This document shows positions 1 to 64,000 of a stretch of DNA of 64,000 nucleotides, piece by piece. Positions within the stretch are counted from its first letter, which is position 1. Every line of letters starts with the position of its first letter. The notes beneath the pieces were generated by a model, which saw only the letters and a program-made list of their open reading frames with translations, did no database searches and was not told where the DNA came from. The translations under genes were made by a program, and so were the position numbers. Source of the stretch: an uncultured bacterium (GTDB taxonomy: Bacteria; Armatimonadota; UBA5829); contig CAZFYZ010000001.1 in assembly GCA_964523735.1 (NCBI GenBank), positions 10,672 through 74,671 of the forward strand, given 5' to 3'.

Positions 1-179
1 GTGTTGCTGAGTTTCGTTCGATGCTGCGCGAGCCGCAGCGCGCAGTGCTCGAATGCCTGCTTGCCGGCCTAACCTGGCGGGAGGCCGGGAGTGCTCTGGG
101 CTGCACGTCAGCAAATGTCGCCTACTACGTGCGGCAGATCAAACGCCGGTATGTGGAGTGGTCGGGACAGGCGCCTTAG
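1..179 (+). CDS. Partial CDS (5' end outside window): C-terminal helix-turn-helix fragment, sigma-70 region 4 / LuxR-type
   Basis: Frame 3 from position 3 translates as ...REPQRAVLECLLAGLTWREAGSALGCTSANVAYYVRQIKRRYVEWSGQAP and ends at TAG 177-179. The LxxLxxGxSxxEIAxxLGxSxxTVKxxxxR-like pattern is typical of sigma-70 region 4.2 / LuxR HTH. It is not in the ORF track because it begins outside the window. Confidence 0.4.
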   Translation, partial: VAEFRSMLREPQRAVLECLLAGLTWREAGSALGCTSANVAYYVRQIKRRYVEWSGQAP

Positions 180-192
180 CACGACTTCCGTT

Positions 193-217
193 GTTTCGGG
201 ACACCCTGTCCCGAAAC
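193..217. repeat. Perfect 11-bp-arm palindrome GTTTCGGGACA-ccc-TGTCCCGAAAC, 14 nt after the partial gene's stop; a related copy lies at 62814-62839
   Basis: Read directly from the sequence. The arms are exact reverse complements with a 3-nt loop. It is a possible bidirectional terminator or REP-like element. Confidence 0.55.
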
Positions 218-515
218 GTCAGGCTTAGCACCGCGCGTGGCCCAGTCTATATAGCGCATGGAGGCGACGCACAATCCGGCCTCCAGAAGGAGGTGGGTGA
301 CTATGACCAGCAGTCTAACACCCGCCCCTGGAGCAGGGCGCCGGTAGTGACGACCCGGGCAAATGCTCCGCCTGGCCGCCGGTTTCGCTCGGCGGCCAGG
401 CATAGGTACACTGCAGGGGCGAAGCATTTGCTGCCAGGGGTTTGTCCGCAGAGAAGAGCCCCTGACGCCTGCCAGGGGCGTCAGAGACGCCCGCTACAAC
501 TCTATCGCAACAGCC

Positions 516-1613
516 TCACTTCTGCGGCCAGTCTATGATCAGCGTATCGCCTTGCACATAGCAGGTCAGGCCGTTCTGCCTCAGGAGAGACTCCAGCGCC
601 TGCGAGAGTGGCACGTTGTTGTAGTTCAGGGTGTAGGTCACCTCAGGCAGCGCGGGCAGGATCCGGTAGTTCACCCCCGCGTCGGAGAGAAGCTTGCCGA
701 TGGCCCCAGCCAGCGGCAGGCTGCTGATGGAGGTCGTGACTGTCTTCGTGCCGATCAGCGGATTGGTCTTGTCCACGGTCTGCCCCATTGGCTCGATCAC
801 GATGACGTTACCCTCAACATGGAACGCGAAGCCCTGGTTGCGCAGGGCTGATTCCAGCGCCCCAGCGAGCGGCACATTGTTGTAGCTGAGGCTGATCGTC
901 GGGCTTTGGGGGAGGGGCGAGGTGAACCGGTAGTTCACCCCTGCATCTCTGAGCAGCTTTTCAATGGCCTCGTTGAATGGCAGGTTCTGGATGTTGTTGT
1001 TGACGCGTATGTCGGCCAGCCACTGCGGAACATCGATGTTGCTGCCCGTGCCCATGAATCCTGGCATGACTCCGCTGCCGGTCATTGAACCGCTGGATGT
1101 GCTGGTCGTTGTCGAAGTGCTGGTCTGGCAGTCTCCAGAGCCGCCGCTCACACCTGCTGAGGCTCCTCCCCAGCCGCCCCCGCCTGCGCCGCCTCCAGCC
1201 ATGCCACCGGCGGATCCGGACGTCATTACTCCGGACGACATCCCGGTCCCACCCATCTGCAGCCCGATTGCCCCTCCGGGGGTGGCCGCGTCGATGACCA
1301 CAACGTCACGATCCACGAAGTACTTGAGCCCCTGCGATGGCAGGAACATGTCCAATACCATGCCGAGTGGCACATTGCTGAAGCTCGTGCTGATCGCGCA
1401 GTTCGTCGGCAGTTGGGGCAGCACCTTGTACTTGACTCTGGCGGACTTGAAGATCTGGTCGATTGCGACGGGGAGTGTCTGGTTCTGTACGCTGGTGTTG
1501 ACCATAACGTTATTAAGCCAAGCGGGGGGGGCCTGGTTCTGCGAGGCGCACGGCGCGGTGCAAATGCCGATCAAGACTGTGCAGTAGGCGATGCCCAATG
1601 CTATGGTTCTCAT
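516..1613 (-). CDS. Secreted protein with three tandem ~75-aa STN / secretin-N0-like repeats separated by a Gly/Ser/Thr/Met-rich linker
   Basis: The N-terminal signal peptide is MRTIALGIAYCTVLIGICTAPCASQ. The repeated units are ...IQNLPFNEAIEKLLRDAGVNYRF...ISLSYNNVPLAGALESALRNQGFAFHVEGNVIVIEP, ...LPLAGAIGKLLSDAGVNYRI...YTLNYNNVPLSQALESLLRQNGLTCYVQGDTLIID and ...ISTSFSNVPLGMVLDMFLPSQGLKYFVDRDVVVID. The pattern (V/I)PLxxALxxLLxxxGLxYxVxGxxIxI matches the STN (secretin and TonB N-terminus) signalling-domain consensus. Its start codon is 1 nt after the anti-sigma stop (TGAgATG). Confidence 0.6.
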   Translation of the reverse strand: MRTIALGIAYCTVLIGICTAPCASQNQAPPAWLNNVMVNTSVQNQTLPVAIDQIFKSARVKYKVLPQLPTNCAISTSFSNVPLGMVLDMFLPSQGLKYFVDRDVVVIDAATPGGAIGLQMGGTGMSSGVMTSGSAGGMAGGGAGGGGWGGASAGVSGGSGDCQTSTSTTTSTSSGSMTGSGVMPGFMGTGSNIDVPQWLADIRVNNNIQNLPFNEAIEKLLRDAGVNYRFTSPLPQSPTISLSYNNVPLAGALESALRNQGFAFHVEGNVIVIEPMGQTVDKTNPLIGTKTVTTSISSLPLAGAIGKLLSDAGVNYRILPALPEVTYTLNYNNVPLSQALESLLRQNGLTCYVQGDTLIIDWPQK

Positions 1614-1614
1614 C

Positions 1615-2406
1615 TCAGAGCTCCTTTTGATTCCTGCTGATCTCGGGTTCGTATTGTATCAGCTGCGCGTCATCTGCTACTCCGGAAATCCGCCGTTTCT
1701 CGCGGTAGATCGTGACGGCGCCGGTGGACGGGTCTACGCGGGTGATCTCCATCGAAGACTCCCCAACAACGAACTGCCCTGGGCCGACTCGCGGCGGTGC
1801 CGGCGTCCTCACCACCTGCGTGTCATCGGGCAGAGCCACTTGAGCGTCCTGCTCCGGCTTGGGCTTGAGCGGCTCTGTGACCGAGGCCTGGTTACCCGGC
1901 TGCAGGTTTCTCCTCACTGACGGGACAGGTGCTCGCCTGGAGTGCTTAGCTACGGCTCGTGGTCGAGGTGTTCCCGGCACGTTGACTCTACGTGTTTGGA
2001 GAGCAGTCTGCTGGTTATCCGGCACGTCAGTGACTTTGACTTTGGGAGTAGACTGCTTAATGGCGGTCTGATTGATACCGCCCCGATGCTTGTCCTGCGC
2101 AGGACCCATAAGCAGCGTCGCGCAACAGACAACCACCAGCAGGATCACTGCTGACGCAAGCACCGGCACGAGCCATCTTCGCGGCTGCCTCGCGTAATCG
2201 GGGAGTTGCAAGAGGGCCAGTTCGTCGGGAACCGGCAAATGCTCCCATGGCCCCGAGAGTGCTTCCGCATCCGTCCTGTGCTTCTTGTATTCGGTGGAGC
2301 AAGCCTCGCACTCGGCCAAGTGCTTCATTGCATCATCAGCAAGCCACGAATCCAGTTCACCAGCGGCCAGTTCCGGCATTATCTTAGCGAGCTTCCGGCA
2401 GTTCAT
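1615..2406 (-). CDS. Membrane-anchored anti-sigma factor (zf-HC2-like N-terminus, one TM helix, Pro-rich periplasmic region)
   Basis: The ORF track gives 1615..2484, but the likely start is the internal Met (MNCRKLAKIMPELAAGELDSWLADDAMKHLAECEACSTEY...) at 2406, whose ATG overlaps the TGA stop of the upstream ECF sigma gene (ATGA). The HxxxCxxC-type motif (HLAECEAC) is typical of zf-HC2 anti-sigma factors. One hydrophobic TM segment (WLVPVLASAVILLVVVCCATLLMG) is followed by a Pro/basic-rich region. Confidence 0.65.
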   Translation of the reverse strand: MNCRKLAKIMPELAAGELDSWLADDAMKHLAECEACSTEYKKHRTDAEALSGPWEHLPVPDELALLQLPDYARQPRRWLVPVLASAVILLVVVCCATLLMGPAQDKHRGGINQTAIKQSTPKVKVTDVPDNQQTALQTRRVNVPGTPRPRAVAKHSRRAPVPSVRRNLQPGNQASVTEPLKPKPEQDAQVALPDDTQVVRTPAPPRVGPGQFVVGESSMEITRVDPSTGAVTIYREKRRISGVADDAQLIQYEPEISRNQKEL

Positions 2407-2960
2407 CTCCCCAACTCCTCGTGCTTTCGTCTGAACGCTTCTCGCGCCCTGTGTAAGCGGCCTCTTGCAGCTTGCGGCGAGCATCCCAGGGCGTCGGCCA
2501 GCTCCTGGCTCGACAGGCCCTCGATATAGAACAGCACCAAAGCTGTTCTGGCGTCCGCCGGCAAGCAGTTCATCAAGTCCATGACACTGCTCTCATCGCG
2601 GCCGGTCTGCTCCGGCTCTGGAATCTGTTCCTGAATGTCTCTGCGTCGCGACTCTTTGCGCGCGTGGTCGCAGCAGATGTTGATCGCGATCCGGCAGACC
2701 CACGATCTGAAGCTCGACCTGCCCTGAAACGACCGTATTGACTTGTATGCCCGTATGAATGCCGTCTGAGTAGCATCCACGGCATCTTCGGTGGAGCCCA
2801 GGACCCGCCGGCACACGTTGTAGATGAACTCCTTGTGCCGCTGGAACAGCTGGTCGAAAGCCTCGCGTCTGCCGTCCTGCGCGAGTCTGACGAGAAGCAG
2901 ATCCGTATCCTGCTCAGCCAAGCTCAATCCGAGAGTAGTCTCCATAGGCCCCGCACTCAT
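2403..2960 (-). CDS. ECF-family RNA polymerase sigma factor (sigma-70 regions 2 and 4)
   Basis: The translation ...LLLVRLAQDGRREAFDQLFQRHKEFIYNVCRRVLGSTEDAVDATQTAFIRAYKSIRSFQGRSSFRSWVCRIAIN... shows region 2 with FxxW. The C-terminal ...ALVLFYIEGLSSQELADALGCSPQAARGRLHRAREAFRR is a region 4 HTH. The length is 185 aa, and the gene is translationally coupled to the anti-sigma gene. Confidence 0.85.
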   Translation of the reverse strand: MSAGPMETTLGLSLAEQDTDLLLVRLAQDGRREAFDQLFQRHKEFIYNVCRRVLGSTEDAVDATQTAFIRAYKSIRSFQGRSSFRSWVCRIAINICCDHARKESRRRDIQEQIPEPEQTGRDESSVMDLMNCLPADARTALVLFYIEGLSSQELADALGCSPQAARGRLHRAREAFRRKHEELGR

Positions 2961-3204
2961 GAGTGTTCAGAGTTAAGACGATGCGATGGCAGGCAAATGT
3001 TACGTGGTTCGGACGCCAACCAGTGTAATTTCGCATCTATTCTACAACGGGTGGGGACCACGCGCGCAGACAATGTTGGCGTGATGGATGGCTGCTGCGG
3101 GAGCTGCGTAGGAGAAGTGGCCGGCGGGTGCTTGGCGGCAACGTTACGGCCGGCAAGCGGGGGCTGGGATCTCTCACTTTCCGAAAGCGGCTGCACATAG
3201 ACGA

Positions 3205-3243
3205 CATCGGCTATATTGCAGTCGCATGGCAATATAGCCGATG
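3205..3243. repeat. Perfect 15-bp inverted repeat CATCGGCTATATTGC-(9 nt)-GCAATATAGCCGATG, 32 nt downstream of the giant gene's stop and upstream of the ECF sigma promoter region
   Basis: Read directly from the sequence. The stem is AT-rich for this genome. It could be an intrinsic terminator for the giant gene or a dimeric regulator operator in front of the sigma/anti-sigma operon. Confidence 0.5.
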
Positions 3244-3274
3244 GTTGATGTCGTGGCACCGACCTCAGCGGAGG

Positions 3275-6200
3275 CTACTGGTTGTACACTTCCAGGCTTA
3301 TGCCTGGCAGGCCAGTGTTACCCAGGCTGCCTCCGCCTCCGGCGAATGGCGCGAAGATGAACTCGTTGGCTCCGACAGTGATCGGCGAGTTGAACGCAAA
3401 TATGCATATCGAGGGGCCGCCAGGGCCTCCTGAGCCGTGGCCGCCGTTACCGCCCTTGCCCCCGACTCCGCCGTTGCCACCCGCGCCGATCTCGTCCGTA
3501 TCAAGCGCCGCTCCGTAGCCGCGTGACCCGCCATTGCCGCCAGCGCCGCCGGCGCCTCCGGCCCCGCCTATTCCGCCACTTCCGGAAGTGAGTTGGTTGC
3601 TGTCTACTGTGGCGACCGCATTAGCGATGAAGACAGCGAACGATCCGCCGCCGCCCTGACCGCCGCTGCCTCCCGCGCCCGCAGCGCCTCCGCCACCGCC
3701 ACCGCCTCCGCCGTTGCCGGAGCCGTCGATGACAAAGAAGCCGGACTGTGCGCCACCGCCGCCTCCGCCTCCGCCGCCGCCGCCGTTGCCGCCGGTGGAG
3801 CCATTACCGCTGGTCGGAGGGAGATACATCCCGTCGGCGACGGTGCCGATTGCCGAGGCTTGCGCGCCGTTCACTCCGTCAGCTCCGTCAGCGCCGTTTT
3901 GCCCGTCGCCGCCGCGCTTGCCGGGGTTGCCCCACGCGCCGCCGGATCCGCCATAAGCGCCACCCGCTCCATATCCGCCCGCCTGGCCGTTATGCTCGCC
4001 CGCAACGCCGCCCTGGCCGCCATATCCGCCAAACATGCCGCACGCAGAGTTCCCGTATGCGCCTCCGTAACCGGGCGGTGTGCCATCGCAGTTGCCGTTT
4101 CCCCCGGGACCACCCTGGCCTCCGGCTTGGCCGGCCGGCCCAGCAACGCCATCCGCGCCGACAGCCCCGCTCCCGGCAGCAATAGCATTACAGCTCAAGA
4201 CCACGTTGCCGGTTCCGTTGCTGATGAGCACGCCATAGCTGCTGCCGCCGGCAGTTGTTGCGTTGGCTGAGAATATGCTGAAGCCCTCGATGTGCGTTTC
4301 CTGGGTGATCGCGTTGGCTGAGATAGCCACAGTCCCGCCAATGATGCTGGTTATGTTGCTCAGCGACCGGCCCCAACGTGCTGTCCCGTCGTAGAGGCCG
4401 TAGATGCTCACGCCAGATTGCATTGCCAGTGTGCCGCCGGTTGGCGAGTAGGCTCCGGCCGCGACGTAAACGTCTTTTCTTGGGGAGGCGGCAGCAGCGA
4501 GCTCGATGCCTCTTTCAATTGTGGCCACCGGCCTGTCGAGGGTGCCTGAGTTCGAGTCGCTGCCCCACGGGCTCGGCGCGACGAAGACTGCGCGCGATAT
4601 GTCACCATCGATGCCGTCGCCGTTGGTGTCCTCGAAGAGGCAATCAGGCCTGTCGGGCGTGCCGTCCCCTGTCATTACCGATATGTCCGACGTAGAATTT
4701 GCGAGCACAACGGGTAGTGACTCTGACTCGTGCAGATACATCGAGGATATCCCGGTTGCAGTTACCTGAGTTCCGGCCTTGGGCACCGGCATGGTCGGCA
4801 GCATCACCCTTATGCCTGCTCCTCCCAGCGGATCAGCTGGGAGTCCTTCGGGCTGGGTGACCGGACCATCCCAAATGTCGATGAACTCTCCCTCTGGATC
4901 GACGTAGGAGACATGCCCCACGACCTTCACGAGCAGGCCGATGTTGTTCAATCCCACTCCGCCCTTGATGCCCTTCTGTCCCCTGCCCGAATCGGTATCA
5001 TAGTTGAGGTCAGCTCCGCCAATTGAACGCGGAGCCATCAACAGCGGCCTGACGATCCCCGACCCCATTGGGATGACGGAGGTCGGCTCGATGTATCTCT
5101 CGCCGGCGTCATTGGTGCGCATGGCCCCTCTGATTCTGACGGCGCTGCCCTCAGTGATGGTCTGGAAGGTGCCCTGGACCCTGATCCCGGAAGAGCGATC
5201 GGGCGATCCGATGTAGAAGAAGCCGGGCCAGATCCTGCTGACGATACCGTCGGGTATGTCCACGTCCGATCCGTCGCCCAGCAGCTTTCCGCCGCTGACG
5301 GTTGGGGCGATGACGGTAAGCGCCGCTGTGCTGGACGCGAAGGGTGCTCCGCCTGCCGGAGTCATCAGGACGTCATATCGGCCCGCGTCGTCTATCTGGA
5401 CCTGGCTGATTACCAGCGTGTCGAGCTGTGTTCCCGAGACTCGTCCTGATTCCTGAAGAGGGATTCCGTTCTTGCGCCACTGGATCGCGCAGTCGCCGCT
5501 CAAGCCTATTCGGAAGACGGCTGTCCCGCCTACCGGCGCAGTGAATGGCTGGGGTTGCGCTGTGATCACGACAGCCGGACCCACCTGAATGTACGCAGTC
5601 GCGATGTTGCTGAAGACGGGGTTCTGGGTCTCCCCCTCGTAGTTGCCACGCGCGACATACTGGAACGAGTCCGTGCCTGTGAAGCCTGCGGGAGGCTGGT
5701 AGGAGAAACCTCCCTCACCGTCGGCGCTGAAAATCACAGTTCCGCCTTGAGCCGTTGTCCGCTGCCCGCCCGGCTGGCTCGACTGGTCGAACACGGCCAC
5801 GACCTCGTAACCAACGTGTTCGGGGCTGATAGTGGGCTCCGGGGCATCGTTGGCCAGCACGCCGGCGGACGAGGCGACTGCCAAAGCACCGCCGGCAGCG
5901 ATGTAGTGATCGTCGTTTGCGAGCTGAAGCCGTCCCGGCTGAATGTCTGCCAGAGCAGCCAGAGCATACTTGATATAGGGGTGACTCTCCGTCGACTGCG
6001 TTGAATCGGGCGCAGCAGCCGTGTCGAGGGCAGTCTGCAGTGCACTCGCCCTCTCAGCCATCAGTCCGATCAGATCGGGCGCAGCGTCAGGGATAGCTGT
6101 TGCCGCGTCCTGATAGACTCTGCTGACGCCGTCTTTGCCAAGCCCGATCCCGTCGCCCTTCAGCAGGCCCCGCAGGAGCTGGTTTCTGTCCATGCTCTGG

Positions 6201-8869
6201 GGGAAACCGAGGCTTACGTAGGCCTCGATCAGCGCCTCTGTGCCTGCAAGTTCGCGTCCCAGCGGATAGATCGCGCTCGTGCCTCCCGCGATCTCGCTCA
6301 CGACTCGCGTGTAGTACTCCTGCTGGAGGCTCTTGAACAGCGCCTGCATCTGCTGCTCAACCGCGGCTTTTCTTGCAGCGTCGGGTTCATGCATGCCGCC
6401 GGCCAGGATTGCGTCCAGCGCCCTCTGGCGAAGATTCTGGTTGCTGGTCCAGAAGGAGTAGACATAGTAGAGGTAACTGTCCCAGACATACGGGGCGGGA
6501 TTCGGGTATGCGTAGTCACCTTTGAGGACGATGTAGTCGCTGCCAATAGCGTGAACTCCGCCGTATATCTGGACCTTGCCGTTGGATGGATCTTCGTGCC
6601 ATAGCGTAACCTCTGCGGCGGGAATGGCCATCAGCATATAGGCACCAAAGTTCGGTATGACAAGCTTGTCGTACCAGTAAGGCCGCACTCGTGCGTGCAG
6701 TGTCCCGAGGTTCAGTAGGTGTTGGTTATTGAAGAGCTGGAACTGACTGAACTTGGCCAGATGTGAGGCGGTCAGATCAAACGAGGAGAGAGAGTTGACG
6801 CCGTCCTGCCTATAGGCAGTCATGCTTATGTTGGTCGGCCAGTCGGGAACCACTTGCGACGGACTGCCGTACATATCGAGCGACTCCTTCAGTACACCGT
6901 CCTTCGGAGTGAGCTGTGTCGTCTCCCGAAGCACCGTTGTCTGCAGGTCGTCGATCGCGGTCGCCATCTGCGCGGTCACGTCACCATGGTGCTGCATGAG
7001 CGCGGTCAGCAGAGGCCGGTTGCCGAAGTTCTGCAGCGCCGACTTCACGCGCTGCCCTTCCTGCGTGATCAGCGCTAGTCGGTTCGGGTCCTTGTAGGCG
7101 TAGAACCACGGGTTCTCCCTGGCAAGCTGTGCATACGCGTTTGCGGCGGTAGCCCAAGCAGTCGGGTTCGCGACACGAGTGGAGTACAACGGGTTTGTCG
7201 TCAAGCCCTGGTCGCGGGGGAACAGCCTCAGGTTGTTGACGCTGTAGCCGTAGTTGGCTTGGTTGAGCATGTTCGCGTCGGCTGCGTTAATGAATGTGAG
7301 TTCGCTCGTGCCGGTTGTAGGCCCGGCCAACAAGCTCGAGAGGACCTCGGTTGTGGCGCGAGTGTAGATAGTGGTCTCGGCAGTGACGAATGACACATCA
7401 CCCTCATAGGGCAGGTCCCAGCCGTTGTTGTTCTGCTTGTAGGCTAGCGAGCCGTCAATTGCCTGCACGAAGCTCTGTTGGTAGCCGTCCGCGAGAGCTC
7501 CGAAGAGGTTCTGGTTGAGCCGGTCGAGGTCGGACTGCAGTTCGAGCACCGAGCTTCTGATCGCGGCAAGGCTGACCTGGACATCGCCAAGCTGGTAGAG
7601 AATCTGGTCCAGACCCCTGTCGATCGTGTCGAACCGGCTGTTGAGCTGCTCGTGCATCGCGAGCATCTGCTGGCGCATTTGGACCACCTGATCCAGCAGG
7701 TCCTCGAGCTGCTGCGTGGTCTGATCTGCCCCAAACAGCCCGGCTGATACACCGAAGATGTCGGACAACCCGAGAATGCCATGGCTGATCGTCATGGGAC
7801 TTGGCTGGGCGAAGGCCAACGCTACTCTGCTTATCCCACTAGCGACCTTTGTGACATCAGCGGCATACTTGGAGATCGTCGCGGCCGTGCTCGCCTGCGA
7901 GTCGTCGCCGGCCACGATCATCACCGCAAGCTCCGCGTGGACGCGGCTGCGGATACCGTTCAGGGCCTCGACGTCCTCGGCTCTTTGAGCACGGGCGGCG
8001 TTGAGCAACTCGATGTTGGGGTTGACGAAGGAAGCCAGGTAGTTCGACTTCTGAATAGCGTCCACCTGAACCGCCGTTTGGACCAGCCCCGGCATGGAAT
8101 CAACCACTGCCCCAGCGTGCGTGATCGCGTCCTGGCAAGTGGGCTGAAAACCCTGCGCCCTCAGCGCCTCAAGCGCCGCATAGTCGGCAGGCAGCGCCGC
8201 CATGGCCGCCGCAACATCGGGATAATGCTCGGCCATAGTGGCTGGCAGCGGGAAAGGGTCGAACCCCTGCGAACTGAGGTAGTGTAGGAACGCGACCCGC
8301 ACGATCGCCTTCGATTCCCCATTGGCATCGAGTCCCAGGAAACCGTAAGTCAGCACCACGTTCAGTTCGGCGCTGTTCGCCAGGTCGAACCCCTGCTCGT
8401 TCACGAAACTCATCAACTTCGTGAGCTGAGTAGCGAGTTCATCCTTGTGCAGGCCGAGCATCTGGAGTATCTCGAGGCCGAAATCCGCCCGCATGCCCGG
8501 CTGCTTAGCCGAGCGAACGCCGAACCTCATCTCCGTCAGGAAGTCGATGGGGATCATCAGGTCGGGGTCATTCGGATTCATCGAACGAATGTGCGCGTCG
8601 AACGCGTTGGCGAAGGCGTCCAGCTGCTCGAGTGTGGCGTTGGGGTTCTCGGCCGCAGCCTGCAAAATGGAGGCGAGCACGCCGACAACCCGATGGTTCG
8701 GCGAGCGCGCCAGGTCTGTCATCACTACCTGACTCGCAGAAATCGCCTGCTTAAGCCTGAGGTAATCGGCCTGGCTTTGTACCTGGAGATCAGGCCGGGG
8801 CAGATCGGCCAGGGCCGAAGTGACCAGAATGAGGGCCGGAATGGCCAGAAGTGCAGAGTGCCTAAACAT
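3275..8869 (-). CDS. Giant secreted multidomain protein (~1865 aa): helical N-terminal region, cadherin/VCBS-like domain, Ig-like domain, parallel beta-helix, and a very long Gly-rich (GGxGGxG) low-complexity C-terminal region
   Basis: The ORF track gives 3275..9112. The likely start is the Met at 8869 (MFRHSALLAIPALILVTSALA, a signal peptide) preceded by GGAGG. The cadherin/VCBS-like motif is VLANDAPEP...GGTVIFSADGEGGFSYQPPAGFTGTDSFQYVARG. The Ig-like (I-set-like) segment is ...GRYDVLMTPAGGAPFASSTAALTVI. The beta-helix-like repeats read ...TVAISANAITQETHIEGFSIFSANATTAGGSSYGVLISNGTGNVVLSCNAIAAG. The C-terminal ~600 aa are dominated by G/A/N/Q/S with runs of GGGGGGGGGG. Confidence 0.75.
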   Translation of the reverse strand: MFRHSALLAIPALILVTSALADLPRPDLQVQSQADYLRLKQAISASQVVMTDLARSPNHRVVGVLASILQAAAENPNATLEQLDAFANAFDAHIRSMNPNDPDLMIPIDFLTEMRFGVRSAKQPGMRADFGLEILQMLGLHKDELATQLTKLMSFVNEQGFDLANSAELNVVLTYGFLGLDANGESKAIVRVAFLHYLSSQGFDPFPLPATMAEHYPDVAAAMAALPADYAALEALRAQGFQPTCQDAITHAGAVVDSMPGLVQTAVQVDAIQKSNYLASFVNPNIELLNAARAQRAEDVEALNGIRSRVHAELAVMIVAGDDSQASTAATISKYAADVTKVASGISRVALAFAQPSPMTISHGILGLSDIFGVSAGLFGADQTTQQLEDLLDQVVQMRQQMLAMHEQLNSRFDTIDRGLDQILYQLGDVQVSLAAIRSSVLELQSDLDRLNQNLFGALADGYQQSFVQAIDGSLAYKQNNNGWDLPYEGDVSFVTAETTIYTRATTEVLSSLLAGPTTGTSELTFINAADANMLNQANYGYSVNNLRLFPRDQGLTTNPLYSTRVANPTAWATAANAYAQLARENPWFYAYKDPNRLALITQEGQRVKSALQNFGNRPLLTALMQHHGDVTAQMATAIDDLQTTVLRETTQLTPKDGVLKESLDMYGSPSQVVPDWPTNISMTAYRQDGVNSLSSFDLTASHLAKFSQFQLFNNQHLLNLGTLHARVRPYWYDKLVIPNFGAYMLMAIPAAEVTLWHEDPSNGKVQIYGGVHAIGSDYIVLKGDYAYPNPAPYVWDSYLYYVYSFWTSNQNLRQRALDAILAGGMHEPDAARKAAVEQQMQALFKSLQQEYYTRVVSEIAGGTSAIYPLGRELAGTEALIEAYVSLGFPQSMDRNQLLRGLLKGDGIGLGKDGVSRVYQDAATAIPDAAPDLIGLMAERASALQTALDTAAAPDSTQSTESHPYIKYALAALADIQPGRLQLANDDHYIAAGGALAVASSAGVLANDAPEPTISPEHVGYEVVAVFDQSSQPGGQRTTAQGGTVIFSADGEGGFSYQPPAGFTGTDSFQYVARGNYEGETQNPVFSNIATAYIQVGPAVVITAQPQPFTAPVGGTAVFRIGLSGDCAIQWRKNGIPLQESGRVSGTQLDTLVISQVQIDDAGRYDVLMTPAGGAPFASSTAALTVIAPTVSGGKLLGDGSDVDIPDGIVSRIWPGFFYIGSPDRSSGIRVQGTFQTITEGSAVRIRGAMRTNDAGERYIEPTSVIPMGSGIVRPLLMAPRSIGGADLNYDTDSGRGQKGIKGGVGLNNIGLLVKVVGHVSYVDPEGEFIDIWDGPVTQPEGLPADPLGGAGIRVMLPTMPVPKAGTQVTATGISSMYLHESESLPVVLANSTSDISVMTGDGTPDRPDCLFEDTNGDGIDGDISRAVFVAPSPWGSDSNSGTLDRPVATIERGIELAAAASPRKDVYVAAGAYSPTGGTLAMQSGVSIYGLYDGTARWGRSLSNITSIIGGTVAISANAITQETHIEGFSIFSANATTAGGSSYGVLISNGTGNVVLSCNAIAAGSGAVGADGVAGPAGQAGGQGGPGGNGNCDGTPPGYGGAYGNSACGMFGGYGGQGGVAGEHNGQAGGYGAGGAYGGSGGAWGNPGKRGGDGQNGADGADGVNGAQASAIGTVADGMYLPPTSGNGSTGGNGGGGGGGGGGGAQSGFFVIDGSGNGGGGGGGGGAAGAGGSGGQGGGGSFAVFIANAVATVDSNQLTSGSGGIGGAGGAGGAGGNGGSRGYGAALDTDEIGAGGNGGVGGKGGNGGHGSGGPGGPSICIFAFNSPITVGANEFIFAPFAGGGGSLGNTGLPGISLEVYNQ

Positions 8870-9283
8870 CTCTCTCCTCCGTACGCACGTTTGCGACACG
8901 GAGAGGTGAGATACATCCCCGTGTCTCGCAATCGGAAGCTTTCGTCGCTTATCCTGGCACGTTCTGGAGGGTTCACGCTGAAGCGTGCTGGACTTCGTGC
9001 GGCGAGTATTACGGGGTCTCCAACTTCTGAGGCCAACTGGAGTGTAGCCCAGGAATGCCTGGCTGTCAAGGGGTGGGGAGGAGGCTGAGTACTTGGCGTC
9101 CCAGCATTCCACAAGCCAGAGGTCCCTTGCAGCCAGCGACCACGAATCCGGCAGGCCCCTGCGGGAACTCTGGCTTGTCCAGCACTGCTAGCTTGTTGTC
9201 AGCATCGTTCCCGCAGTATGGCTTGGGACTGCAGATCGCTCATCCGTGTGTTGGCCCTGGGGAACATGCAGGCGAAGAGGCTG

Positions 9284-11044
9284 CTACTGCGCGCTTTGGA
9301 TGCGGCGCAGCATTTCTTTGGAATCGATGTAGCCTGTCACGCGTGATGAGGTGACTTCCTTGCCTGAGGAGTTTATGAAGACGATTGTGGGCAGGCCCTT
9401 TACGTTGTACTTGCGCATGGCAGTGGTTTCGGCGCGGTCCTGCTTAGTGGCATCCACGCGCAGGCGAACGAATGACGAGGTCGCCTTGACTACCTTCTGA
9501 TCGGCGAATGGCCCGTGCTCAAGCTTCTTGCAGTAGGCGCACCAGTCGGCGGTGAAGTCGATCATAACCGGCTTGTGCTGCTTCACGGCCTGCTGGACGG
9601 CTTTCGGGGAATACGGCTGCCAGGTCATTACGGACTTCTTCGCCGTCGGCGACGCGAGTGCCACGGCAGCTACCAGGGCCAACACGCCGAATGCCTTGCC
9701 CACAGATGCCGTAGCGGGTGTCGTTTTGATCGACTTCTCGAAGAACCCGAGATAGATCCCGCCAACTATCACGATTGCCGGTATCATGTATCTCTGCCAG
9801 GCTTCCGGCGCGAGCGGCATCACGAAGTACGCCGCTGCTCCGATGAGCAGGAACCCCGCGACCTTCTTTACAGCTACCATCCACATGCCCGGAACGGGCA
9901 TTCTGGCGGAGAATGTGGCGAGCACAAAGAGCGGTGTTCCCAGCCCGATGGCTAAGGCAAAGAAGAGCACAAAGCCCATCGCCGGACTTCCCAGCTTCGC
10001 CACGTACAGGAGCAGCCCGAGCACGACCGGTCCCACGCAAGGGGCGGCCACGATCCCGAATATCAGGCCCATGAACAGCGCGCCAAGGATTCCGCTCCTG
10101 GCGGACGCCTTGCTCTCGATGAATGCCGGTGGTCTCAGCTCATACAAGCCGAACATAGACATTGCGAGCGCCAGCAGTACGAGCGCGATTCCCAGCAGCA
10201 CCACGGGGCTCTGCATCGCCGCGCCAAAGACGCCGCCTGTCGTGGCCGCGACTGCCCCGAGCGTTGAATAAGTAAGCGCGATTCCCAGCACGTATGCCGC
10301 GGCCAAAGGCATGACACGCCTGGTGCTTGACTCATGCTGCCCGCTGAAGTAGCCGACTGTCACGGGGATCATGGGATAGACACAGGGAGTAAACGCAAGC
10401 AGCAGGCCCAACCCAAAGAGCGTCAAGAGGCGCAGGGGCAGCCCCCGCTTCTCGAGGTCAGCAGCGAAGTTGTGGTCCTTGGAGGTCGCCGCCGTCTCAG
10501 CCTTTTGGTGGCCGAAGACGCTGCCGTTGATCTTCTTGACCGGCGTGCCCTTCGGAGCGATCTTCACCGTGAGCTTCGAGTTGACAGTCTCCGGCGGGAA
10601 GCACTGGTCCTCTTTGCAGCCCTGCGAATCGAACCTGGACTTGATCGTGATCGCGCCTGTCTTCGCGCCCTGGCGGACACGCCCCTTGACTTTGATCACG
10701 AACGTATCCTCGTAAACAGGCAGCTCCTGGCCTGGCGCAAGCGGCGAACTGATGCGCTTCGGCAGCGGGTAATGCACCGGATCGAGGATCAGGGCCTTCG
10801 GAGCATCTATCTTGAGCTTGGCAGGATAGAGCGAGTCCTTATGTGCGGCGCCAATGTGGTACCCGGCCGTCACTTTACCCTTGAACGCAAGCTCAAAGGA
10901 ATCCCCTGGCCGCAGCTTGTTGGCCGAGAGAAGCAGTTTACCTGTGACGATCCGCTCGGATTCTTGTGCCAAGCTCGAGCCAGCAACTGCGAAGAGCGCA
11001 AGTAACACCACTAACAAGCGAAGACTGTGTCTAATCATTTCCAT
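9284..11044 (-). CDS. dsbD: Thiol:disulfide interchange protein DsbD-like (N-terminal periplasmic domain, multi-TM core, C-terminal thioredoxin domain with WCxxC)
   Basis: A signal peptide is present. The central region has about 8 TM helices with conserved Cys residues (…AFTPCVYPMIPVT… and …VAAPCVGPVVLG…). The C-terminal thioredoxin fold carries DFTADWCAYCKKLE. Confidence 0.8.
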   Translation of the reverse strand: MEMIRHSLRLLVVLLALFAVAGSSLAQESERIVTGKLLLSANKLRPGDSFELAFKGKVTAGYHIGAAHKDSLYPAKLKIDAPKALILDPVHYPLPKRISSPLAPGQELPVYEDTFVIKVKGRVRQGAKTGAITIKSRFDSQGCKEDQCFPPETVNSKLTVKIAPKGTPVKKINGSVFGHQKAETAATSKDHNFAADLEKRGLPLRLLTLFGLGLLLAFTPCVYPMIPVTVGYFSGQHESSTRRVMPLAAAYVLGIALTYSTLGAVAATTGGVFGAAMQSPVVLLGIALVLLALAMSMFGLYELRPPAFIESKASARSGILGALFMGLIFGIVAAPCVGPVVLGLLLYVAKLGSPAMGFVLFFALAIGLGTPLFVLATFSARMPVPGMWMVAVKKVAGFLLIGAAAYFVMPLAPEAWQRYMIPAIVIVGGIYLGFFEKSIKTTPATASVGKAFGVLALVAAVALASPTAKKSVMTWQPYSPKAVQQAVKQHKPVMIDFTADWCAYCKKLEHGPFADQKVVKATSSFVRLRVDATKQDRAETTAMRKYNVKGLPTIVFINSSGKEVTSSRVTGYIDSKEMLRRIQSAQ

Positions 11045-11116
11045 TCCATGTTACCAGATCGTACGTCCATAGTCACGCGGCACCTGCTCAGTGTACGAGT
11101 TCAGTCATGTGATCAT

Positions 11117-11203
11117 GTCATTTCGAGCAGTGCGAGAAACCTGCTTCTTGCGGGGCTCTTGGCAGATGCCGAAAAGCAGATTTCTCACTGCGTTCGAAAT
11201 GAC
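11117..11203. repeat. Long imperfect hairpin (~35-bp arms: GTCATTTCGAGCAGTGCGAGAAACCTGCTTC ... GAAAAGCAGATTTCTCACTGCGTTCGAAATGAC) flanked by 17-bp direct repeats GCGGCACCTGCTCAGTG at 11077-11093 and 11226-11242
   Basis: Read directly from the sequence. It lies in the divergent intergenic region between the dsbD-like gene (minus) and the TPR protein gene (plus). Confidence 0.5.
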
Positions 11204-11487
11204 AACTCCGGAAGACTGAGCTGTTGCGGCACCTGCTCAGTGCAGGAGCTGAGTCTTGCCCGCTGTCGTCTCGAGCAGGGCGAGTTCCATAAGAGTGTGC
11301 GCGTCTTCGCGCTTGCCAGCAACGCTGCAGGCTCTGCTACTCTACATACGTCTTCTATCTCAGCCATGTTACCCAGTGGGGTCGCCTTTCCTCACCGGAC
11401 GGCTCCTTGGGCGGGCAACAGCACCTGGAATTCCGCGTCGATTACTTATATACTGATGTTCGGTAACAAACGCGATGGAGGCACTGT

Positions 11488-12954
11488 ATGGTTTGGCGGA
11501 CGCTGACCACCTTGATTCTTATTCTTGGGCTGGGCGTGAGCTGCGCGGCTCAGGAAGAGCAGAAGCAGTTGAGTGACAAGGGCATCACTATCACCTATCC
11601 TCAGGGAATGGACTCTCAGGCAAAGAAAGTGATGGATGCGATGCAGAAGTCTGTCGCGCCCGCCCTTGAGATACACAAACAGATCGTCGCGACATTGGGT
11701 GACCCGGCCGACACGGCAAAGACCATTACAGACCTCATGGGGGCGGAAGAGGCTCAGGACGCCGCGCGCGCTCGACTTGCTACGTACAAGGAGAAGTCGG
11801 AGGCGCTGATTGCCGCGTTCTCCAACATCCATCTGATGAAGAAGACCGAGGCTGCCGCCAAGGGTGGGGTGGATGCCGGGGTGATTCAGGTCCGCTACTC
11901 GATCGAGCAGGATGAGTTCAGCGTGGGCCTGGACCTAAACTCGGTGGACGCTGATCGTATCAAGCGCAGCTACTTCCCGGTGTTCGTGAACTCAGACGGG
12001 TCTATCAAGTCGCTCGACAAGCTTGGCGATCGGGCGATCGATTTTCTGGGATCGAGCAAGGCCATGTTGGCCGCGCCGATTCACGAGACCGCGGTCTACA
12101 TCATGCGGGACAAGCTCGGCCTCTACCATCCGTTCACGCGCTGGTTCCTTGAGGCGGTGAGCGGTTGGGTTACTATACGCGCGCTTTCCGGTGATCCACA
12201 GGCCGCCGCCGTCGCGAACGAGCTATTCATGCCAGGCGCTATGGCCAAGAAGCTGAGTGATAGGGTCAATCTCCTCGCATGGCCGCAGTCGGCTTACCAG
12301 AACCAGAAGGCTCCATTCACCGATCCCGCTCTGGAGGTGGCGCAGACGCAATACGCAGTCGAGGCCCTGTCGCAACTACTGGGCGGAAACCGCGGCAGAA
12401 CTCTGGCAAAGATAATCGGCGAGGTCAAACACACTTCCGATGCGGACACTGATGCGATCTGTGAGGCGATCAAGAAGATCACAGGGACTGACTTCAAGCC
12501 GGCGTTACTTGCTCGCGTGCCAGAGAAGGTCAAGGCCGGGATGGAGACGGGTGAGTCCAAGAAGCTGGTCGCGCAGGCTGAGAAGCTGGCCGCGGGCAAG
12601 AAGTGGGGAGACGCTATCTCCAAGCTCCGTCTTGCTCTCCAGATGGCTCCAACCGATGTAAACGCCAGGTTGAACCTGGCGTGGATGGACAGGGAGAAGG
12701 GCGATCGCCACGATGCCGAGATCCAGATATTCATAGTGGGGCGGCTTCTGAAGCAGCAGGACTACAAGTTCCACCTGTTTTCAACCAGCGTCGAGGGCAA
12801 CTACGTTCTCGGCAGGCTGGCGATATTCATTGGCAATCTCGAATACGCCAAGAAGTTTCTGGAGCCCGTTCTGGCGGCGAAGCCGGATCACCAGGATGCG
12901 AAACGCGCACTCGAGCAGATCAAGCATATCGAGGGAGCTGCGATGGGTCGCTGA
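11488..12954 (+). CDS. Secreted hypothetical protein with C-terminal TPR-like repeats
   Basis: The signal peptide is MVWRTLTTLILILGLGVSCAAQ. A GGAGG-like RBS lies upstream. The C-terminal region (...AISKLRLALQMAPTDVNARLNLAWMDREKGDRHDAEIQ...AKKFLEPVLAAKPDHQDAKRALEQIK) is TPR-like. No confident family assignment is possible. Confidence 0.55.
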   Translation: MVWRTLTTLILILGLGVSCAAQEEQKQLSDKGITITYPQGMDSQAKKVMDAMQKSVAPALEIHKQIVATLGDPADTAKTITDLMGAEEAQDAARARLATYKEKSEALIAAFSNIHLMKKTEAAAKGGVDAGVIQVRYSIEQDEFSVGLDLNSVDADRIKRSYFPVFVNSDGSIKSLDKLGDRAIDFLGSSKAMLAAPIHETAVYIMRDKLGLYHPFTRWFLEAVSGWVTIRALSGDPQAAAVANELFMPGAMAKKLSDRVNLLAWPQSAYQNQKAPFTDPALEVAQTQYAVEALSQLLGGNRGRTLAKIIGEVKHTSDADTDAICEAIKKITGTDFKPALLARVPEKVKAGMETGESKKLVAQAEKLAAGKKWGDAISKLRLALQMAPTDVNARLNLAWMDREKGDRHDAEIQIFIVGRLLKQQDYKFHLFSTSVEGNYVLGRLAIFIGNLEYAKKFLEPVLAAKPDHQDAKRALEQIKHIEGAAMGR

Positions 12955-13200
12955 TGGGTGAGCCGTACAAAGAACAGCCCGCCTGAGCAGGGCGGGCATC
13001 TCCAGGAGGGTTCCAACGCTTTCTCGAAGGAGAGATCAGCACTAGTAACTTCTGCAATTATCGTGCCGTAACTCTCGCAGCGGGCCGGCATCCATCAAAA
13101 CCGGCTTTTGTGCGGGCAATCGGTCGGGGTGGGAACACAGGTCCAGCTTGTCTGCGTAAGCTTACCTGGCGTACAGCCTGAAGTGGTATACTAATCTGTC

Positions 13201-15663
13201 ATGACCTCCCACAAAACCGTAGCCCGCGCGGCGGGGCTGATGATGGTGGCGATACTCGCCAGCAGGCTCCTCGGCCTTATCCGCGATATGCTCATCGCCA
13301 GCCAGTTCGGTTTGACCGGACTGGTAAGCGCCTACACCGTTTCGTTCAACCTGCCCGATTTGCTCTACTTCTTCCTCTCGAGCGGAGCGCTGTCGGGCGC
13401 CTTTATCCCGGTCTTCACCGAGCGATATCAGACCGACCGCAAGCGCGAGGCGTGGGAGATATTCTCGATCATCGCCTGCTTCATGGGCCTGGTGCTGATG
13501 ACTGTGATCGTGATCAGCGAGGTCTTCACAGAGCCGCTCGTGCGCTATCTGGCCGCACCGGGCTATGCCGACCCCAAGTATCAGGAGCTCTTCAGGCTGA
13601 TCGTTCACTTGACACGCATCATCCTGCCCTGCCAGTTGTTCTTCTTCCTGGGCGGGCTGATGATGGGCACACTCGAGTCGAGACAGGACTTCAGGGCTCG
13701 AGCGGCGGGGCCGGTAATCTACAACCTGGGGATTATCTTTGGTGTAGTGATCCTCTCCAGGTGGTTCAGCATTGCGGGGCTTGCGTGGGGAGCGATGATT
13801 GGGGCCTTCGCGGGGAACGTGGGCTACACGTTCTACTGCCTCAAGAAGTCGGGCTTCGAGTTCTACCCGAGCCTCAATCTGAGGCATCCTGGAGTCAAGA
13901 AGGTCGGGATGCTTGCGCTACCAGTTATACTCGGCCTGAGCTTGCCGCAGATCGACGTGATCATCAACCGCTGGTTTGCGACCTATGTCTCAGACATTGC
14001 CCCTGCCGCCCTGAATTATGCGAACCGGCTGATGCAGGTCCCGCTAGGGGTTTTTGCGCAAGCTGCCGGAACGGCCATTCTGCCGACGCTATCAGCCTAT
14101 GCGGCCCGAAACGCCATCGACGACCTCCGCAACAGCGTCAGCTTCGGCCTTCGCGCCATTCTTGCTATCAACATACCCGCATCGGTATTTATGGTGGTGA
14201 TGGCCGATCCGATCGTGCGCACCGTCTACATGAGCGGCGAGTTCAGCCCATCGAAAGTGCCCGCGACCTCCATCGCTCTGATCTGCTACTCGGTCGGCAT
14301 CTTCGCCTGGGCGGGGCAGGCTATAGTCGCGCGGGGCTTCTTTGCCATGCAGGACACGATAACCCCGGTCGTGCTTGGAACGGTCGCCACGATCATCTTC
14401 ATCCCGTTGAACTTCATCCTTGCCCGTGTGATGGGTCATGGGGGGCTGGCGCTGGCGACTTCCATCGCCGCGACCATTCATCTCCTTGCGCTGACAGTCT
14501 TCCTTCGGCGGCGTCTGCAAGGGCTTGAGGGAGGCAAGCTTCTTTCCAGCACCGCAAAGATCTTGATCGCTACAGCTGTGATGGGCGCGCTCTGCATTGG
14601 GGTCAGGGTAGGAATGTCCCGGACTCTCGGTACTTGGCAACTTCAGGAGGGTGATGTTCGCGACCCGACAGAGCTTGCGCTGCAGTTGGGCTGGGATCGC
14701 ACTCCACTGACGCACTACCTGGACTCGCAGATGTCCAAAGAGACAAAGGCGAAGCGTGCGAGTGCATTCAGAGCTGCATACCAGTCGTATCGGATCGAAG
14801 CCGAGGTGGAGGACTTCCTGCAGACGATCGTTTGGAGCCGCGACTTCTACGACGATGAGCGATTTGAGGATGTTTCGATCAGCGGTCGTACGCAGGATCT
14901 GGTTCATCAGCGCCCCACGAGAGGCTCTTCCTTGTGGCGCATGAACCGAGGCCTACTTGAGGCCGCCTACCCTCAAGCATTTGTCAGGATCGCCGACGTT
15001 TCCTCGGTTGCGAAGTGGTTGGAGCCTGCGGATCGGGACCATAGAGGATCAGGCGGTGATCGATGGCTGATTCAAGAAGGCGACATAGTGGATCTGGAGT
15101 CCCTCGCGCACGAGCTTGTGAACAAGGAGAATCCGGTCTCAGTGTATCTGCTTTCGGAGATGCCTCACGGCCTCCGAACTGGCCTGAGGAGCTATGTCGC
15201 CGATGCTGACGCCGCGAGGGGCCTGGACACGTCCCTTATGCATGACCTCAACAGGGTTATCCGCACAAGTCGCTTGTACTCGCCGGAGAGGTTTGGTCAG
15301 CCAACTGAAACAGGCACGACACCTGGCGATGTACGGTTGAGCGAGGAACTCCTGGTTCGAGCCAGAGTAACCCGCGGAGGCCAGGCACTACCGGAGATCA
15401 ACCGCCGTCTTCTCGAAGAAGCGTTCCCCGACCAGATCGCCAAGCGACCGATCGACCGTGTCGAAGGAAGAATGGGCTCTCTGATCACTGTCCTTGTGGC
15501 CATGGCGCTGTCCACGGTCGTCTACCTGCCTCTGCTGAAGCTGACGCGGGTGGAGGAAGTGGACGCGATCTGGGGTGGGCTCCGCCGGAAGCTTTCCAGA
15601 AGGCAGCCGATGCCACCGGACACCATTGATCAGCCCGAGACACGACCGGCCGATGAGTCTTGA
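13201..15663 (+). CDS. murJ: Lipid II flippase MurJ (MviN) with an unusual ~300-aa C-terminal extension
   Basis: The N-terminal ~520 aa form a typical MurJ/MOP fold (MTSHKTVARAAGLMMVAILASRLLGLIRDMLIASQFGLTGLVSAYTVSFNLPDLLYFFLSSGALSGAFIPVF...). The extension contains two related ~130-aa segments (LQEGDVRDPTELALQLGWDRTPLTHYL... and IQEGDIVDLESLAHELVNKENPVSVYL...) and a terminal hydrophobic helix (MGSLITVLVAMALSTVVYLPLL). Confidence 0.8.
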   Translation: MTSHKTVARAAGLMMVAILASRLLGLIRDMLIASQFGLTGLVSAYTVSFNLPDLLYFFLSSGALSGAFIPVFTERYQTDRKREAWEIFSIIACFMGLVLMTVIVISEVFTEPLVRYLAAPGYADPKYQELFRLIVHLTRIILPCQLFFFLGGLMMGTLESRQDFRARAAGPVIYNLGIIFGVVILSRWFSIAGLAWGAMIGAFAGNVGYTFYCLKKSGFEFYPSLNLRHPGVKKVGMLALPVILGLSLPQIDVIINRWFATYVSDIAPAALNYANRLMQVPLGVFAQAAGTAILPTLSAYAARNAIDDLRNSVSFGLRAILAINIPASVFMVVMADPIVRTVYMSGEFSPSKVPATSIALICYSVGIFAWAGQAIVARGFFAMQDTITPVVLGTVATIIFIPLNFILARVMGHGGLALATSIAATIHLLALTVFLRRRLQGLEGGKLLSSTAKILIATAVMGALCIGVRVGMSRTLGTWQLQEGDVRDPTELALQLGWDRTPLTHYLDSQMSKETKAKRASAFRAAYQSYRIEAEVEDFLQTIVWSRDFYDDERFEDVSISGRTQDLVHQRPTRGSSLWRMNRGLLEAAYPQAFVRIADVSSVAKWLEPADRDHRGSGGDRWLIQEGDIVDLESLAHELVNKENPVSVYLLSEMPHGLRTGLRSYVADADAARGLDTSLMHDLNRVIRTSRLYSPERFGQPTETGTTPGDVRLSEELLVRARVTRGGQALPEINRRLLEEAFPDQIAKRPIDRVEGRMGSLITVLVAMALSTVVYLPLLKLTRVEEVDAIWGGLRRKLSRRQPMPPDTIDQPETRPADES

Positions 15664-15727
15664 CGCACCGGCCTCTGCCCGCATATTATGGATGAGTAAG
15701 AGGGGAAAATCACGGAGGTCCCACCAA

Positions 15728-16981
15728 ATGACAAGAACGCAGTTCCGTCTCGCGATCCTGCTTGTGATCGCCCTGTCTGTCCTCGTCGCTCCCGCCTACT
15801 CGCAGACATTCGCTCAATGGATGCAGACGGCCGAGCAGGCCAAGGCTCGCGGGGATATGCCGGGCATGGAAAAGGCCATCCTCAAGGCTCACAGAGTGTC
15901 GCGAGGCAACGAAGGCTCGTGGCGCGGGCTTGCCTGGGCGCAGGCTCGGCAGGGAAAGCATGAGGAGTCACTCAAGAGCGCTCGGGAGAACGTGCGGCGC
16001 AACGGCGAGTGCGGCTGGTCGCTGCAGCAGCTTGCGGATTCGCTGATCTCGACCAATGACTACGCAGAGGCCCGCACCGTCCTGGCGAAAGCCGACGCTC
16101 TGCCTCAGAGCCAGATCGGTGGCGCTCAAGGAGCACTGGATTACACGAAGAACCGGCTCAAGGCATACTCCGGTGAGCGCGTCTATTCGCTGAGATGGAA
16201 GGTCCCCGCGAACGCGTTTGGCGGCAAGACATTCGAGCTGCTTATGCCCGCGATGAACACCCCGCGCCAGACGTGCACCTACACCGTGAGCGGCGCGCAG
16301 TCTTACGAACCCATCAAGGACGGCTACAGAGACCTGGTAAGGATCACTCAGCAGCCGGGTGAGCCCTGCTGGATCAACGCCACGCTCACACTCAAGGGGT
16401 TTGGAATCGGACGGAAGAAGCTTGCCGAGCTGACCTCGCAGGACTACCCCGCCGAGGCAAAGGGCTGCCTGGGCCCGTTCTATCACGGCCCATACTTCGA
16501 CCCCGCCATCCCCGAGTGCCAGGAAGCCGCGCAGAGACTGAAAGGCGCGACGCCTTATGAGACCGTGCAGAACATCCTCAACTGGATGGGCGACAACTTC
16601 ACCTATGATGGCAATGCGCAACCTGACGGCCTCAAGGGATTCCTGATCGGCAAGAAGGGCGTCTGCCACCACTGGTGCAGCGGATTCACAGCACTGTGCC
16701 GCGCGGCTGGCGTGCCTGCAGTCGTTGCGCACGGCGTTGCTCTGCCGGGTGAGAAGCGATTCAAGGAGGCCGAGGGAAGCCACGGTTGGGCCGAGGTCTA
16801 CTTCGTCGGAGCCGGCTGGGTTCCTGTTGATCCGCTTGGGCGTGAGACGCTGGCTATGTTCGGCGGCAAGAGCTACATGACCACCGACTGCGCCAACTTT
16901 ACTGAGAACGACGACCACTTCAAGTACAACTCGATCCAAGGCATACGCTACAGCGGTCGCATCGTAAGCGACACGCCGTAG
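15728..16981 (+). CDS. Secreted transglutaminase-like cysteine protease family protein with N-terminal TPR-like region
   Basis: The ORF track gives 15575..16981. The likely start is the Met at 15728 (MTRTQFRLAILLVIALSVLVAPAYSQ, a signal peptide) preceded by GGAGG. The transglutaminase-core motifs are GVCHHWCSGFTALCRAAGVPAVV and SHGWAEVYFVGAGWVPVDP (Cys-His-Asp triad context). Confidence 0.7.
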   Translation: MTRTQFRLAILLVIALSVLVAPAYSQTFAQWMQTAEQAKARGDMPGMEKAILKAHRVSRGNEGSWRGLAWAQARQGKHEESLKSARENVRRNGECGWSLQQLADSLISTNDYAEARTVLAKADALPQSQIGGAQGALDYTKNRLKAYSGERVYSLRWKVPANAFGGKTFELLMPAMNTPRQTCTYTVSGAQSYEPIKDGYRDLVRITQQPGEPCWINATLTLKGFGIGRKKLAELTSQDYPAEAKGCLGPFYHGPYFDPAIPECQEAAQRLKGATPYETVQNILNWMGDNFTYDGNAQPDGLKGFLIGKKGVCHHWCSGFTALCRAAGVPAVVAHGVALPGEKRFKEAEGSHGWAEVYFVGAGWVPVDPLGRETLAMFGGKSYMTTDCANFTENDDHFKYNSIQGIRYSGRIVSDTP

Positions 16982-17325
16982 TCTTGGAGTGCGATAAATC
17001 GCCACTTTCGTGGGCCGCGCCAGGTTTATGTGTGCGCGGCCCTTGCTCTGCCGGGCGCACGATGGCGGCATCGGTTGTCTGCGCGCTGATCGTGGTTCCC
17101 ACGAATTCTCTCTTTTCACTGCCGGAGAAGCTCTCGATGATTGACTCGGCACAACCGAAGAAGTGGGCATGCCATAGATAAGCCCCGGGTGTACAGCAAT
17201 GCGCCCATTCTGCCCAGTGGCCTGAATGCCGGATATGGGCATGTGCCATCCGTCAGGAACACCCCCCATGTACTGTGGCATGACCAGCCTCTTACGGCAT
17301 GCAAAGATGGGCATGCCATAATAAA

Positions 17326-17344
17326 CCCTATATATAATATAGGG
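17326..17344 (-). terminator. AT-rich perfect hairpin CCCTATAT-ata-ATATAGGG followed (minus strand) by TTTATTAT; candidate intrinsic terminator of the DGQHR-HEPN operon
   Basis: Read directly from the sequence. It lies about 85 nt downstream of the HEPN gene's stop on the minus strand. The local AT-rich island is conspicuous in a ~63% GC context. Confidence 0.5.
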
Positions 17345-17427
17345 TGCCCACTTGACACAGTGTACGTGAGAGTGGGCAGGTGGTTAGGGCGAGAGGGTTG
17401 CTGGAGGGAATCGCAGAGCGAGCGGAG

Positions 17428-17985
17428 TCAGAAGTCGAGGGTTGAATCAAGCTTTCGGCCAGCGGGGGGATAGCCGGCTCTGTACACAGCCCGGTATAGA
17501 GCTGAGATGGCGTCGACCACTGCACCGAGGCATCTCTCGACATCCGCGATTGAGACCGACTGATCTTCCCTCGCATGCGTAAGCGCGTTCCGCAGGTGCA
17601 GTCCTGCTTTGAGGTCAGACCACCAACCTGCGTCCTTGTCTACAGGCTTGCCAGAGTACTTGCGCACCAAGAACTCAAGCCTGTCCTCAAGCCTACGCAT
17701 CTGCAGCTTGTTTGTGAGTACGAACCTCCCCTGCTGCAGTGCGAGCTCCCTCTCAGTCAGCAACGATTGCTCGGTTTTGTCCAGGTGACCATCCGTCACG
17801 AAATCGTCGGCAACTGCGTTAACATGGGCCTCAAGTGCACAGCAGGCCTGCAGCAGGGCGGCGTGAAGGTAGGCAAGGCGACCGTCCGCCGTCGTCTCGG
17901 CCTTGGCCTTCTCAAGGAACCGTTTGGCCTCCTCAAGGAGCAGACGTGCGAAGTCGTCAAGCGTCTTCATCGTAACGGTCGACAT
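17428..17985 (-). CDS. HEPN-motif protein (predicted RNase-type effector), 185 aa
   Basis: The protein is all-alpha by composition. An Rx4-6H motif (LRNALTHARE; R-N-A-L-T-H) lies in the C-terminal third, as in HEPN domains. Its start overlaps the 3' end of the upstream DGQHR gene by 29 nt, so the two are translationally coupled. I assign the HEPN fold from the motif alone, with moderate confidence. Confidence 0.5.
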   Translation of the reverse strand: MSTVTMKTLDDFARLLLEEAKRFLEKAKAETTADGRLAYLHAALLQACCALEAHVNAVADDFVTDGHLDKTEQSLLTERELALQQGRFVLTNKLQMRRLEDRLEFLVRKYSGKPVDKDAGWWSDLKAGLHLRNALTHAREDQSVSIADVERCLGAVVDAISALYRAVYRAGYPPAGRKLDSTLDF

Positions 17986-19240
17986 TCTGGGACTTAAGCA
18001 CCTCCAGGTTCGCCTGCTTTGCGTGGTACTTCTTTATGGCCAGATCTATGAGTCCCTTAGTTATGCCTTCGCCACCTTCGGCCTGCAAGTAGAAGAGTTC
18101 AACGAGACGGCCGCGCTCCTTCGCATCCGTTCTGTACCCAAGCCCTCTGTAGTTGTCCTGATCCGTCTTGTGCCTGCCCTTTGCCAGAGCAGCCGCATTG
18201 AGCGGATCGCGAGGCCCCTTGTTGGCAAGGCCGAAATGCCGCTCCAGGCGTTTGGAATTGGAGTGGAGGACTCCGGCGACATAGGCCCACGCCGAAAGAA
18301 CCGCATAGTTGAGTGCTTTGTGAGCCGAGTCACTGTTGGGCCCCTCTTTCCCTTTTCCGAGGCTGAATGCCGCTCGCTGGACCTGCACAAGCCTAGCGAA
18401 CTCACCCCCGGCCCTCTGTAGACGCGGATCTGTCCACAAGCGAGGCTTGTTGCGCTTGAGTTCCTCCCACTCGACTGCCTCTGTGCCTGAGCTGCAGATT
18501 GATGGAGTGGTTTCTGTGCGATCGAAGTCTCTAGCCGCTATATTGACGCCGCTGTAGTAGTTGAGGATAAATGTACGTGCGGCACGCACGGTGACAGGGT
18601 CTCCGCGCTGGCGCTTATCAGCGAAGTCCTGACCGTGCTGGAGTAGCCCAACCTCCTGGCACCATTGCCGAAGTTCAGGGCCGAAAACTGTCTCCTGCAT
18701 CCTGTCGTAGAGGTCGGGGGAGACCGCTATATTCGTGTTTGATATAAGCTGCACGTCAAGCCTTTGCTCCGTGTCTAGGTCGAAGTACACTTTTATCCCG
18801 TGGAGCTCGTCAACGTGTTCTCTTACCGCAAGCTTGATCGCTTCAAACCTGTGCTGGCCACCGATTACCTTCAGCGGACGCTCGGAGTTGTAGTCAAGTA
18901 CGAATTCACACACGATATTGCTGAACGTTCTCCCCGCCGCTGCATCCTTCTTCATGGCCTTGAATGCAGAATGGTCGAGCAGTATTTCCCGGTTGGCTCT
19001 GTACTCCAGCTGTTCCTCGGGGTCGAGCGGCACGTCGGTCGTGGCGGAGGCGATCAGCTTACTGCCGAAGACGTGGCACTCGACATAAACGGCTTTGGTG
19101 CAGGAGTCAGTCAGTAGATGCAAACGCTCACGCTCTATCGGCTCAAACTGGGCCACGAACTGCTCGATAAGGGGACGCAGTTTGGCAACGCGTTCTTCGG
19201 ACAGAGGCGTAGCAGCAACGAAGTCAGAGAGAGCACCCAT
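17957..19240 (-). CDS. ParB/Srx-fold DGQHR-type domain protein (DndB / DUF262-like), 427 aa
   Basis: The ORF track gives 17957..19273 with a GTG start. The likely start is the ATG at 19240 (MGALSDFVAATPLSEERVAKL...) with AGGAGG 8 nt upstream. The motif KVIGGQHRFEAIKLAV matches the DGQHR (DndB) / DGQQR (DUF262, GmrSD N-domain) signature of the ParB/sulfiredoxin superfamily. The C-terminal ~250 aa are unassigned. Confidence 0.6.
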   Translation of the reverse strand: MGALSDFVAATPLSEERVAKLRPLIEQFVAQFEPIERERLHLLTDSCTKAVYVECHVFGSKLIASATTDVPLDPEEQLEYRANREILLDHSAFKAMKKDAAAGRTFSNIVCEFVLDYNSERPLKVIGGQHRFEAIKLAVREHVDELHGIKVYFDLDTEQRLDVQLISNTNIAVSPDLYDRMQETVFGPELRQWCQEVGLLQHGQDFADKRQRGDPVTVRAARTFILNYYSGVNIAARDFDRTETTPSICSSGTEAVEWEELKRNKPRLWTDPRLQRAGGEFARLVQVQRAAFSLGKGKEGPNSDSAHKALNYAVLSAWAYVAGVLHSNSKRLERHFGLANKGPRDPLNAAALAKGRHKTDQDNYRGLGYRTDAKERGRLVELFYLQAEGGEGITKGLIDLAIKKYHAKQANLEVLKSQNVDRYDEDA

Positions 19241-19457
19241 ACCGAAGACCTCCTGTGAACGACAGCCGGACACTCAGTCCAACAGCAGAGATTATACGCG
19301 ACGCACTTACCACCGGTCAAATCGCTCACCATCATGGCCAGACCGGGCACTCCCTCCGAACCCCCTCCCCTTCATTGTGGCATGGCGCACGGCCGGTCGA
19401 CCGCTGTAGTGACATTCAGAGAAGGGGCGAGGTCTCCGGCTACGATGCCGAAGCAAT

Positions 19458-20651
19458 CTATCCGCGCGTGGCGGCGTATCTCGCACGCGTGCGGCGGCTG
19501 ACCCAGCTTCGGGCTGTGAGCGGGGGTAGGGCGTGGCGGCGGTGGATGGGGTCTGTCTCAAGTTCAGGCTCCACTGGCTGGCCTCTGAATCGACGCGACG
19601 AGTCCTGGTTGGATGCCCGGGCAAACGGGCGCATTACAGTCACGATCAGCAGGTATCCTGCCAGGAGGATCGCAGCGAAGGCGAGGTTTGAGGAGAAGCC
19701 ATCATCAGCGTCAGGCAGCGGAGCCAGATAAGCAGCGACGTACGACGGGCAGAACTTCGTTACCCCAGGAGACAGGAGAGCGCACTGACTGTCATCGGAT
19801 GACACGGCCTGGGATATCGAGAGTATCGCGGCTTCGTAGGCACGGTCCTTCGACGTGTAGGGTACGTTGCAGGGAGTCTCCAGCAGGAATGCGGCGTGAC
19901 CAAGGGTCGTGTACCTGCGGTGGAACAGCCTCGGGTTTCCATCAGGCCTGCACTTGTGCGCCAGAAGCCCCGATCGGCTCTCGACCTTCTTCGCCAGCAG
20001 CATCATCGCATGAGCCCGACTGTCCGAGATGGTTGGCGCGACCTCGATCTCATTGCCCGCGGTGTTGGTGGGGCCGGTCCATTCGTGGGCATCGATCAGC
20101 ACGTGAGGCCTCCATGTCCGAATCGTCCGATCGACGAAGACGGCTTCCGGAGCCTTCAGAGTCGCCCAATCCCGGTTGATATCGATCCCCTGCGCGTTTA
20201 GCCGCTGCTTTTCGGCAAACCCGTCGGGGTTGGCCACCGGTACGACAATGAACACACACTTCTTCAGCAGCTCAGGCTCCGATCCCGACGCGAGCTTTCC
20301 GCACAGCGACAGCACCGACTCAACCGGATTGCCCTCATCTCCGTGCTGCCCGGCCACGATCATAACTCGGGTCTTTCCCTCGGATCCGATCGACAGGTCG
20401 GAGATCACAAACGCTGGTATCGCCCGACCCTCGCCCGATTTGCCAAAGGCGACCAGACGGGCATTTGCAGAGTCGGACAGCGCCCGCACGCGAAGCATGG
20501 CCGCATCGTAGGGGTTAGGGGTTGGGGGGTGGGAGTTGGGGGACGCGTGGCTAGCGGCGCGAGCCAATGCCAGGAGTTGCAGCGAGGATAGAATGAGCAC
20601 GAGGGCCTTCCCTAGCCCCCAAGACCCAGCTCCTAACCCCTTCTGCTTCAT
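19458..20651 (-). CDS. Secreted zinc carboxypeptidase, peptidase M14 family (succinylglutamate desuccinylase/aspartoacylase-like fold)
   Basis: The ORF track gives 19458..20786. The likely start is the ATG at 20651 (MKQKGLGAGSWGLGKALVLILSSLQLLALARAA, a signal peptide), which overlaps the TGA of the upstream flagellar ORF (ATGA). The M14 motifs are VMIVAGQHGDEGNPVE (HxxE zinc ligands) and HVLIDAHEW. Confidence 0.7.
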   Translation of the reverse strand: MKQKGLGAGSWGLGKALVLILSSLQLLALARAASHASPNSHPPTPNPYDAAMLRVRALSDSANARLVAFGKSGEGRAIPAFVISDLSIGSEGKTRVMIVAGQHGDEGNPVESVLSLCGKLASGSEPELLKKCVFIVVPVANPDGFAEKQRLNAQGIDINRDWATLKAPEAVFVDRTIRTWRPHVLIDAHEWTGPTNTAGNEIEVAPTISDSRAHAMMLLAKKVESRSGLLAHKCRPDGNPRLFHRRYTTLGHAAFLLETPCNVPYTSKDRAYEAAILSISQAVSSDDSQCALLSPGVTKFCPSYVAAYLAPLPDADDGFSSNLAFAAILLAGYLLIVTVMRPFARASNQDSSRRFRGQPVEPELETDPIHRRHALPPLTARSWVSRRTRARYAATRG

Positions 20652-21181
20652 CTCTGCCGGTCCAGGAACATAGGGGCGTCGTGGGAGCACGCGGGGCCGT
20701 AGGCAGCGTCGAGCCTGCGTCGCTGGCCTGACTCGCGGATCGCCTTTGAGATCGACTCCAGCCGGGTCTTCATGATACTTTCGCACTGCGCCTGACAGGC
20801 AAGAATCCTGTCACCCAGAGCCTGTGCATCGCCGTCAAGCGCGGCGGCAGACCGGGCGAGTACCCCGGCCTCATCACTCTGGCCGGCAAGGGCGTCGAGT
20901 GTCTCAGTCGGGACTGCGGCGCTGACGGAGGCTAGCTGCCTGCACTCGCTCTCTCTTTCCTCAATGAGGCGGCTCACGTCTGCCGTAGGATCAGCGGCAA
21001 GCGTCGAAAGCAATCGCTCGCTGACGCCTGATATCCTGCCCAGAGCGGCGTTGCGATCTTTCAGCAGCGAGGTGTAAGCCCTGAGGGAATCGACTACCTG
21101 TTGCTTTGGCTCGCCAAATGTGCTCAAGCCGCGGCCTCCATCTGTATCTCCTGCTGGATCATCTGATCTGCCTCCGCCCAC
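20648..21181 (-). CDS. Hypothetical protein in FliT position (putative flagellar export chaperone-like); start uncertain
   Basis: It lies immediately downstream of fliS in the fliD-fliS operon, the position FliT occupies in many bacteria. The predicted protein is helical, acidic and Leu/Ala-rich. The ORF as given overlaps fliS by 57 nt, so the true start is probably internal (possibly GTG or TTG). Confidence 0.4.
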   Translation of the reverse strand: MGGGRSDDPAGDTDGGRGLSTFGEPKQQVVDSLRAYTSLLKDRNAALGRISGVSERLLSTLAADPTADVSRLIEERESECRQLASVSAAVPTETLDALAGQSDEAGVLARSAAALDGDAQALGDRILACQAQCESIMKTRLESISKAIRESGQRRRLDAAYGPACSHDAPMFLDRQR

Positions 21182-21525
21182 GTTTCGCGGAGCTGAGAGA
21201 GAATCTTGACAGCTTCATCCAAGGCTTCCAGGTCCTGGTTCAGGTTGGCGTGCGCCAGTTTCTCGATGACGTAGTTGTAGAGGGACTTGAGCCGCCCGAC
21301 GAGCGCGGGGTCGATGTCCTCACGAAGTGTTGATAACAGCTCGCAGACAACAGCGAGCGCCTTGTTGATATTGGTACCCTGCTCCTCGAGCTTACCCTCT
21401 TTCATCTTCTCCGCCGCGATTCTGCAGAAGCGAATAGCGCCGTCGTAGGCTGCCAGGAGCAGCTTGGCGGGCGATGCCGTGAGAAGCTGGTTCTGCTGAT
21501 ACTGTGCGTAGCCGTCGAGAGACAT
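21124..21525 (-). CDS. fliS: Flagellar export chaperone FliS
   Basis: The 133-aa four-helix protein begins MSLDGYAQYQQNQLLTASPAKLLLAAYDGAIRFCRIAAEKMKEG...LYNYVIEKL, which is the classic FliS signature. It lies downstream of fliD. Confidence 0.85.
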   Translation of the reverse strand: MSLDGYAQYQQNQLLTASPAKLLLAAYDGAIRFCRIAAEKMKEGKLEEQGTNINKALAVVCELLSTLREDIDPALVGRLKSLYNYVIEKLAHANLNQDLEALDEAVKILSQLRETWAEADQMIQQEIQMEAAA

Positions 21526-21537
21526 TACAACCGTACC

Positions 21538-23532
21538 TTACTTAGAGTTGCCGTTTAGCGCGGATAGCTGCGCAGAGAGATAGTTGCCCTGATCCTGCAG
21601 CTTGGCCAACTGAGATTCCATCGTGTTGAACTGCGAGTAGAGGCGAGCCTCCTGAAGCGCCAGGCGCTCCTCCATATCCGCGATGCTTTCCTCGACATCA
21701 CCAATTGCGTCGGTGAGTGACTGCTCTGCCGTTGTGATTGAGCCATTGGTCGAGGTCATGTTATCGATCAAATCTCTCAGGGTGGCAGCGGCGCCCTTGG
21801 TGTAGGTCAGAGTGGCAGTCATGGGGGCGGGAGACGTGATCAGTAGCGAAATCCCCTTGGCGCTGTTCTTGACCTCATCGCCGCTCAGGGTGAGCATCTG
21901 CCCGTTTCCGGTTGCCTCCACGCCGTTGATCGTGCCGGCCACATCCAGCCCGAGCAGGCCTTGGCCAAGGCCGCTTTCACCCGCCCATGCTCCTTCAACG
22001 GTGCATGCCTTCACATTGCCTACTCCGGTCGTGCCGGCAGTCGTATATGACAGGTTGCTGGCTACCTCGACATTGCGTTTGCTGCCAAAGCCTGTCTGAC
22101 GCAGGGTCAGGTAGTTGCCGGCGCCTGTCCCGTCGGCGCCAGTGGCAAGCGCGGTGACGCCGGTCGTGTTCGAGTAGCTGTTGATCCTGTCCACCACTTC
22201 CTGCAGCGTCATGTTTTGGGTAAGCGTGATGGTAGTGCCGTTGACGGTGAGGGTCTCATCTTGTGCCAGGTTGGCGTCCATCGCCGCCCCGGCTGTCAAC
22301 TGCGCACGCTGTGCTGCCTGAGTGATCGCAACCTCCCAGGCGCTGCCCGTCGGCTTTGTGTCCGCTGTGGAGGACAGATATGTTATGTGCGCGCTGCCGG
22401 AGTCTATGCCCGCGCTGAAGACCCGCATCACCTGCTGAGGGTTTCTGCTCAGTGCTTTGTCCAGATCAGCCTCGTTGACAACCAGATGCCCGCCGAAGTC
22501 CTGGGTTATTCCGATTGCCCCGAGAGCATTGTAGCTGCCGCTGAGGCCTACTACCGGGTTGGTTAGCCCACTGATGATCTCAGACTGGACTCCCCTCAAA
22601 CGAGAATCGCCAAAGAGAGCGCCGGTGAACCCGCTGTCAGGATCGTAATCGAACTGGTCATCAATAGCGTCAGCCAGATCATTGTACTGGGCAACAAAGT
22701 CCTGTATGGCTTCCTTGATGGTTGCCGTGTCTCTTGCAACATCTATGCGAACTGCAGTGCCTGGGTCCGCGCCCAGCAGGTTCATCGTGACCCCCGGTAT
22801 CAGGTCGGAGATGCTGTTGGAGTCCTTGTAGACAGTTATCTTGCCGGCGCCTGTTCCAAGCTCGATCTGGGCCGGGGCGGCTGCCTGGACGGGATTCTCC
22901 AGATCGAAGAGCGGTGCAACGCCCCCAGAAAGGGTTGTGGTTACGGAGAGCATCTTATTGGTCTCACCGCCCTGCGTAGCAGTGAGAAGAAGACGGTAGT
23001 CGGGTTCGCTTTCGGTGCCGCTGTTTACGACCGTGGCCTGGACGCCGCTTCCGGCCTTGTTGATCGCGTCCTTGAGACCTGCGAGAGTATTATTGCTGGA
23101 ATCCAGGGTGACTTTGAGGTTGGTCCCATTGTTGAGAGTGATGTTGACATCGCCGGTCCCAACTACGTCGTTGAGGTTTGTGTAGACTCCCCCTTGCGAG
23201 GATACCTGGTGGTTCACCGCGCGGGAGACTACCGTGACGTAGTAGGTGCCCGTGGCTGCCGTATTGGATGCGGAGGCAGTAAGGATGTCCGAATGGCTCG
23301 ACGATGCGGTGGCAAGGCTGAAGTCCGAGGCGTCGGCAATGGCCGCCACTCTGGTCTTGACTGCGAGAATGCGCGTGTTAAGATCTTGCCAGGCAGTCAG
23401 GCGCTCTTGGTACTGGGCCTTCTGGTTCTCGAGCTGCTTCTGCGGCCTGCGCGCGTAGCCCATGATCTTTGAGATAATATCGTCCGTTTGGAGGCCCGAT
23501 ACAAGACCATTGACGGACATCATTCCAGCCAT
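21538..23532 (-). CDS. fliD: Flagellar filament cap protein FliD (hook-associated protein 2)
   Basis: The N-terminus is MAGMMSVNGLVSGLQTDDIISKIMGYARRPQKQLENQKAQYQERLTAWQDLNTRILAVKT. The C-terminus is ...EERLALQEARLYSQFNTMESQLAKLQDQGNYLSAQLSALNGNSK. Both are typical of FliD. Confidence 0.85.
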   Translation of the reverse strand: MAGMMSVNGLVSGLQTDDIISKIMGYARRPQKQLENQKAQYQERLTAWQDLNTRILAVKTRVAAIADASDFSLATASSSHSDILTASASNTAATGTYYVTVVSRAVNHQVSSQGGVYTNLNDVVGTGDVNITLNNGTNLKVTLDSSNNTLAGLKDAINKAGSGVQATVVNSGTESEPDYRLLLTATQGGETNKMLSVTTTLSGGVAPLFDLENPVQAAAPAQIELGTGAGKITVYKDSNSISDLIPGVTMNLLGADPGTAVRIDVARDTATIKEAIQDFVAQYNDLADAIDDQFDYDPDSGFTGALFGDSRLRGVQSEIISGLTNPVVGLSGSYNALGAIGITQDFGGHLVVNEADLDKALSRNPQQVMRVFSAGIDSGSAHITYLSSTADTKPTGSAWEVAITQAAQRAQLTAGAAMDANLAQDETLTVNGTTITLTQNMTLQEVVDRINSYSNTTGVTALATGADGTGAGNYLTLRQTGFGSKRNVEVASNLSYTTAGTTGVGNVKACTVEGAWAGESGLGQGLLGLDVAGTINGVEATGNGQMLTLSGDEVKNSAKGISLLITSPAPMTATLTYTKGAAATLRDLIDNMTSTNGSITTAEQSLTDAIGDVEESIADMEERLALQEARLYSQFNTMESQLAKLQDQGNYLSAQLSALNGNSK

Positions 23533-23693
23533 CTTGATCCCTCGTTTTTGGAGTGCCGGTTAGCGGCTAGAGGCTAGAACGTCGCCCTCTCGGGGATGCC
23601 TAACCTCCAGCACCAAGAACTCAGCCTGCGGGCCGCTCTCGAGCGACGAAGAATCCGGTTTTGCAGCCACGTCGGCTTTGCACTCTAATAAGA

Positions 23694-23720
23694 GGCTGGG
23701 CCGGAAATACCGGCCCAGCC
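23694..23720 (-). terminator. Intrinsic terminator candidate after flagellin 1: perfect 11-bp stem GGCTGGGCCGG-aaata-CCGGCCCAGCC
   Basis: Read directly from the sequence. It starts 11 nt downstream of the flagellin stop (TAA at 23731-23733) on the minus strand and is followed by UCUUAUUAG. Confidence 0.6.
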
Positions 23721-23730
23721 TGGCAATCGC

Positions 23731-25167
23731 TTAGCGAAGAAGCGAAAGCAGATTCTGAGGAGCCTGGTTGGCCTGAGCAAGCATCGCAACGCCTGCCTGA
23801 TTCAGAATCTGATACTTGGTGAAGTTCACCATCTCGGCGGCCATGTCCGTGTCGCGAATCGTGGACTCGGAAGCCGCGATGTTCTCCTTGGCTACGGTCA
23901 AGCTGTTGATCGAGGACTCGAAGACGTTCTTCTGAGTCGCACCCAGGTTCGCTCTGACCGTTGAGATATCGGAGATCGCCTGGTCGATGATCTTCAGCGC
24001 GTTCGTGGCTGAGCTGGTCACGTCAACGTTAGCCAGCGTCATCCCTGAGACCGCGCCCGCTCCGAGGCTCATGGTGTCGGTCGAAGCGATGTTGACCGTT
24101 CTCGTCTGATCGGCGTAAGCACCGACCTGGAACTTCAGCGAACCGCTCGCGGTTGTGAACTGAGCGCCGAGGTCAGCTACCGCCGAGGCGGCTGCCGCAG
24201 TCAGAGAGATCGAGTTGCCAAGGCTGTCCTTGAGCTGGGTTCCGGTGCCGGAGGTCCAGCTTGTGTCTGACACGTTTCCACCCAGTCCGCCGGAGTGTGT
24301 GACCGTGGCGGCCACATTCACGCCAGCATCGGAGGCGGCAAGCGCGCCACCCACGTTGAAGCCGGCGCCGTTGGTAACCGAGATTGTCGCCGCGCTGCCA
24401 TACTCGGCGCTAGTGAGCGTGATCGTACCGGTGCCGCCCAAGCCAGCGGTGACACCAGTCGTGTCGGTCTTGGCGTTGATTGCGGCAGCCAGCTGCGTGA
24501 CGGTCATCGTCGCGGTGTAATTGATCTGAACGGTGTTGCCCTTGCCTGTGAGCATGAACGAACCGTCAGTGCCGCCCAGCGCAACTGTGTCATTGGCGCC
24601 GAAGGATTTGCTGAGGATGGTCGCCTTCTCAGCGGCCGTCGTGACGTTGACGCTAACTGTGTCGGAAACGGCAAGCGTGCTGGAGTAGTTCATGTTGGCT
24701 GCCGTCACGGACGAGCCCGTGATGGTGGCCTTGATACCGGCAGAGCCGTCCAGCAGTTTCTTGTTTCCGAACTGGGTCTCGCTGGAGATCTTGTTGATCG
24801 ACGCGAGGGCGTTGGTGATCTGGGACTGGTCAGCGGCGATGGCTGCTGTGTCGTTGGCGCCGGTGTTCGCTGCGTGCACCGCCAGGTCTCTCATAGAACG
24901 CAGAAGGTTGTTGACCTCGTTGAGGGCGCCTTCTGTGGTCTTGACCATGTTGACCGCGTCACCCGCATTCTGAATGGCCTGCTGCAGGCCGCTCACCTGG
25001 GCTCGCAGTTTCTCGGAAATAACAAGTCCTGCCGGGTCATCACCGGCGGAGTTGATCTTGAAACCCGAGGACAAGCGCTCAATGCTCTTGGAAAGAGCGC
25101 TGTCAGTGCCCGCCAGATTGCGGCTTGCTGTCAAAGCAGCAGAGTTGAGGTTGATTCTGAGACTCAT
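23731..25167 (-). CDS. fliC: Flagellin (copy 1), 479 aa
   Basis: The ORF track gives 23731..25209. The real start is the Met at 25167 (MSLRINLNSAALTASRNLAGTDSALSKSIERLSSGFKINSAGDDPAGLVISEKLRAQVSGL...), preceded by GGAGG. The C-terminus ...QILNQAGVAMLAQANQAPQNLLSLLR is the conserved flagellin D0 region. Confidence 0.9.
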   Translation of the reverse strand: MSLRINLNSAALTASRNLAGTDSALSKSIERLSSGFKINSAGDDPAGLVISEKLRAQVSGLQQAIQNAGDAVNMVKTTEGALNEVNNLLRSMRDLAVHAANTGANDTAAIAADQSQITNALASINKISSETQFGNKKLLDGSAGIKATITGSSVTAANMNYSSTLAVSDTVSVNVTTAAEKATILSKSFGANDTVALGGTDGSFMLTGKGNTVQINYTATMTVTQLAAAINAKTDTTGVTAGLGGTGTITLTSAEYGSAATISVTNGAGFNVGGALAASDAGVNVAATVTHSGGLGGNVSDTSWTSGTGTQLKDSLGNSISLTAAAASAVADLGAQFTTASGSLKFQVGAYADQTRTVNIASTDTMSLGAGAVSGMTLANVDVTSSATNALKIIDQAISDISTVRANLGATQKNVFESSINSLTVAKENIAASESTIRDTDMAAEMVNFTKYQILNQAGVAMLAQANQAPQNLLSLLR

Positions 25168-25595
25168 AGCGATTCCTCCCTGAAATGCTATCGCCAATCC
25201 ATGGCGCATCGGCTCTTAGCCGACAAACGTTGGGCGGCTAGTTCTCTACCAGGCTTGCCATCGGCTGCCCCGTAATACTCCGGAAGCCTGGGCCCGCTCA
25301 GCTGACATGGAAACCATGTCCGCAGCGGGCGGACGACCATCCTTGAGCCCGATCCGCTGCCGCCATCCGACGCATTTCAGTAAGGGTACTCCACGTAGAA
25401 GTATCGACCTTGGTGCGGCGGCACTTGAGCTGCTCGCGGAGCCGGGCCAGTTCTGTCGGCCTGAATGGTTCTCAATCTACCATTTGCTTCTTCCATGAGA
25501 GACCGCTCGCAATAACACCAGATTTTCAAAAAAATCACTGCGTGCCATGGGCCATCCGAGTGGCGCCAGTTGGTCGCGCGTCGCCTGCCTCGCCG

Positions 25596-25640
25596 CCACC
25601 AAAAAGGCGGGCGCCGAACTCCAAAGGAGCCCGGCGCCCG
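25596..25640 (-). terminator. Intrinsic terminator after flagellin 2: stem GGGCGCCG...CGGCGCCC followed by CCUUUUUGG on the minus strand
   Basis: Read directly from the sequence. It lies 30-70 nt downstream of the flagellin 2 stop (TAA at 25669-25671). The loop itself contains a small CUCC-UUU-GGAG hairpin. Confidence 0.65.
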
Positions 25641-25668
25641 GTTGAGAATGAGGTCCTGGTTGTTCTGC

Positions 25669-27102
25669 TTATTGAAGGAGTTTGAGCAGAGTCTGGGGTG
25701 TCATATTGGCTTGCGCAAGCATAGAGGTGCCAGCTTGCTGCAGGATCTGGAATCTGGTGAGGTTGACGACCTCGGAAGCCATGTCCGTGTCTCGGATGGT
25801 GGACTCCGACGCCGCGATGTTCTCCTGCGCGATGGTCAAGCTTGTAATGCTCGACTCGAAGACGTTCTTCTGCGTCGCTCCCAGGTTGGCTCTGATGGTG
25901 GTGATGTCCTTGATCGCCTGGTCGAGGATGAGCAGGGCGCTTGTTGGATTGTCTCTAACATCGACATCGGCGAGCGTCTTGCCCGATACCGCACCCGCGC
26001 CCAACTGGTTCGCAGCTGTCGATTGCATGCTGATTTCCCTGGTCTGCCCTGCATAGGCGCCAACCTGGAATACCAGCGATCCTCTGGCGACAGTGAACTG
26101 CTGTCCGAGATCAGCAACAGTCGATCCGGCAGCCGTTGTGAGGGCAATCATGTTGCCGAGGCTATCCATAAGAGTCGTGCCGTAGCCCGACGTCCAGCTG
26201 GCATCGGACACGTTGCCGCCTGTTCCACCGGTATGGGTAACCGTAGCCGCGGCGTTCACGCCCTTCGCGCTTGCCGAGAGCGCGCCGCCAGCGAGGATGT
26301 CTCCACCGCCGGTGATGCTTATCTCGGCATTAGTGCCGTACTCCGCACTCTTGAGTGTAATGACACCCGATCCATTCACTGTGGCCGCTATGCCTGTCGT
26401 CCCCGATTGGCCGTTGATGATGCTAGCCAACTGAGAGACCGTCATGGTTGCGGAATAGGCGATCTGAACCGTGTTGTCGTTGCCTTTCAGGCTGAACGTT
26501 CCCGTGGCGCCAATGGCTGCCGCGTCGTTGGCTCCGAAAGCCTTGGTAAGAACGGTAGCCTGAGCGGCGGCGGTTGTGACATTGACGCTTACTGCGTCTG
26601 TGTCTGCAAGGGTAAGAGCGTAGTTCAGATTCGCCGCCGTGGTCTGGGTGCCGGTGATGGTGGCCATGACCCCGGCCGATCCATCCAGCAGTTTCTTGTT
26701 GCCGAACTGAGTCTCACTGGCGACCTTGTTGATCGAGGCAATCGCGTTGGTAATCTGTGCCTGGTCGGCTGCGATTGCCGCATCATCATTGGCGCCCGTG
26801 TTCGCTGCGTGTACGGCGAGGTCTCTCATGGAACGCAGCAAGCTGCTTACCTCGTTGAGGGCGCCTTCGGTGGTCTTCACCATGTTGACTGCATCGCCGG
26901 CATTCTTGATGGCTTGCTCGAGGCCGCTCACCTGGGCTCGCAGTTTCTCTGAGATTACAAGCCCCGCCGGGTCGTCGGCCGCGCAATTGATCTTGAATCC
27001 AGACGACAGCCGTTCGATCGTCTTGCCGAGGTTCCTATCGGTGCCGGCCAGGGTTCGGTGTGCGGCCAGTGCCGACGTATTCAGGTTGATTCTGAGGCTC
27101 AC
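25669..27102 (-). CDS. fliC: Flagellin (copy 2), 477 aa, GTG start
   Basis: The protein begins MSLRINLNTSALAAHRTLAGTDRNLGKTIERLSSGFKINCAADDPAGLVISEKLRAQVSGLEQAIKNAG. It is paralogous to copy 1 and differs in the central variable region. The start codon is GTG, with AAGGAGGAAAG 8 nt upstream. Confidence 0.9.
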   Translation of the reverse strand: MSLRINLNTSALAAHRTLAGTDRNLGKTIERLSSGFKINCAADDPAGLVISEKLRAQVSGLEQAIKNAGDAVNMVKTTEGALNEVSSLLRSMRDLAVHAANTGANDDAAIAADQAQITNAIASINKVASETQFGNKKLLDGSAGVMATITGTQTTAANLNYALTLADTDAVSVNVTTAAAQATVLTKAFGANDAAAIGATGTFSLKGNDNTVQIAYSATMTVSQLASIINGQSGTTGIAATVNGSGVITLKSAEYGTNAEISITGGGDILAGGALSASAKGVNAAATVTHTGGTGGNVSDASWTSGYGTTLMDSLGNMIALTTAAGSTVADLGQQFTVARGSLVFQVGAYAGQTREISMQSTAANQLGAGAVSGKTLADVDVRDNPTSALLILDQAIKDITTIRANLGATQKNVFESSITSLTIAQENIAASESTIRDTDMASEVVNLTRFQILQQAGTSMLAQANMTPQTLLKLLQ

Positions 27103-27529
27103 TTTGGTCTTTCCTCCTTGAACGATTGCTCGTTGTCCTGTCGCGACTGACTTCCTGTCAGCTCAAGGACGTTTACGGCGCCTGCCGGAGCAGGCTTCTC
27201 CTACCTACTACATCGACTACGTGCGGACGCGGCATTAGCATCTTTTTTGGGAATTTCAGGGGTGCCAGGAGGCCTAGCTGATCCACGCTCTACACCTTGC
27301 TTGAGTCCGTCTGCGCTGAGTAGCGGCAGCATATCGAAGCGCCGCGCCTGGGCATTCGGTAGGGCACGGCTGCCAATGCTGTGCGGGGTGGTGGGAGTTG
27401 GCCAGCGTGGATGGTTCTAGATGAGACGTGATGAGCTGGTCCGGACGTGACAGAGGGTGGTACCGTACTTAGGTATCAGACGGCACAGAAGGCAGGAAGA
27501 TGGCCAGGCTAGCCTCTTGCGGATGGATT

Positions 27530-27754
27530 CTAGGCTTCTCCAAGGGCTTTGGAGACCGCATCCACTGAGGCCTCGCCGGCCGCTCTTACGTTTTCTGCCC
27601 TAATCTGGTCCAAGAGTTCCTTGCGGTGCACCGGTATCGACTTAGGCGCGTTGATGCCCAGCCGCACCTGGTCACCCCTTACTTCGATGACCAGAAGCTC
27701 GATGTTGTCGTTGATGATGATCGACTGCCCGACCTTCCTGGCTAGAACTAACAT
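27530..27754 (-). CDS. csrA: Carbon storage regulator CsrA
   Basis: The sequence MLVLARKVGQSIIINDNIELLVIEVRGDQVRLGINAPKSIPVHRKEL is unmistakable for CsrA. It sits between fliW and the flagellin gene, as in the Bacillus-type FliW-CsrA-Hag module. Confidence 0.9.
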   Translation of the reverse strand: MLVLARKVGQSIIINDNIELLVIEVRGDQVRLGINAPKSIPVHRKELLDQIRAENVRAAGEASVDAVSKALGEA

Positions 27755-27784
27755 CTTGAGTGCTTCCTTTCACTCGTGCGGCCC

Positions 27785-28264
27785 CTAGGCCGCCTTGACG
27801 ACTGCCTTCTCCCCGGCATTCTCGCTGTTCTCGCTTTCCATATTTACCACAAGTGGGTGCTTTACCGAATAGCGATTGTCCTGAAGCACCACCTGCAGGC
27901 CGATCAGCTCCTCCGAGTTGATCACGACAGGCGCTGCAAGATTGATCGATAGTTCGCGCCCGCCCTCGCCGACAGTAACGATAGTCAGCACAATGGCATC
28001 GTCCGCGTTCTCCAGGTGCAGCATCTCTGCTTCGGCATCCGGCACCTCGATCTCGTAGTCAGCGAAGAATCTCGATGGATCGACGACCACGAACGCCAGG
28101 CCCGGCTCATCGATCGACTGAAGCCATCTCAGGCTTGTGTCCGGACGGTGCTGCATCAGGCAGTAGTCCTTGTAGTCCTCGAAGCCGATCGGACCTTTCA
28201 GCATCTTGATGATCGAGGAGTCGTCGATTTCGAGTACACCGAATCTTGTCGTTTCTACTTTCAT
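27785..28264 (-). CDS. fliW: Flagellar assembly factor FliW
   Basis: The ORF track gives 27785..28285. The likely start is the Met at 28264 (MKVETTRFGVLEIDDSSIIKMLKGPIGFEDYKDYCLMQHRPDTSLRWLQSID...), with GGAGG 6-10 nt upstream. The protein is FliW-family, about 160 aa. Confidence 0.85.
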   Translation of the reverse strand: MKVETTRFGVLEIDDSSIIKMLKGPIGFEDYKDYCLMQHRPDTSLRWLQSIDEPGLAFVVVDPSRFFADYEIEVPDAEAEMLHLENADDAIVLTIVTVGEGGRELSINLAAPVVINSEELIGLQVVLQDNRYSVKHPLVVNMESENSENAGEKAVVKAA

Positions 28265-28284
28265 CTTAACCTCCATTGCCCTCA

Positions 28285-29202
28285 TTAACCGAGTGTCTGA
28301 GCGCTGGTTAGCGCGAGACTAAGGACTTGTTGAGTGACCGCCAGGGCTGCTTTATACACGTTCTGCTGGGCTGCCAGATCTATGGTGGCCTGCACCAGGT
28401 CGATGTCCTCTGTTTCAGAAAGCAGCGTTCTTAGGCGATCAGTTGTCTCCGATATCATTGTGGAAGCGTTATCCATTCGCGCGGAAACAGAACCAAGGTT
28501 CGCTTCCGCCGCGAGCAAGTTATCATAGTTTGCGTCAATGTTGTCCAACTGAGCGCTGATCAGATCCTCGTCGCCTGACTGGATGGCGTCTCGCAGCTGC
28601 GTCACCATAGTGAACAGATCAGTGGTGCCCGCACCTGCCGATCCATCGAAGTTGAACAGCTTGTTACCCGGAACGTTGACCGTAAGGCTTACCCAGCCCA
28701 GCACTTGGGTCTGCTTATAGCTAGAGTTCCCCTGGTAAGCATAGGGCGGACTGCCGGCCTGTTCGGCCAGCGGAGCCGTATTGGTCTTTGTTCCGCTGAA
28801 CACATACTGGTCCATGTATTTCGTGTTGGCCAAATCAGCCATCTGGTCCAGTATGTTATTCAGTTGCGTCACGTTCGTCTCAGCAGCGGTGCCGGTGTAA
28901 TCCGGCTTCGTAGCGCTCACTGCGATGTCTCTGGCGGAACGCACCAGGGTAACCAGATCCCCGATTGCATTGGCACTTGCGTCCACCATTGGCTGCGTGA
29001 CGGTAATATTATCGGCTAGCTGCCTTGTGTTACTTATAGCAGCGCGCAAACTCAATGCCCTACTTGTTCCAGAAACGTCGTCGGATGCTTTCTGGATCCG
29101 CTTCCCGCTGGCCGCCTGGCTCTGTAATGCAGTCAGTCTGCTGCTCGAGAGGCTCAGGTAGGACTGAGTGTTTCTGATCTGCTGATTGAGTGATGTTCTC
29201 AT
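28285..29202 (-). CDS. flgL: Flagellar hook-associated protein 3 FlgL
   Basis: The N-terminus is flagellin-like (MRTSLNQQIRNTQSYLSLSSSRLTALQSQAASGKRIQKASDDVSGTSRALSLRAAISNTRQ). The gene follows flgK. Confidence 0.85.
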   Translation of the reverse strand: MRTSLNQQIRNTQSYLSLSSSRLTALQSQAASGKRIQKASDDVSGTSRALSLRAAISNTRQLADNITVTQPMVDASANAIGDLVTLVRSARDIAVSATKPDYTGTAAETNVTQLNNILDQMADLANTKYMDQYVFSGTKTNTAPLAEQAGSPPYAYQGNSSYKQTQVLGWVSLTVNVPGNKLFNFDGSAGAGTTDLFTMVTQLRDAIQSGDEDLISAQLDNIDANYDNLLAAEANLGSVSARMDNASTMISETTDRLRTLLSETEDIDLVQATIDLAAQQNVYKAALAVTQQVLSLALTSAQTLG

Positions 29203-29326
29203 ATGGCTTACCTACTGGGGCTGTTGCGGAGCTGTAGCGGGCGTCTCTGACGCCCCTGGGAGGCGTCGGAGACGCCTGCTACAACTGCGGATCACAGAAG
29301 AGCGATCTATCGCAACTGCCTCCTAC

Positions 29327-30679
29327 CTACAGTCCTGTCTGCATGAGTGTACCCAGCATCTCGTCGTAGGCTGTGAGTACTCTTGCCGCTGCAGTATAGG
29401 CCTGCTGGTACTTGATCATATTGGTCATTTCCTCGTCCGTACTTACCCCCGAAATCGACTGCTGCTGGGCGGTGTACTGGTCAACCGCCAGTTGGCAAGC
29501 TCTTGCGCGGGCGGTGGAGAAGGTGGCGAAGCTCCCGACATCAGTTACAAACTGACTGTAGAGCTGGTTCAGCGTCAGCCCGTCGCGGACCACGGCGTTC
29601 TGGAGGTTGGCTATGGCTGTCGCGTTGCTGTTATCGCCTTCGCTGCCATCGAGCGAGGCCGCAATAAGCTCGGGGTTGTCCACTATCAACGAATCGAGCT
29701 TGATCGTGGCCGCGGTGGATCCGGCCTGGAAGAAGTCGCCTCCGCGTACTCCGGTCAGGGTTGTACCTAAACGGTGCACGGTGTTGACCTGGGAGACGAG
29801 CAGGGAGGCGACATCATCGAGGCGTTGCATGTAGGAGTTGATGGTCTCATCTCGCAGCTCGACAATGGCTTTGAGTTCGCCTCCGTTGTTCAGCACAGTG
29901 CTGCCGTCGCTGGCCCACGTGACTATCTGGTTGCCGGAGACAACCTCGCAATCAAGGGCGTTGTACCAGTTGTCCTGCACCAACACCCGGCCCCCGATGG
30001 ATATGATGTAGCCGCCTTTGCCGTCGCCGTGCTGGCTTACATCTGCGAGTTCGGAAAGACGCCCCAGCAGAGCATCCCTTGCGTTGAGGAGGTCGTTCGA
30101 GTTCATCTGCCCCTCCTCAACCGAGTTGATCTGCTGGTTCAGGTCGGTTATCTGGGAGGCTATCTGGTTGATGCTGTTGACGCGGTCCACGACAGTCGCA
30201 TTCAGGTCATAAACCGCGTCCCTGAGCTGCCCGTAAGTGTACTGCATGTGCTCGGCCAGAGTCGATGCTTTGGAGAGCAGTGAGCTTCTCACCGATTCGG
30301 ACTCCGGACTGGTTGCTGCTGCCTGCCAGGCGTTCCAGAATGCGCTCAAGTCGGATTGCAGACCCGAGTCGCTGGGCTCGCCGATGGCAGACTCGACCTG
30401 CATCAGGAAGTTGGCCTTGTACTGCCATTCGGCGCTCTCATTGCTGGCGGCTCGCAAGCGGTTTTCAACCAATGTGTCGCGAATGCGCCGGATGTCACCT
30501 GTGACGACGCCGGCTCCGCCCGTGCTTCCGGCAAGGGAGCGCTCGGATGTGGACACCTGCTGGCGCTTGTATGACATGTCGCTGGCATGCGCGACATTAT
30601 AGGCCAGGACATCCAAGGCACTCTTCTGTGCATTCAGCCCCGAGTACGCTATGTTGATACCGAAAAATGTGCTTCCCAT
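29327..30679 (-). CDS. flgK: Flagellar hook-associated protein 1 FlgK
   Basis: The sequence MGSTFFGINIAYSGLNAQKSALDVLAYNVAHASDMSYKRQQV (FlgK N-terminal rod/hook motif) is followed by ...NMIKYQQAYTAAARVLTAYDEMLGTLMQ at the C-terminus. Confidence 0.85.
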   Translation of the reverse strand: MGSTFFGINIAYSGLNAQKSALDVLAYNVAHASDMSYKRQQVSTSERSLAGSTGGAGVVTGDIRRIRDTLVENRLRAASNESAEWQYKANFLMQVESAIGEPSDSGLQSDLSAFWNAWQAAATSPESESVRSSLLSKASTLAEHMQYTYGQLRDAVYDLNATVVDRVNSINQIASQITDLNQQINSVEEGQMNSNDLLNARDALLGRLSELADVSQHGDGKGGYIISIGGRVLVQDNWYNALDCEVVSGNQIVTWASDGSTVLNNGGELKAIVELRDETINSYMQRLDDVASLLVSQVNTVHRLGTTLTGVRGGDFFQAGSTAATIKLDSLIVDNPELIAASLDGSEGDNSNATAIANLQNAVVRDGLTLNQLYSQFVTDVGSFATFSTARARACQLAVDQYTAQQQSISGVSTDEEMTNMIKYQQAYTAAARVLTAYDEMLGTLMQTGL

Positions 30680-30684
30680 TGAGG

Positions 30685-31191
30685 CTATGCTCTAATGTCC
30701 AAGCTCAGGACCATCGGCTGGCCCCCGCTGAGCGCGGCGTCATTGGAATAGGAGTTCGGGCCCTGATCGCAGGCAAGTGTGCGAAGGCAGCAGGCAACAA
30801 TGTCCAACCCGTTCTGAAGCAGCAGACGGTTGGTTTCGTGCTCCTCACGCAGTATCGCCGCTGCTTTGCTTATGTGGGCGATCTCGCGCTTGATCTGATC
30901 GGCATACATCGTTCCTGATGCTCCGGCGACTGATGCTGCGTCGGCTGTCGCGGGATCCAGCCCCGCTGATTCAGCCAACCGCCCGGCCGCTTCGGCGGCT
31001 CGCTGGTCGGCCTCGCCAATCCGCCGGAGGATATCCTCCTGAGCCTTACAGGCCCTGACCAGCAGTTCTGCATCGTTGGCCACCAGTGCCTCTTGCTCGT
31101 CGAGTGCGATCAATCGGCCTTTCTCGAGCAGCGCGGAGATCTCACTCAGCGCACTCAGCAGATCCTCGCCCAGTTGGCTTTGGGTTCTCAT
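30685..31191 (-). CDS. flgN: FlgN-like flagellar chaperone (for FlgK/FlgL)
   Basis: The 168-aa helical protein lies between flgM and flgK. The N-terminal region (...LLSALSEISALLEKGRLIALDEQEALVANDAELLVRACKAQEDILRRI) fits the FlgN family. The call rests on position and composition. Confidence 0.55.
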   Translation of the reverse strand: MRTQSQLGEDLLSALSEISALLEKGRLIALDEQEALVANDAELLVRACKAQEDILRRIGEADQRAAEAAGRLAESAGLDPATADAASVAGASGTMYADQIKREIAHISKAAAILREEHETNRLLLQNGLDIVACCLRTLACDQGPNSYSNDAALSGGQPMVLSLDIRA

Positions 31192-31195
31192 GCTG

Positions 31196-31483
31196 CTATA
31201 CCTGCCCTTCGACGGCGGCGCCGATCATCGCCGAGGCGATGTCTTTGCCTGACGGTGACTCACCGGCCGCGAGCGATGCCTTCGCTCGAGCGACCTCGTC
31301 CTCTCTGGTCTCCGGCATCGCTAGCGCGCGCGATCTTCCGTGCTCAACTAGTGCAGAGAACTTAGATATTGTCACAACGTCACTCCGTATCATCTTCGCA
31401 ACTGCATCCGTTGCGTTGGTCTTGTAGATCTTCTGAAGATGAAGCGCCGTCGCCTCACCCGCTTTTCCCACCGGTATGATCAT
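31196..31483 (-). CDS. flgM: Anti-sigma-28 factor FlgM
   Basis: The protein is 95 aa. The C-terminal part (...TREDEVARAKASLAAGESPSGKDIASAMI) resembles the FlgM sigma-28-binding helices. It sits in the conserved position upstream of flgN-flgK. Confidence 0.6.
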   Translation of the reverse strand: MIIPVGKAGEATALHLQKIYKTNATDAVAKMIRSDVVTISKFSALVEHGRSRALAMPETREDEVARAKASLAAGESPSGKDIASAMIGAAVEGQV

Positions 31484-31489
31484 GGCTTC

Positions 31490-31864
31490 CTACCTCCGGA
31501 CACCAATCGCATCCAAGCCAACCATCTCATCCTTAGCTTTGTGAATATCGGCTCTAGCCTGCTCAACGGCTGTCGTGCCCTCTGCGGGACCTTTCGCCTC
31601 GAGCCTCGGCGCAAGCTCTCTGTAAAGCATGTCCGCAATCCCAACTGACTGGGTCCGGGCTGCGGTCGAGCACACCTCGGAGTCCATCATGTCCTGGAAC
31701 ATCTCTTCTTCCCGGGCGGAGCCGAACAGATCGGCCTTGGTTACGGTCTTGCGCATCGACTTGAGGAGCATGTTCATGAACATCCCCTCCATATCAGCGC
31801 AAGCCTTCTTCAGCGCCTTCCGCTGCTCCACTGTGCCAGTTTCCGTTGTGCTCTCGATTCTCAT
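31490..31864 (-). CDS. flgJ: Flagellar rod-binding protein (FlgJ N-terminal domain only; no muramidase domain)
   Basis: The sequence ...ALKKACADMEGMFMNMLLKSMRKT... matches the Rod_binding domain (FlgJ N-domain) consensus. The protein is only 124 aa. Confidence 0.7.
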   Translation of the reverse strand: MRIESTTETGTVEQRKALKKACADMEGMFMNMLLKSMRKTVTKADLFGSAREEEMFQDMMDSEVCSTAARTQSVGIADMLYRELAPRLEAKGPAEGTTAVEQARADIHKAKDEMVGLDAIGVRR

Positions 31865-31888
31865 CGGGCTGAACCTGTCACCTGTCCC

Positions 31889-32998
31889 CTAGATGATCTC
31901 CAACTGCGCCTGCAGTGCTCCCGCCTGCTTCACCGCCTGAAGGATCGCTATCAGGTCTCTGGGTGTAACGTGCAGAGCATTCAGCGCCCTCACCAGCTCA
32001 CCGACGGTCGAGCCGCCGGGTATCTCCGTCAACGGCGCTTTCTCCTCGGTCGCGTTCACGGTCTTCTGGTTCGTGGCGACGGTCGTTCCGCCGCTCATCG
32101 GCTGAGGCTGGCTCAGCAGCCATTCGTCGGTGACTTCGACCGTGAGCGCTCCATGCGAGACGGCCACCGGCGTGATCCGCGCCTGCCCGCCGATGATCAC
32201 AGTGCCCGTCCGCTCGTTGACTATGACCTTGGCGACCTGATCGGTTGTGACCTGAGCGCTCTCGATCAGCGAGATGAGTGACACGAGGTCGTTCTTGTAG
32301 TCGGACGGCACGTTGACTGCGAGCACGTTTCCATCCACGGCCGAGGCGTAGTGCCCGCCGAGGACTTCGTTGATCGATTTCGCAGCGCGCGACGCGGTGG
32401 TGAAGTCGCTCTCGTTCAGGGTCACGTTGACGGAGTCGTTAACCGTCAGCTCAGTCTTCGTGTCACGCTCGACGAGTGCGCCACCGGGTATACGCCCGGC
32501 CGTCGGATGGTTCTTCGTCGTGGAGGAACCGCCGCCCGAGGCACTGAAGCCTCCGATCGAGACGGGTCCCTGGGCTACTGCATACACCGATCCGTTTGCC
32601 GCTCGAAGCTGTGTTTGCAGCAGCGTGCCTCCCTGCAAGCTTCGCGCATCGCCTAGAGAAGATACGACCACGTCTATGGTTGTGCCCTGTCGGGCAAAGG
32701 CAGGGAGCGTCGCAGTGACCATTACGGCCGCCACGTTCTTTACCTTCATCTTGTCTGCGGCGATGGTGAGCCCATACGTGTTCAGCATGTTGGCTAACGA
32801 TTGGGTGGTGAACTTGGTCTGCTGGCTATCGCCGCTTCCATCAAGCCCGATTACCAATCCATAGCCAATGAGCTGATTCGCACGCACCCCCTCGATCGAT
32901 GCGATGTCCTTGACGCGCACGCTCTGTGCCAGAGCGGCGGTTCCTCCAACGCTGATCGTCAGGATCACTATCAATGCTGTTGTGATTGCAGCTTTCAT
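31889..32998 (-). CDS. flgI: Flagellar P-ring protein FlgI
   Basis: A signal peptide is followed by ...VRVKDIASIEGVRANQLIGYGLVIGLDGSGD..., the FlgI signature. The C-terminus is ...LNALHVTPRDLIAILQAVKQAGALQAQLEII. Confidence 0.9.
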   Translation of the reverse strand: MKAAITTALIVILTISVGGTAALAQSVRVKDIASIEGVRANQLIGYGLVIGLDGSGDSQQTKFTTQSLANMLNTYGLTIAADKMKVKNVAAVMVTATLPAFARQGTTIDVVVSSLGDARSLQGGTLLQTQLRAANGSVYAVAQGPVSIGGFSASGGGSSTTKNHPTAGRIPGGALVERDTKTELTVNDSVNVTLNESDFTTASRAAKSINEVLGGHYASAVDGNVLAVNVPSDYKNDLVSLISLIESAQVTTDQVAKVIVNERTGTVIIGGQARITPVAVSHGALTVEVTDEWLLSQPQPMSGGTTVATNQKTVNATEEKAPLTEIPGGSTVGELVRALNALHVTPRDLIAILQAVKQAGALQAQLEII

Positions 32999-33067
32999 CT
33001 ACGCCTCTGAAACTCGCGGATTGCGGATAGCCGGCACGGCTATGGGCGATCTGCCATTAGCCATCCG

Positions 33068-33673
33068 CTAGAAAAGTATCCTCAATATCCTCGTAACCAG
33101 CCCTTCCTTCTGCCTGCTGCCGACCGGACCGCTGCCGGTGTGGGTGATCCTGGCATCAGCTATCGCTGTCGAAAGGACTGTGTTATCCGGGCTGACGTCC
33201 TGAGGACGCACGGTCCCGGTGAGCTTGATCTCTTCCTTCTCGCTGTTGGTCTGGACGAAGCGAGTGCCCTCGATCTCGAAGTTGCCGTTGTCGGTGACCT
33301 TCTTTACCGTGACCGTCATCCTTGCAGTGAACGTGCTGGCTCTGGTTGTGGAGCCCTGGGCCTTCAGCGAGTCCCCAGCTGAGTACTCGAAACCCGGTAT
33401 GTTCTTGATCAGCGGCCCGACTCCGGGGCTGACCTCGGTCTGAGTGTCCTTCTTAGCGTTCGTGGAGGCGGTGCTCGTGGATGAGGCCGACTCGACTATC
33501 ACAACCGTAAGAACGTCTCCGGCCTTGACCGCCTTCTTGTCGGCGTACATTGGGGTCGGTTCGTCCTTCGGGAACAGCGACTCAGCGCCCACCGCCGAGG
33601 CGATCACAGTTATCAGAATGCAAGCTATCGTCCAGCGTGTATACATGTTGATCTCCATCACCTGGTCAGGCAT
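33068..33673 (-). CDS. flgH: Flagellar L-ring protein FlgH
   Basis: The FlgH family is indicated by ...KAVKAGDVLTVVIVESASSTSTASTNAKKDTQ...FEIEGTRFVQTNSEKEEIKLTGTVRPQDVSPDNTVLSTAIADARI. The likely true start is the internal Met at 33658 (MEINMYTRW...), whose ATG overlaps the flgA stop (TGATG). Confidence 0.8.
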   Translation of the reverse strand: MPDQVMEINMYTRWTIACILITVIASAVGAESLFPKDEPTPMYADKKAVKAGDVLTVVIVESASSTSTASTNAKKDTQTEVSPGVGPLIKNIPGFEYSAGDSLKAQGSTTRASTFTARMTVTVKKVTDNGNFEIEGTRFVQTNSEKEEIKLTGTVRPQDVSPDNTVLSTAIADARITHTGSGPVGSRQKEGLVTRILRILF

Positions 33674-34623
33674 ACAAGCCCGGGGCCAAGCACTTTCGCC
33701 TGCACGTCCTCCGTGGCATCCGCCGGCCGGACCTTCACCAGCTCACCAGTTCGGGCGTCAGCTTTGATTTCGCCCGTCGTGTGGAGGGTGACTCCACCGC
33801 ATCTGACGGTCAATGAGGCTGTCTCACCTCGCAGAACTGCATAGGGTGGGGCAACGTCGTTACCGGTGATCATCGTGCCTGTCGAGAGAGCCCTGCGCGC
33901 TACCCAGCCCGTGGTGTCTTCCCGGGACTGCACCAGCGCGTCTGGTTTTCTAGTCACATCCCGCCGATCCCATTCGGTGTTGTCGGGCGTCAGCTCCTCA
34001 CCCTGCCGGATTGCCTTGGTGGCCACAAGCACGCTGGCCATTGCCTTGACGGTCAACGATACCGTCGAGCTTGCTGCCACACGCTCATCCACGATTGCGT
34101 CTACTGTCACCGCAACCGTTCCTGGTCTCAACGTGGGGTTCAGCATCCGGGCTCTGAGCGCACTGGAATCTCCCCCCGCAACGACGATCTCTCTCGGAGC
34201 GCGATCGACAGCCACGTCGTAATCGCACCCATCATCAGGCAGCTGGCTTGCGATCAGGGCCCTGGCTTCTTCTGCGAGAATGTCCGGGCCGAACCTCGCG
34301 CACTTACCAATCAGTTCGACGCTGTCGACGCCGGCGATCTTAACATCGACTTTGGTGTCCGCGGAAACCCGCCGCCGCACAAGATCACTGCTGACTCTGC
34401 TGACTTTGCCCGGCACGGGAGCCGTGGTGACCACGATCTCACCGACCTTAGCGGCCGCTGGGCCCAGGATTCGGGCAATGTCCTTCACTGCCACAGGTCG
34501 GGCGGGCCGTACTTCAGCCTGAGCCCGCAGCGTGACCGTGGTCACTGCCGGCGCCGAGTAGGCCACGGCCCATAGAATCATCAAGACCATCGTTGCAGCA
34601 AAGGTCAGGCTTGCCCGTCTCAT
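33658..34623 (-). CDS. flgA: Flagellar basal-body P-ring formation protein FlgA (SAF domain)
   Basis: The ORF track gives 33658..34701. The likely start is the Met at 34623 (MRRASLTFAATMVLMILWAVAYSA, a signal peptide), 8 nt after the flgG stop. The SAF-domain region ...GELVKVRPADATEDVQAKVLGPGLVCL is at the C-terminus. Confidence 0.75.
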   Translation of the reverse strand: MRRASLTFAATMVLMILWAVAYSAPAVTTVTLRAQAEVRPARPVAVKDIARILGPAAAKVGEIVVTTAPVPGKVSRVSSDLVRRRVSADTKVDVKIAGVDSVELIGKCARFGPDILAEEARALIASQLPDDGCDYDVAVDRAPREIVVAGGDSSALRARMLNPTLRPGTVAVTVDAIVDERVAASSTVSLTVKAMASVLVATKAIRQGEELTPDNTEWDRRDVTRKPDALVQSREDTTGWVARRALSTGTMITGNDVAPPYAVLRGETASLTVRCGGVTLHTTGEIKADARTGELVKVRPADATEDVQAKVLGPGLVCLTR

Positions 34624-34630
34624 ATCATAT

Positions 34631-35419
34631 CTACCTGCGAATATTGTTCGCGATGTTGAGCATCTCATCCGCGCTCTGGATGGTCTTCGAGTTGACCTCA
34701 TATGCCCTCTGCGCGAGGATCATGTTGACCATCTCCTCGACCACCTTGACGTTGGACATCTCGACGAATCCCTGAGAGACCTTCCCAAGCCCGTCCTGCC
34801 CAGGCGTTCCGGGTATCGCTTCGCCGGATGCTTCCGTCTTGGCGAAGAGGTTCCTGCCGAGGCTCTCAAGTCCGCCCGGGTTCACAAAGCCCGCAAGCTG
34901 AATCTGGCCGAGTTCCTGTGGAGCGCTCTGCCCATCAAGCTTCACCGAGATCGTGCCGTCCTCGCCAATACTGATCTCTTTGGCCCCGGTTGGGATCGTG
35001 ATTTCCGGCTGGACCGCGTAACCGTCGGAGGTGACGATCCTGCCAGTCCCGTCGATCTTGAAGGAGCCGTCTCGGGTGTAAGCTACTTCGCCCGAGGGTT
35101 GGTTGACTTGGAAGAAGCCGCTGCCCTCGATGACAACGTCAAGGGGGTTGTCGGTCTTCTGGAAGTCGCCCTGGTCAAAGAGCTTCTGAACGCCCGCGGC
35201 TCGGGTGCCGAGACCCACCTGAATGCCGGTCGGAATCTGCACGCCCTGCGCCTGGTTCGCGCCGGCCACCCGAACAGTCTGATAGAGCAGGTCCTGGAAA
35301 TCGGCCCGAGACCGCTTGAACCCCGTCGTGTTCACGTTAGCGAGGTTGTTTGCTATGACGTCCATGTTGAGTTGCTGGGCTTCCATCCCTGTAGCCGCTG
35401 TATGCAGACTGCGAATCAT
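34631..35419 (-). CDS. flgG: Flagellar distal rod protein FlgG
   Basis: The N-terminus is [48 protein letters not shown]. The C-terminus is ...[44 protein letters not shown]. Confidence 0.9.
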
Positions 35420-35432
35420 TCACTGACCTCCG

Positions 35433-36128
35433 CTAGACTCTTCCTGCTTCATTGATGAGCTTATCAAGCGTGCGATCGAGGTTGCCGATCATCCTCTGGT
35501 TAGCCTCGAACGAGCGCATGTTGGTGATCATATCTGTCAGTTCGCGGACCACGCTGATGTTGGCTTCTTCGAGCGAGCCCTGCACTACCCTGGTCTCGCC
35601 TGGTTTGACGCCCACGAGCTTGATCTTATCTACTTGGTTGCCGTCCACGGAGACAGTGCCGTCTTCGGCGACTCCAATTTTGCCTTCAGCCAGCTTGATG
35701 CTGCCCGACCGGCCCTGGACCTTCGCTCCGTCGGCTGTGACGAGTTCCCTATCTGAATTCAGTCGGAAGTCGCCGCCGCGCGTCTGCCTCGTGCCGTTGC
35801 TGTCAACGACCTCAAATGAGCCGGGCCCCTCGATAGCAAAGTCGAAGGCATTGCCCGTGACTCGGATCGAGCCCTCGGACAGGTCGAGCTGTGAGCCGAC
35901 GTTCACGAGCACCGGAGACACCGGCGAGTCGGGATACGATGTTCGATTGGTGACGCTCAAGGCATTGATCCGCTGATCGAGTGCCTGCGCGAACGTGTCG
36001 GACTCAGCCACGAACCTCTGGCGCTTGAACCCCGCAGTCCCGGCATTCGCGATATTGTTAGCGATGGTGTCCTGCTTGAGCGACTGAGCAACCATCCCGC
36101 TTGCAGCTGTATAGAAACCTCTGATCAT
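35433..36128 (-). CDS. flgF: Flagellar proximal rod protein FlgF
   Basis: The ORF track gives 35433..36233. The likely start is the Met at 36128 (MIRGFYTAASGMVAQSLKQDTIANNIANAGTAGFKRQRFV), preceded by GGAGG. The C-terminus ...VRELTDMITNMRSFEANQRMI is rod-protein-like. Confidence 0.85.
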   Translation of the reverse strand: MIRGFYTAASGMVAQSLKQDTIANNIANAGTAGFKRQRFVAESDTFAQALDQRINALSVTNRTSYPDSPVSPVLVNVGSQLDLSEGSIRVTGNAFDFAIEGPGSFEVVDSNGTRQTRGGDFRLNSDRELVTADGAKVQGRSGSIKLAEGKIGVAEDGTVSVDGNQVDKIKLVGVKPGETRVVQGSLEEANISVVRELTDMITNMRSFEANQRMIGNLDRTLDKLINEAGRV

Positions 36129-36286
36129 GCAATGCCTCCAACTCACGTATCGACACGTCCGGTTCCGGCCTTTAGCGACAACGAGCGACCGTCTTGGTGA
36201 CGATGCCTTCGGTACTGCATCCAACCATTGCATAATCCGCGCTTAGCCCCTAAAATAGGAGCAACCCTAACCTGGAGGGATCGCAC

Positions 36287-37333
36287 ATGCAGTTGAATGG
36301 CACTTGGACAGCAATCGTAACCCCGTTGACTCCGGATCAGAAAGTCGATTGGGACGGGCTCAAGCGCAACGTCGAGTTCCAGATATCGCAGGGGATCGAT
36401 GGGCTTGTTCCCGTCGGCACGACGGGCGAGTCTCCCACGCTCGACTGGGATGAGCACAATGGAGTCGTCGAGAAGGTGATCGGTTGGTGCAAGGGCAAGT
36501 GCGGTGTGCTTGCCGGCACGGGCAGCAACTCAACTCACGAGGCCATCGTCAGCACCCGCGAGGCGGTGAATGCCGGAGCCGAGGCGGCATTGCTTGTCGA
36601 CTGCTACTACAACGGCCCCTCCTCGCAGGAGTTGCGTGACGAGTACTACGCCGCCGTTGCAGCCGAGTTTCCTCGGACGACTTTCGTGCCTTACGTGATC
36701 CCGGGCCGCTCCGGCACGGCGCTCACGGTCGAGGACCTGGCGATCCTGTACTCGAAGTACCCGAACATCAATACAGTCAAAGAGGCTACCGGCGATCTGG
36801 CTCGCATGGCCCGGACGCGCTCGCTGCTGGGGGATTCGTTCTCGATAATGAGCGGCGACGACGATATCACATTCAAGATGATGACCGATTCCGGCATCCG
36901 CGCGAACGGCGTTATATCCGTGGCGACCAACGTCGTCCCTGCCGGGATCAAGAAGATGGTGGATCTGGCTGCGGCGGGTGATACGGCAGGCGCCGAGAAG
37001 GCGATGCAGGCCGTCGCCCCGCTGCTTGGCGTAGTCACGGTCAAGGTCGATAACCCTCGAACACTTCCGTCAGGCGAGGTCGTGATGGTCAACGACCGTT
37101 ATCGTAACCCGCTGGCGATCAAGACGCTGATGACCGGTCTCGGGATGCCTGCGGGCCCCGGGCGGAGGCCTCTGGGCAAGATGACAAAGGCCGGCGTCGA
37201 TGTGGTGCGATCCGCAGCGGCCAAGGTGTGGCAGGCCAATCCTGAGGTCCTCGCCCCGATCGGCGAGTTCTACGGCGTGGATATCGCCAAGCGCCTCGCA
37301 GACGACAGTATCTGGTCCAAGCTGGCAATCTGA
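36287..37333 (+). CDS. Dihydrodipicolinate synthase (DapA/NAL) family protein with C-terminal extension
   Basis: The sequence MQLNGTWTAIVTPLTPDQKVDWDGLKRNVEFQISQGIDGLVPVGTTGESPTLDWDEH...VLAGTGSNSTHEAIVSTREAVNAGAEAALLV shows the DHDPS-family TIM barrel with the GTTGE motif. The protein is 348 aa, against about 292 aa typical. Confidence 0.7.
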   Translation: MQLNGTWTAIVTPLTPDQKVDWDGLKRNVEFQISQGIDGLVPVGTTGESPTLDWDEHNGVVEKVIGWCKGKCGVLAGTGSNSTHEAIVSTREAVNAGAEAALLVDCYYNGPSSQELRDEYYAAVAAEFPRTTFVPYVIPGRSGTALTVEDLAILYSKYPNINTVKEATGDLARMARTRSLLGDSFSIMSGDDDITFKMMTDSGIRANGVISVATNVVPAGIKKMVDLAAAGDTAGAEKAMQAVAPLLGVVTVKVDNPRTLPSGEVVMVNDRYRNPLAIKTLMTGLGMPAGPGRRPLGKMTKAGVDVVRSAAAKVWQANPEVLAPIGEFYGVDIAKRLADDSIWSKLAI

Positions 37334-37442
37334 GTAGCTCAAGCTGACCCGCAAGCTCGCAATGTCGTACACGAGTATGACCCGAACCAAGAGGCCAGGA
37401 GCCACGCGGCTCCTGGCCTCTTAACTAGTGGCCCTGGTACGC

Positions 37443-37628
37443 CTAAGGCGGAGGCATCACTCCACGTCCCCTGCCGCTGTATCCTGCGATCAGCGAGATG
37501 ATGAAGAGGACTACGAAGATCCAGAACAGTACTTTGGCTATAGTCATCCCGGCAGCAGCGACTGTCCCGAAACCAAGCACCGCTGCTATGATCGCCAGGA
37601 CGAAGAATATAGCTGCCCAGTAAAGCAT
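37443..37628 (-). CDS. DUF1328 family small membrane protein
   Basis: The ORF track gives 37443..37673. The likely start is the Met at 37628 ([46 protein letters not shown]), preceded by AGGAG. Confidence 0.6.
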
Positions 37629-37778
37629 TGTTTTCTCCTTGCGTTCCAAGCCGGATTGCACTCGGAGCGCCATCCCGGCTCTGACGTTGCAAGGTACTAT
37701 TACCCAGTCGATGCCCGATGAGCCTCGAAAGAAGTGAGAACCTGCCGGCGCGATGCCGGCAGGTAGTGGAGGCTGATA

Positions 37779-38276
37779 CTAGCTCTGTGGCGCTTCCACG
37801 TTTGGCCCCTTAGAGGCCACGCCTGTGAGGAGCTTGTCTGTCTCCTTCTCTTCCTTAAGTGTCTCAGCGAGCTTTTCAGCGACTTCCGTGTCACCCAGCT
37901 GCTCGGCGATGGCCCGAAGGGTACCGTAGGTGGCTATCTCGTAGTGCTCAGCTTTTTGAGCGCCCGCGATGAGAGCGGCGTCGCGCACGTGTCCTTCGCC
38001 TTTGGACTTAACGATCTTCTCGGCGTCCTTGATGATGCCGGCCATGCCCTCGCATTTCTCATCCTCGGGCTCCAGGTCCAGCATCTCGAAGACTTCCTCC
38101 AGGCGTGCAGCCTGCGTCTCGGTCTCGTGGATGTGCTCCTCGAAGTCCTTCTTCAGCTCTTCTGAGGAAGCCGCTTCCACCATCTTCGGCAAGGCCTCGG
38201 TTAGCTGCTTTTCTGCGCTGTAGGCATCGTTGAGTTCTGACTCGAACAGATCGCGCAGTGTCTCAAGCTGTTTCAT
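37779..38276 (-). CDS. DUF892 / YciE-YciF-like ferritin-like protein
   Basis: The sequence MKQLETLRDLFESELNDAYSAEKQLTEALPKMVEAASSEELKKDFEEHIHETETQAARLEEVFEMLD is a characteristic DUF892 helical bundle. Confidence 0.7.
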   Translation of the reverse strand: MKQLETLRDLFESELNDAYSAEKQLTEALPKMVEAASSEELKKDFEEHIHETETQAARLEEVFEMLDLEPEDEKCEGMAGIIKDAEKIVKSKGEGHVRDAALIAGAQKAEHYEIATYGTLRAIAEQLGDTEVAEKLAETLKEEKETDKLLTGVASKGPNVEAPQS

Positions 38277-38352
38277 GTGCTGCTACCTCCATTAACGATC
38301 ACCATGGTGAGAGTACTCCACCGAGCAACAGCCCAAAACGTGAGCCGCGAAA

Positions 38353-39213
38353 CTACGCGTTGATGATCTCCCCTCCATTCGGATGCAAGACCTGGCCCGA
38401 CATATATGAAGAGTCATCGGAGGCCAGGAACACGAAGCTGGGCGCGACTTCTTCGGGCTGCCCCGGCCTGCCCATCGGCACGTCAGCCCCGAACTTCGCC
38501 ACCTGCTCCTCCGTAAATGTCGAGGGAATCAGCGGCGTCCATATCGGCCCCGGGGCCACCGCATTGACCCTGATCTTCTTTGGCGCAAGGTTCAGGGAAA
38601 GCGAACGGGTGAAAGAGACTATCGCCCCCTTGGTGGATGAGTAATCGAGAAGATGGGAACTGCCCCTGTAGGCGGTGACGGAGGCCGTGTTGATGATCAC
38701 GCCGCCCTCCCCCAGGTGCCGCAGAGCGTGCTTGGTCAGGAAGAACATCGCATAGATGTTGCTGCGGAAAGTGGCCTCGAGTTGCTCCGCCGAGATTTCC
38801 TCGATAGAATCGCGTGGATGCTGCTCGGCTGCGTTGTTCACCAGGATGTCCAGCCGGCCGAACACGCTTATCGCCTGCTCGACCACCTGCTCGCAATGTT
38901 GCTCCCGGCCAATGTCACCGGCGATGTAGATGCACCTCCTTCCCTTGTCCTCAACGAGACGTCCTGTTTCGTGGGCGTCGTCATGTTCCTCGAGATACGC
39001 AATGGCCACATCCGCACCCTCTTTGGCAAATGCCACACAGACGGCTCGGCCTATGCCGCTGTCGCCTCCCGTGACCAGGGCGACCTTCCCCTCTAGTTTG
39101 CCGCTGCCCCTGTGCGCGTCATCTTCTGTCCTGGGACGCGGGGTCATCTCTGATTCCATCCCAGGTTGGCGGTCCTGTTTCTGGGGCGGAAGAGTCTGCT
39201 CGCTGTCAGGCAT
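38353..39213 (-). CDS. Short-chain dehydrogenase/reductase (SDR) family oxidoreductase (YghA-like)
   Basis: The ORF track gives 38353..39411. The likely start is the Met at 39213 (MPDSEQTLPP...), preceded by AGGAGG. The cofactor-binding motif is TGGDSGIGRA. The catalytic region ...INTASVTAYRGSSHLLDYSSTKGAIVSFTRSL carries the YxxxK context. Confidence 0.8.
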   Translation of the reverse strand: MPDSEQTLPPQKQDRQPGMESEMTPRPRTEDDAHRGSGKLEGKVALVTGGDSGIGRAVCVAFAKEGADVAIAYLEEHDDAHETGRLVEDKGRRCIYIAGDIGREQHCEQVVEQAISVFGRLDILVNNAAEQHPRDSIEEISAEQLEATFRSNIYAMFFLTKHALRHLGEGGVIINTASVTAYRGSSHLLDYSSTKGAIVSFTRSLSLNLAPKKIRVNAVAPGPIWTPLIPSTFTEEQVAKFGADVPMGRPGQPEEVAPSFVFLASDDSSYMSGQVLHPNGGEIINA

Positions 39214-39232
39214 CGTTACTAACCTCCTGGTG

Positions 39233-40480
39233 CTATTTGGCAATGGGTAGGATGTAGTGCTGAGCCGCCCACAGACCGATGTCAAACCCCATATACAGAC
39301 CCTGGAGGTTGCTGAATTCGTAGTGTATGCCGCCGTATATCCTGCTGCGGCCGGCTTCGTAGGCTGCTTGGGAGAAACCGTCGTATGACCTGTAGACTCC
39401 AGGCAGATCATCCGAGCCGACAGTGAAGGGATTGTAGTCGCCGTAGAAGAGGGCGAGGATCTGTGCGGCGGCGCCGCTGAAAGTGCTGTGGCCGGAGACG
39501 CACTCGGGGAATGGCGGCGTGACGATCAGCGGCTCCCACGTCGGGTCGGGCGTGGTGTCCGGATTGCCATCAGTGTCTGCTTCGCGGGTAGCTGTGATGG
39601 GCCTCCAGAAGTCGTATGTATACTTGCAGTCCCAGGCAGCTATCGCGGCGTCGGCCGAAGCGATGTTGAGCAGGGCAAAGAGCCGCGCGTTCTCCTCGAG
39701 GCTGTTCTGCCGCTGCGAGGCAATGACTTGCGCGATCTGGTTCCAGTGGCCGGGTGGGGTGGATGTCCCGCGGCCGTCGGCCCAGAACAGGGCGATCTCA
39801 GTCTGATCGGGCGTGCGGACCAGACTGTCTTTCTCGCCCAGTATCTTGACCACATCGAATGAGCCCGTGTAATCCGGGCTGGTGAGGGCGGGCGGTCCGT
39901 CTCGCCTGAACTGGGACCCGGTTGTCATCGCGAACGGCGTCACGAGCGGCCAGTTGGGCAGGAGGGCCGGCTGGAATCCGGGGGGCGTCGGCCGCCATTT
40001 GCCCGGGTCCGCGCTGGGAGTATATGGCACGATGTCAGACGAGTGGTCGTTCAGCCGCCAGGCAACAGTTGCGCCCCCGACATAGAGTCCGAGAGAAACG
40101 CCATCCTTCTTCGGCTGGCCGTCGGGGATGCTGATCAGGGATTGAGCAAAGGCCTCGTCCAATGCTGCAAACTGCGCAGGATAGAGATGCATCAGCACTC
40201 GATGAGCCGCGGCGGCGGCCGCAGCCTCGGGTGACGCTCCTGGAGGTGCTTCTGCGTCTACGTGGTACGGCGTGTAGTCCTTGTAGAGCGCATTGACCGA
40301 GTCGTAGATCGCGGCATGGACCATTGCCAGCGCACGAGAGCTTTTGGGAGGCGATGTATTGTCAGTGCGGATTGCTTCGAGCGCGACGTTGTTCCAGTCA
40401 ATCACGACGTCGGACATGAGATCGGCTGGCAGGAGAAGTAGGGCAAAACAAGGCAGAAGCAGCTTGAATGCACGAAACAT
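39233..40480 (-). CDS. Secreted PAP2-superfamily protein, vanadium-dependent haloperoxidase / acid phosphatase-like
   Basis: The signal peptide is MFRAFKLLLPCFALLLLPA. The conserved PAP2/haloperoxidase motifs are ...DFWRPITATREADTDGNPDT... and ...PFPECVSGHSTFSGAAAQIL...GRSRIYGGIHYEFS (KxxxxxxRP ... PSGH ... SRxxxxxHxxxD-like). Confidence 0.6.
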   Translation of the reverse strand: MFRAFKLLLPCFALLLLPADLMSDVVIDWNNVALEAIRTDNTSPPKSSRALAMVHAAIYDSVNALYKDYTPYHVDAEAPPGASPEAAAAAAAHRVLMHLYPAQFAALDEAFAQSLISIPDGQPKKDGVSLGLYVGGATVAWRLNDHSSDIVPYTPSADPGKWRPTPPGFQPALLPNWPLVTPFAMTTGSQFRRDGPPALTSPDYTGSFDVVKILGEKDSLVRTPDQTEIALFWADGRGTSTPPGHWNQIAQVIASQRQNSLEENARLFALLNIASADAAIAAWDCKYTYDFWRPITATREADTDGNPDTTPDPTWEPLIVTPPFPECVSGHSTFSGAAAQILALFYGDYNPFTVGSDDLPGVYRSYDGFSQAAYEAGRSRIYGGIHYEFSNLQGLYMGFDIGLWAAQHYILPIAK

Positions 40481-40611
40481 AGCTCTGTCCCCCTCGGCGT
40501 AGTAGGGGACGGAGCCCTATTCCGCATGCCCTCGTCCCCGCGCGCAGATGTACCCGCCCGCAAGCTGTGAACAAACCATGTCACTGTGTGCGTGGCTGGT
40601 GGGGCGACGGA

Positions 40612-43600
40612 TCAGTTCTGTATTCGCTGAGCTATGCTGTCTCTTACTGATTCGAGCTTGGTTACGTCCTTAGAGTATACCTTCCAGTCTGTCGCCATCT
40701 GCTGGACGTAGGCGAGTGTAGCCGTGCGGCCTATCTTCTGCTCGAGCAGCCAGAAGTACTTGTAGTCATCGAGGCTGTCTCGGAAGACCTCAAGCCTTAC
40801 TGAGCTTACTGGCCCCGCGGTGCCCGTATGGATCTTGCCTGGGTAGAGCAGCGAGCCCTCGCCATACAGCCGGCCGTCGATGCCTTTGCCGGTGCAGGCA
40901 TCGGTCCAAGGGTCTGACACGTCTCTCCAGAAGTTCGAGTGCCAGTAGAGCCAGCCAGTTGCCTGGTGCAGATAGCACTGCCAGGCGATGATTCGGTGCG
41001 ACATCGCCGGGTCCTGCAGGAAGAAGTTCGGAGAGATGCCGTCTGGGTTGGTGCAGATATAGGTCCATATCCTGTCCCCCGCGGCACGACGGACCGCCAG
41101 TCGATCGGCCTCGAACGCATCACCCAGGATGGGGCACCAGATACGCGCGTAGCCTGCAAGGATATCGGTGATGTGCTGGGGCGCGGCCCAGGGCGGGTTG
41201 GCGACGTAGTATGTGCACATTGTCCGTACGGTCGGATCTATGCTGTGGTAGTAGTTGGCCTTGCTCTTGTAGAGGTCGTAGTTGTCTTTGGTGTAGATCT
41301 CGTCCGCGCAGTCAACGTAAGCCTTGTCCCAGACACCGCAGGCCTTGACCTGATCAAAGTACGACTTCTGAACGGACGCGGTCGGGTGGTATGGGATGCA
41401 GATGGTGGTCCGGCGAGGGTCCTTTAGATAGGCTGCTGTCTCGGCGGAGTTGAAGTCCCCACCGGGCACACTCGACGTCGAGATGCCTCTCGCCAGCAGG
41501 AACTCATAGTACTGCTTTCCGAGTTCAGTGCAGGCTGCAGTGCCGTAGGTGACGCCCTCCTTGGGGGCCATATAGTAGTTGTCGTAGTCGAACAGCGTCT
41601 GCAGCTTAGACTCATCCGGCAGCGTGAAGTTGTAGACACGCAGAGTGTACTTGACGTCTGTGGTGACGCCGTTCGACGAGGTGATCGTGACCGTGCCGTT
41701 GTAGAGGCCGGCCGGCGTTGTCCTGGGCACGTAGACATCCACCCACACCGGCTGCGTCTGGCCCGGCTGCAGGTCGAATGGAGCCTTGTATGCCGGAAGC
41801 GGGTCCGTCACATCGCGTGAGTAGCTCGGCAGCCAGATGTAGTAGGGCAGATAGAGGCTGACATTGGAGGCGGAGATCGTTCCCGCCGTGCCGGTCAGGT
41901 TGCTCTTGGTAAGGGTGACTCCCTTGACGGCCTGTTTGTCTCCCCTGAGGACGATCTGGAAAGCCTCGTGCTCATTCCTCGCCGCATTGACGGCGCGGGT
42001 CTGCATCGGCTGGACTGGGTCTGTCTTCGCCACTTTGGCTGCTGATGATTGCGTCCACGCGAAGTATGAGACTCGACCCTTCTGATCGAGCGCTTGCATT
42101 CCCTTGGCTGCTGATTCCAGCCGAAGGACAGGCGCTTTCGAGCCGCCGGATCCCAGTTCTGCTCCGACACAACCGGTGACGGTGCAGGGTCCACTGGTCT
42201 GCGTGAAGTCGTGGCAGTAGACCTTCAGGGTCTGCTTTGAGCCGTCGTTGAGGTAGAACGTGCCCGTGCTGGGGCTGGCGTTGACGATCGTGCCCGCGAG
42301 CCGAACGAGTAGGCCAGTCATCGCCAGGCCACTCCAAAGCGACTTGATCGTGGTGCTTAGAGGCCTCGGCGTTGTGACTGACTGGGATAAAGCCTCTTCG
42401 CTGGGTGTGATTGTCCTTTCGCCATTCAAGGTGTTGAGTGTCCCCTTGACCGTCAGCGATTGCCCCTCGGCGGCGGCAGTCTGTCCGGTCACCCAGATTC
42501 CCGAGCTGCGATCCGATTCTTGCAGATAATACCCCTTTACGAGCGGCTTGCCTGACGAGTCGCGCTCAATAACCAACTGCGTGCGGGTCTTGCCAGTCAT
42601 CTGCACCGCCGCGCCGTTGGGAAGAGACGCGAGGCTGCTGATCCTGGTTACCCCGATCGGACCAGAGCTATCCACGTCGAGCACTGCGACCCCGTGCAAG
42701 GCCCAACCGGGCCAGATGCTAGGATCGGTCGAGAGACCTGCGGGATCGTAGGGACCTCCGGCTGAGGGCGGCTTGTAGCACTGCAGCGGGTCCGAGGAGC
42801 TTCTGACAAAGAGAATCTCGGCAGCCCCGTCACCGTCGATGTCGCCGTAGACGCTACTGCCCAGGTTCGTAAGCCAACTCCAGGCTGTGCCATCGACTGG
42901 CGTGTAGCTCCAGTTCTGATCGGCGGCGCAGATCGTGCCGGTGGTGCTCGAGAGGAAGATGGCTCGCCTTTGAGGGCTCCCGGAAATGATGTTTCCCGAG
43001 CCCAACAGGACAGCCCCGCCGAAAGGCGACTGGTGATCAGTCCCTGTCACGTAGTCGCGCCAGAAGATCGCGGAGGAGTCCCGCGCCCACAGGAGATTGC
43101 CTTTGAAACCCTGTCCGGTGAGGTCGACGGCGTAAGCTCTTTCCATCCAGCCGATGTCCGTAAGTCCGGCTCCACTGGGTAGGAGAGCGCCGGATGTGCC
43201 GGCTGCTTGACTCTTGAAGATGATAATCCCTGGCGAGCCCGAGGCGCTGGTACGCAGGACGGTTAATGGGATCGAATCCCCAGGGACACCGGGGATCGCG
43301 TGGTCGTTCTGCGCAAGATATGTCCCATCCGCGGGTATACGGTAGTAGCCCAAGCCGCCCGTGAGGCTGTTGTGGTAGACAATGTCGTCTTGCAGTCCGT
43401 CGCCATCGACGTCGCCGACGACTGCGTCCGCCATCTTTTCGGTTCCCGTCAACGTCATGCTCGCACCGGACGCCGGGACATAGAGTTGATAAGGCCCTCC
43501 AGGCGCCGGTCTGAAGACGACGGCAGTCTGCACGGCGCCAAGGCAATTGCAGGCGGACACAAAGATGAGAGAAACAATGAGTGCAATGGAGAGAGAGAAT

Positions 43601-43659
43601 CCGCGGAGCTCAGTCCGGGTTGCGCCGCCGCGGAAAGCACAGGTTGCCGAGGACGTCAT
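40612..43659 (-). CDS. Large secreted protein (1015 aa) with N-terminal FG-GAP/VCBS-like repeats and a C-terminal glycoside-hydrolase-like domain (DUF4091/GH123-like)
   Basis: A signal peptide is present. Repeated DxDGDG motifs occur (VGDVDGDGLQDDIVYHN and YGDIDGDGAAEILFV). The C-terminal region ...WTYICTNPDGISPNFFLQDPAMSHRIIAWQCYLHQATGWLYWHSNFW... resembles the DUF4091 GH-like family. The domain family call is tentative. Confidence 0.55.
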   Translation of the reverse strand: MTSSATCAFRGGATRTELRGFSLSIALIVSLIFVSACNCLGAVQTAVVFRPAPGGPYQLYVPASGASMTLTGTEKMADAVVGDVDGDGLQDDIVYHNSLTGGLGYYRIPADGTYLAQNDHAIPGVPGDSIPLTVLRTSASGSPGIIIFKSQAAGTSGALLPSGAGLTDIGWMERAYAVDLTGQGFKGNLLWARDSSAIFWRDYVTGTDHQSPFGGAVLLGSGNIISGSPQRRAIFLSSTTGTICAADQNWSYTPVDGTAWSWLTNLGSSVYGDIDGDGAAEILFVRSSSDPLQCYKPPSAGGPYDPAGLSTDPSIWPGWALHGVAVLDVDSSGPIGVTRISSLASLPNGAAVQMTGKTRTQLVIERDSSGKPLVKGYYLQESDRSSGIWVTGQTAAAEGQSLTVKGTLNTLNGERTITPSEEALSQSVTTPRPLSTTIKSLWSGLAMTGLLVRLAGTIVNASPSTGTFYLNDGSKQTLKVYCHDFTQTSGPCTVTGCVGAELGSGGSKAPVLRLESAAKGMQALDQKGRVSYFAWTQSSAAKVAKTDPVQPMQTRAVNAARNEHEAFQIVLRGDKQAVKGVTLTKSNLTGTAGTISASNVSLYLPYYIWLPSYSRDVTDPLPAYKAPFDLQPGQTQPVWVDVYVPRTTPAGLYNGTVTITSSNGVTTDVKYTLRVYNFTLPDESKLQTLFDYDNYYMAPKEGVTYGTAACTELGKQYYEFLLARGISTSSVPGGDFNSAETAAYLKDPRRTTICIPYHPTASVQKSYFDQVKACGVWDKAYVDCADEIYTKDNYDLYKSKANYYHSIDPTVRTMCTYYVANPPWAAPQHITDILAGYARIWCPILGDAFEADRLAVRRAAGDRIWTYICTNPDGISPNFFLQDPAMSHRIIAWQCYLHQATGWLYWHSNFWRDVSDPWTDACTGKGIDGRLYGEGSLLYPGKIHTGTAGPVSSVRLEVFRDSLDDYKYFWLLEQKIGRTATLAYVQQMATDWKVYSKDVTKLESVRDSIAQRIQN

Positions 43660-43704
43660 TGTTCCGACGTCTCCTTTCGGTTGCGGTGGTACTACTAGCC
43701 CGCA

Positions 43705-43765
43705 CTATTCACGAGCAGCGTGAATAGTGCTCAGCTAGCCGTAGCTTATTCGCGTGGCGAATAAT
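43705..43765. promoter_or_regulatory. Two operator-like palindromes in the divergent promoter region: CTATTCAC-(7)-GTGAATAG (43705-43727) and TTATTCGC-gtg-GCGAATAA (43747-43765)
   Basis: Read directly from the sequence. They lie in the AT-richer 248-bp gap between the large secreted protein gene (minus) and wzx (plus). The half-sites share TATTC(A/G)C. Confidence 0.45.
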
Positions 43766-43907
43766 GCAGGCTAGAGGAACTAACTCTGCACCTAGACTAG
43801 CACAGCGGTTAGGATTGCGCAATAGATGTGTAAGACAGGACGATAGCTCGACAGTACATCACAGACAAGCATGCATTGTGTTATATGGAAGTGGCTAGTC
43901 GACAAAT

Positions 43908-45320
43908 GTGGGTATGATAGCCTCAGTCGGGACCCCGGCGCCGGATGACTTAACCCAGCAGGAAGAAAGGGCGAGCTCACGCACGTTGGACACCCACAGC
44001 ACAGCGACAGACAGCCACACGAGCAACCCTGAGCCCGCCGGGCTCCAGAGCCTCAGCTTGCGCAGCAACTTTGCCTGGACGCTAATGGGCAATGTCATCT
44101 ACTCTGCGTGCCAGTGGGGGATGCTTGTCGCGTTGGCGAGGTTCGGCACTCCAGCAACGCTTGGGCGCTTTGCCCTTGTGTTTGCGATATCAGCCCCCAT
44201 ATTCATGTTCACGAATCTTCAGCTCAGGGCCGTTCAGGCGACGGACTCAAGACGAGTGAATGCCTTTGGCGACTATCTGGCTCTGCGCCTGCTCACGACA
44301 GGCGTCGCCTTCGCTGCTACCGCAGTGATAGCATTCGCGTCAGGCCTCTCAGCGGCTGTCTTGGCGGTGCTGGCGGCGGTGACTGTGGCAAAGGCTCTTG
44401 ATTCCATCAGCGACACCTTCTATGGCCTACTCCAGCAGCACGAGAGGATGGACAGGATCGCGATCTCGATGGCGGCTAAGGGCCTGCTTTCGCTAGCGGC
44501 CTTTGCACTTGCGCTGTGGTTGGCCAAAAGCCTGCTCTCCGCCACGATCGCGATGGCGGGCGCATGGGCAGTCGTGATGCTGAGCTATGATATACCCACC
44601 GGCCGGCTGATTCTCCACGCTCACTCGGCTCGCGTTGCCCCCCGCTGGTGTTGGAACGACATCTACAGGCTGGCAGTCCTGGCGCTCCCGTTAGGCTTTG
44701 TGATGATGCTCGTTTCGCTCAACACGAACATCCCGCGCTACGCGATCCAACGCTATCTCGGGGAGCACGATCTGGGTGTCTATGCAGCCGTCGCCGCTCT
44801 TCTAGTAGCCGGTTCCACGATAGTCAGCGCGCTAGGTCAGTCAGCGAGTCCTAGACTGGCGTCATACTATGCCAATGCAAGAAAGGCTGCGTTCCTGCGG
44901 CTTACCGCCAGGCTGATCGGGATCGGAGCGGCGCTGGGAATAGGCGGAGTCATTCTGGTGGGGTGCTTCGGCGGGCCGATCCTCGGGCTGATCTATGGTC
45001 CGGCCTATGCAATGCACATCTCGCTGTTCGTGTGGATCGCGATCGCGGCCGGGGTGTCTTACCTGCAGTCGTTTACGGGGTACGCCGTAACCTCGGCGCG
45101 CTGCTTCCGTGCTCAAGCTCCGCTGTTGGCAGTGGTGAGCTTTGTCACACTCGTTGCCTCATTTTGTCTGGTGCCGGTCTATGGGTTGGTCGGAGCTGCC
45201 GTGTCGCTTGCCATGGCCTCGATCGTCCACTTGGCCGGCAACAGTCTGCTTCTCTGGCAAGCCGTCCGTCGACTACCCGAGCCTAGTTTCCAGCCTGTGT
45301 CGGAGGTGGCCAATGGTTAG
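43908..45320 (+). CDS. wzx: Polysaccharide flippase, Wzx/MOP superfamily (oligosaccharide flippase family)
   Basis: The protein has about 12 predicted TM helices, including ...NFAWTLMGNVIYSACQWGMLVALARFGTPATLGRFALVFAISAPIFMFTNLQLRAVQATD. An alternative start is the Met at 44085. Confidence 0.7.
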   Translation: MGMIASVGTPAPDDLTQQEERASSRTLDTHSTATDSHTSNPEPAGLQSLSLRSNFAWTLMGNVIYSACQWGMLVALARFGTPATLGRFALVFAISAPIFMFTNLQLRAVQATDSRRVNAFGDYLALRLLTTGVAFAATAVIAFASGLSAAVLAVLAAVTVAKALDSISDTFYGLLQQHERMDRIAISMAAKGLLSLAAFALALWLAKSLLSATIAMAGAWAVVMLSYDIPTGRLILHAHSARVAPRWCWNDIYRLAVLALPLGFVMMLVSLNTNIPRYAIQRYLGEHDLGVYAAVAALLVAGSTIVSALGQSASPRLASYYANARKAAFLRLTARLIGIGAALGIGGVILVGCFGGPILGLIYGPAYAMHISLFVWIAIAAGVSYLQSFTGYAVTSARCFRAQAPLLAVVSFVTLVASFCLVPVYGLVGAAVSLAMASIVHLAGNSLLLWQAVRRLPEPSFQPVSEVANG

Positions 45321-46497
45321 TGGAACCCACGAGGTTGAGGCACCAGTCCTCGCCCCGTCTGCTGCTCGACCAATCCGCGTCCTTCACGTAGTCGGGCGGA
45401 TGCAGCGCGGCGGTGTCGAGACCTTGCTCATGCACACCATACGCCACATCGACCGCGAGCGCTGCCTGAATGACCTAGTCGTTCACTCGCCCGAACCCGG
45501 GGACTATGACGAGGAGTTCCGTGCGCTTGGCGGCAGGATCACTGTGTGCGCGGGTCCCGATCAGCCACTGCAGTACAGCCACAAGCTGGCGCGCATTCTT
45601 CGAGATCAGGGGCCGTATGACGTGGTCCACAGTCATGTGCACTACTTCAGCGGGTTCGTCCTCCGGATCGCGCGCAGGGCGGGTGTTCCGGTCAGGATCG
45701 CGCACAGCCATACTGTGGCGGGGCAGGATGAGTCTGCCAGTCTGACCAGGCGCACCTACGTCGCGGCAGCCAAGTGGCTGATCGCGGGCCATGCCACCGC
45801 CGGATTGGCAGCCAGCGAGGAGGCCGCCGAGGATCTCTTTGGCCCCTACTGGGAGAGCGATCCGCGGTTCGAGGTCTTCCGGTTCGGGATCGACCTGACG
45901 CCATTCCTGTGCGAGCCCGACAAATCGGCGATCAGGCGTGAACTGGGGATTTCGGGTGATGCGTTCGTCGTAGGCCACGTCGGGCGTTTCTGCCACGAGA
46001 AGAATCACACGTTCCTCCTGCAGATCGCCCACGAACTGCTGAGCCGCGACGCTTCCACCAGACTGCTCCTTGTAGGAGATGGTGACCTTAGAGCCGCCGT
46101 CGATTATGAGGTGAGGGCACAGGGGATCGCCGGCTCAGTGATCTTCACCGGCAGCAGAAGTGATGTGCCCAGGTTGCTCTCCGCGATGGACGTGTTCGTT
46201 CTGCCCTCGCGCATCGAGGGGCTGCCAGTCGCTGTTGTGGAAGCCGTGGCTGCCGGGTTGCCCTGCGTAGTCTCAGAAGCTGTACCGGAGAGCTGTCTGG
46301 AGGACGGTGTTGCAAGACTCTCACTCGCGCGTTCTGCGTCTGACTGGGCGGATGCGATTTGTCGGGCGAGGTCGAAGAGCGATGACTTCACCGGAGGGGC
46401 CCAGGCTTTGGTTGGAGGGCCTTTCGACATCAGGACGACTGTAGAACGATTGGAGGCTTTGTATGACAAGAGCCGCAGTTCCAACACTTCCGCGTAG
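45313..46497 (+). CDS. Glycosyltransferase family 1 (GT4-like)
   Basis: The ORF track gives 45142..46497. The likely start is the ATG at 45313, which overlaps the wzx stop (ATGGTTAG) and has GGAGG upstream. The GT-B C-terminal region ...FVLPSRIEGLPVAVVEAVAAGLPCVVSE carries the EX7E-like motif. Confidence 0.75.
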   Translation: MVSGTHEVEAPVLAPSAARPIRVLHVVGRMQRGGVETLLMHTIRHIDRERCLNDLVVHSPEPGDYDEEFRALGGRITVCAGPDQPLQYSHKLARILRDQGPYDVVHSHVHYFSGFVLRIARRAGVPVRIAHSHTVAGQDESASLTRRTYVAAAKWLIAGHATAGLAASEEAAEDLFGPYWESDPRFEVFRFGIDLTPFLCEPDKSAIRRELGISGDAFVVGHVGRFCHEKNHTFLLQIAHELLSRDASTRLLLVGDGDLRAAVDYEVRAQGIAGSVIFTGSRSDVPRLLSAMDVFVLPSRIEGLPVAVVEAVAAGLPCVVSEAVPESCLEDGVARLSLARSASDWADAICRARSKSDDFTGGAQALVGGPFDIRTTVERLEALYDKSRSSNTSA

Positions 46498-47833
46498 CAT
46501 TCCTGTAGAGCCTCAGCGATTGGTTGCGAGAGAGGCTGATACTGCCGGCACTGGCCTGGCGTTCTTCTCGCTGTGCCTGTATCTGCTCTCGCAGTGCTTC
46601 CAGATTCCTCTTGTCGCGGTTGGGCCTTCATGGGCGGTCTGGCCGGTGTTGTCGGACCTGGCCGCGGGGCTCATGCTGCTAAGCTTGCTCATATCGGGGC
46701 CGCGCCTCTGGATCAGGCACAGGGCCAACGACGGCATCTACAAGGCATTTGGGCTGGCCGTTGTGGCGCTGTGTGTCGCCTTCCTGCTGTCGAGTCTTCG
46801 CTCGGTTACCGGAGTGGGGGACTACGAACGCGGGACGAGCTTCGGCATCTTTCAGATCTACCGCCTGCTGGAGTTTCTGGTCGTGTTCCGGGTGGCGGCC
46901 GGCGTGCCACTGACCGCTCGGCGACTGGCGACTCTCTCGTGGATGGTGGGCCTGGCGCTCCTGTTGGCTTTCCTTGGGATGGTAGGAACATTCACCGGAG
47001 CCCTGCCGACGCCGCTGTTGGTGAGCCACCTGCCGTCTGACATCGGCTCAGCGGGTCCCTGGGTTTCGATGTCCAACGGCCAATGGTATGAGGCGGGCAC
47101 CATAGGTTACAACCACAGCTACGGCTCTGTGCAGCTGCTGATGCTGGGTGCCCTGGCACTGGCACTGCTGATCAAGAAGCGGACGCCTATCCTCGAGGCT
47201 GGTCTGCTGCTCATGACTATCGGGGGAGTCTTTATTACGGGAAGCAGGGCGGGGATGGCGGCGGCCATAGTCTTTGTCCTGGCGATGTTCGTGAGACGGC
47301 CTGCAAGCGCTGCGGCCAGCCTCGTCATCTTTCTTCTTCTGTTTTCCGTCAATGCGGGAATTCTGGATCTGGACCTTGGGGTGGGCGCCACTACCGAACG
47401 GCAGCTCACGCTCGGTCGCGCGCACGATCCGGAGAATCTCTCCGGCAGAGCCGAGATCTGGCAGGACTCGATCCAATTGCTCCAGGAGGACCCGCTGCGC
47501 TGGCTGGTCGGAGTTGGTCCCGGTTATATCGCGCAGTCCGGCAACAACGCCCATATGCTCTACCTGCATATCATCATCGAGGGCGGGATCATCGGCCTGC
47601 TGATATTCGCCTTCGCGATGCGTCGCATCCTCAAGTCCCTGTACGCTGCCGAGGTTGGCGAGAGACCGCTATTCTGGGCGAGCATCGCTCTGCTGGTGTC
47701 GTCGCTGACTCAGGAGACGCTCTATCCCGTCCCGGCCATGGGCCACTTCCTGGGGCTGTTTCTTTGCTCGGTCGCGATAGTCGTGTCGGCGGAGGCATCG
47801 CACAGATCACCATTCGAAAGGAAGACTGCCTGA
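46463..47833 (+). CDS. O-antigen ligase / Wzy-like polymerase family membrane protein
   Basis: The protein has about 10-12 TM helices. The Wzy_C-like region is ...LLMTIGGVFITGSRAGMAAAIVFVLAMF... with a large periplasmic loop. TGGAGG lies upstream of the ATG. Confidence 0.65.
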   Translation: MTRAAVPTLPRSIPVEPQRLVAREADTAGTGLAFFSLCLYLLSQCFQIPLVAVGPSWAVWPVLSDLAAGLMLLSLLISGPRLWIRHRANDGIYKAFGLAVVALCVAFLLSSLRSVTGVGDYERGTSFGIFQIYRLLEFLVVFRVAAGVPLTARRLATLSWMVGLALLLAFLGMVGTFTGALPTPLLVSHLPSDIGSAGPWVSMSNGQWYEAGTIGYNHSYGSVQLLMLGALALALLIKKRTPILEAGLLLMTIGGVFITGSRAGMAAAIVFVLAMFVRRPASAAASLVIFLLLFSVNAGILDLDLGVGATTERQLTLGRAHDPENLSGRAEIWQDSIQLLQEDPLRWLVGVGPGYIAQSGNNAHMLYLHIIIEGGIIGLLIFAFAMRRILKSLYAAEVGERPLFWASIALLVSSLTQETLYPVPAMGHFLGLFLCSVAIVVSAEASHRSPFERKTA

Positions 47834-48741
47834 TGCTGGTCTCGGTGGCCATATCTTTCCTGAATGCAGAGCATACGCTACTCGGCGCAATCCGCTCCGT
47901 GTTTGCGCAGACCTGCACGGATTGGGAGCTGATACTGCTTGACGACGGTTCGACCGACGGATCGCTCGGCATTGCCCGGTCGATCGAGGATGAGAGAGTG
48001 CGTGTTGTCTCAGATGGGCGCAACCTGGGGATCCCCGTCAGGCTGAACCAGACGGCGGCGCTTGCTCGCGGCAAGTATCTGGCGCGTATGGACTCCGACG
48101 ATATGATGCACCCAGAGCGCCTCGAGCGGCAGTTGGGCTATCTCGGGGCCAATCCGAAGCTGGACTTAATCGGCTCAGCCATCTACACGATCGACGGCGA
48201 CAGCAACCTGACCGGCATCCGGCACGATAGCCCGGTTGATACACGGCCTGCCAGTGTTCTGCGATCCGGCTTTATCAACCAGCCAACAGGCATTGCGCTT
48301 ACGGATTGGTGGCGGCGCAACCAGTACGACGAGACATTCCCCAAGGCCGAAGACCACGAGTTCTTCTGTCGCGCGGCCTGTACCTCCCGCCTGGCCAGAA
48401 TGCCGGAGCCCCTGCTCTACTATCGCGAGAAGCACAAGAGCCCGTGGGGCTATGTGAAGGAGTACAGGCGGCACGTTCGGTACTTCAGCAAGTGCCACCT
48501 GAGATACGGCCCCTCGGTCCTTGGTTGGCCGTCAACGGCCAAGGTTCTGCTTGAGTCCTGGAGCAAGCTTGCGATATACCACGTCGCGACAGCTTGTGGA
48601 GGACAGAAGCTGATCATATCACGGCGGCATGGCAGACAGCTGACGGCAGAGGAGAGATCACGGGCCGAGGCGGGTCTCAGCGTCGTGAGCAGCACACCTG
48701 TTCCTGGAGTATCTGCATCGGTGGAGGTGTCGTCCGTATGA
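47833..48741 (+). CDS. Glycosyltransferase family 2
   Basis: The ORF track gives 47764..48741. The likely start is the ATG at 47833, which overlaps the upstream stop (TGATG). The sequence MLVSVAISFLNAEHTLLGAIRSVFAQTCTDWELILLDDGSTDGS...YLARMDSDDMMHPERL shows the GT2 DxD/DD motifs. Confidence 0.8.
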   Translation: MLVSVAISFLNAEHTLLGAIRSVFAQTCTDWELILLDDGSTDGSLGIARSIEDERVRVVSDGRNLGIPVRLNQTAALARGKYLARMDSDDMMHPERLERQLGYLGANPKLDLIGSAIYTIDGDSNLTGIRHDSPVDTRPASVLRSGFINQPTGIALTDWWRRNQYDETFPKAEDHEFFCRAACTSRLARMPEPLLYYREKHKSPWGYVKEYRRHVRYFSKCHLRYGPSVLGWPSTAKVLLESWSKLAIYHVATACGGQKLIISRRHGRQLTAEERSRAEAGLSVVSSTPVPGVSASVEVSSV

Positions 48742-49940
48742 GGCTGGTGATCGATCTCGGCGGACGCTATGATCGCACGCCCGACGGCGCCGTCTGGGCG
48801 AAGAGCGGCTGCCTTTACGAATACTGGACACGCTACCTGCCGATCTACGATGAGGTACGCCTGGTTGCGAGAGCACGAGACGTTGATAACGTCGGCAGTG
48901 AGATGCATCGGGTGGATGGCGACAGGGTCACGTTCGAAGCTGTGCCCCACTTCCACGGCCCCTTCTCATACGTCACTCAAGTCACGCGAATTAGGGCGGC
49001 GGCCGAGCAGTCTGTCAGATGGGGCGACGCCGTCATATTGGCGGGCAGCCAACTGGCGCCTTTCATGGTCAAGAAACTATGGGCCGCCGGCTATCCCTAC
49101 GCCATGCGGGTAATCGGCGATCCCCATAATCTCTTTGCTCCTGGGGCCGTAACGCATCCGCTGCGGCCGGTGTTCCGCTGGTGGTTCACGCGACAGCTTC
49201 GGGAGTTGTGCCAGGGAGCGTGTTCGGCTATCTACGTGACCGAGCGTGCGCTTCAGCAGCGCTATCCGTGCCCAGGTCCTTGCGCGGGAGTGTCAGACGT
49301 TGATCTTCCGCTGTCTGCCTTTGCCGAGGCCCCGCGACCTGCACGCTCACCGTCGGGTCCGTTCGGGATAATCATGGTCGGCTCGTTGGCGGAGCGCTAC
49401 AAGGCGCCCCACATCCTGCTGGATGCAGTTGCATCGTGCATTCGCAGTGGCTCTGACTTCACGTTGACATTCGCCGGGGATGGCAGATGGCGACCTTATC
49501 TGGAGCGACAGGCAGACAGGCTCGGCATCGCTGATCGGGTCATATTCCTTGGGCAACTCGGAAACCACGAGGTTCGTGGCCACTTGGACCAGGCGGACTT
49601 ATTCGTTCTGGCGTCATTCCAGGAGGGGCTTCCACGGGCTGTTGTTGAGGCAATGGCGAGGGGACTGCCTTGCGTCGGCTCGAGTGTAGGCGGGACCCCC
49701 GAGCTGCTGCCTCCGGAGGATCTTGTGCCGCCCGGAGACAGGGCCGCACTCGCAAACAAGATCGCGCAGATCTCGCGGGATCCGCAGAGAATGGCACGGA
49801 TGTCGGCGCGCAATCTTGAACGTGCCTGGGACTTCAGAGAAAACGCACTTCAGGGTCAATGGATGGAGTTTTACGCTGATCTGAAGGAGAGAACGCAGTG
49901 GTGGCTGCAAAAGAACAAGCAACAAGACTGCTTCATGTGA
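48738..49940 (+). CDS. Glycosyltransferase family 1
   Basis: The ORF track gives 48594..49940. The likely start is the ATG at 48738, which overlaps the GT2 stop (ATGA). The region ...FVLASFQEGLPRAVVEAMARGLPCVGSSVGGTPELL carries the GT1 EX7E motif. Confidence 0.75.
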   Translation: MRLVIDLGGRYDRTPDGAVWAKSGCLYEYWTRYLPIYDEVRLVARARDVDNVGSEMHRVDGDRVTFEAVPHFHGPFSYVTQVTRIRAAAEQSVRWGDAVILAGSQLAPFMVKKLWAAGYPYAMRVIGDPHNLFAPGAVTHPLRPVFRWWFTRQLRELCQGACSAIYVTERALQQRYPCPGPCAGVSDVDLPLSAFAEAPRPARSPSGPFGIIMVGSLAERYKAPHILLDAVASCIRSGSDFTLTFAGDGRWRPYLERQADRLGIADRVIFLGQLGNHEVRGHLDQADLFVLASFQEGLPRAVVEAMARGLPCVGSSVGGTPELLPPEDLVPPGDRAALANKIAQISRDPQRMARMSARNLERAWDFRENALQGQWMEFYADLKERTQWWLQKNKQQDCFM

Positions 49941-51091
49941 TGACGGTGGCTGAGTCAACCGGGTTTCTGACGGGGCAGGTGGGCTACCTGAGGTCGAAGG
50001 GATTCGACATATCGGTGCTCTCCTCGCCGGGTCAGGCTCTCGATCAGTTTGGGGCAGACGAACAAGTGCGGACGCTCACAGTAGATATGCCGCGGCGGAT
50101 ATCGCCCATCAGTGACCTCGGGGCTTTGTGGAAGATACGCCAGCACATCCGCGAACTCGAACCGCAGATCGCGCACGCGCACACCCCCAAGGGCGGCCTC
50201 CTTGGTATGGCCGCGGCATGGTCGGCTGGGGTGCCGGTTCGGATATACCACATCCACGGCCTGCCGTTCTTGACGGCCGAGGGACGCAAGCGGAAGATCC
50301 TCAGGTGGAGCGAGCGCACCTCCTGCCGGCTCGCCACGCGTGTGCTCTGTGTGAGCCGCTCAATACGTCAGGTTGTCATCGATGAGGGATTCTGTCCCGC
50401 TCCCAAGATCACTGTGCTCCACGAAGGCAGTGTGAATGGTGTGGACGCGCAGGTCCGCTTTGCGCCGCAGGCTGTGACTACCGGGGTGAGAGAGGATATG
50501 CGGGCGAGCCTGGGGATCAGGCCGGACGCCGCCGTCATCGGCTTCATCGGGCGCATCGTCCGCGACAAAGGCCTCATCGAACTGACCGAGGCATGGTCGA
50601 AGCTGCGGCTGGAGTATCCCAACCTGCATCTGCTGATCGTCGGGCCTTTTGAGCCGCAAGACCCTGTACCACTGGACGTCAAAGAGACGCTGTGCGGGGA
50701 CCTGAGAGTCCACCTTGTTGGTCTTGACTGGAACACACCGCCCTACTACTCCGCCATGGACATCGTCACACTGCCAAGCTACCGAGAGGGTTTCCCGTCG
50801 GTCCCGCTGGAGGCAGCGGCAATGGAGCTTCCCGTGGTGGCGACCAGAATCCCGGGCTGTATCGACGCGGTCGTCGATGGCGTGACGGGCACGTTGGTGC
50901 CTCCGCGCAACGGCCAGGCTCTTGGTAACGCGCTTCGAGCATATCTGGAGTCAGCAGAACTGCGCCGTAAGCACGGCGCCGAGGGCCGCAAGCGAGTGCT
51001 GCGTGATTACCGCCAGGAGGCCATCTGGGAAGCCGTTCACACGGAATACAGCCGGCTGCTGCGGGTCTCCGGCGCATCGGGAGGGTCCTGA
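49940..51091 (+). CDS. Glycosyltransferase family 1
   Basis: The ORF track gives 49898..51091 with a GTG start. The in-frame ATG at 49940 overlaps the upstream stop (TGATG). The region ...VTLPSYREGFPSVPLEAAAMELPVVATRIPGCIDAVVDGVTGTLV shows the EX7E motif. Confidence 0.75.
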   Translation: MTVAESTGFLTGQVGYLRSKGFDISVLSSPGQALDQFGADEQVRTLTVDMPRRISPISDLGALWKIRQHIRELEPQIAHAHTPKGGLLGMAAAWSAGVPVRIYHIHGLPFLTAEGRKRKILRWSERTSCRLATRVLCVSRSIRQVVIDEGFCPAPKITVLHEGSVNGVDAQVRFAPQAVTTGVREDMRASLGIRPDAAVIGFIGRIVRDKGLIELTEAWSKLRLEYPNLHLLIVGPFEPQDPVPLDVKETLCGDLRVHLVGLDWNTPPYYSAMDIVTLPSYREGFPSVPLEAAAMELPVVATRIPGCIDAVVDGVTGTLVPPRNGQALGNALRAYLESAELRRKHGAEGRKRVLRDYRQEAIWEAVHTEYSRLLRVSGASGGS

Positions 51092-51093
51092 CT

Positions 51094-51723
51094 GTGGCAA
51101 AGCGGTTGATTGATGTAGTCGCCTCGGGGCTTCTCCTCCTGCTGATTGCGCCGCTGCTTCTGGCGATCGCAGTCGCGGTGGCAGTCACCATGGGCTGGCC
51201 GGTCATATTCACGCAGGTTCGCCCTGGCAAGAACGAGCGGCCCTTCCGCATCTACAAGTTCAGAACCATGGGCAGCGCTGCTCTGCCGGACGGAACGCCT
51301 CTTCCTGACAGCCAGAGGCTCAACCCGCTGGGCAGGTTCCTCCGCGCAACCAGCTTGGACGAACTGCCGGAACTCTTCAATGTCCTGATGGGCCATATGA
51401 GCTTGGTGGGGCCCAGGCCGCTTCTTATGGCCTATCTGCCCTACTACACTGCGCGCGAGCGTCTGCGTCACAGTGTCAGGCCTGGCATAACGGGCTGGGC
51501 CCAGGTGACAGGCCGCAACGAGATCGGCTGGGCGGATCGGCTGGCCAAGGATGTGTGGTACGTGGAGAACTGGAGTCTCGGTCTCGACCTCCGGGTTCTG
51601 ATCGAAACCGTGCGGGTTGTTCTCCGGAGAAGCGGTGTTGTGGTGGACCCGGAATCGCGAATGCTCAGCCTGGACCAGGAGCGGGCGCTTGCCGGGGACG
51701 AGGCCGGAGGGAGGCCACGATGA
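51094..51723 (+). CDS. Initiating sugar-phosphate transferase, PglC/WbaP C-terminal-domain type (bacterial sugar transferase family)
   Basis: It starts at a GTG 3 nt after the preceding stop. The sequence MAKRLIDVVASGLLLLLIAPLLLAIAVAVAVTMGWPVIFTQVRPGKNERPFRIYKFRTM...LDELPELFNVLMGHMSLVGPRPLL shows the hallmark motifs of small PglC-like phosphoglycosyl transferases. Confidence 0.8.
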   Translation: MAKRLIDVVASGLLLLLIAPLLLAIAVAVAVTMGWPVIFTQVRPGKNERPFRIYKFRTMGSAALPDGTPLPDSQRLNPLGRFLRATSLDELPELFNVLMGHMSLVGPRPLLMAYLPYYTARERLRHSVRPGITGWAQVTGRNEIGWADRLAKDVWYVENWSLGLDLRVLIETVRVVLRRSGVVVDPESRMLSLDQERALAGDEAGGRPR

Positions 51724-52499
51724 GCGATATCGACATTCGGCCGGCAAGACCGGATGACGCCCCAGGTATTGTTGAGGCCATCCGCAGCGGTATCGAGCCG
51801 AATATGCTGGACAAGCTTATCTATGGCTGTGCGGGAATCGTTGATTACGTCCGCGATCAGATCAATAGCGCTGATCTGGGTTCCGACACTGTCTACACTG
51901 TTGCCAGCCTGGACGATCGGGTCATAGGCGCTGTGGAGCTGCGCCTTTGGCCCGGGGCGATCTTCATCAACTATATCAGCATGCTCCCCCAGTTCCGCTC
52001 GATGGGGCTGGGAAAAGACCTGCTTGGCACTGCTACCCGGTTCGCCGCCGACGACGGTGCGAGCGAGCTTCTTCTGGATGTCATGGACACCAACAAAGAG
52101 GCGAGACGTTGGTACGATCGACTGGGCTTTGTCGAGGTGGAGGCCTCGGCCTGGAGCGCGGTCGAGATAATCGATGCGGCAGCCGAGTCGCAGGCGCTGG
52201 TCTCAGGCTATCCCCAGGCTCGGGCTTGCTGGCGGAGATACGGCTTTGGACAGTTCACCGTCGTGACTGCGAAGACAAAGGTGGGCGTCGGTTTGCTCGG
52301 CCGCAAGTGGTTCAGAGTGACCGAGGCTGCGGGGCTGGGTGATCCGTCACTTCATTCGGCTCTACGGCGGATGGATGCCTCCAGGAAGATACTCACGATC
52401 CTGCCCCTTCATGAGCAGGACGGGGTTTGCAGCTCTAGCGATAATTATCGGAGACTAGCGACCAGCCATAGACTAAAAGCGCAAAATCGAGTCAGTTAG
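51720..52499 (+). CDS. GNAT-family N-acetyltransferase with C-terminal extension
   Basis: The ORF track gives 51555..52499. The likely start is the ATG at 51720, which overlaps the upstream stop (ATGA). The region ...VIGAVELRLWPGAIFINYISMLPQFRSMGLGKDLLGTATRFAADDGASELLLDV is a GNAT acetyl-CoA-binding core (R/Q-x-x-G-x-G/A). Confidence 0.65.
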   Translation: MSDIDIRPARPDDAPGIVEAIRSGIEPNMLDKLIYGCAGIVDYVRDQINSADLGSDTVYTVASLDDRVIGAVELRLWPGAIFINYISMLPQFRSMGLGKDLLGTATRFAADDGASELLLDVMDTNKEARRWYDRLGFVEVEASAWSAVEIIDAAAESQALVSGYPQARACWRRYGFGQFTVVTAKTKVGVGLLGRKWFRVTEAAGLGDPSLHSALRRMDASRKILTILPLHEQDGVCSSSDNYRRLATSHRLKAQNRVS

Positions 52500-52596
52500 C
52501 GCGTATTCGGCACTGGCATCCGGGTATAAGGCCCTTAGCTGGCAAGGCACCCCGCCTGTATGCCCGTCTGCCAGCGCAAGTGGAGGCTGAAGAACA

Positions 52597-53688
52597 TTGC
52601 TGACGAGTGACCGTGTAGACGTTCTGACTACCAGCAAAGACTCACTATGGCAAGAGATTCTGGAGCGAATCGGCCGCTACGATTGCTACCACCTGCCTGC
52701 CTATCACCGTCTTGCGGAGCTGCAGGGCGAGGGTGAAGCGGTTCTGTTCGTCTATGACGACGGACAATGCACGGTCGCGCTGCCGTTGCTCTTGAGAAGC
52801 GTCGAGGTTGACGGGTTCGTCAGTACTGACGATGGCCGCAGAGATGCAACATCCGTTTACGGCTATCCCGGCCCCGTAGCATCAGTCCCGCTGCCCCCCG
52901 AGATTCGGGAAAGGTTCAGCGACCACCTGCATGATTTTCTGAAGCAAAGTCGGATCGTCTGCGCGTTCAGCCGGCTGAATCCAGTGCTGGACAACGGGAG
53001 CGTGATGCAGCTCCTGGGTGAGGTCAGCGATATGGGTCCGACCCTCTCCGTCGATCTGACGGCTCCATCCGAAGTCCAGTACGAGCACTACCGCAGGAGC
53101 TACAAGAAGAACATAAACACGCTGATCGAAATGGGGGCCACCTGCCAGGAGTGTGGAGTAGAGTCAGTAAGTGAGTTCGTGCATATGTACCACGAGACAA
53201 TGGACCGGATCCACGCGGATGACTATTACTACTTCGGAACCGACTACTTCACCAACTTGCTGACGATGTTGCCCGGCGCAGCACATCTCTTCCTCTGCCG
53301 GCTCGGTGATACGGCAATCAGTGGCATGGTCGCTCTATCGTGCAACGGTATCATCCAGGGGCATCTTGGCGGTTGCCCCAATGAGTACCTCCATCTGGCG
53401 CCAATGAAGCTGGTCTACGAAAGCGTTCGCCGGTGGGGGAACAGCATCGGAGCCCACACATTCCACATCGGAGGTGGAATAGGCGGCAGACGGGACTCAC
53501 TGTTCAACCACAAACAGGGCTTTACCAAACGTGAGCACACGTTCCAGGTCTGGCAATGCGTCGTTGACCACGACCTGTACGACGACCTCTACGAGCAGCA
53601 GTGCCGGAACTGCCAGGCCAAGCCCGAAGAGCCGTATTTCCCTCTCTATAGAAATCCGGCATTCAGAGCCGTGAAATCCAAACTCTAG
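52597..53688 (+). CDS. FemAB-family / BioF2-like GNAT-fold acyl- or aminoacyl-transferase
   Basis: The protein is 363 aa from an apparent TTG start, with GGAGG 9 nt upstream. Its size and its occurrence in a polysaccharide locus fit FemAB-like (Acetyltransf_6) proteins that add amino acids or acyl groups to glycans. This is a fold-level guess without a diagnostic motif. Confidence 0.4.
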   Translation: MLTSDRVDVLTTSKDSLWQEILERIGRYDCYHLPAYHRLAELQGEGEAVLFVYDDGQCTVALPLLLRSVEVDGFVSTDDGRRDATSVYGYPGPVASVPLPPEIRERFSDHLHDFLKQSRIVCAFSRLNPVLDNGSVMQLLGEVSDMGPTLSVDLTAPSEVQYEHYRRSYKKNINTLIEMGATCQECGVESVSEFVHMYHETMDRIHADDYYYFGTDYFTNLLTMLPGAAHLFLCRLGDTAISGMVALSCNGIIQGHLGGCPNEYLHLAPMKLVYESVRRWGNSIGAHTFHIGGGIGGRRDSLFNHKQGFTKREHTFQVWQCVVDHDLYDDLYEQQCRNCQAKPEEPYFPLYRNPAFRAVKSKL

Positions 53689-53704
53689 CAGGAGGAACGA
53701 GCAC

Positions 53705-54913
53705 GTGTACAGAGGTGCAACCGCGAGTGGCAAACAACTGACACAACCCGCGACCCCTGGCCAATCAACCCAGGCAGGCGTCAAGTGTCCGATCATCTGC
53801 CCGACTCTGCCAGACGTCGATGAGATCGCGCCCGATATCCGGCGCGCCTTCGCTTCGGGTAGGATAACCTGCGGGGAGCAGGTCGCGGCGTTTGAGGACG
53901 ATGTCTGCCGAAAGCTCGGTGTTCGCAACACGATCGCCGTCTCCTGCGCGACAAGTGGGCTCATGCTTCTTCTGCGCGCGCTAGACCTCCCTCGAGGAAG
54001 CGAAGTCATAGTGCCGGCTTTCACGTTTGCGGCTACAGCGCACGCCCTCCTCTGGAATGGGCTGAAGCCGGTCTTCTGCGACTGTGAGCCCGAGAGCTTC
54101 ACGCTCGATACTGAGGCCGCGCGAAGGCTCATCAACGAGCGCACATCCGCCATCTACCCGGTCTGCATCTTTGGGGTGCCCGGCGATCTCGACGCCTACG
54201 AAGCTTTGGCGAGGGAGCATGGCCTCGCCCTGCTCTTTGACAGTGCACAGGGGCTCTGCGCCTCCTATTGCGGCGAAATGCTCGGCAACTTTGGCGCCGG
54301 CGAAGTCTTCAGCCTCAGTCCCACGAAGACAATAACCGCTCTCGAGGGTGGGTTGGTCACCACCAATGACGATGATTTGGCGGCAGTCATCAGGCAGATG
54401 CGTGACTATGGCAAGGACCCAGGGGGGGACCTTGGCATGAACTGGCTCGGCCTGTCTGCGCGCATGACTGAAGTCAACGCGATAGTCGGTCGCTGGTCGT
54501 TTGCTCGGGCGGATCAGTGGATAGCAAACCGAAAGGGCATTATGGATCGCTATGGCCAGCGCCTGGGGAGCATTCCGGGTCTCAGTTTTCAGGTCATATC
54601 TGATCACTGCACATCCTCGCGAAACTACATAGTCGTCCTGCTCGACGACCGCGATGCGCCGATCACCCGCGATGACCTCTACTACTGGCTGCGAGACAGA
54701 GGAATCCAGACCAAGCGCTATTTCTATCCCGCCGTTCATAACCAGCTTCTTTACCGTGACGTGGAGCCGTCTTGCGCGGACCGTTTGCCCGTCTCCGAGA
54801 CCGTATCGGCGTCCAGCCTGGCGCTGCCGATGTACTCGCACATGCCGATGGAGCTTGTTGATGAGATCTGTGATTGCGTGTTGGAGTCCGTTCGTTATGC
54901 AACAAGCATCTGA
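53705..54913 (+). CDS. PLP-dependent sugar aminotransferase, DegT/DnrJ/EryC1/StrS family
   Basis: The PLP-lysine region is ...GAGEVFSLSPTKTITALEGGLVTTNDDDLAAVIRQMRDYGKD... Also present are ...GSEVIVPAFTFAATAHALLWNGLKPVFCD... and the C-terminal ...ETVSASSLALPMYSHMPMELVDEI. The start is an apparent GTG. Confidence 0.85.
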   Translation: MYRGATASGKQLTQPATPGQSTQAGVKCPIICPTLPDVDEIAPDIRRAFASGRITCGEQVAAFEDDVCRKLGVRNTIAVSCATSGLMLLLRALDLPRGSEVIVPAFTFAATAHALLWNGLKPVFCDCEPESFTLDTEAARRLINERTSAIYPVCIFGVPGDLDAYEALAREHGLALLFDSAQGLCASYCGEMLGNFGAGEVFSLSPTKTITALEGGLVTTNDDDLAAVIRQMRDYGKDPGGDLGMNWLGLSARMTEVNAIVGRWSFARADQWIANRKGIMDRYGQRLGSIPGLSFQVISDHCTSSRNYIVVLLDDRDAPITRDDLYYWLRDRGIQTKRYFYPAVHNQLLYRDVEPSCADRLPVSETVSASSLALPMYSHMPMELVDEICDCVLESVRYATSI

Positions 54914-54940
54914 GCATATCCTGAACAGGTGGTAACCACT

Positions 54941-56116
54941 ATGCGGAACACAATCTCGCTCGGCTCCGGCCGAGAACTGATCGTTTGGTTTGCACTGAGT
55001 CTTGTGCTTGGCTCTTCCCTTGCAGCGCAGCAGCCGGAGGAGGCTTACAGAGTAGGACCTGAAGACCAGATTACGATCACCGTCGCCCGCCATCCTGAGT
55101 TCTCGATGACCTTCTTTGTCCCTACCGACGGCGCGATCGAGCTTCCTGCGGCCGGCCGGATTCAGGTGTCGGGCAAGACCCTCAAGGAAATATCTGACAC
55201 CGTCGCGGCTCAGCTCAAGGATCGCCTGCGCCAGCCGGAAGTCGTCACCAGCCTGCAGACGCCGCGAATGCAGCGTGTCTACGTCCTTGGCTCTGTTGAA
55301 AAGCCCAACCTCTACGACATGAAGCCGGGTTGGCGGATCACAGAGGCCGTTGCCGCCGCTGGCGGCCTGCCGCAAGGCATCGAGGCAAGCGACTGCCGAG
55401 CCATATTGCTGCGCTCACGAACCGGTCAGCGGGAGACGATCGAGCTGACTCAAGCGCTCAGCGGCGCGCCTGAGAAGAACGTCCACATCGAGAGCGGCGA
55501 TGTGCTCACAATAGAGGCCCAGGAGACGATTCCGGTCTACGTGAACGGCAAGGTCAAGAACCCCAATCTCTACAGGTTGCGAAAGGACACTGCCGGGCTG
55601 ATGCAGGCGATCACACTGGCCGGTGGGCCGATGGAAGACGCGGCGATGGCCAACGTGAGCGTGACGCATCTGGATGGCAAGACCGAGATCGTCAACCTGG
55701 CTCCGGCCATTCTCGGCAGCGCACCGCCGCCCGAGATCACCCTGAGGCCCGGTGACAGCATCACGGTGCCGGAGGAGACGGCTCGGGTGCTGATCTACGG
55801 CTACGTCAGGGAGCCGGGGTCATATTCCCTGAAGAGCGGCCAGACTCTGAGCATTCTCGACGCCATAGGCCTTGCGAAGGGGACCGAGAAACGCGCGGAG
55901 TTGAGCGCTGTCGCTCTGATCCGGGTCGAGAATGGCAAGCAGCAGCGCCAGGTCCACAACCTGCACAAGTTCATGAAGGATGGCGACATGGCAAGCAACC
56001 CCAATGTGAAAGCAGGGGACATTATCTATGTGTCCCAGACCAAGAGACCCGACTGGGACTTCATAACCCGGTCTCTGACCGCTGTTGGCATAATCATCAA
56101 TCCGTTTGTTCCCTAG
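54941..56116 (+). CDS. wza: Outer-membrane polysaccharide export protein Wza-like (Poly_export + SLBB domains)
   Basis: The ORF track gives 54929..56116. The likely start is the ATG at 54941 (MRNTISLGSGRELIVWFALSLVLGSSLAAQQ, a signal peptide). The Poly_export motif is YRVGPEDQITITV...TFFVPTDGAIELPAAGRIQVSGKTLKEISDTVAAQL. Two SLBB-like repeats follow. Confidence 0.8.
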   Translation: MRNTISLGSGRELIVWFALSLVLGSSLAAQQPEEAYRVGPEDQITITVARHPEFSMTFFVPTDGAIELPAAGRIQVSGKTLKEISDTVAAQLKDRLRQPEVVTSLQTPRMQRVYVLGSVEKPNLYDMKPGWRITEAVAAAGGLPQGIEASDCRAILLRSRTGQRETIELTQALSGAPEKNVHIESGDVLTIEAQETIPVYVNGKVKNPNLYRLRKDTAGLMQAITLAGGPMEDAAMANVSVTHLDGKTEIVNLAPAILGSAPPPEITLRPGDSITVPEETARVLIYGYVREPGSYSLKSGQTLSILDAIGLAKGTEKRAELSAVALIRVENGKQQRQVHNLHKFMKDGDMASNPNVKAGDIIYVSQTKRPDWDFITRSLTAVGIIINPFVP

Positions 56117-56170
56117 TGCTCGCGGGCGAAGGGAAAGGGAATGCGCTGCATTCCCCAGGGAGGGAAAGCG

Positions 56171-58393
56171 ATGGCTAGAGACTCATACGACGAATTGCAG
56201 CCCTGGCAGGCCCACGCGCTGGATGCCTACATACCGGGGATGGCAGCTCCATCGGCGCCTGCGCCCACGGCTCCTCAGGAGAGGTTCCAGGCGCTGTTGC
56301 GTCGCCGCAAGCTGATGCTTATCACTCTCGCGATAGTCTTTGCGGCGGGCATGGTCTACACGCTTACCAGGCGGCCAATATATGAGTCAACCGCAAAGAT
56401 CGTTGTTGCCTCAAACGCTGGCGGCCCGGCAGTTGCGGATGACATAACCCTGCTGAGCGACCTGAGGGCCCTTACTCGCAGCCGGTCCGTCGAGACTCAG
56501 GTGGAGATGGTCTCAAGTCCCGACCTGCTGAAGGAGGCGTTCGACTCGCTCAGTCCGGACATGCGCGCGAGAGGGTTCAGGAGCTTGGACAGGATTCCCG
56601 ATTGGTCGACGAAGATTGCCGCCAGGAAGAACACAGACGTGATCCTGGTCACGGCCCGGGCCTACACTCCGGCCGCCGCGGCAACACTCGCCAATGTCAT
56701 CAGCCGCGAGTATCTGAAGCGTGACGTTGCCCGCAACAACCAGGCAACCCGTCAGGCCCGCCAATATGCCGGCCAACAGATGGTCCAGGCGGAGCGAGAT
56801 CTCGCCTACGCTCAGAACGACCTTGCGGTTTTCAAGCGCAAGTCTGGCCTGTTTGCACCTGAGGCACAGCTCAACAGGACAGCCGAAGAGATGGCGCAGC
56901 TCTCCATGGACCTGGCCGCGGCCAAGGCACAGTACGCCGCCGAACGCAAGCAGGCCGGGGCAATGGCCGGGGCCCTGTCCAAAGAACGATCCGACGTTGT
57001 GGCCAGCACTACAGTTGCCCGCAATCCTGAGTTCGAGGCTGCCCGCCAACGGATAAGTGATCTCAATGGCCAGCGCATCGCTCTTCTGCAAGAGTTCACG
57101 CCAACCTCCATCGAGGTCAAGACGCTCGACCAACGAATACGGCAGGAGGAATCAAGACTCAAGCAGATCGCACAGAACGTAGTCGGGGCTACGGTTAGTG
57201 CGCGTAATCCCGTTCGGGATGCACTCCTCACCAACTACGCGAACACCGTCGCTTCCGCATCCGCCTCAGGCGGACGTGTTGGGGCGCTGAGTTCAGCCCT
57301 TGCTTCACGGCGCAGCGCGGCAAACAGCCTGCCGGAACGGGAACGCGGCTATACCGAGCGCGCGCAGAAAGTGGCCCAACTGCAGCGGACGTATGAGACC
57401 CTCGCGACCAAGTACAATGCCTTACTGCTCACCGAGCAGTCCACACTGCCGTCGGGCCTGTTGGCGTCAAGGGCCCGCATAGCCGAGAAGCCTGCATACC
57501 CAAAGCGGGCAAGCAATGCGGTTCTTTTCTTCCTGCTTGGCTGTCTGGCCGCTGCAGCAGCTGCAATGGTGGCAGAAAGGCTGGATCGGCGAGTAACCGA
57601 CGAGTCGGACGTAATCGAGATTACCCGACTGCCCAGCCTCTCGGTCGTGCCGGAGTCACCGGATGATTCGCCACTTCTTCTTGCAGACCCGGGAGCCAAA
57701 CCGGCCATGCTCGAGAGCTTCCGCATACTCAGAAGCAGCATCCAGTTCTGCGGTGATCATACGCTGCCGCGGATCATCGCCCTAACGAGCCCAGGCAGAG
57801 GCGAGGGCAAGTCGACAACTACCGTCAACCTTGCTGTGGCAATGGCGATGGAAGGCAAGAGGGTCCTGCTCGTGGACGGCGACTTGCGCAGGCCGTCGCT
57901 TCACCGTCTGCTCAACCTCCCCACCAAAGTCGGGTTGAGCACCACCCTGATCGGCACTTCTACGGCCGATGATTGCATTGCCAAGACTCAGGTGGAGAAC
58001 GTCTGGTGCATGCCATCAGGGCCCACTCCACCCAATGGCGCTGAGCTGCTGAACTCTGTGGCCAGCCGCGTTCTCTTCAAACAATTGGCGGAGCAGTATG
58101 ACGTCGTGCTTGTGGACAGCCCGCCATCCACCGGGCTCTGTGATATCCAGGTCATCTCAGGGCTGACGGACGGTGTGCTCCTGGTAGTCTCCATGAACCA
58201 GACGCTGAAGCCCCAACTCAATCTAACCCTCCGCACGCTGGCTTACGCGGGCGCCAAAGTGATAGGAGTTGTTGTCAACCGGGCAGAGACGCGTCACTGG
58301 GGCTATGGGTATTATGACTACTGCGAAGAGCCACAGGATGCCGCCGCTTCAGGAAGGAGAAACTCCAGAAAGGAATCGGCGGCAGCAAGGTAG
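56171..58393 (+). CDS. wzc: Polysaccharide co-polymerase with C-terminal BY-kinase ATPase domain (Wzc/GumC-like tyrosine autokinase)
   Basis: The ORF track gives 56141..58393. The likely start is the ATG at 56171, preceded by GGAGGGAAAG. Two TM helices flank a large coiled-coil periplasmic domain. The C-terminal Walker A is SPGRGEGKSTTTVNLAVAMAMEG. A Walker B-like VVLVDSPP follows, and the C-terminal tail is Tyr-rich (WGYGYYDYCEE). Confidence 0.85.
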   Translation: MARDSYDELQPWQAHALDAYIPGMAAPSAPAPTAPQERFQALLRRRKLMLITLAIVFAAGMVYTLTRRPIYESTAKIVVASNAGGPAVADDITLLSDLRALTRSRSVETQVEMVSSPDLLKEAFDSLSPDMRARGFRSLDRIPDWSTKIAARKNTDVILVTARAYTPAAAATLANVISREYLKRDVARNNQATRQARQYAGQQMVQAERDLAYAQNDLAVFKRKSGLFAPEAQLNRTAEEMAQLSMDLAAAKAQYAAERKQAGAMAGALSKERSDVVASTTVARNPEFEAARQRISDLNGQRIALLQEFTPTSIEVKTLDQRIRQEESRLKQIAQNVVGATVSARNPVRDALLTNYANTVASASASGGRVGALSSALASRRSAANSLPERERGYTERAQKVAQLQRTYETLATKYNALLLTEQSTLPSGLLASRARIAEKPAYPKRASNAVLFFLLGCLAAAAAAMVAERLDRRVTDESDVIEITRLPSLSVVPESPDDSPLLLADPGAKPAMLESFRILRSSIQFCGDHTLPRIIALTSPGRGEGKSTTTVNLAVAMAMEGKRVLLVDGDLRRPSLHRLLNLPTKVGLSTTLIGTSTADDCIAKTQVENVWCMPSGPTPPNGAELLNSVASRVLFKQLAEQYDVVLVDSPPSTGLCDIQVISGLTDGVLLVVSMNQTLKPQLNLTLRTLAYAGAKVIGVVVNRAETRHWGYGYYDYCEEPQDAAASGRRNSRKESAAAR

Positions 58394-58519
58394 GCGAATA
58401 GCACGAATCGTCGTTCTGGGCGCAGCGGACGATATGCTACTGCGACCGAGATTCTTCGGCTGTGCTCAGAATGACATGAACAATGCCGAGTGACCATCCC
58501 GTGGGAAGGGGCAAACAGG

Positions 58520-60490
58520 ATGACTTGGAGCATAGGGCGTGTCTTAGGGAAGGCGAAGTCGCGGCTGGCGATGTGGGTCATCGTGGTTGCGGACGCGGCG
58601 GCGATTTCTCTGGCAACCGTTTCTGCATTGATACTGCGCTTCGACGGCGATCGCTGGTCGCTTATCTACACCGAGCACGTGCGAGAGCGGGCTTGGAGCC
58701 TGCTCGCTGCCCTGGGCATATACCTCGCGGCATTCGCGGTGCTCAGGCTCTACAGGTGTGCCTGGCGCTTTGCCAGCCTGGAGATCGTTTGGGCCATCAT
58801 GGCCGCTAACACGATCGGAATGGTCGGCATGATCGTAAGCCAGCGCCTGATAGACGGCCACACGTTCCCCTGGTCCGTCTTTGTCTCGCTGTGGACGCTC
58901 ACCACGCTCTTTACAACTGGGGAGCGTGTGCTTCTCAGGGTCATCAGTATTGCTCAAGAACGCACGTCCGACTCTGACGCTAAGAAGAGGGTCATCATTC
59001 TTGGAGGTGGAGCCCAGGGCGCCCGCGTGCTTCGCGCTATCCGCGAGGAGCCCTCGCTTCATCTGGAGGCAGCCGGCTTTCTTGATGATGATCCGGCCAA
59101 GCAGGGGACCTACATCGGCAACGTGAAGGTGTTGGGCCCTCTCGATATGCTTGAGAAGCTGGCTGAGGAGAATCGAGTTGATACGGTCATCGGCGCCCTG
59201 CCCGAGTACGCGGCTGATCGGCTGCGGGAGATCATGCTCAAGTGCCGCCGCTGTGAGCTGCCGATCAAGATGGTTCCGCGCTGGACCGACTTGCTGAATG
59301 GGAACGGGCGACTGCAGCTAGCCAATCTCCGTGCCGAGGATCTGCTGAGGCGGCCACTGGCTGTGGTTGACGTGGAGAAGATCGGCAGCTACCTGGCCGG
59401 ACGACGTGTCCTGATCACTGGGGCAGGGGGATCGATCGGCTCGGAGCTGAGCAGACAGGTAGCATCGATGAAGCCGGCGTCGCTTGTGCTGCTTGGCCAC
59501 GGCGAGAACTCCATCCACCAGATCTACCGCGAGCTGTGCTGCTCGCATCCTGAGCTTGCCGGGCGGCTCCACCAGGCGGTTGGTTCAGTATCCGACCCTC
59601 CTCGTATCAGCCAGGTGTTCTCCACATATCGCCCTCAAGTCGTCTTTCATGCCGCGGCCCACAAGCACGTGCCCATCATGGAGACAAACGAGCAAGAGGC
59701 CGTGCACAATAACGTTGCCGGCACCCGCTGTATCGCCGAAGCCTGCGGCATTGCTCACGTCGAGCGCGTTGTGCTGATCTCTACCGACAAGGCCGCGGAT
59801 CCCTGCTGTGTCATGGGCGCGACTAAGTGGCTCTGCGAGGAGACATTCAGGGCTGCTGCCGAGCTGTGGCGCAGCACCACCTACGTGACCGTGCGCTTCG
59901 GCAACGTCCTCGGCAGCAGGGGCAGCGTGCTGCACGTGTTCTGCGACCAGATCCGACGCGGCGGGCCCGTGACTATCACGCATCCGGAGATGACCCGCTA
60001 CTTCATGACTATTCCAGAGGCCGTTCGACTCGTTCTTGAAGCTGGCGCGGTGGGGACGTCCGGGCAGCTCTATCTCCTGGACATGGGTCGGCCCGTGAAG
60101 ATCACAGACATGGCCAAGGACGTCATCCGGCTGTGCGGCCTTGAGCCGGACCATGATATATGCCTCGAGTTCACCGGCATCCGGCCAGGCGAGAAGCTTC
60201 ACGAGAAACTTGCCTCGCAGACCGAGGACATCGAGCAAACTGAGTGGGACAGGCTTTCGATCGTCCACCGCCCCTGGCGTTTTGCTCCGGCGGAGCTGTT
60301 CAAAATCCTTGACTACTTTGACCGGCTCGTCGAGACAGGCACTACTGACGAGATAAGGCAGATGCTGGAGCTTGTTCCGACTTGCGACCGTGCGGGCATA
60401 GGAAAGGCCATGTCTTCAGGCAAGGAGGCTGACGGTCGGCCCATTCCAGCCCAGCTAGCCGGTGATGTAGTCATCCACCAGGCGATGTAG
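58520..60490 (+). CDS. Membrane-anchored UDP-sugar 4,6-dehydratase, PglF/CapD/WbpM family
   Basis: The ORF track gives 58490..60490 with a GTG start. The ATG at 58520 (MTWSIGRVLGKAKSRLAMWVIVVADAAAISLATV...) is preferred. Four N-terminal TM helices are followed by a Rossmann GxxGxxG (VLITGAGGSIGSEL) and the extended SDR dehydratase core (...VFHAAAHKHVPIME...). Confidence 0.85.
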   Translation: MTWSIGRVLGKAKSRLAMWVIVVADAAAISLATVSALILRFDGDRWSLIYTEHVRERAWSLLAALGIYLAAFAVLRLYRCAWRFASLEIVWAIMAANTIGMVGMIVSQRLIDGHTFPWSVFVSLWTLTTLFTTGERVLLRVISIAQERTSDSDAKKRVIILGGGAQGARVLRAIREEPSLHLEAAGFLDDDPAKQGTYIGNVKVLGPLDMLEKLAEENRVDTVIGALPEYAADRLREIMLKCRRCELPIKMVPRWTDLLNGNGRLQLANLRAEDLLRRPLAVVDVEKIGSYLAGRRVLITGAGGSIGSELSRQVASMKPASLVLLGHGENSIHQIYRELCCSHPELAGRLHQAVGSVSDPPRISQVFSTYRPQVVFHAAAHKHVPIMETNEQEAVHNNVAGTRCIAEACGIAHVERVVLISTDKAADPCCVMGATKWLCEETFRAAAELWRSTTYVTVRFGNVLGSRGSVLHVFCDQIRRGGPVTITHPEMTRYFMTIPEAVRLVLEAGAVGTSGQLYLLDMGRPVKITDMAKDVIRLCGLEPDHDICLEFTGIRPGEKLHEKLASQTEDIEQTEWDRLSIVHRPWRFAPAELFKILDYFDRLVETGTTDEIRQMLELVPTCDRAGIGKAMSSGKEADGRPIPAQLAGDVVIHQAM

Positions 60491-60538
60491 CCGTCTTTGT
60501 CGTTCACCGCAGAACATACTCAACGAAGGAGGGCATTG

Positions 60539-61711
60539 ATGTCGCAATTTAAGCCATTCGAGATGAAGGGGCGTCCCCTCGAGGACCAGGTGATGAGCTG
60601 GAACGAGATGATCCAGCCGCCGTTCGACAAGAACACAGTGGATGCTTACACGCGCACACGTGTGATTCTGATGAACGGGATCGAGAACAACAGTGTGATC
60701 ATGTCTCACTGCATCGACCGGACACACCCGAGCGATGAACTCAAGCGCCAACTGGGGATGATCAGGAGGCTGGATTCCCAACAACAGCAGACAGTCAACT
60801 GGCTTACTCCGGCCAATGCGACGGTTCTTGAGACTACCATAGGTTACGAGCAGGTCGCGGTGGATCTCACCGCAAACCTCGCCAGGAACGAGCCGGATGG
60901 CTATTTCAAGAGCGTGCTGGACTTTGCGTTGCTGGAGGATTTCGATCACTTGTTCAGGTACGGCTGCATGCTCCAGGCACTGGAGAGCAAAGAGCCCAAC
61001 ATGATCACCCAGGGCAGGACGGAGATCAAAGCAGGTCGCCCGACAGAGGTCGAGCACCGCCATCCTGATGATGAGATGCGGATGCACTACCACAAAGACG
61101 GCGCATCCATCAAGACCAAGATGAACTACTTCACCATCGTCTCCGGTGAGCAGCAGACGATGCTCTTTTACAAGGCGCACGGCTTCCAGTACGCTGACGA
61201 GATGGCCAGGAAGCTCTACGCCGAAATCGCCGAGATCGAGCAGCAGCACGTCACACAGTATGAGCTTGTAGGCGACCCAGAGGAGTCGCCGCTGGAGAAG
61301 ATCACTCTGATGCAGCTCTGCGAGGCCTACAACTACTTCTCCTGCGCCGAGACCGAGACCGACCCGCGTCTCAAGTCGCTCTGGGAGCGCTTTGCCGAGC
61401 ATGAGATCGAGCACTTTAAGGTCTGCAGCAGCCTGTTGCAGGAGTTCGAGGGCAAGGACATACGCGATATCATGAAAGGCGACACGATCGAGCCCCTCAT
61501 TGTCTTCGAGGAGAACAAGGACTACGTCAACCACATCCTCGAGACACAGGTCCAGCTCCAGCCGCTCGACATGGAGTTCGTGGATTCAGACGAACTGCCG
61601 GACGACTGGGCCAGCTTCGGCTACAGGGACAAAGTCAACGCCGGAGGAGTCCCGTCCGAACAAGTAGTCGACCGCGCCCAGCGTGAAGCAAAGATACCGC
61701 AGTCTGTATAG
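60539..61711 (+). CDS. Hypothetical protein with two ExxH motifs (possible ferritin-like di-iron carboxylate protein)
   Basis: The ORF track gives 60497..61711. The likely start is the ATG at 60539 (MSQFKPFEMKGRP...), with AAGGAGG upstream. The motifs TEVEHRHPDDE and AEHEIEHFK are spaced about 110 aa apart in a helical protein. This is only suggestive of a di-iron oxygenase-like site. Confidence 0.45.
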   Translation: MSQFKPFEMKGRPLEDQVMSWNEMIQPPFDKNTVDAYTRTRVILMNGIENNSVIMSHCIDRTHPSDELKRQLGMIRRLDSQQQQTVNWLTPANATVLETTIGYEQVAVDLTANLARNEPDGYFKSVLDFALLEDFDHLFRYGCMLQALESKEPNMITQGRTEIKAGRPTEVEHRHPDDEMRMHYHKDGASIKTKMNYFTIVSGEQQTMLFYKAHGFQYADEMARKLYAEIAEIEQQHVTQYELVGDPEESPLEKITLMQLCEAYNYFSCAETETDPRLKSLWERFAEHEIEHFKVCSSLLQEFEGKDIRDIMKGDTIEPLIVFEENKDYVNHILETQVQLQPLDMEFVDSDELPDDWASFGYRDKVNAGGVPSEQVVDRAQREAKIPQSV

Positions 61712-61923
61712 CAGCATTCTGGCAGACCTCTAGTGGCGAGAGGATTCTGGGTAACAGGGGTTTCATGGTTGCACTCTGTCATGCCGCCCAGAATCCTTCG
61801 CCCGCTCTCCGAAGGCAGGATGCATCTTTGCCTCCACCCCCGCTCGGATGGTATACTCTTGCGTCAGCGGCGCGTGACTCTGCTGACAGCAAAAGCATCA
61901 TAACCGAAGGCAGGAGGATTCGC

Positions 61924-62790
61924 ATGACCCCATTCGTTCAAGCGATAGCAGCCAAGCAGACACTCACATCAGACGGCGCAATGGGCACTCAACTCGCGGC
62001 GCGGGGTGGGGTGCAGGGGCCGACGGCGAACCTCCAGTTCCCGGAGATCGTCACCGCCATCCACGCCGACTACAAGGCCGCCGGTGCCAGAATCCTGCTG
62101 ACCAACACTTTGACGGCCAACCGTATCTCCCTGGAACACGCGGGACTTGCGGATAAGCTGGAGGAGATCAACCGGATCGGTGTCGAGCTCTGTCGCAAGG
62201 CCGCGGGCGATGATTGCTACGTCTGCGGGGATATGACCTCGACGGGCAAGTTTCTGGAGCCGCTTGGGGAGTATACCGAGGAGCAATTCGCGGCCAATGC
62301 CGCAGAACAAGCGCGAATCTTGGCCGATGCAGGGGCCGATTGCATCATCGTCGAGACAATGACCGACGTACGTGAGACCGCCATCGACGTCCGCGCGGCC
62401 AAAGAGGCAACGGGCCTGCCAGTCATCGCCAGCATATCGTTCGATCCGGCAGGCGAGGATTTCCGCACGATGATGGGCGACACGGTGGAGAAAGCCGTCA
62501 CCGATCTGGCGGCTACGGGCGCCGATGTGATCGGCGTCAACTGCGGCACCCTCGACCCCTGGGAGGCGGCGAAAGTCATCGCCCGGATGCGCTCACAAAC
62601 CGATCTGCCCTTGATCGCCCAGCCGAACGCAGGCAAACCCGAGCTATCAGGTGGCGAGGTCATCTTCCGCCTCACTCCGGATGAGTTCGCGCAAGGAGTG
62701 GTCGAATGCCTCAAGGCCGGGGCCACGATCCTCGGCGGCTGCTGCGGCACTACGCCGGAGCACATAGCCGCACTCAAGACTGTGCTATAA
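61924..62790 (+). CDS. Homocysteine S-methyltransferase domain protein (stand-alone MetH N-terminal-like / MmuM-like)
   Basis: The ORF track gives 61765..62790. The likely start is the ATG at 61924 (MTPFVQAIAAKQTLTSDGAMGTQL...), with AGGAGG upstream. The conserved ...ILLTNTLTAN..., ...GADCIIVETMTD..., ...GADVIGVNCGT... and C-terminal ...GATILGGCCGTTPEHIAAL (zinc-binding Cys pair) are diagnostic of the family. Confidence 0.75.
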   Translation: MTPFVQAIAAKQTLTSDGAMGTQLAARGGVQGPTANLQFPEIVTAIHADYKAAGARILLTNTLTANRISLEHAGLADKLEEINRIGVELCRKAAGDDCYVCGDMTSTGKFLEPLGEYTEEQFAANAAEQARILADAGADCIIVETMTDVRETAIDVRAAKEATGLPVIASISFDPAGEDFRTMMGDTVEKAVTDLAATGADVIGVNCGTLDPWEAAKVIARMRSQTDLPLIAQPNAGKPELSGGEVIFRLTPDEFAQGVVECLKAGATILGGCCGTTPEHIAALKTVL

Positions 62791-62890
62791 TAGCTGGGGC
62801 ATGCCATGCAGTTGTTTCGGGGTCACCCTGACCCGAAACGGAAGTCCCAACACCCAACACCTATCACCCAACACCTGACAGGAGTCTGCC

Positions 62891-63544
62891 TTGGGCGCAA
62901 TCATACATGCCGTCACCAACTGGATCGTCGTCAACATCACCGCAATGGGCTACTGGGGCATCGTGCTCATGATGGGCATCGAGAGTGCCTGCATCCCCCT
63001 GCCAAGTGAGATCATAATGCCGTTCGGCGGCTATCTCGTCTATCAGGACCCCTCCAGGTTCAACATCTGGATGATGGGAGTCGCGGGCGCAGCGGGCTGC
63101 GTTTGGGGCTCGGTTGTGGCCTACTGGGCTGGAATGTTCGGCGGCAGGCCCTTCGTCGAGAAGTATGGCCGCTATTTCCTGGTTCGGCATCAGGATCTGG
63201 ACAAAGCCGATGCCTTCTTCAAAAGGCACGGCGACGCTGCTATCTTCATCAGTCGTCTGCTGCCGGTCGTGCGGACGTTCATCTCGTTCCCCGCGGGCAT
63301 ATCCAGGATGCACTTCTGGCGATTCGTGATCTACACTTTCCTGGGCTCATTCCCCTGGTGCCTCGGGCTCGCGTACGCGGGCAAGCTTCTCGGCAAGCAA
63401 TGGGACACCCGCCTGAAGGCCTACTTCCACGGCGCGGATGCGATCATCGGCATAGTGATCCTAGTCCTCGTGGCCCTCTACGTCTATCACCATATCCACA
63501 GCGACCAGAAATACCGCAAGGCAAAGAACACCGAATCACAGTGA
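62891..63544 (+). CDS. DedA-family (SNARE-associated/TVP38) inner-membrane protein
   Basis: The translation ...YWGIVLMMGIESACIPLPSEIIMPFGGYLVYQ...FFKRHGDAAIFISRLLPVVRTFISFPAGISRMHFWRFVIYTFLGSFPWCLGLAYAG shows the classic DedA motifs. The start is an apparent TTG, with AGGAG 7 nt upstream. Confidence 0.75.
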   Translation: MGAIIHAVTNWIVVNITAMGYWGIVLMMGIESACIPLPSEIIMPFGGYLVYQDPSRFNIWMMGVAGAAGCVWGSVVAYWAGMFGGRPFVEKYGRYFLVRHQDLDKADAFFKRHGDAAIFISRLLPVVRTFISFPAGISRMHFWRFVIYTFLGSFPWCLGLAYAGKLLGKQWDTRLKAYFHGADAIIGIVILVLVALYVYHHIHSDQKYRKAKNTESQ

Positions 63545-63605
63545 AGCACCTGGCCGTCTGAGGGGTCAGATAGAGCATAGCAGCTTCCGTCGCGAGGTCA
63601 ACACT

Positions 63606-63974
63606 ATGCCCAAGTTCCTGATCTTTCTGATCGTCCTCACCGCTCTCCCGAGCCTTGGCCAGCAGACCGCCGAGAGCCACTCTCTGATTCCGTCCGGTAT
63701 CCGTGCGATGGCCACTCCTGATGGCACCGCCATCATCCTGATCTCAGTGCCAGATGACCCGGGCGGCACGATTTTGGAGTGGCTTGGCATCGGCGCGATT
63801 GCCTGCGATGCGGACAACAGCCTGATCGTCTGGTCCGAATCTCCCGGCGCTCCTCGTCTAGCGCCGCAGCCATCCGTGCCTAACGGTCCGGCTGGAGCAT
63901 TCGTGTGGCCGCAAGGCATAGAGAACGCCCCGCCGTTCGACATAAACAAAAGCATCACCTCTGAGAGGCGATGA
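63606..63974 (+). CDS. Small hypothetical secreted protein (signal peptide), low confidence; competes with an antisense ORF at 63566..64000
   Basis: The protein begins MPKFLIFLIVLTALPSLGQQTAESHS, a signal peptide. No family could be assigned. Confidence 0.3.
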   Translation: MPKFLIFLIVLTALPSLGQQTAESHSLIPSGIRAMATPDGTAIILISVPDDPGGTILEWLGIGAIACDADNSLIVWSESPGAPRLAPQPSVPNGPAGAFVWPQGIENAPPFDINKSITSERR

Positions 63975-64000
63975 GCCGCTGATTGGGCGTGATAAGTCAT

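Follow-up and report, generated by a model that had tools for sequence, protein, structure and literature searches.

The window, by which we mean the whole 64-kb stretch of DNA that was analysed, contains three consecutive genes on the minus strand that encode an ECF sigma factor (2403–2945/2960), a putative single-pass transmembrane anti-sigma factor (1615–2406) and a secreted protein of 365 aa composed of STN-like repeats (516–1613). The initial annotation described these genes as chained by ATGA and TGAgATG junctions, and both can be read in the sequence: the TGA of the sigma gene (2405–2403) overlaps the ATG of the anti-sigma gene (2406–2404), and the anti-sigma TGA (1617–1615) is followed by a single g (1614) and the ATG of the STN protein (1613–1611). 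An intrinsic-terminator-like hairpin with a 12-bp stem and a T-rich tail (458–488, minus strand) lies 28 nt past the STN stop codon and marks the end of the three-gene unit, and such a terminator is present after the third gene only. All three genes are under purifying selection. No Rfam family was found in the window, and PADLOC defence families were likewise not found.

Upstream of the sigma gene lies a putative ECF-type autoregulatory promoter, GTAACA-N17-CGTC(T) (2977–3003, minus strand), and the extended form GTAACA-N17-CGTCT matches at this position and nowhere else in the window. The close relative L008 has the same hexamers with the same spacing upstream of its orthologous sigma gene, and a similar motif, TTAACA-N17-GTCTAAC, is found at L010, from an Armatimonadetes MAG (GCA_023474015.1). 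Relaxed matches at 19737, 42626 and 60820 fall inside open reading frames at a frequency near chance expectation and were rejected. Promoter-motif scans of the 64-kb window identified no regulon member besides the operon itself.

The sigma factor and its putative anti-sigma factor

The identification of the first gene as an ECF sigma factor is borne out by matches to Sigma70_r2 (PF04542, 8.5e-20), Sigma70_r4_2 (PF08281, 2.1e-14) and TIGR02937 (105.9 bits, cutoff 42.9). The protein has regions 2 and 4 only and falls in the range of about 180–200 aa, as do ECF (group 4) members of the sigma-70 family. The nearest solved structures are AlgU (6in7), sigmaE (1or7) and SigW (about 1e-22), and the best NCBIfam and PDB matches are of the RpoE/SigW/SigM/AlgU type, with no FecI model among the best 25 of 106. 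Identity to the L008 orthologue is 94%, with a dN/dS of 0.07. The reading frame opens at ATG 2960 (185 aa), as initially annotated; its start is probably the ATG at 2945 (METTLG, 180 aa), since the gene is called from there in L008 and the resulting length matches that in the P0002 contig.

The second gene (1615–2406, minus strand) encodes a 263-aa protein, identical to one called in a public collection (P0101), that was initially described as a zf-HC2-type membrane anti-sigma factor with a Pro-rich tail, and each element of that description is recovered. The zf-HC2 match (21.0 bits, 3.6e-4) is just under the Pfam threshold of 22.2 and is the sole match at E up to 1, so that both a FecR domain (PF04773) and FecR_C are absent at this cutoff. 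The AF2 model has a cytoplasmic domain of three helices (residues 1–51, 2254–2406, pLDDT 93–97), which carries the motif H29xxxC33xxC36 (nt 2299–2322) that is kept in every full-length member of the family alignment. The best fold matches, to RslA and RskA, are weak (E about 1). Based on the HxxxCxxC motif, gene position and helical N-terminal domain, we assign the product to the class I zinc-binding (ZAS/zf-HC2) type of putative anti-sigma factors. A single transmembrane helix (residues 79–99, 2110–2172) is predicted by AF2 and by a hydropathy scan (about 78–100), and is followed by a disordered, Pro/Lys/Arg-rich periplasmic linker (residues ~104–212, 1771–2097, pLDDT <50) and a small conserved C-terminal domain (residues ~213–257, 1636–1770) with the motif RVDPSTGAVTIY..R..G. 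Three strands are predicted for this domain with low confidence (AF2, pLDDT 50–63), a profile scan of the C-terminal 64 aa found no families, and the pattern TG.xT...R..G is invariant across 10 family members. The C-terminal domain is constrained to the same degree as the sigma factor (dN/dS 0.07), whereas the linker is relaxed (0.45). The anti-sigma gene of L008 has an in-frame TAG at codon 74, which, if genuine, would mean that this relative can do without the periplasmic part.

The triple-STN protein

The third gene (516–1613, minus strand) begins with a hydrophobic signal peptide (residues ~1–24, 1542–1613), likely cleaved before QNQ, that is conserved in L008 and P0002. As a whole the protein matches the STN family PF07660 (SM00965 in SMART) with 69 bits (threshold 28.4, E 2.9e-19). 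Scanned alone, repeat 2 (residues ~194–276, 786–1034; dN/dS 0.09) and repeat 3 (residues ~283–362, 528–767) exceed the threshold with 44.4 and 34.4 bits, whereas the divergent repeat 1 (residues ~30–109, 1287–1526) gives no Pfam STN match on its own and is identified by its homology to repeat 2 (BLASTP 4e-19, 37% identity), by the family HMM (2.3e-13) and by the same AF2-predicted fold. Repeat 3 is 51% identical to repeat 2 (E 5e-23), and judged from these alignments the similarity among the repeats is far above chance. Each repeat is a full STN domain of about 80 aa with the two beta-alpha-beta motifs that characterize the N0/STN fold. Profile and predicted structure thus agree with the STN/N0-like character first proposed for the repeats. 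The motif VPLxxxL...G(L/F)xxxVxxxxxxI does occur three times, as was claimed of a longer consensus, but the LxxAL-type motif occurs six times because every domain has two halves. Similarly, a Gly/Ser/Met-rich linker had been described as separating the repeats; a disordered, Gly/Ser/Met/Thr-rich segment (residues ~110–193, 1035–1286, pLDDT 26–34), with its composition conserved in P0002 and L008, lies between repeats 1 and 2, but repeats 2 and 3 are separated by about 15 residues only.

The protein stops after repeat 3, and a plug or barrel is absent. We rejected its identity as a secretin because the pore domain (PF00263) is missing. There was no match to the MucB_RseB family at E up to 1, and a PDB sequence search returned low-complexity noise only.

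Relatives of the STN protein were collected as 100 library matches with E up to 1e-3. At least two repeats (2–5) are found in 96 of the 100, and PF07660 is matched by 98 of 99. The initial view of STN domains as usually single and N-terminal is therefore too narrow, and FecR/PupR-type anti-sigma factors likewise bear a C-terminal STN subdomain (PMC7186176). About half of the relatives consist of a signal peptide and STN repeats alone. The layout of the window protein, in which repeat 1 is followed by a long Gly/Ser linker and repeats 2–3, has a sole representative in P0002 (44% identity). About 20 relatives bear a C-terminal extension of 260–370 aa that is absent from the window protein and that in some gives Secretin_N-like matches, and the secretin pore domain PF00263 is present in only 3/99. 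The uncharacterised multi-STN proteins, including fusions to BlaR1/M56 and to zf-HC2 domains, have this repeat family in common with the window protein.

Recurrence of the three-gene cassette

Examination of 12 contigs showed that the order sigma, anti-sigma, multi-STN is found at five other distinct loci (L008, L009, L010 and the P0002 and P0004 contigs; L007 is the same gene as L010), and L006, which ends inside the upstream gene, was also counted for gene order. At the five loci the genes overlap or nearly abut, with identity down to about 55% for the sigma factor and about 25% for the STN protein. Five of eight sampled STN relatives are linked to a sigma or anti-sigma gene. All three anti-sigma relatives sampled have a downstream STN gene, a tally that is not free of bias because the seed alignment (A5) already contained two fragments from upstream of STN genes. 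In a distant relative, P0047, the zf-HC2 domain, a transmembrane helix and periplasmic STN repeats are joined in one protein encoded directly after an ECF sigma gene, and in two BlaR1/M56 transducers STN repeats form the extracytoplasmic part. The cassette proposed from the window alone is therefore conserved as a unit at other loci, and occurs in fused form as well. Those refuting conditions of the initial annotation that lend themselves to computation did not come true. Multi-STN relatives P0006, P0012 and P0014 have no adjoining sigma factor, which indicates that the STN-repeat module is not exclusively regulatory. When genome and metagenome contig collections were scanned with the STN protein and with two alignments, one of P0001/P0002 and one of the anti-sigma family, no relative could be confirmed. 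The full-length STN protein matched nothing but itself in a protein search by indexed words, probably because the Gly/Ser linker dominated the query. The conserved order, the fusion P0047 and the terminator placed after the third gene only already disfavour a chance adjacency, in which the periplasmic repeat protein would have nothing to do with the sigma and anti-sigma genes before it, and which we consider very improbable even though multi-STN proteins also occur in other contexts.

Relation to known signalling systems

Among alternative sigma factors, those of the ECF type make up the largest family, and the input mechanism has been worked out for only a minority of them. In the sigmaE-RseA-RseB system, RseB shields the anti-sigma factor from site-1 cleavage in the pathway of DegS and RseP. 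To our knowledge, signalling by the STN fold has been established only where it forms the N-terminal domain of a TonB-dependent transducer that addresses a FecR-type anti-sigma factor. Outside signalling, N0 domains of secretins contact partners such as GspC, in which a membrane anchor and a linker precede a small beta domain, the HR domain.

The window cassette has features in common with each of these systems and departs from each. It shares with sigmaE-RseA-RseB and AlgU-MucA-MucB the order of sigma, single-pass anti-sigma and secreted periplasmic protein, coupled translation, and, in our proposal, the logic of a periplasmic partner that shields the anti-sigma factor from site-1 cleavage. 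However, the third protein has three STN/N0 domains in place of the RseB/MucB fold, the anti-sigma factor, of the HxxxCxxC type, bears its small beta domain on a long Pro-rich tether and shows no relation to RseA's periplasmic domain, and equivalents of rseC or mucD are absent. Homology to RseB is rejected on the grounds of fold, and the likeness is one of gene order and proposed logic only.

The initial annotation likened the operon to cell-surface signalling without a TonB-dependent transducer. The second part of this description stands, in that no TonB-dependent receptor or transducer was found among the scanned open reading frames of at least 200 aa across the 64-kb window. The likeness itself is not upheld, since the best matches of the sigma factor are of the RpoE/AlgU/SigW type and the anti-sigma factor is of the zf-HC2 type without a FecR domain, and in gene order the cassette is no less similar to rpoE-rseA-rseB. 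With both the transducer and the FecR domain missing, the cassette is not a member of the Fec type. What it has in common with FecI-FecR-FecA, PupI-PupR-PupB and FoxI-FoxR-FoxA is the proposed pairing between an STN-fold domain and the periplasmic end of an anti-sigma factor that spans the membrane. The differences are that a TonB-dependent barrel, plug and TonB box are lacking, that the STN domains stand alone as a triple repeat, and that the anti-sigma factor has no STN subdomain of its own.

The topology of the anti-sigma factor, with its membrane anchor, disordered or Pro-rich linker and small beta domain (the last a low-confidence model), also resembles that of secretin N0 partners (the GspC HR domain with GspD N0, and PilP with PilQ N0). 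Those contacts, however, belong to structural parts of secretion machines, not to regulators, and PF00263 is absent from the window protein.

A proposed model for signalling through the STN protein

We infer that the STN protein has a signalling role, and propose that it pairs in the periplasm with the C-terminus of the anti-sigma factor and thereby controls the proteolysis of the latter, in a self-contained, probably autoregulated module of a diderm bacterium that probably belongs to the Armatimonadota, a model whose chances we judge to be about even. The RpoE-like sigma factor would be held at the inner membrane by the zinc-finger-type single-pass anti-sigma factor, whose Pro-rich linker of ~110 residues would carry its small beta domain into the periplasm. 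The co-translated triple-STN protein would bind this domain through beta-sheet/helix packing of the kind that characterizes STN-STN and N0-HR contacts, much as RseB does with RseA or the signalling domain of FoxA/PupB with FoxR/PupR, and would thereby shield the anti-sigma factor from site-1 proteolysis. An envelope cue that titrates or displaces the STN protein could then lead to regulated intramembrane proteolysis and free the sigma factor to re-induce the operon together with a further regulon.

The model draws on the structure of the operon (the junctions ATGA and TGAgATG, a promoter-like motif upstream and a terminator downstream), on the recurrence of the cassette and the P0047 and BlaR1/M56 fusions, and on the family-wide conservation of the anti-sigma C-terminal domain relative to the linker that carries it. 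It also has precedents among STN/anti-sigma pairs. STN-fold domains bind the periplasmic domain of anti-sigma factors (PMC7186176), and a free signalling domain protects an anti-sigma factor from proteolysis and on overproduction blocks signalling (PMC11637429). Several observations weigh against the model, namely the three sampled multi-STN relatives that do not adjoin a sigma factor, the in-frame TAG of L008, the low confidence with which the anti-sigma C-terminal domain is modelled, the motif scans that yielded no regulon member beyond the operon, and the fact that the window's anti-sigma C-terminus resembles that of the sister clade in a short motif only.

An alternative that we consider rather unlikely, though the best of those weighed, would place the STN protein downstream of the sigma factor, as its output and not its regulator, for example as an envelope scaffold or chaperone for secretins or other N0/STN machines that is co-transcribed and induced by envelope stress. 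The STN gene does lie within the probably autoregulated operon, the promoter motif matches nowhere else in the window, and some multi-STN proteins have no sigma factor nearby. DotD and VirB7, which have the N0 fold, serve as structural components of envelope machines, and the sister-clade versions with a Secretin_N-like domain and a further C-terminal region look as if derived from the periplasmic parts of secretins. However, the STN repeats of P0047 belong to the anti-sigma polypeptide itself and those of the M56 transducers occupy the sensor position, the anti-sigma factor's conserved C-terminal domain is always accompanied by an STN gene in the loci seen, and the tight translational coupling suggests a stoichiometric partnership.

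Less probable still, and in our estimation unlikely, is a true cell-surface-signalling relay in which the STN protein passes a signal to the anti-sigma factor from an outer-membrane or secreted component, either a secretin or the giant protein encoded upstream, which the initial annotation named as a possible trigger. TonB-dependent transducers do use the STN fold for signalling (PMC7186176), and the flexible linker between repeat 1 and repeats 2–3, together with the anti-sigma factor's Pro-rich tether, could bridge the periplasm. In L008 the giant protein is again a neighbour, but there two methyltransferase genes on the opposite strand lie between its gene and the sigma gene. The giant gene is a separate transcription unit, was not seen beside the cassette in the P0002 or P0004 contigs, and shares no promoter motif with it, the cassette's motif having no second match in the window. 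On these grounds a link to the giant protein was rejected. In addition, no secretin was found among the scanned window open reading frames, and on the evidence obtained neither the sigma nor the anti-sigma factor is of the FecI/FecR type.

Implications for a possible STN-dependent regulation

The cassette appears to be a variant of envelope-to-gene signalling not described before, with a free STN-repeat protein in the place usually taken by an outer-membrane receptor or an RseB-type partner, and we found no literature on stand-alone or tandem STN proteins tied to ECF sigma factors. At this locus, in a poorly studied phylum, the STN fold appears as a free, triplicated periplasmic protein tied to another class of anti-sigma factor and to an RpoE-like sigma factor, and the fusions join the two components. 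If the predicted contact is real, the principle of STN/anti-sigma docking would reach beyond iron-uptake signalling, the cassette would offer a minimal soluble system for understanding how STN domains gate anti-sigma proteolysis, and many uncharacterised multi-STN proteins of metagenomes would gain a first functional handle.

More tentatively, the cassette may represent a class of ECF signalling that crosses the envelope of Armatimonadota-like diderms without TonB. Zinc-finger anti-sigma factors would have stand-alone multi-STN proteins as their cognate transducers, which would dock on a small beta domain borne on a TonB-like Pro-rich tether, and in sister clades this part would be played by multi-STN proteins extended at the C-terminus by a secretin-like region. 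If so, the STN/N0 fold would serve generally as a portable module for anti-sigma docking, either older than its FecA-type use or parallel to it.

Operon structure and encoded proteins

Three ORFs occupy the minus strand at 516-2960 of the window, and the initial annotation of this three-gene unit is confirmed with minor corrections. Read directly from the sequence, the genes are chained by ATGA and TGAgATG junctions as that annotation had it: the sigma TGA (2405-2403) overlaps the anti-sigma ATG (2406-2404), and the anti-sigma TGA (1617-1615) lies one base from the third ATG (1613-1611), with Shine-Dalgarno-like GGAG runs preceding both internal starts. Upstream of the sigma gene is a putative promoter, GTAACA-N17-CGTCT (2977-3003, minus strand), the sole match in the 64-kb window; the hexamers and spacing are identical in contig L008, from a close relative, and TTAACA-N17-GTCTAAC occurs at the corresponding site in L010, from an Armatimonadetes MAG. 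A hairpin with a 12-bp stem and T-rich tail (458-488, minus strand) lies 3′ of the third gene. Because promoter-like and terminator-like elements flank it, the cassette looks like an autoregulated three-gene operon, if the upstream motif functions as its sequence suggests. In L010 an extended, almost perfect inverted repeat (aatgcagaatgcagagtgcagaatgaaggg ... ccattctgcactctgcattcttcatt; 120-215) is found just upstream of the putative promoter, perhaps as a regulatory element or else as the terminator for the gene before it, and contig L009 starts, upstream of its sigma gene, with a tandem repeat, (GTGGAAA)x4, at 1-30.

The first gene encodes an ECF sigma factor (Sigma70_r2, 8.5e-20; Sigma70_r4_2, 2.1e-14; TIGR02937, 105.9 bits, cutoff 42.9) whose closest solved relatives are AlgU, sigmaE and SigW (~1e-22); a FecI model is absent among the best NCBIfam matches listed. 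Of the possible starts, 2960 and 2945, the latter is more likely, since L008 has GTG at the 2960 position and is called from METTLG, and the sigma factor encoded beside P0002, an STN-protein relative, is 180 aa long. The anti-sigma factor (263 aa; an identical protein is recorded as P0101) was described as a zf-HC2-type membrane protein with a Pro-rich tail, and this description stands for its H29xxxC33xxC36 motif, single membrane helix (residues 79-99) and ~110-residue Pro/Lys/Arg-rich stretch, which precedes a short C-terminal region, but the Pfam zf-HC2 match is marginally sub-threshold (21.0 bits against 22.2). The HxxxCxxC motif is kept in all full-length relatives, the N-terminal helices are predicted at pLDDT 93-97, and the top fold matches, although weak, are to RslA and RskA, two anti-sigma factors of M. 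tuberculosis. Family searches found no FecR domain in this protein. Outside the cytoplasmic domain the sole family-invariant motif is TG.xT...R..G in the C-terminal region, modeled as three strands with low confidence, as is expected of a small domain that may fold on a partner.

The third protein (365 aa) comprises a signal peptide, STN-like repeat 1 (~30-109), an ~85-residue Gly/Ser/Met/Thr linker, repeat 2 (~194-276) and repeat 3 (~283-362), and matches Pfam STN as a whole at 2.9e-19. The proposal that each repeat is STN/N0-like is borne out for repeats 2 and 3 scanned singly (44.4 and 34.4 bits, above the curated threshold), which share 51% identity (5e-23). Repeat 1 scanned singly falls below that threshold, yet it is homologous to repeat 2 (37% identity, BLASTP 4e-19) and matches a family HMM at 2.3e-13. 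AlphaFold2, run on a two-sequence alignment, predicts three beta-alpha-beta-beta-alpha-beta-beta domains (pLDDT 70-90) and a disordered linker.

Between the window and L008, amino-acid identity and dN/dS are 94% and 0.07 for the sigma factor, 79% and 0.24 for the anti-sigma factor, and 85% and 0.18 for the STN protein. Within the anti-sigma factor the Pro-rich linker is relaxed (0.45), and the last 58 residues (0.07) are constrained at the level of the sigma factor. In the L008 orthologue codon 74, which immediately precedes the membrane helix, is an in-frame TAG (9731-9733) instead of the CAG of the window, and the gene is therefore called as two pieces of 73 and 100 aa. Purifying selection on the part beyond this TAG is still strong, so that the stop would have arisen recently, vary within the population or stem from an error of assembly.

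Conservation of the cassette

A set of 1.84 billion representative proteins, scanned in full with HMMER, yielded 100 STN-protein matches at E up to 1e-3, among which P0002 (44% identity) is alone in sharing the layout. As a class, multi-STN proteins are not rare: 96 of the 100 contain two to five repeats and about half of the 100 are STN-only, so the architecture alone is not new. The cassette is kept as a unit elsewhere, a point that the initial annotation had proposed to check. On the P0002 contig the 180-aa sigma factor is followed by a 241-aa protein (4-nt overlap) and the STN protein, and on the P0004 contig a 184-aa sigma factor is followed by a 281-aa protein and a four-repeat STN protein. 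The relatives P0003 and P0008 lie on short contigs (L006 and L007), in each of which the overlapping upstream gene fragment is an anti-sigma-family C-terminus. A profile built from these two fragments and the window anti-sigma factor retrieved an anti-sigma family including P0104 ('Armatimonadetes bacterium' MAG), P0107 (a close relative, 82% identity) and the orthologue-like P0110, and in their contigs (L008, L009 and L010, the last from GCA_023474015.1) the order is again sigma, anti-sigma, STN protein; the STN gene of L007 is that of L010.

Five of eight sampled STN relatives are linked to a sigma or anti-sigma gene, and all three sampled anti-sigma relatives to an STN gene, the latter count being biased by a query containing two fragments taken from upstream of STN genes. 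The association is strong and not universal, since the multi-STN proteins P0006, P0012 and P0014 do not adjoin a sigma factor. All four scans of contig collections returned zero relatives, so that the frequency of the cassette is estimated from about a dozen contig look-ups.

Fusions also occur. In the distant relative P0047, encoded directly after an ECF sigma gene, a single polypeptide unites zf-HC2 with a membrane helix and with STN repeats on the periplasmic side, and the BlaR1/M56-type membrane metalloprotease transducers P0018 and P0021 carry STN repeats C-terminally, after the last membrane helix. STN repeats also form the extreme C-terminus of P0069 (2,511 aa). Sister-clade proteins that partner this anti-sigma family (P0003, P0004, P0008, P0011, P0013, P0016, P0025 and others, e.g., L010 1767-3371) combine three to four STN repeats with a weak Secretin_N-like domain and a ~150-250-aa C-terminal region of faint secretin similarity; this 'mini-secretin-like' type makes up about 20 of the 100 STN relatives.

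Proposed mechanism and alternatives

Inner-membrane proteins such as GspC and PilP carry, on long linkers, small beta domains that are bound by secretin N0 domains, and the window anti-sigma factor shares this topology of inner-membrane anchor, long linker and small beta domain. Published work establishes that STN domains serve to dock other proteins: PupR, whose periplasmic domain has an STN subdomain at its own end, is bound through that domain by the signalling domain of PupB (PMC7186176), and the free FoxA signalling domain shields FoxR from proteolysis and, when overproduced, blocks signalling (PMC11637429). Taken with these precedents, the fusion proteins, the coupled translation of the genes and the conservation of the anti-sigma C-terminal domain alongside the STN gene suggest, as the best reading, that the triple-STN protein is the periplasmic partner of that domain. 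By binding it, the STN protein would govern the access of periplasmic proteases to the anti-sigma factor, the role proposed here being that of RseB on RseA, and titration of the STN protein by some cue would set off regulated proteolysis that frees the sigma factor. With the long linker between repeat 1 and repeats 2-3, one end could hold the anti-sigma factor while the other samples another ligand. The main alternative is that the STN protein is simply a product under the control of the sigma factor, serving as an envelope scaffold with kinship to the periplasmic domains of secretins.

The giant secreted protein encoded upstream (3275-9112, minus strand), initially suggested as a trigger, is not supported in that role. 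It is a separate unit: two opposite-strand SAM-methyltransferase genes (L008 7110-8830) intervene between its gene and the sigma gene in L008, it was seen beside the cassette on neither the P0002 nor the P0004 contig, and it shares no promoter motif with the cassette. Membership of the Fec-type cell-surface-signalling systems is rejected because the best solved relatives of the sigma factor are AlgU, sigmaE and SigW, the anti-sigma factor lacks a FecR domain, and the window ORFs scanned include neither a TonB-dependent receptor nor a secretin. The third protein is not itself a secretin, and its fold differs from that of RseB. We rate the cassette as an ECF sigma/anti-sigma/periplasmic accessory protein type that would draw on docking by STN domains as in cell-surface signalling; in the limited literature searched we found no description that ties STN proteins, whether stand-alone or in tandem, to pairs of ECF sigma and anti-sigma factors, which is absence of evidence only.

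Other genes in the window

The giant protein probably starts near 8869 (about 1,860-1,945 aa) and carries a signal peptide at its N-terminus, a stretch of about 1,100 residues without assignment to any family, Ig-like domains (I-set, 9.1e-9; Big_9) and Gly-rich C-terminal GGxGG runs. Its L008 counterpart (1,869 aa) follows DsbD, and where L008 has the methyltransferase genes the window has a 314 bp intergenic region. The window also encodes DsbD and a MurJ-family ORF (13201-15663, plus strand; 820 aa) with its MurJ domain at residues 32-476 and a C-terminal extension of ~340 residues that has no family match. A flagellar cluster (21538-35419, minus strand) comprises FliD, two flagellin-family genes, FlgK, FlgI and FlgA, and the P-ring protein FlgI indicates a diderm organism, which, judged by one named relative, is probably Armatimonadota-like. 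An exopolysaccharide cluster (43908-60490, plus strand) encodes a flippase-like protein, several GT4/GT2 glycosyltransferases, Wzy-like, aminotransferase and Poly_export/SLBB proteins, Wzz with a tyrosine-kinase-like ATPase, and Polysacc_synt_2.

Follow-up and report, generated by a model that had tools for sequence, protein, structure and literature searches.

The open reading frame (ORF) at positions 3275-8869 of the window, the whole stretch of 64,000 nucleotides that was analysed, is a real and intact gene for a secreted protein of 1,864 residues from an Armatimonadota bacterium. The protein is a mosaic, each module of which is known separately elsewhere and most of which are unstudied, and it is to be regarded as protein "dark matter", not as a new kind of system. 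We favor, with moderate confidence, the reading that it is a Sec-exported extracellular mosaic in which an ancestral part (aa 1-1397) was fused to a beta-helix/glycine module, and which may play a surface-binding or matrix role with an expression tied to ECF sigma factors.

The ORF list and the translation gave a single uninterrupted frame on the minus strand, and an identical protein of 1,864 aa is held by the public protein collection (P0041, NCBI, on a 117-kb contig). An earlier note on this DNA had named a frame split by frameshifts as one observation that would count against it, and had described a product of 1865 aa; the single intact ORF was verified, whereas the length counts the stop codon. 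The longest mechanical form of the ORF uses a GTG start at 9112 and yields 1,945 aa. The ATG at 8869, which is preceded by GGAGGAGAGAG and opens a frame of 1,865 codons including the stop, is the sensible start, and the alignment of the homologue P0001 begins at residue 1 of this form. The N-terminus, MFRHSALLAIPALILVTSALA followed by DLP, reads by eye as a Sec signal peptide, and hydrophobic leaders also open the homologues. The previous description of a secreted protein of unusual composition is right. The absence of a recognisable sorting signal at the C-terminus was also confirmed by the Pfam and NCBIfam searches, in which LPXTG, PEP-CTERM and T9SS CTD signals had no match there; the last residues are the conserved final strand of the C-terminal module. 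In a PHROGs search, the Ig domain alone was matched. The features are listed in Table 1.

Table 1. Features of the giant gene, its product and its flanks (window coordinates).
Feature	Coordinates	Strand	Basis
Complete coding sequence, 1,864 aa and stop	3275..8869	-	ORF list, translation, identity to P0041
Signal peptide, aa 1-21, MFRHSALLAIPALILVTSALA, predicted cleavage after ALA	8807..8869	-	Read from sequence
N-terminal core, aa 22-980, unannotated family	5930..8806	-	Profile searches
Core segment of highest conservation, aa ~385-680	6830..7717	-	Conservation over 151 sequences, invariant columns
Cadherin-like/Big_9 (tandem-95-like) domain, aa ~985-1095	5585..5917	-	Borderline Pfam, homologues
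Ig I-set domain, aa 1101-1176	5342..5569	-	Pfam PF07679
"SGIRV...GERYI...GLNNIGLLV" OB-like module, aa 1195-1397	4679..5287	-	Homologues, weak YgiW match, no Pfam family
C-terminal module, first part, aa 1404-1564: acidic DTNGDGIDGD loop (aa 1414-1423), helical cap, about six beta-helix rungs	4178..4660	-	
C-terminal module, second part, aa 1565-1864: Gly-rich segments, two more beta-rungs, final strand ...GISLEVYNQ	3278..4177	-	
15-bp perfect inverted repeat, 9-nt loop, 32 nt past the stop codon	3205..3243	-	Fold and window scan
GGAGG ribosome-binding site (8876-8880) and leader hairpin CUCCGU...ACGGAG (8877-8903)	8876..8903	-	Sequence
Candidate sigma-70-like promoter, TTGACA-17-TACACT, 172 nt before the ATG	9041..9069	-	Consensus scan
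Downstream ECF cassette: sigma (2403-2960), zf-HC2 anti-sigma (1615-2484), STN/FecR_C protein (516-1613)	516..2960	-	Pfam

The ancestral part would consist of a helical core, a cadherin-like domain, an Ig domain and the OB-like module, as suggested by its end-to-end match to P0001 (39% identity, 99% coverage), which is collinear with aa 1-1397 and ends directly after the OB-like module. The N-terminal core of about 980 aa has no match in Pfam, NCBIfam or the PDB, and the PDB search with a profile of 41 sequences returned dockerin, Ig and coiled-coil noise and no solved enzyme. The earlier statement that this region falls in no recognisable family is therefore upheld, and the well-known enzyme family that would have made the architecture routine was not matched in Pfam, NCBIfam or the PDB. 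The region is not unique. A word-indexed search gave one homologue and two pattern-based scans with the close pair gave none, but the view of the core as an orphan region was overturned by an exhaustive HMM search, which returned 550 cluster representatives at E<=1e-3, of which 62 reach E<=1e-30.

The family was defined by profiles A1, A3 and A4 (about 1,000 positions), for which the window protein served as the seed. P0001 and P0042 match the core profile over its whole length, and both of its conserved blocks (profile positions 1-660 and 860-1010) are matched in dozens of members. Most of the relatives are Phycisphaerales proteins of about 1,200 aa that end in a cadherin-like domain and a dockerin of the GC type. 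The window protein has all of the signature residues (R412-F-D414, N545, W572, Y579, E585, P587, G605 and Q672), which are conserved in 80-94% of 151 sequences. The polar residues R412, D414, N545, Y579, E585 and Q672 would also fit an enzyme. The core is predicted to be mostly helical with a beta-rich stretch at aa ~720-805, based on a low-confidence AlphaFold2 model (N-terminal 982 aa, two-sequence alignment, pLDDT 30).

Regarding named counterparts, the GC-type dockerin proteins of Phycisphaerales (NF041540; e.g., QQS09685.1, a "hypothetical protein" with an unnamed cargo family) resemble the window protein in having the core of about 980 aa followed by a Big_9/cadherin-like domain, with 20-31% identity over the core, the same signature residues and a signal peptide. 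The dockerin ends all five of the full-core Phycisphaerales members scanned against NCBIfam (NF041540 in P0044, P0048, P0058 and P0064, and a Pfam dockerin in P0046). The window protein, from another phylum, has no NF041540 match and instead carries the Ig, Armatimonadota OB-like and beta-helix/Gly modules. Since the core and cadherin-like domain commonly end in a GC-type dockerin in the Phycisphaerales relatives examined, the variable C-terminal module may anchor the protein at the cell surface.

The modules that follow the core were largely as the earlier note had read them by eye, with cadherin-, Ig- and beta-helix parts all present. The I-set domain was well above its gathering cut-off (PF07679, E 8.6e-9, 35.8 bits vs 23.7), and its PDB matches were the Ig domain of a phage tail protein and Ig domains of titin and Robo. 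The cadherin-like domain is borderline in this protein, in which Big_9 (PF17963) at aa 1031-1074 fell just below threshold (E 1.4e-4, 23.1 bits vs a cut-off of 23.6) and the NCBIfam tand_rpt_95 match was weak, but Big_9, Cadherin_4 and Cadherin_5 are clear at the equivalent position in homologues, and 25/41 core-family members have a Big_9 match. The arrangement of a core followed directly by such a domain is also present here. The OB-like module is typical of Armatimonadota, and its homologues are joined to many different secreted proteins; of 25 proteins, whose cargo is unrelated, 21 have the module at their C-terminus. Its profile gave one weak match, to the OB-fold protein YgiW (1nnx) at E 0.003 over 65 positions, in the first half of the module.

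An alternative that we consider unlikely is that the core is a catalytic domain, such as a polysaccharide lyase or hydrolase built of a helical toroid and a beta-sandwich, and that the other modules bind the substrate or anchor a giant extracellular enzyme. A cluster of conserved polar and aromatic residues at aa 400-680 (R412, D414, D417, R450, N545, R565, W572, Y579, E585 and Q672) is consistent with this, as are the dockerin and the OB-like module, which elsewhere are joined to enzymes such as a PQQ sugar dehydrogenase, and the presence in the window of a GH123 enzyme and polysaccharide-synthesis genes. However, the 41-sequence core profile matched no solved enzyme, none of the 41 or 8 core members scanned matched an enzyme family in Pfam or NCBIfam, and a long coiled-coil-like segment (aa 383-480), unusual for an active site, lies within the stretch of highest conservation.

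The C-terminal module (aa 1404-1864) would be a module of 461 aa from an independent secreted protein, fused on in frame. Elsewhere it occurs as a stand-alone secreted protein of about 555 aa, and it is 47-54% identical to the stand-alone P0002-P0006, with a constant length of 461-512 aa from the DxNxDGIDGD motif to the C-terminus. In L003, a Gly-rich beta-helix protein with a dockerin is encoded directly upstream of a core-family gene; the parts that are fused in the window protein are thus adjacent in this locus. On a confident predicted model, the module is a right-handed beta-helix of three-stranded parallel rungs, the later of which would alternate with conserved glycine-triplet segments of 57-178 aa. 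The PDB profile search with this module gave linker noise only, and in the fold search no solved structure covered its Gly-rich second part. Proteins with the pectin-lyase fold (DUF1565, the autotransporter passengers Vag8, UpaB and pertactin, and polysaccharide lyases, esterases and epimerases) align over 140-180 of the 461 residues with TM-scores of 0.23 or lower; the glycine-triplet segments were found in no solved beta-helix, and no catalytic motif was identified. DUF1565 (PF07602) had no match in the window module, whereas it matched one of 12 aligned members at 2.5e-4 and is carried by P0023.

The glycine tail had been described as a polyglycine region of about 600 aa, the C-terminal third of the protein, and as extreme low complexity. 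Neither description could be sustained: from composition, the Gly-rich region spans some 290 aa (aa ~1565-1850), equal to 15% of the protein length, with ~42% Gly, and it belongs to a conserved folded module with dozens of invariant Gly columns among the aligned homologues. Glycine runs of 11 and 9 residues are present. Gly autocorrelation in this region is 0.49 at lag 3 and 0.34 at lag 6. RTX beta-roll proteins also have a Gly-rich secreted C-terminal region, but the period is 3 here and not 9, and GGxGxD has zero matches anywhere in the giant protein. The previous view that the tail is not canonical RTX is therefore correct, and an RTX repeat protein was rejected, as no tandem GGxGxDxUx nonapeptides were present either. 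A collagen-like triple helix was also rejected because the longest G-x-x run is 10 triplets and Pfam Collagen had no match.

On the predicted model, several of the Gly segments have a pLDDT of around 90 or higher without DSSP helix or strand, and other Gly parts have a pLDDT of 57-73. We infer that the segments may form helices of the polyglycine-II (PGII) type packed beside the beta-helix. PE_PGRS proteins are secreted through ESX-5, and other PGII bundles include the snow-flea antifreeze protein and phage S16 gp38. The comparison with mycobacterial PGRS domains made in the earlier note holds as a structural analogy, since both have Gly-rich triplets with a strong period of 3 and confident AlphaFold predictions without alpha or beta structure, and since surface exposure would apply here as well; it does not hold as homology. 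Neither a PE domain nor homology to PE_PGRS was detected in the window protein, whose N-terminus is a Sec signal peptide and an unrelated core, and membership was rejected. Its Gly segments are conserved in sequence and length, are not polymorphic, lie within a beta-helix and come from an Armatimonadota host. Gly triplets as PGII sandwiches are a published, AlphaFold-supported model for PGRS domains (PMC9436101).

As the earlier note had stated, the gene lies just upstream of an ECF operon, with sigma, zf-HC2 anti-sigma and STN/FecR_C genes downstream on the same strand. A spacer of 314 nt separates the two and contains the perfect inverted repeat, which was found exactly at 3205-3243 as previously reported; it folds at -25.1 kcal/mol (z -4.8) with no T-tract after it, is unique in the window apart from three matches to one arm with 3 mismatches each, and is probably a terminator or an RNA-stabilising hairpin. 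The true start of the anti-sigma gene is probably near 2406. The STN/FecR_C product is a secreted protein of 365 aa with STN repeats and a FecR_C-like end, without a barrel. The cassette resembles cell-surface signalling of the FecI type (ECF sigma factor, FecR anti-sigma and a TonB-dependent transducer with STN) in that an ECF sigma, a membrane anti-sigma and an STN and FecR_C-like protein adjoin the giant gene, but it has no TonB-dependent barrel, and the anti-sigma matches zf-HC2 only, not FecR. Upstream of the giant gene, the putative RBS-sequestering hairpin exists in the leader as proposed, but its fold is not significant (equalled or bettered by 10 of 200 shuffles, z -1.7). The search for an ECF-type promoter in this upstream region found none; the best promoter-like site there is TTGACA-17-TACACT, a consensus match only, with 10 of 12 positions. 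Rfam had no match in the window.

The core family recurs in ECF neighbourhoods. An ECF sigma and/or its partner Ser/Thr kinase lies within two genes of the core-family gene in 9 of 34 loci, in four gene arrangements and several family branches. Genes for ECF sigmas and Ser/Thr kinases make up 14/121 at ranks 1-2 and 7/239 at ranks 3-10 (Fisher p 0.0015, a value that overstates independence because related genomes are counted). These loci were found with a 10-sequence alignment, the 41-sequence alignment being too diverse, and the neighbouring ECF sigmas were identified by clustering and Pfam; they were undetected in a single-sequence phmmer search with the window's sigma. Regulators such as Ser/Thr kinases are among the ECF-linked genes that are often conserved in the genomic neighbourhood of an ECF, and ECF43 and ECF59-62 are kinase-linked groups (PMC7826278). 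The modules beside the core relatives are of this kinase-linked type (PF07638), unlike the sigma/anti-sigma/STN cassette of the window, which has no homologues in the visible flanks of the two closest relatives. When the regions upstream of core-family genes were searched with gapped dyads for a promoter in common, the result was overall not above control, but one specific motif, GGGCGC-N13-GTCGC, was enriched there. The suggestion that the protein is the cargo or the trigger of the ECF system is thus partly supported, indirectly, by the 9 of 34 loci, and is weakened by the different type of those modules, by the two closest homologues without the cassette and by a best promoter that is sigma-70-like.

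It is rather improbable, in our estimation, that the giant protein is the extracellular sensor or trigger of the adjacent cassette, with its state at the surface relayed, in the manner of cell-surface signalling, through the STN/FecR_C protein and the anti-sigma, and with the Phycisphaerales relatives feeding Ser/Thr kinases that control ECF sigmas. The position of the gene directly upstream of the cassette genes on the same strand and the recurrence of the family beside pairs of ECF sigma and kinase genes in four arrangements are consistent with such a role, and the giant gene and the sigma gene are each preceded by a block of TCCCCACCC-S-TTG...TACACT. Nevertheless, adjacency does not distinguish a regulon target from a signal source, and most family loci (24 of 34) lack an ECF or kinase gene at a distance of up to two genes. 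The common block was recognized post hoc; its spacing differs by 3 nt and the two regions locally align no better than shuffles, so that a promoter common to both genes was rejected.

That the helical N-terminal region is a toxin-like or membrane-active coiled coil (pore-forming or fusion-like) delivered by adhesin-type domains appears highly unlikely. The protein is large and secreted, and aa 383-480 repeatedly give weak matches to families of viral fusion heptads and coiled coils (HA2, CoV_S2, Baculo_PEP_C and Apolipoprotein; among 41 core members, Baculo_PEP_C in 35 and DUF1664 in 24), but all of these are below curated thresholds and typical of coiled-coil noise, no toxin family was matched, and there are no immunity or secretion-system genes nearby. 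Least credible of all is an assembly or sequencing artefact that merged two neighbouring genes: among about 15 billion proteins the fused architecture was found a single time, the end of P0001 coincides exactly with the start of the extra module and this module is elsewhere a separate gene with its own signal peptide, but the frame is open across the junction without a stop on a 117-kb contig, the fused module has neither a signal peptide nor an N-terminal domain of its own, in keeping with a true fusion, and the GC content shifts only where glycine codons dominate.

Returning to the extracellular mosaic, the giant protein is most likely an extracellular surface or binding protein. It may be exposed at the surface and act there in binding or as a matrix component, the conserved core being its functional head, and its expression may be tied to envelope signalling through ECF sigma factors. 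A bolder proposal, which we regard as quite unlikely, is that the core family would represent a class of extracellular partners new to ECF modules, namely, a sensed or controlled surface component of kinase-linked ECF sigmas in Phycisphaerales and of the sigma/anti-sigma/STN cassette here, and that the tail would be a hybrid fold not described before, with a PGII sheet borne on a beta-helix.

Nothing in this analysis overturns current knowledge. It delimits two sizeable unannotated families, a secreted core of about 1,000 aa found mainly in Phycisphaerales and a 461-aa beta-helix module that occurs in several phyla and has conserved glycine-triplet segments. The targets or inputs of kinase-linked ECF sigmas are poorly understood, and the repeated occurrence of the core family beside ECF modules gives a lead to them that can be tested. 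If the Gly segments are truly PGII, this fold would be in use well outside mycobacteria in a conserved and non-polymorphic form, and the module would make experiments feasible on a structure that has so far resisted them in PE_PGRS proteins.

The giant protein combines, as a mosaic, a single well-known domain, a borderline known one and three modules that lack annotation; the domains of its middle part are listed in the table below with other features of the window. Its gene is a single frame on the minus strand, terminating at 3275, which the ORF listing and translation showed to be without interruption. The longest mechanical ORF begins at a GTG at 9112; an ATG at 8869 lies six bases after GGAGGAGAGAG and gives an N-terminus, MFRHSALLAIPALILVTSALA/DLP, that reads as a typical Sec leader. 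The same 1,864-aa form is present in a public collection (P0041, NCBI, 117-kb contig), and the alignment of the closest homologue, P0001, to the giant protein begins at P0001 residue 1. For DapA, a housekeeping protein encoded in the window, every one of the top named matches belongs to Armatimonadota (64-77% identity). The earlier note raised the possibility of a frame split by frameshifts; none was visible, and homologues were collinear over both parts (P0001 over aa 1-1397, P0002-P0006 over aa 1404-1864). An Ala-rich antisense ORF of 225 aa (3593-4270, plus strand) opposite the glycine-rich coding region is probably an artefact of GGC-rich codons read backwards and no gene.

Features of the window and domains of the giant protein
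Feature	Position	Strand	Remarks
STN/FecR_C protein	516-1613	minus	third gene of ECF cassette; 365 aa, signal peptide
SGIRV/GERYI/GLNNIGLLV module	aa 1195-1397 (4679-5287)	minus	~200 aa, without Pfam family; carries these three motifs
I-set Ig domain	aa 1101-1176		Pfam, solid
Big_9 domain	aa ~985-1095		Pfam, borderline; clear in homologues
Sigma-70-like site TTGACA-17-TACACT	9069-9041	minus	upstream of giant gene
DsbD-type thiol:disulfide interchange protein (DsbD_TM + thioredoxin)	9284-11044	minus	adjoins giant gene upstream, same strand
Flagellar cluster (FliD, flagellin, FlgK, FlgI (P-ring), FlgA)	21538-34701	minus
GH123-type glycoside hydrolase	40612-43659	minus	1,015 aa
Surface-polysaccharide cluster (Wzy-like ligase, Wzz/tyrosine-kinase-type protein, CapD-like dehydratase)	46463-60490	plus

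Regarding the N-terminal core of ~980 aa, for which no family had been recognised by eye, nothing exceeded the threshold in Pfam or NCBIfam, but the region is not without relatives. A word-indexed search of 5.8 billion sequences returned only P0001 (39% identity) and two pattern scans found none, a picture that was changed by an exhaustive HMM search, which yielded 550 cluster representatives at E<=1e-3 (62 at E<=1e-30). Members of this family range from 1,000 to 2,000 aa in length. Two blocks are conserved among them, one at profile positions 1-660 and the other at 860-1010, on either side of a variable beta-rich stretch; in typical members, the core is followed by Big_9/cadherin-like domains and a terminal dockerin, the GC-type dockerin of NCBIfam. 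Among species-representative genomes, the family occurs mainly in Phycisphaerales, with a few cases in Myxococcota and Gammaproteobacteria, all of these being MAGs, and the single named member is a 'hypothetical protein'.

Conservation is highest at aa ~385-680, a part with a long coiled-coil-like stretch as well as the signature residues R412-F-D414, N545, W572, Y579, E585, P587, G605 and Q672. The main rival to a binding or matrix role is that the giant protein has an enzymatic core. A profile search with 41 sequences matched no solved structure in the core; the recurrent Pfam signals were all from coiled-coil families and below threshold (35 of the 41 members for Baculo_PEP_C, 24 for DUF1664), and the model predicted from a two-sequence alignment had a pLDDT of 30.

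The SGIRV/GERYI/GLNNIGLLV module, directly after which P0001 ends, is present in many Armatimonadota proteins (P0008-P0039), where it is joined to unrelated partners (a PQQ sugar dehydrogenase, RCC1 repeats and small secreted proteins, among others); a profile of the module gave a weak match to YgiW, an OB-fold protein (E 0.003). Of 25 Armatimonadota-type secreted proteins that carry it on unrelated cargo, 21 have it at the C-terminus. It thus behaves like an anchoring or sorting domain specific to the phylum, and we infer that it is the Armatimonadota counterpart of the Phycisphaerales dockerin, with an end-of-protein role in surface attachment.

The C-terminal module comprises 461 aa. Between an acidic DTNGDGIDGD loop (aa 1414) and its C-terminus, the giant protein shows 47-54% identity to stand-alone secreted proteins of ~555 aa (P0002-P0006) and 36-40% to members further away, among them fusions to Cys-rich MopE-type repeats. 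The stretch separating the motif from the C-terminus always measures 461-512 aa, and the alignment contains dozens of invariant glycines. The polyglycine region had been put at ~600 aa; by composition, the glycine-rich part covers only about 290 aa (aa ~1565-1850, 42% Gly). Two further rungs, SFAVFIANAVATVDSNQL and SICIFAFNSPITVGANEFIF, break it up, and a last strand, ...GISLEVYNQ, closes it; this strand thus belongs to the fold and is no sorting signal. Glycine autocorrelation is 0.49 at lag 3 and 0.34 at lag 6, and the longest G-x-x run comprises 10 triplets. A collagen identity was rejected, as was an RTX identity because the giant protein contains no GGxGxD motif, in agreement with the earlier reading. 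Several glycine segments were modelled with a pLDDT around 90 or higher, yet DSSP assigns them neither helix nor strand, which fits polyglycine-II/polyproline-II helices. Such a helix model, supported by AlphaFold, has been proposed for mycobacterial PGRS domains (PMC9436101); the giant protein lacks the PE domain and is, therefore, no PE_PGRS member.

The full architecture occurred once in the collections searched. In the simplest history, a P0001-like gene would have been joined to a P0002-like gene from which the signal peptide and the first ~100 aa had disappeared. A single case of the parts being fused here and adjacent there was found in locus L003, in which a gene for a 639-aa secreted Gly-rich beta-helix protein with a dockerin end (6049-7968, plus strand) precedes a same-strand core-family gene by 33 nt. 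In this protein, GNGGxGGxGG segments are interspersed between successive rungs, and there is a profile match to the C-terminal module of the window (probability 92%).

In the window, the giant gene is followed on its 3' side by genes for an ECF sigma factor, a zf-HC2 anti-sigma factor and a secreted STN/FecR_C protein (Pfam). The last has at least two and probably three STN domains, a Gly/Ser/Thr-rich linker between them and a FecR_C-like end, with no TonB-dependent barrel in its 365 aa. The anti-sigma ORF as listed (1615-2484, minus strand) shares 82 nt with the sigma gene. Because its zf-HC2 match does not begin until residue 29, translation probably starts at an ATG near 2406, beside the sigma stop codon, which would suggest translational coupling.

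The proposed regulatory link to this cassette gains some indirect support from the family. In 9 of 34 non-redundant core-family loci (L005, L007, L008, L012, L013, L024, L028, L031, L033), spread over several branches, a PF07638-type ECF sigma gene and/or a partner Ser/Thr kinase gene, the kinases being large and containing TPR or WD40 repeats, lies within two genes, in four arrangements (downstream or upstream on the same strand, convergent, divergent). These genes account for 14 of 121 neighbours at ranks 1-2 versus 7 of 239 at ranks 3-10 (Fisher p 0.0015, which overstates independence because the genomes are related). Kinase-linked ECF groups have been described, and ECF-linked genes, regulators among them, are conserved in the ECF genomic neighbourhood (PMC7826278). 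On the other side, no ECF cassette was seen in the short visible flanks of the two closest homologues, tblastn found no relatives of the window's sigma or anti-sigma factor at L001, the locus of P0001, and the region upstream of the giant gene yielded no ECF-type promoter. L001 also encodes, about 6 kb downstream, a protein of 276 aa that weakly matches FecR_C (10595-11425, plus strand).

Upstream of both the giant gene (9041-9079) and the sigma gene (3022-3057), on the minus strand, TCCCCACCC[G/C]TTG is followed by TACACT and then GTTGGCnTCnGAA, with spacing differing by 3 nt. The composite of the first two elements occurs at just these two places in the 64-kb window, as a post hoc pattern, and alignment of the two upstream regions did not exceed shuffles. 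The leader hairpin proposed to sequester the ribosome-binding site is present, but folds no better than chance (z -1.7). The 15-bp inverted repeat reported after the gene (3205-3243) proved exact and strong (-25.1 kcal/mol, z -4.8), is the sole copy in the window and has no T-tract after it. In seven Phycisphaerales loci (L004, L010, L013, L014, L020, L022, L032), GGGCG-N12-17-GTCGC lies 6-73 nt upstream of the core-family gene, the L013 copy overlapping the called start, and six of the seven have the spacing GGGCGC-N13-GTCGC. Fifteen matches had a gene start on the same strand no more than 250 nt away, seven of them at a core-family gene; none preceded a gene for an ECF factor or a kinase. 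The motif resembles a promoter or operator specific to the family.

Taken together, the earlier note reported a genuine finding and described it largely correctly, except for the size and nature of the glycine-rich region and the hairpin. The giant protein is not a new kind of system; two points deserve recording, the conserved beta-helix module with its Gly triplets and the association of the core family with ECF modules. It is most likely an extracellular, surface-associated binding or matrix protein, the expression of which would be tied to envelope signalling.

Follow-up and report, generated by a model that had tools for sequence, protein, structure and literature searches.

Organisation of the locus

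The window analysed here is a 64-kb stretch of DNA from an uncultured bacterium, with a G+C content of 59.9%, lower than the figure of about 63% given in the first-pass annotation. Within the window, a + strand transglutaminase/TPR gene and a − strand HEPN-like gene converge, and 446 bp (16982–17427) separate their stop codons. This agrees with the earlier description of an unusually long convergent gap of about 445 bp. The features of the locus are as follows:

15728–16981, + strand: transglutaminase-core/TPR gene (P0001; 417 aa; Pfam Transglut_core, E=2e-20), the left flank of the gap
17012–17042, + strand: GC-rich hairpin GGGCCGCGC-13-GCGCGGCCC just past the transglutaminase stop codon, a 9-nt inverted repeat with 100% complementarity
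17058–17160, + strand: putative pseudogene stump, the decayed 3' end of the last ABC permease gene, from alignment to the sister-lineage contig L090
17160–17233, + strand: U1, a decayed U3-type copy with an intact box AGTGGGCATGCCATAG, no remaining AT hairpin and a still recognisable second-hairpin region
17234–17307, + strand: U2, a copy of the U4-type border with the box variant ATGGGCATGTGCCAT ... TGTACTGTGGCATG, from alignments to the sister-lineage contig L092 and to U4
17304–17378, no strand assigned: U3, a conserved 75-nt element, 88% identical to L090 4496–4570, which lies 30 nt past the ABC operon
17379–17427, no strand assigned: junction of U3 with the islet, and islet 3' tail; similarity to L090 stops at about 17378–17384
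17428–17970, − strand: HEPN-like gene, 180 aa (185 aa from the upstream ATG at 17985), with an RNxxxH motif
17957–19240, − strand: gene for a ParB/Srx-fold GGQHR (DGQHR-like) protein, 427 aa (P0077)
19291–19320, − strand: sigma-70-like islet promoter, TTGACC-18-TATAAT, matching at 11 of 12 positions and ranking first among promoter-like sites in 1–20000
19334–19395, + strand: U4, the islet border on the M14-peptidase side, with the degenerate box CCGGGCAC ... ATTGTGGCATGG in the same orientation as U1–U3
62796–62808, + strand: third exact copy of GGGCATGCCAT (exact match 62797–62807), between an upstream stop codon and a downstream 26-nt hairpin, each 6 nt away

All of the motifs and palindromes listed in the first-pass annotation were present in the sequence, with offsets of 0–2 nt. 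The direct repeat TGGGCATGCCATA (the box; 13 of 13 positions identical) was located at 17164–17176 and 17308–17320, with a spacing of 144 nt, and its variant ATGGGCATGTGCCAT at 17235–17249. The octamer AGTGGGCA occurs at 17162–17169, a position previously given as 17161–17168, and again at 17371–17378 within the inverted repeat TGCCCACT-18-AGTGGGCA (17345–17378). The AT hairpin, in its extended form, reads ACCCTATAT-ata-ATATAGGGT (17325–17345). The TGGGCA starts fall at 17164, 17236, 17308 and 17373, at successive intervals of 72, 72 and 65 nt.

The 417-aa transglutaminase product is identical on L001, a Logan contig of the same strain. The hairpin at 17012–17042 is likely a terminator or attenuator of this gene; the relative carries a different hairpin at the matching position of L090. 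No sigma-54 or sigma-70 promoter was found in 16800–17700, and a manual check of sigma-54 spacing was negative. A − strand open reading frame at 17116–17358, which spans all of the boxes, was rejected as a small protein gene, being absent in the relative and uncalled on L001.

Frequency of the motifs

The proposal that the motifs exceed chance expectation was assessed by counting them across the 64-kb window, and it held for two of them. Exact GGGCATGCCAT occurs three times against 0.03 expected, a number reached in none of 100 shuffles, and GGCATG/CATGCC occurs seven times per 200 bp in the gap against 0.13 expected, forming the densest such cluster in the window. It did not hold for GGGCATGCCAT with one mismatch (4 against 1.96 expected, not significant) or for the 8-nt palindromic core GGCATGCC alone (3 against 2.2 expected, no enrichment). 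Two of the three exact copies of GGGCATGCCAT derive from one local duplication, so that only two occurrences are independent.

Tandem Repeats Finder, at a score of at least 30, reported no array in the gap. Outside the box, U1 resembled neither U2 (z=0.6) nor U3 (z=0.4), and a degenerate tandem triplication of one 72-nt unit was therefore not supported. The first-pass annotation had also linked the gap to the copy at 62796–62808. A motif does stand there in front of a palindrome, but the link is weak: on the sister-lineage contig L093 the neighbouring hairpin is 100% conserved, while an unrelated stretch of 26 nt replaces the motif. Since the motif is not conserved there, this copy was rejected as evidence for a motif family, and it probably lies outside the gap feature.

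Probable remnant of a deleted ABC operon

The locus was compared with one close sister lineage, about 88% identical at the nucleotide level and represented by the short Logan contigs L090, L092 and L093. The transglutaminase gene shares 88.6% nucleotide identity with L090 76–1378. On L090 this gene is followed, after 48 nt, by a 3-kb ABC sugar-transporter operon (SBP_bac_1 and two BPD_transp_1 genes) and, after a further 30 nt, by U3', the counterpart of U3. A second relative, 74% identical, has a + strand gene 54 nt past the transglutaminase stop codon.

Positions 17058–17094 of the gap matched L090 4361–4397 at 29 of 37 positions, with a score of 21 against 12.3±1.4 for shuffles (maximum 18; z about 6). 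The global alignment placed this match collinear with the box downstream, and the translated frame, TMAASVVCALIVV, corresponded to residues 251–270 of the 284-aa permease (BLASTP E=8e-4). The candidate remnant thus resembles its intact orthologue significantly and collinearly, and the two occupy syntenic positions. Because 17058–17094 appears to be the decayed 3' end of the permease gene, much of the long gap can be read as a deletion scar. About a quarter of it would be the stump of the deleted ABC-transporter operon, which the first-pass annotation had missed. As with gene remnants left by operon deletions, the similarity to the intact permease 3' end of the sister lineage is decayed but collinear; the gap differs in that about 40–100 nt survive here and that the left deletion end point was not located.

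Orthologous loci were also sought elsewhere. A search of the GTDB representative genomes with the transglutaminase protein found none, and a metagenome scan returned relatives of 41–55% identity only. No synteny was shared with homologues of about 48% identity, and a permease homologue of 75% identity lies in a different gene context.

A conserved element with two hairpins

U3 consists of the box TGGGCATGCCATA (17308–17320), hairpin 1 (ACCCTATAT-ata-ATATAGGGT, 17325–17345) and hairpin 2 (TGCCCACT-18-AGTGGGCA, 17345–17378), and the non-coding DNA around it could not be aligned to the relative. Relative to L090, the box and hairpin 1 carry no changes, five changes fall in the loop of hairpin 2, and one compensatory pair in hairpin 2 replaces U-A by C-G. 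Folding was more stable than that of shuffled sequences on both strands (z=−3.7 on the + strand and −3.2 on the − strand).

On the − strand, hairpin 1 reads ACCCTATAT-TAT-ATATAGGGT and is followed by the U-rich TTTATTAT, a terminator-like match. A stem-loop with a U-rich tract, as in an intrinsic terminator, was found on the − strand and not on the + strand. The corresponding − strand tail of L090, TTGCTATG, fell below the threshold of the terminator scan. The two hairpins of U3, with their compensatory pair, look like a terminator module. Two stable hairpins between convergent units, a U-rich tract after hairpin 1 on the − strand, and conserved stems with variable loops are shared with the intrinsic or bidirectional terminators of convergent intergenic regions. 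U3 differs from these in its lack of a + strand U-tract, in the unusually AT-rich stem of hairpin 1, and in the conserved 13-nt box beside the hairpins, which termination does not need.

A probable duplicate of the border sequences

U1 aligned to the U3' of L090 with z=5.1 outside the box. The box of U1 is identical at 16 of 16 positions, and the rest of U1 at 49%. The second unit resembles the other side of the islet: 17227–17282 aligned with the L092 tail in reverse complement (z=7.6 at a score of 21), and U2 matched U4 with z=5.5 in the window and z=7.2 on L092, where the counterpart of U4 carries AGATGGGCAT...TGTACTGTGGCATG. When the borders of the relative, U3' and U4', were joined, U1 and U2 together (17160–17307) were collinear with them over the full length (102 identical positions, z=13), with a value of 36.4 against 23.0 for the order-swapped control.

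This whole-length alignment indicates that the motif "array" is a decayed, uninterrupted duplicate of the islet borders, and duplication of border sequence most likely accounts for the repetition of GGGCATGCCAT in the gap. The survival of an unaltered box in a copy that has otherwise decayed suggests that the box probably serves for recognition, recombination at the locus being the most plausible purpose.

The ParB-like/HEPN-like islet

Surveys describe the association of ParB-like (DGQHR/DUF262) and HEPN proteins, with a predicted role in defence or abortive infection (Makarova 2013, PMC3632139; Anantharaman 2013, PMC3710099). The first gene of the islet encodes a protein with a ParB/Srx fold and a (D/G)GQHR-type motif. 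The second encodes a HEPN-like protein with RNALTH; among 62 homologues, the R, N and H of the RNxxxH motif are at least 90% conserved. This protein had no Pfam or NCBIfam match and a weak PADLOC match to Cas13-ApeA (E=1e-3). The islet is like the surveyed modules in pairing a ParB/Srx-fold GGQHR protein with a protein that bears a conserved Rx4H motif, and it differs from them in having two separate genes and a family unmatched by current Pfam, NCBIfam and PADLOC models. Exact-protein look-ups returned no record of the 185-aa HEPN-like protein, the 427-aa ParB-like protein or the 397-aa M14 peptidase.

The first-pass annotation had advised aligning the locus to related genomes to see whether 17141–19457 is an indel, and the alignment showed a variable segment there: the ParB-like/HEPN-like pair is missing at both orthologous borders in the relative of about 88% identity. 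L090 diverges from the window after about 17378. From the opposite side, L092 aligns to 27361–19345 of the window with 88.4% identity, and its similarity is lost past about 19334–19345. Between U3' and U4' the relative holds other DNA, and the two contigs that reach these borders both end in short repeats. The islet would accordingly extend from about 17379/17402 to 19333 (~1.95 kb) and include a promoter of its own. The same-strain Logan contigs L001 and L091 end at 17401 and start at 17415, respectively; they do not bridge 17402–17414, and the adjacency of U3 and the islet is therefore that of the MAG assembly only.

In about 70 of 80 loci, drawn from many phyla with 51–64% identity, the HEPN-like gene follows the ParB-like gene. 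The GC3 of the islet genes is 0.65–0.68, against 0.71–0.78 in their neighbours. The pair can be regarded as a horizontally acquired cassette on this distribution and composition. No match was found in viral contigs or plasmids that would indicate a phage or plasmid origin. The gap array was rejected as a part of the module: nhmmer and blastn-short found nothing similar at the 80 module-bearing loci, and the DNA downstream of the module in other genomes was unrelated and without conserved module ends.

The flanks of the islet were also inspected for marks of insertion. U2 and U4, and box-type motifs, lie on either side of U3 plus the islet, but the core common to the exact junctions measures only about 5–6 nt. 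In 61 other genomes the module showed no excess of direct repeats at its flanks (mean 8.26 against 7.92 nt), and no significant terminal inverted repeats were found at the islet ends. No recombinase or transposase lies within the segment, and the ParB-like and HEPN-like genes are the sole genes between the borders. An 11/13 match of GGTGGTTAGGGCG at 17379 to the promoter spacer near 19300 was set aside, being no better than many local chance pairs.

Discussion

The gap is probably a rearrangement composite at a variable locus, and neither an RNA gene in its own right nor a purpose-built array of repeats. Five parts would make it up: the hairpin at 17012–17042, closing the transglutaminase gene; some 100 bp from the end of the ABC sugar-permease gene (3' side), left by the deletion of an operon of about 3 kb; U1–U2 (17160–17307), a decayed and uninterrupted copy of the U3-type and U4-type sequences that now flank the islet; U3 (17304–17378), with its conserved 13-nt box followed by two hairpins; and the junction with a horizontally acquired cassette of about 1.95 kb that carries a promoter, the ParB/Srx-fold GGQHR gene and the HEPN-like gene. 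U3 and U4 most likely once formed the common 3' region of the convergent ABC and flagellar/M14 operons. The hairpins of U3 would terminate transcription, with the − strand order of hairpin 2, hairpin 1 and U-rich tract, and the point of entry of the cargo DNA would lie between U3 and U4, past the stop codon of the operon but ahead of its terminator. Several points count against this explanation. The comparison covers one close lineage in short contigs, the join at 17402–17414 is that of the MAG assembly, and hairpin 1 lacks a canonical U-tract on the + strand, while its − strand tail in L090 was not called terminator-like. A purely passive scar does not account for a box identical at 16 of 16 positions in a copy otherwise 49% identical, and the exact copy at 62797 is left as a coincidence (p~0.03).

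The earlier suggestion of an att-like or mobile-element remnant came closest and is partly supported. The pair is absent at both borders in the relative, box sequences border the variable segment and 17160–17307 duplicates these borders. However, the segment contains no recombinase or transposase, its ends have no terminal inverted repeats of significance, and a dispersed family was not found in the ~90 kb examined from this lineage. We consider an active attachment or insertion site unlikely. The TGGGCA(T) box by the hairpins would be the crossover core of a site-specific hot spot at which an enzyme encoded elsewhere inserts or exchanges cassettes that lack a recombinase, the ParB-like/HEPN pair among them; the flanking boxes would be attL/attR-like or target duplications, and U1–U2 would be a preserved empty site. 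Same-orientation boxes flank the cargo (AGTGGGCA at 17371, CCGGGCAC at about 19343), the relative has border boxes of its own (AGTGGGCG on L090 and GATGGGCAT on L092), and the palindromic core of GGCATGCC would suit a dimeric DNA-binding protein. The conserved box in the decayed copy also speaks for such a site. As to empty and occupied states, neither border of the relative carries the islet, although other DNA is present there, and the window holds the empty-like paralogue U1–U2 with a single box at the joint. The locus resembles attL/attR repeats and the hot spots of defence cassettes, in which related same-orientation sequences flank an acquired two-gene cassette, different cargo occupies the same borders in a relative and the joined borders are also present as an uninterrupted copy. 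It departs from them in having no tRNA gene and no integrase or transposase in or beside the islet, in a junction core (GGGCA) that is common to both sides over just 5–6 nt and statistically weak, and in a duplicated border copy that lies beside the islet and does not flank it symmetrically. The islet ends without significant inverted repeats, the lack of a direct-repeat excess and of conserved module ends in the other genomes, and a comparison that covers two lineages only weigh further against such a site. More speculative, and rather improbable, is the specific proposal that the TGGGCAT box, next to the double hairpin, lies at the heart of an insertion hot spot as yet undescribed, in an Armatimonadota-like lineage without cultured members. 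Here, small recombinase-less cassettes, such as the widely travelling ParB-like/HEPN module, would be inserted or swapped by a trans-acting factor downstream of the stop codon of the flagellar/M14 operon and ahead of the terminator, and the extra motifs would be fossil attachment sites.

The remaining explanations treat the motifs as functional in themselves. An array of operator-like or iteron-like sites, in which the box with its palindromic GGCATGCC binds a regulator, a nucleoid protein or perhaps the adjacent ParB-like protein (as a parS/centromere-like site), is quite improbable. It could draw on three boxes at an exact spacing of 72 nt, five additional GGCATG half-sites within 160 nt, a box conserved amid decayed surroundings and the ParB/Srx fold of the adjoining gene product. 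However, two kinds of copy are present (U3-type and U4-type units), so that the array is not iteron-like, and since U1 and U2 are of different types the equal 72-nt spacing is probably accidental. The relative has the box and U3 yet no ParB-like gene at the locus, nothing similar lies near the module in other genomes, and the site is at gene 3' ends and not at a promoter. We consider it very improbable that transcription of 17300–17385, or of the array as a whole, yields a stable regulatory RNA or 3'-UTR element, in which the box, identical to the 3' arm of hairpin 2, would be able to pair alternatively with TGCCCACT. The folding z-scores, the compensatory pair, the substitutions gathered in the loop and the 9/9 complementarity of AAGTGGGCA (17161–17169) to TGCCCACTT (17345–17353) are what such an RNA would predict. 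The compensatory change, however, favours hairpin 2 over the alternative pairing, and covariation is minimal because only two sequences are available. The small non-coding RNA of the first-pass annotation also found no counterpart in Rfam, either at the gathering score across the window or at E≤1 in 16900–17500. Only the 75 nt of 17304–17378 are conserved, they are terminator-like and adequately explained by two terminator hairpins, and 16800–17700 has no promoter-like site. Least credible of all is a dispersed miniature repeat of the REP, BIME or MITE-like kind, with box and hairpin forming a genome-wide family clustered here. The arrangement of motif, 5/6 nt and hairpin does recur at 62797, and the genome carries another REP-like family of the GTAG+palindrome type. 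Like REP/BIME clusters, the gap has short hairpin-containing units at 3' gene ends, partly in tandem. Copies, however, were confined to two loci within the 64-kb window and were absent from the 20 kb of L092 and L093; at 62797 the hairpin is conserved in the relative and the motif is not; the hairpins of the two loci are unrelated; and target-site duplications and terminal repeats were not found. The gap further differs from REP/BIME clusters in occupying one or at most two loci in the DNA examined, in lacking a GTAG-type head and in comprising two unrelated kinds of unit.

The composite explanation illustrates that a striking, statistically real concentration of motifs and palindromes can be produced by ordinary genome dynamics, namely operon deletion, border duplication and a terminator module, and that a new RNA or binding array is not needed to account for it. 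The comparison fixes the limits of a small acquired ParB-like/HEPN cassette and identifies the locus as a place where two sister lineages hold different cargo between the same two short borders. The gap is therefore of interest mainly as a possible insertion hot spot. If the box were indeed a recombination core, the locus would offer a compact model for the placing of recombinase-less defence cassettes between a gene and its terminator.

Composition of the intergenic gap

The intergenic gap covers 446 bp (16982–17427) and is bounded by the stop codons of two genes, a + strand transglutaminase-core/TPR gene on the left (Pfam Transglut_core; 417-aa product P0001) and a − strand HEPN-like gene on the right. 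We consider it probable that the gap combines the scar of a deletion, a conserved pair of terminator-like hairpins and a duplicated copy of the sequences bordering the neighbouring islet, a ParB/Srx-fold GGQHR gene paired with the HEPN-like gene. The elements discussed below are as follows.

~17058–17160: pseudogene stump of an ABC permease gene
17160–17233: U1, first unit with a box (the repeated TGGGCA-type motif)
17234–17307: U2, second unit
17304–17378: U3, with box TGGGCATGCCATA, hairpin 1 (ACCCTATAT-ata-ATATAGGGT) and hairpin 2 (TGCCCACT-18-AGTGGGCA)
17428–19320, − strand: islet module, including the 180-aa HEPN-like protein with a conserved RNxxxH motif
19320–19291: sigma-70-like promoter of the islet, 11/12 match
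~19334–19395: U4, islet border towards the M14 gene
62796–62808: third exact motif copy, 6 nt past a stop codon and 6 nt ahead of an unrelated 26-nt hairpin

Every motif named in the first-pass annotation was found, with offsets of at most 1–2 nt, and the clustering was above chance. Exact GGGCATGCCAT occurred three times in the window, where 0.03 copies would be expected, and the GGCATG/CATGCC hexamer, expected at 0.13 per 200 bp, reached 7, forming the densest cluster in the window. The G+C content, previously given as ~63%, was 59.9% for the window. The window count of GGGCATGCCAT with one mismatch allowed was unremarkable, and the 8-nt palindromic core by itself was not enriched there. Tandem Repeats Finder detected no array, and Rfam returned no match for the whole window at gathering score or for 16900–17500 at E ≤ 1. 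A small protein gene was also considered for the − strand ORF at 17116–17358 (67–80 aa), which spans all three boxes and hence encodes repeated MACP-type peptides; the relative has nothing equivalent, gene calling on the own-strain contig L001 placed no gene at this position, and the ORF is probably not a gene.

Comparison with relatives and a probable deletion scar

The GTDB representative set does not include this genome. The nearest named homologues belonged to Armatimonadota, and relatives at ~48% identity shared no synteny. Cluster look-ups identified protein variants at least 90% identical from one other sample (ERR13624443), leading to the Logan contigs of a sister lineage. The contigs used were as follows.

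L090: transglutaminase side, ~88% DNA identity to the window
L092: flagellin-FliD-FliS-FliT-M14 side, ~88% DNA identity
L093: window 55208–64000, ~88% DNA identity
L001: own strain, 100% identical, ends at window 17401
L091: own strain, 100% identical, window 17415–18725

In L090, an ABC sugar-transporter operon (SBP_bac_1 and two BPD_transp_1 permeases) begins 48 nt downstream of the transglutaminase gene, and 30 nt past this operon lies a 75-nt stretch corresponding to window 17304–17377 at 88%. In a second relative, 74% identical, a gene on the + strand likewise lies 54 nt beyond the transglutaminase stop. The operon is missing from the window, where a 3′-end stump is left: 17058–17094 matched the 3′ end of the last L090 permease gene at 29/37 positions (score 21 against 12.3±1.4 for shuffles), collinear with the downstream sequence in the L090 alignment, and the stump frame TMAASVVCALIVV matched permease TMAASVVCTLPVI, residues 251–270 of 284 (BLASTP E=8e-4). 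Together, the DNA match, its collinearity and the BLASTP match identify ~17058–17160 as a pseudogene stump of the permease gene. Part of the long gap would thus be a scar left by the deletion of ~3 kb, a direction of change read from the stump and the two outgroups.

A conserved double hairpin

The box and hairpin 1 of U3 showed no change between the window and L090. The hairpin 2 loop carried five changes, and its closing pair went from U-A to C-G, a compensatory change; the non-coding DNA around U3 was not alignable at all. U3 folded more stably than shuffles on both strands (z −3.7 and −3.2). On the − strand, TTTATTAT comes after hairpin 1, and a scan called the site terminator-like; the L090 version has a poorer − strand tail. 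We infer that U3 is a putative terminator module of convergent transcription units.

The islet and its borders

Alignment with relatives, which the first-pass annotation had proposed, delimited a segment of ~1.95 kb, from about 17379/17402 to 19333. L090 diverges from the window after ~17378, and L092 stays aligned with it from 27361 to 19345, a point 113 nt beyond the stop codon of the M14 gene, and then diverges. The relative's own cargo, the DNA between its counterpart borders U3′ and U4′, is known only as contig tails, both L090 and L092 ending in short repeats. Past the M14-side border, L092 8020–8113 holds ~38-nt tandem units (GAGCAACACACCTTGGGCCAACCGCC..GTTGCG), not found in the window, and the L090 tail (4660–4720) has a similar GTTGCGAGAGCAACATCATCTTGAGC stretch.

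Neither islet protein had a convincing match in Pfam, NCBIfam or PADLOC. The pair is a highly conserved two-gene module (51–68% identity) with more than 1500 homologues spread over many phyla; both genes were present in ~70 of 80 sampled loci, again from many phyla, at 51–64% identity. Comparative surveys of defence genes describe associations of ParB-like with HEPN genes (PMC3632139, PMC3710099). The GGQHR and RNxxxH-bearing HEPN-like pair may represent a defence or toxin module that has yet to be catalogued. The islet GC3 was below that of neighbouring genes. The own-strain contigs (SRR8925774) break 23 nt past U3, restart 13 nt later and break again at 18725 inside the ParB-like gene, against a flanking contig of 6.2 kb; the breaks at 17401/17415 and 18725 may stem from strain heterogeneity or from reduced coverage at the islet and are not proof of either.

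Origin of the motif repetition

Relative to L090, the window has an extra 144 bp (17164–17307), delimited by a 13-nt direct repeat. Tandem triplication of one unit was rejected, as U1 outside the box is unlike U2 or U3 (z 0.4–0.6). U1 instead resembled the relative's U3′ (z=5.1), with the box intact at 16/16 and the remainder just 49% identical, and U2 resembled the window's U4 (z=5.5) and, at z 7.2–7.6, the better-preserved U4′ copy of L092, AGATGGGCAT...TGTACTGTGGCATG. When U3′ and U4′ were concatenated, the region 17160–17307 aligned with them collinearly, with 102 identities and z=13; the score was 36.4, compared with 23.0 in a control with the order swapped. This collinearity marks the "array" as a likely copy of the islet borders: it would be a decayed, uninterrupted copy of the variable segment's two borders, adjoining U3-islet-U4, the copy that is interrupted. 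The box-type sequences all share one orientation. Since U1 and U2 differ in kind, their exact 72-nt spacing appears accidental.

Recurrence of the motif at 62796–62808 before a palindrome, reported in the first pass, stood as an observation; kinship with the gap is doubtful, as the hairpin is unrelated and L093 has an unrelated stretch in place of the motif. Given one locus, another exact 11-mer would turn up within 64 kb with a probability of ~0.03, and the motif was not found in L092, L093 or 78 of 80 unrelated loci. We treat this copy as coincidental or at least unconstrained. The hairpin itself (GTTTCGGGGTCACCCTGACCCGAAAC, 26 nt; window 62814–62839, L093 ~7590–7615) lies between S-methyltransferase and DedA-like genes and is 100% conserved though the lineages are 88% identical overall, the sequence just upstream being replaced.

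Two further observations concern the rest of the window. A different repeat, GCGTCAGAGACGCCCGCTACA(ACTCTATCGCAAC), is dispersed, with copies at 458–515 and 29229–29290 (3 copies against 0 expected, both orientations) and at the 5′ end of L090 (1–41); its other strand reads GTAG plus the palindrome GGCGTCTCTGACGCC, an architecture shared with the REP elements that RAYT transposases recognise. The MurJ homologue (13201–15663, 820 aa) is covered by the Pfam MurJ domain at residues 32–476 only, and its C-terminal extension of ~340 aa matched no family.

Alternative explanations

The main alternative, an active role for the box as a recombination core, seems unlikely, even though two lineages carry different cargo between the same borders, box-type sequences flank the cargo on both sides, the empty-like paralogue U1-U2 has a single box at the joint, and the box is better conserved than its surroundings. 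However, no recombinase lies in or beside the segment, its terminal inverted repeats are not significant, the exact junctions share only ~5–6 nt, and the same module in 61–63 other genomes shows neither excess flanking direct repeats nor conserved ends.

The composite reading retains, in part, the earlier suggestion of an att-like remnant bordering the islet. The small RNA and protein-binding array proposed alongside it are each very improbable, as is a dispersed repeat. Strict conservation of the 13–16-nt box is left unexplained by the composite reading; as a whole, the gap is a feature of an ordinary kind, here worked out in some detail.
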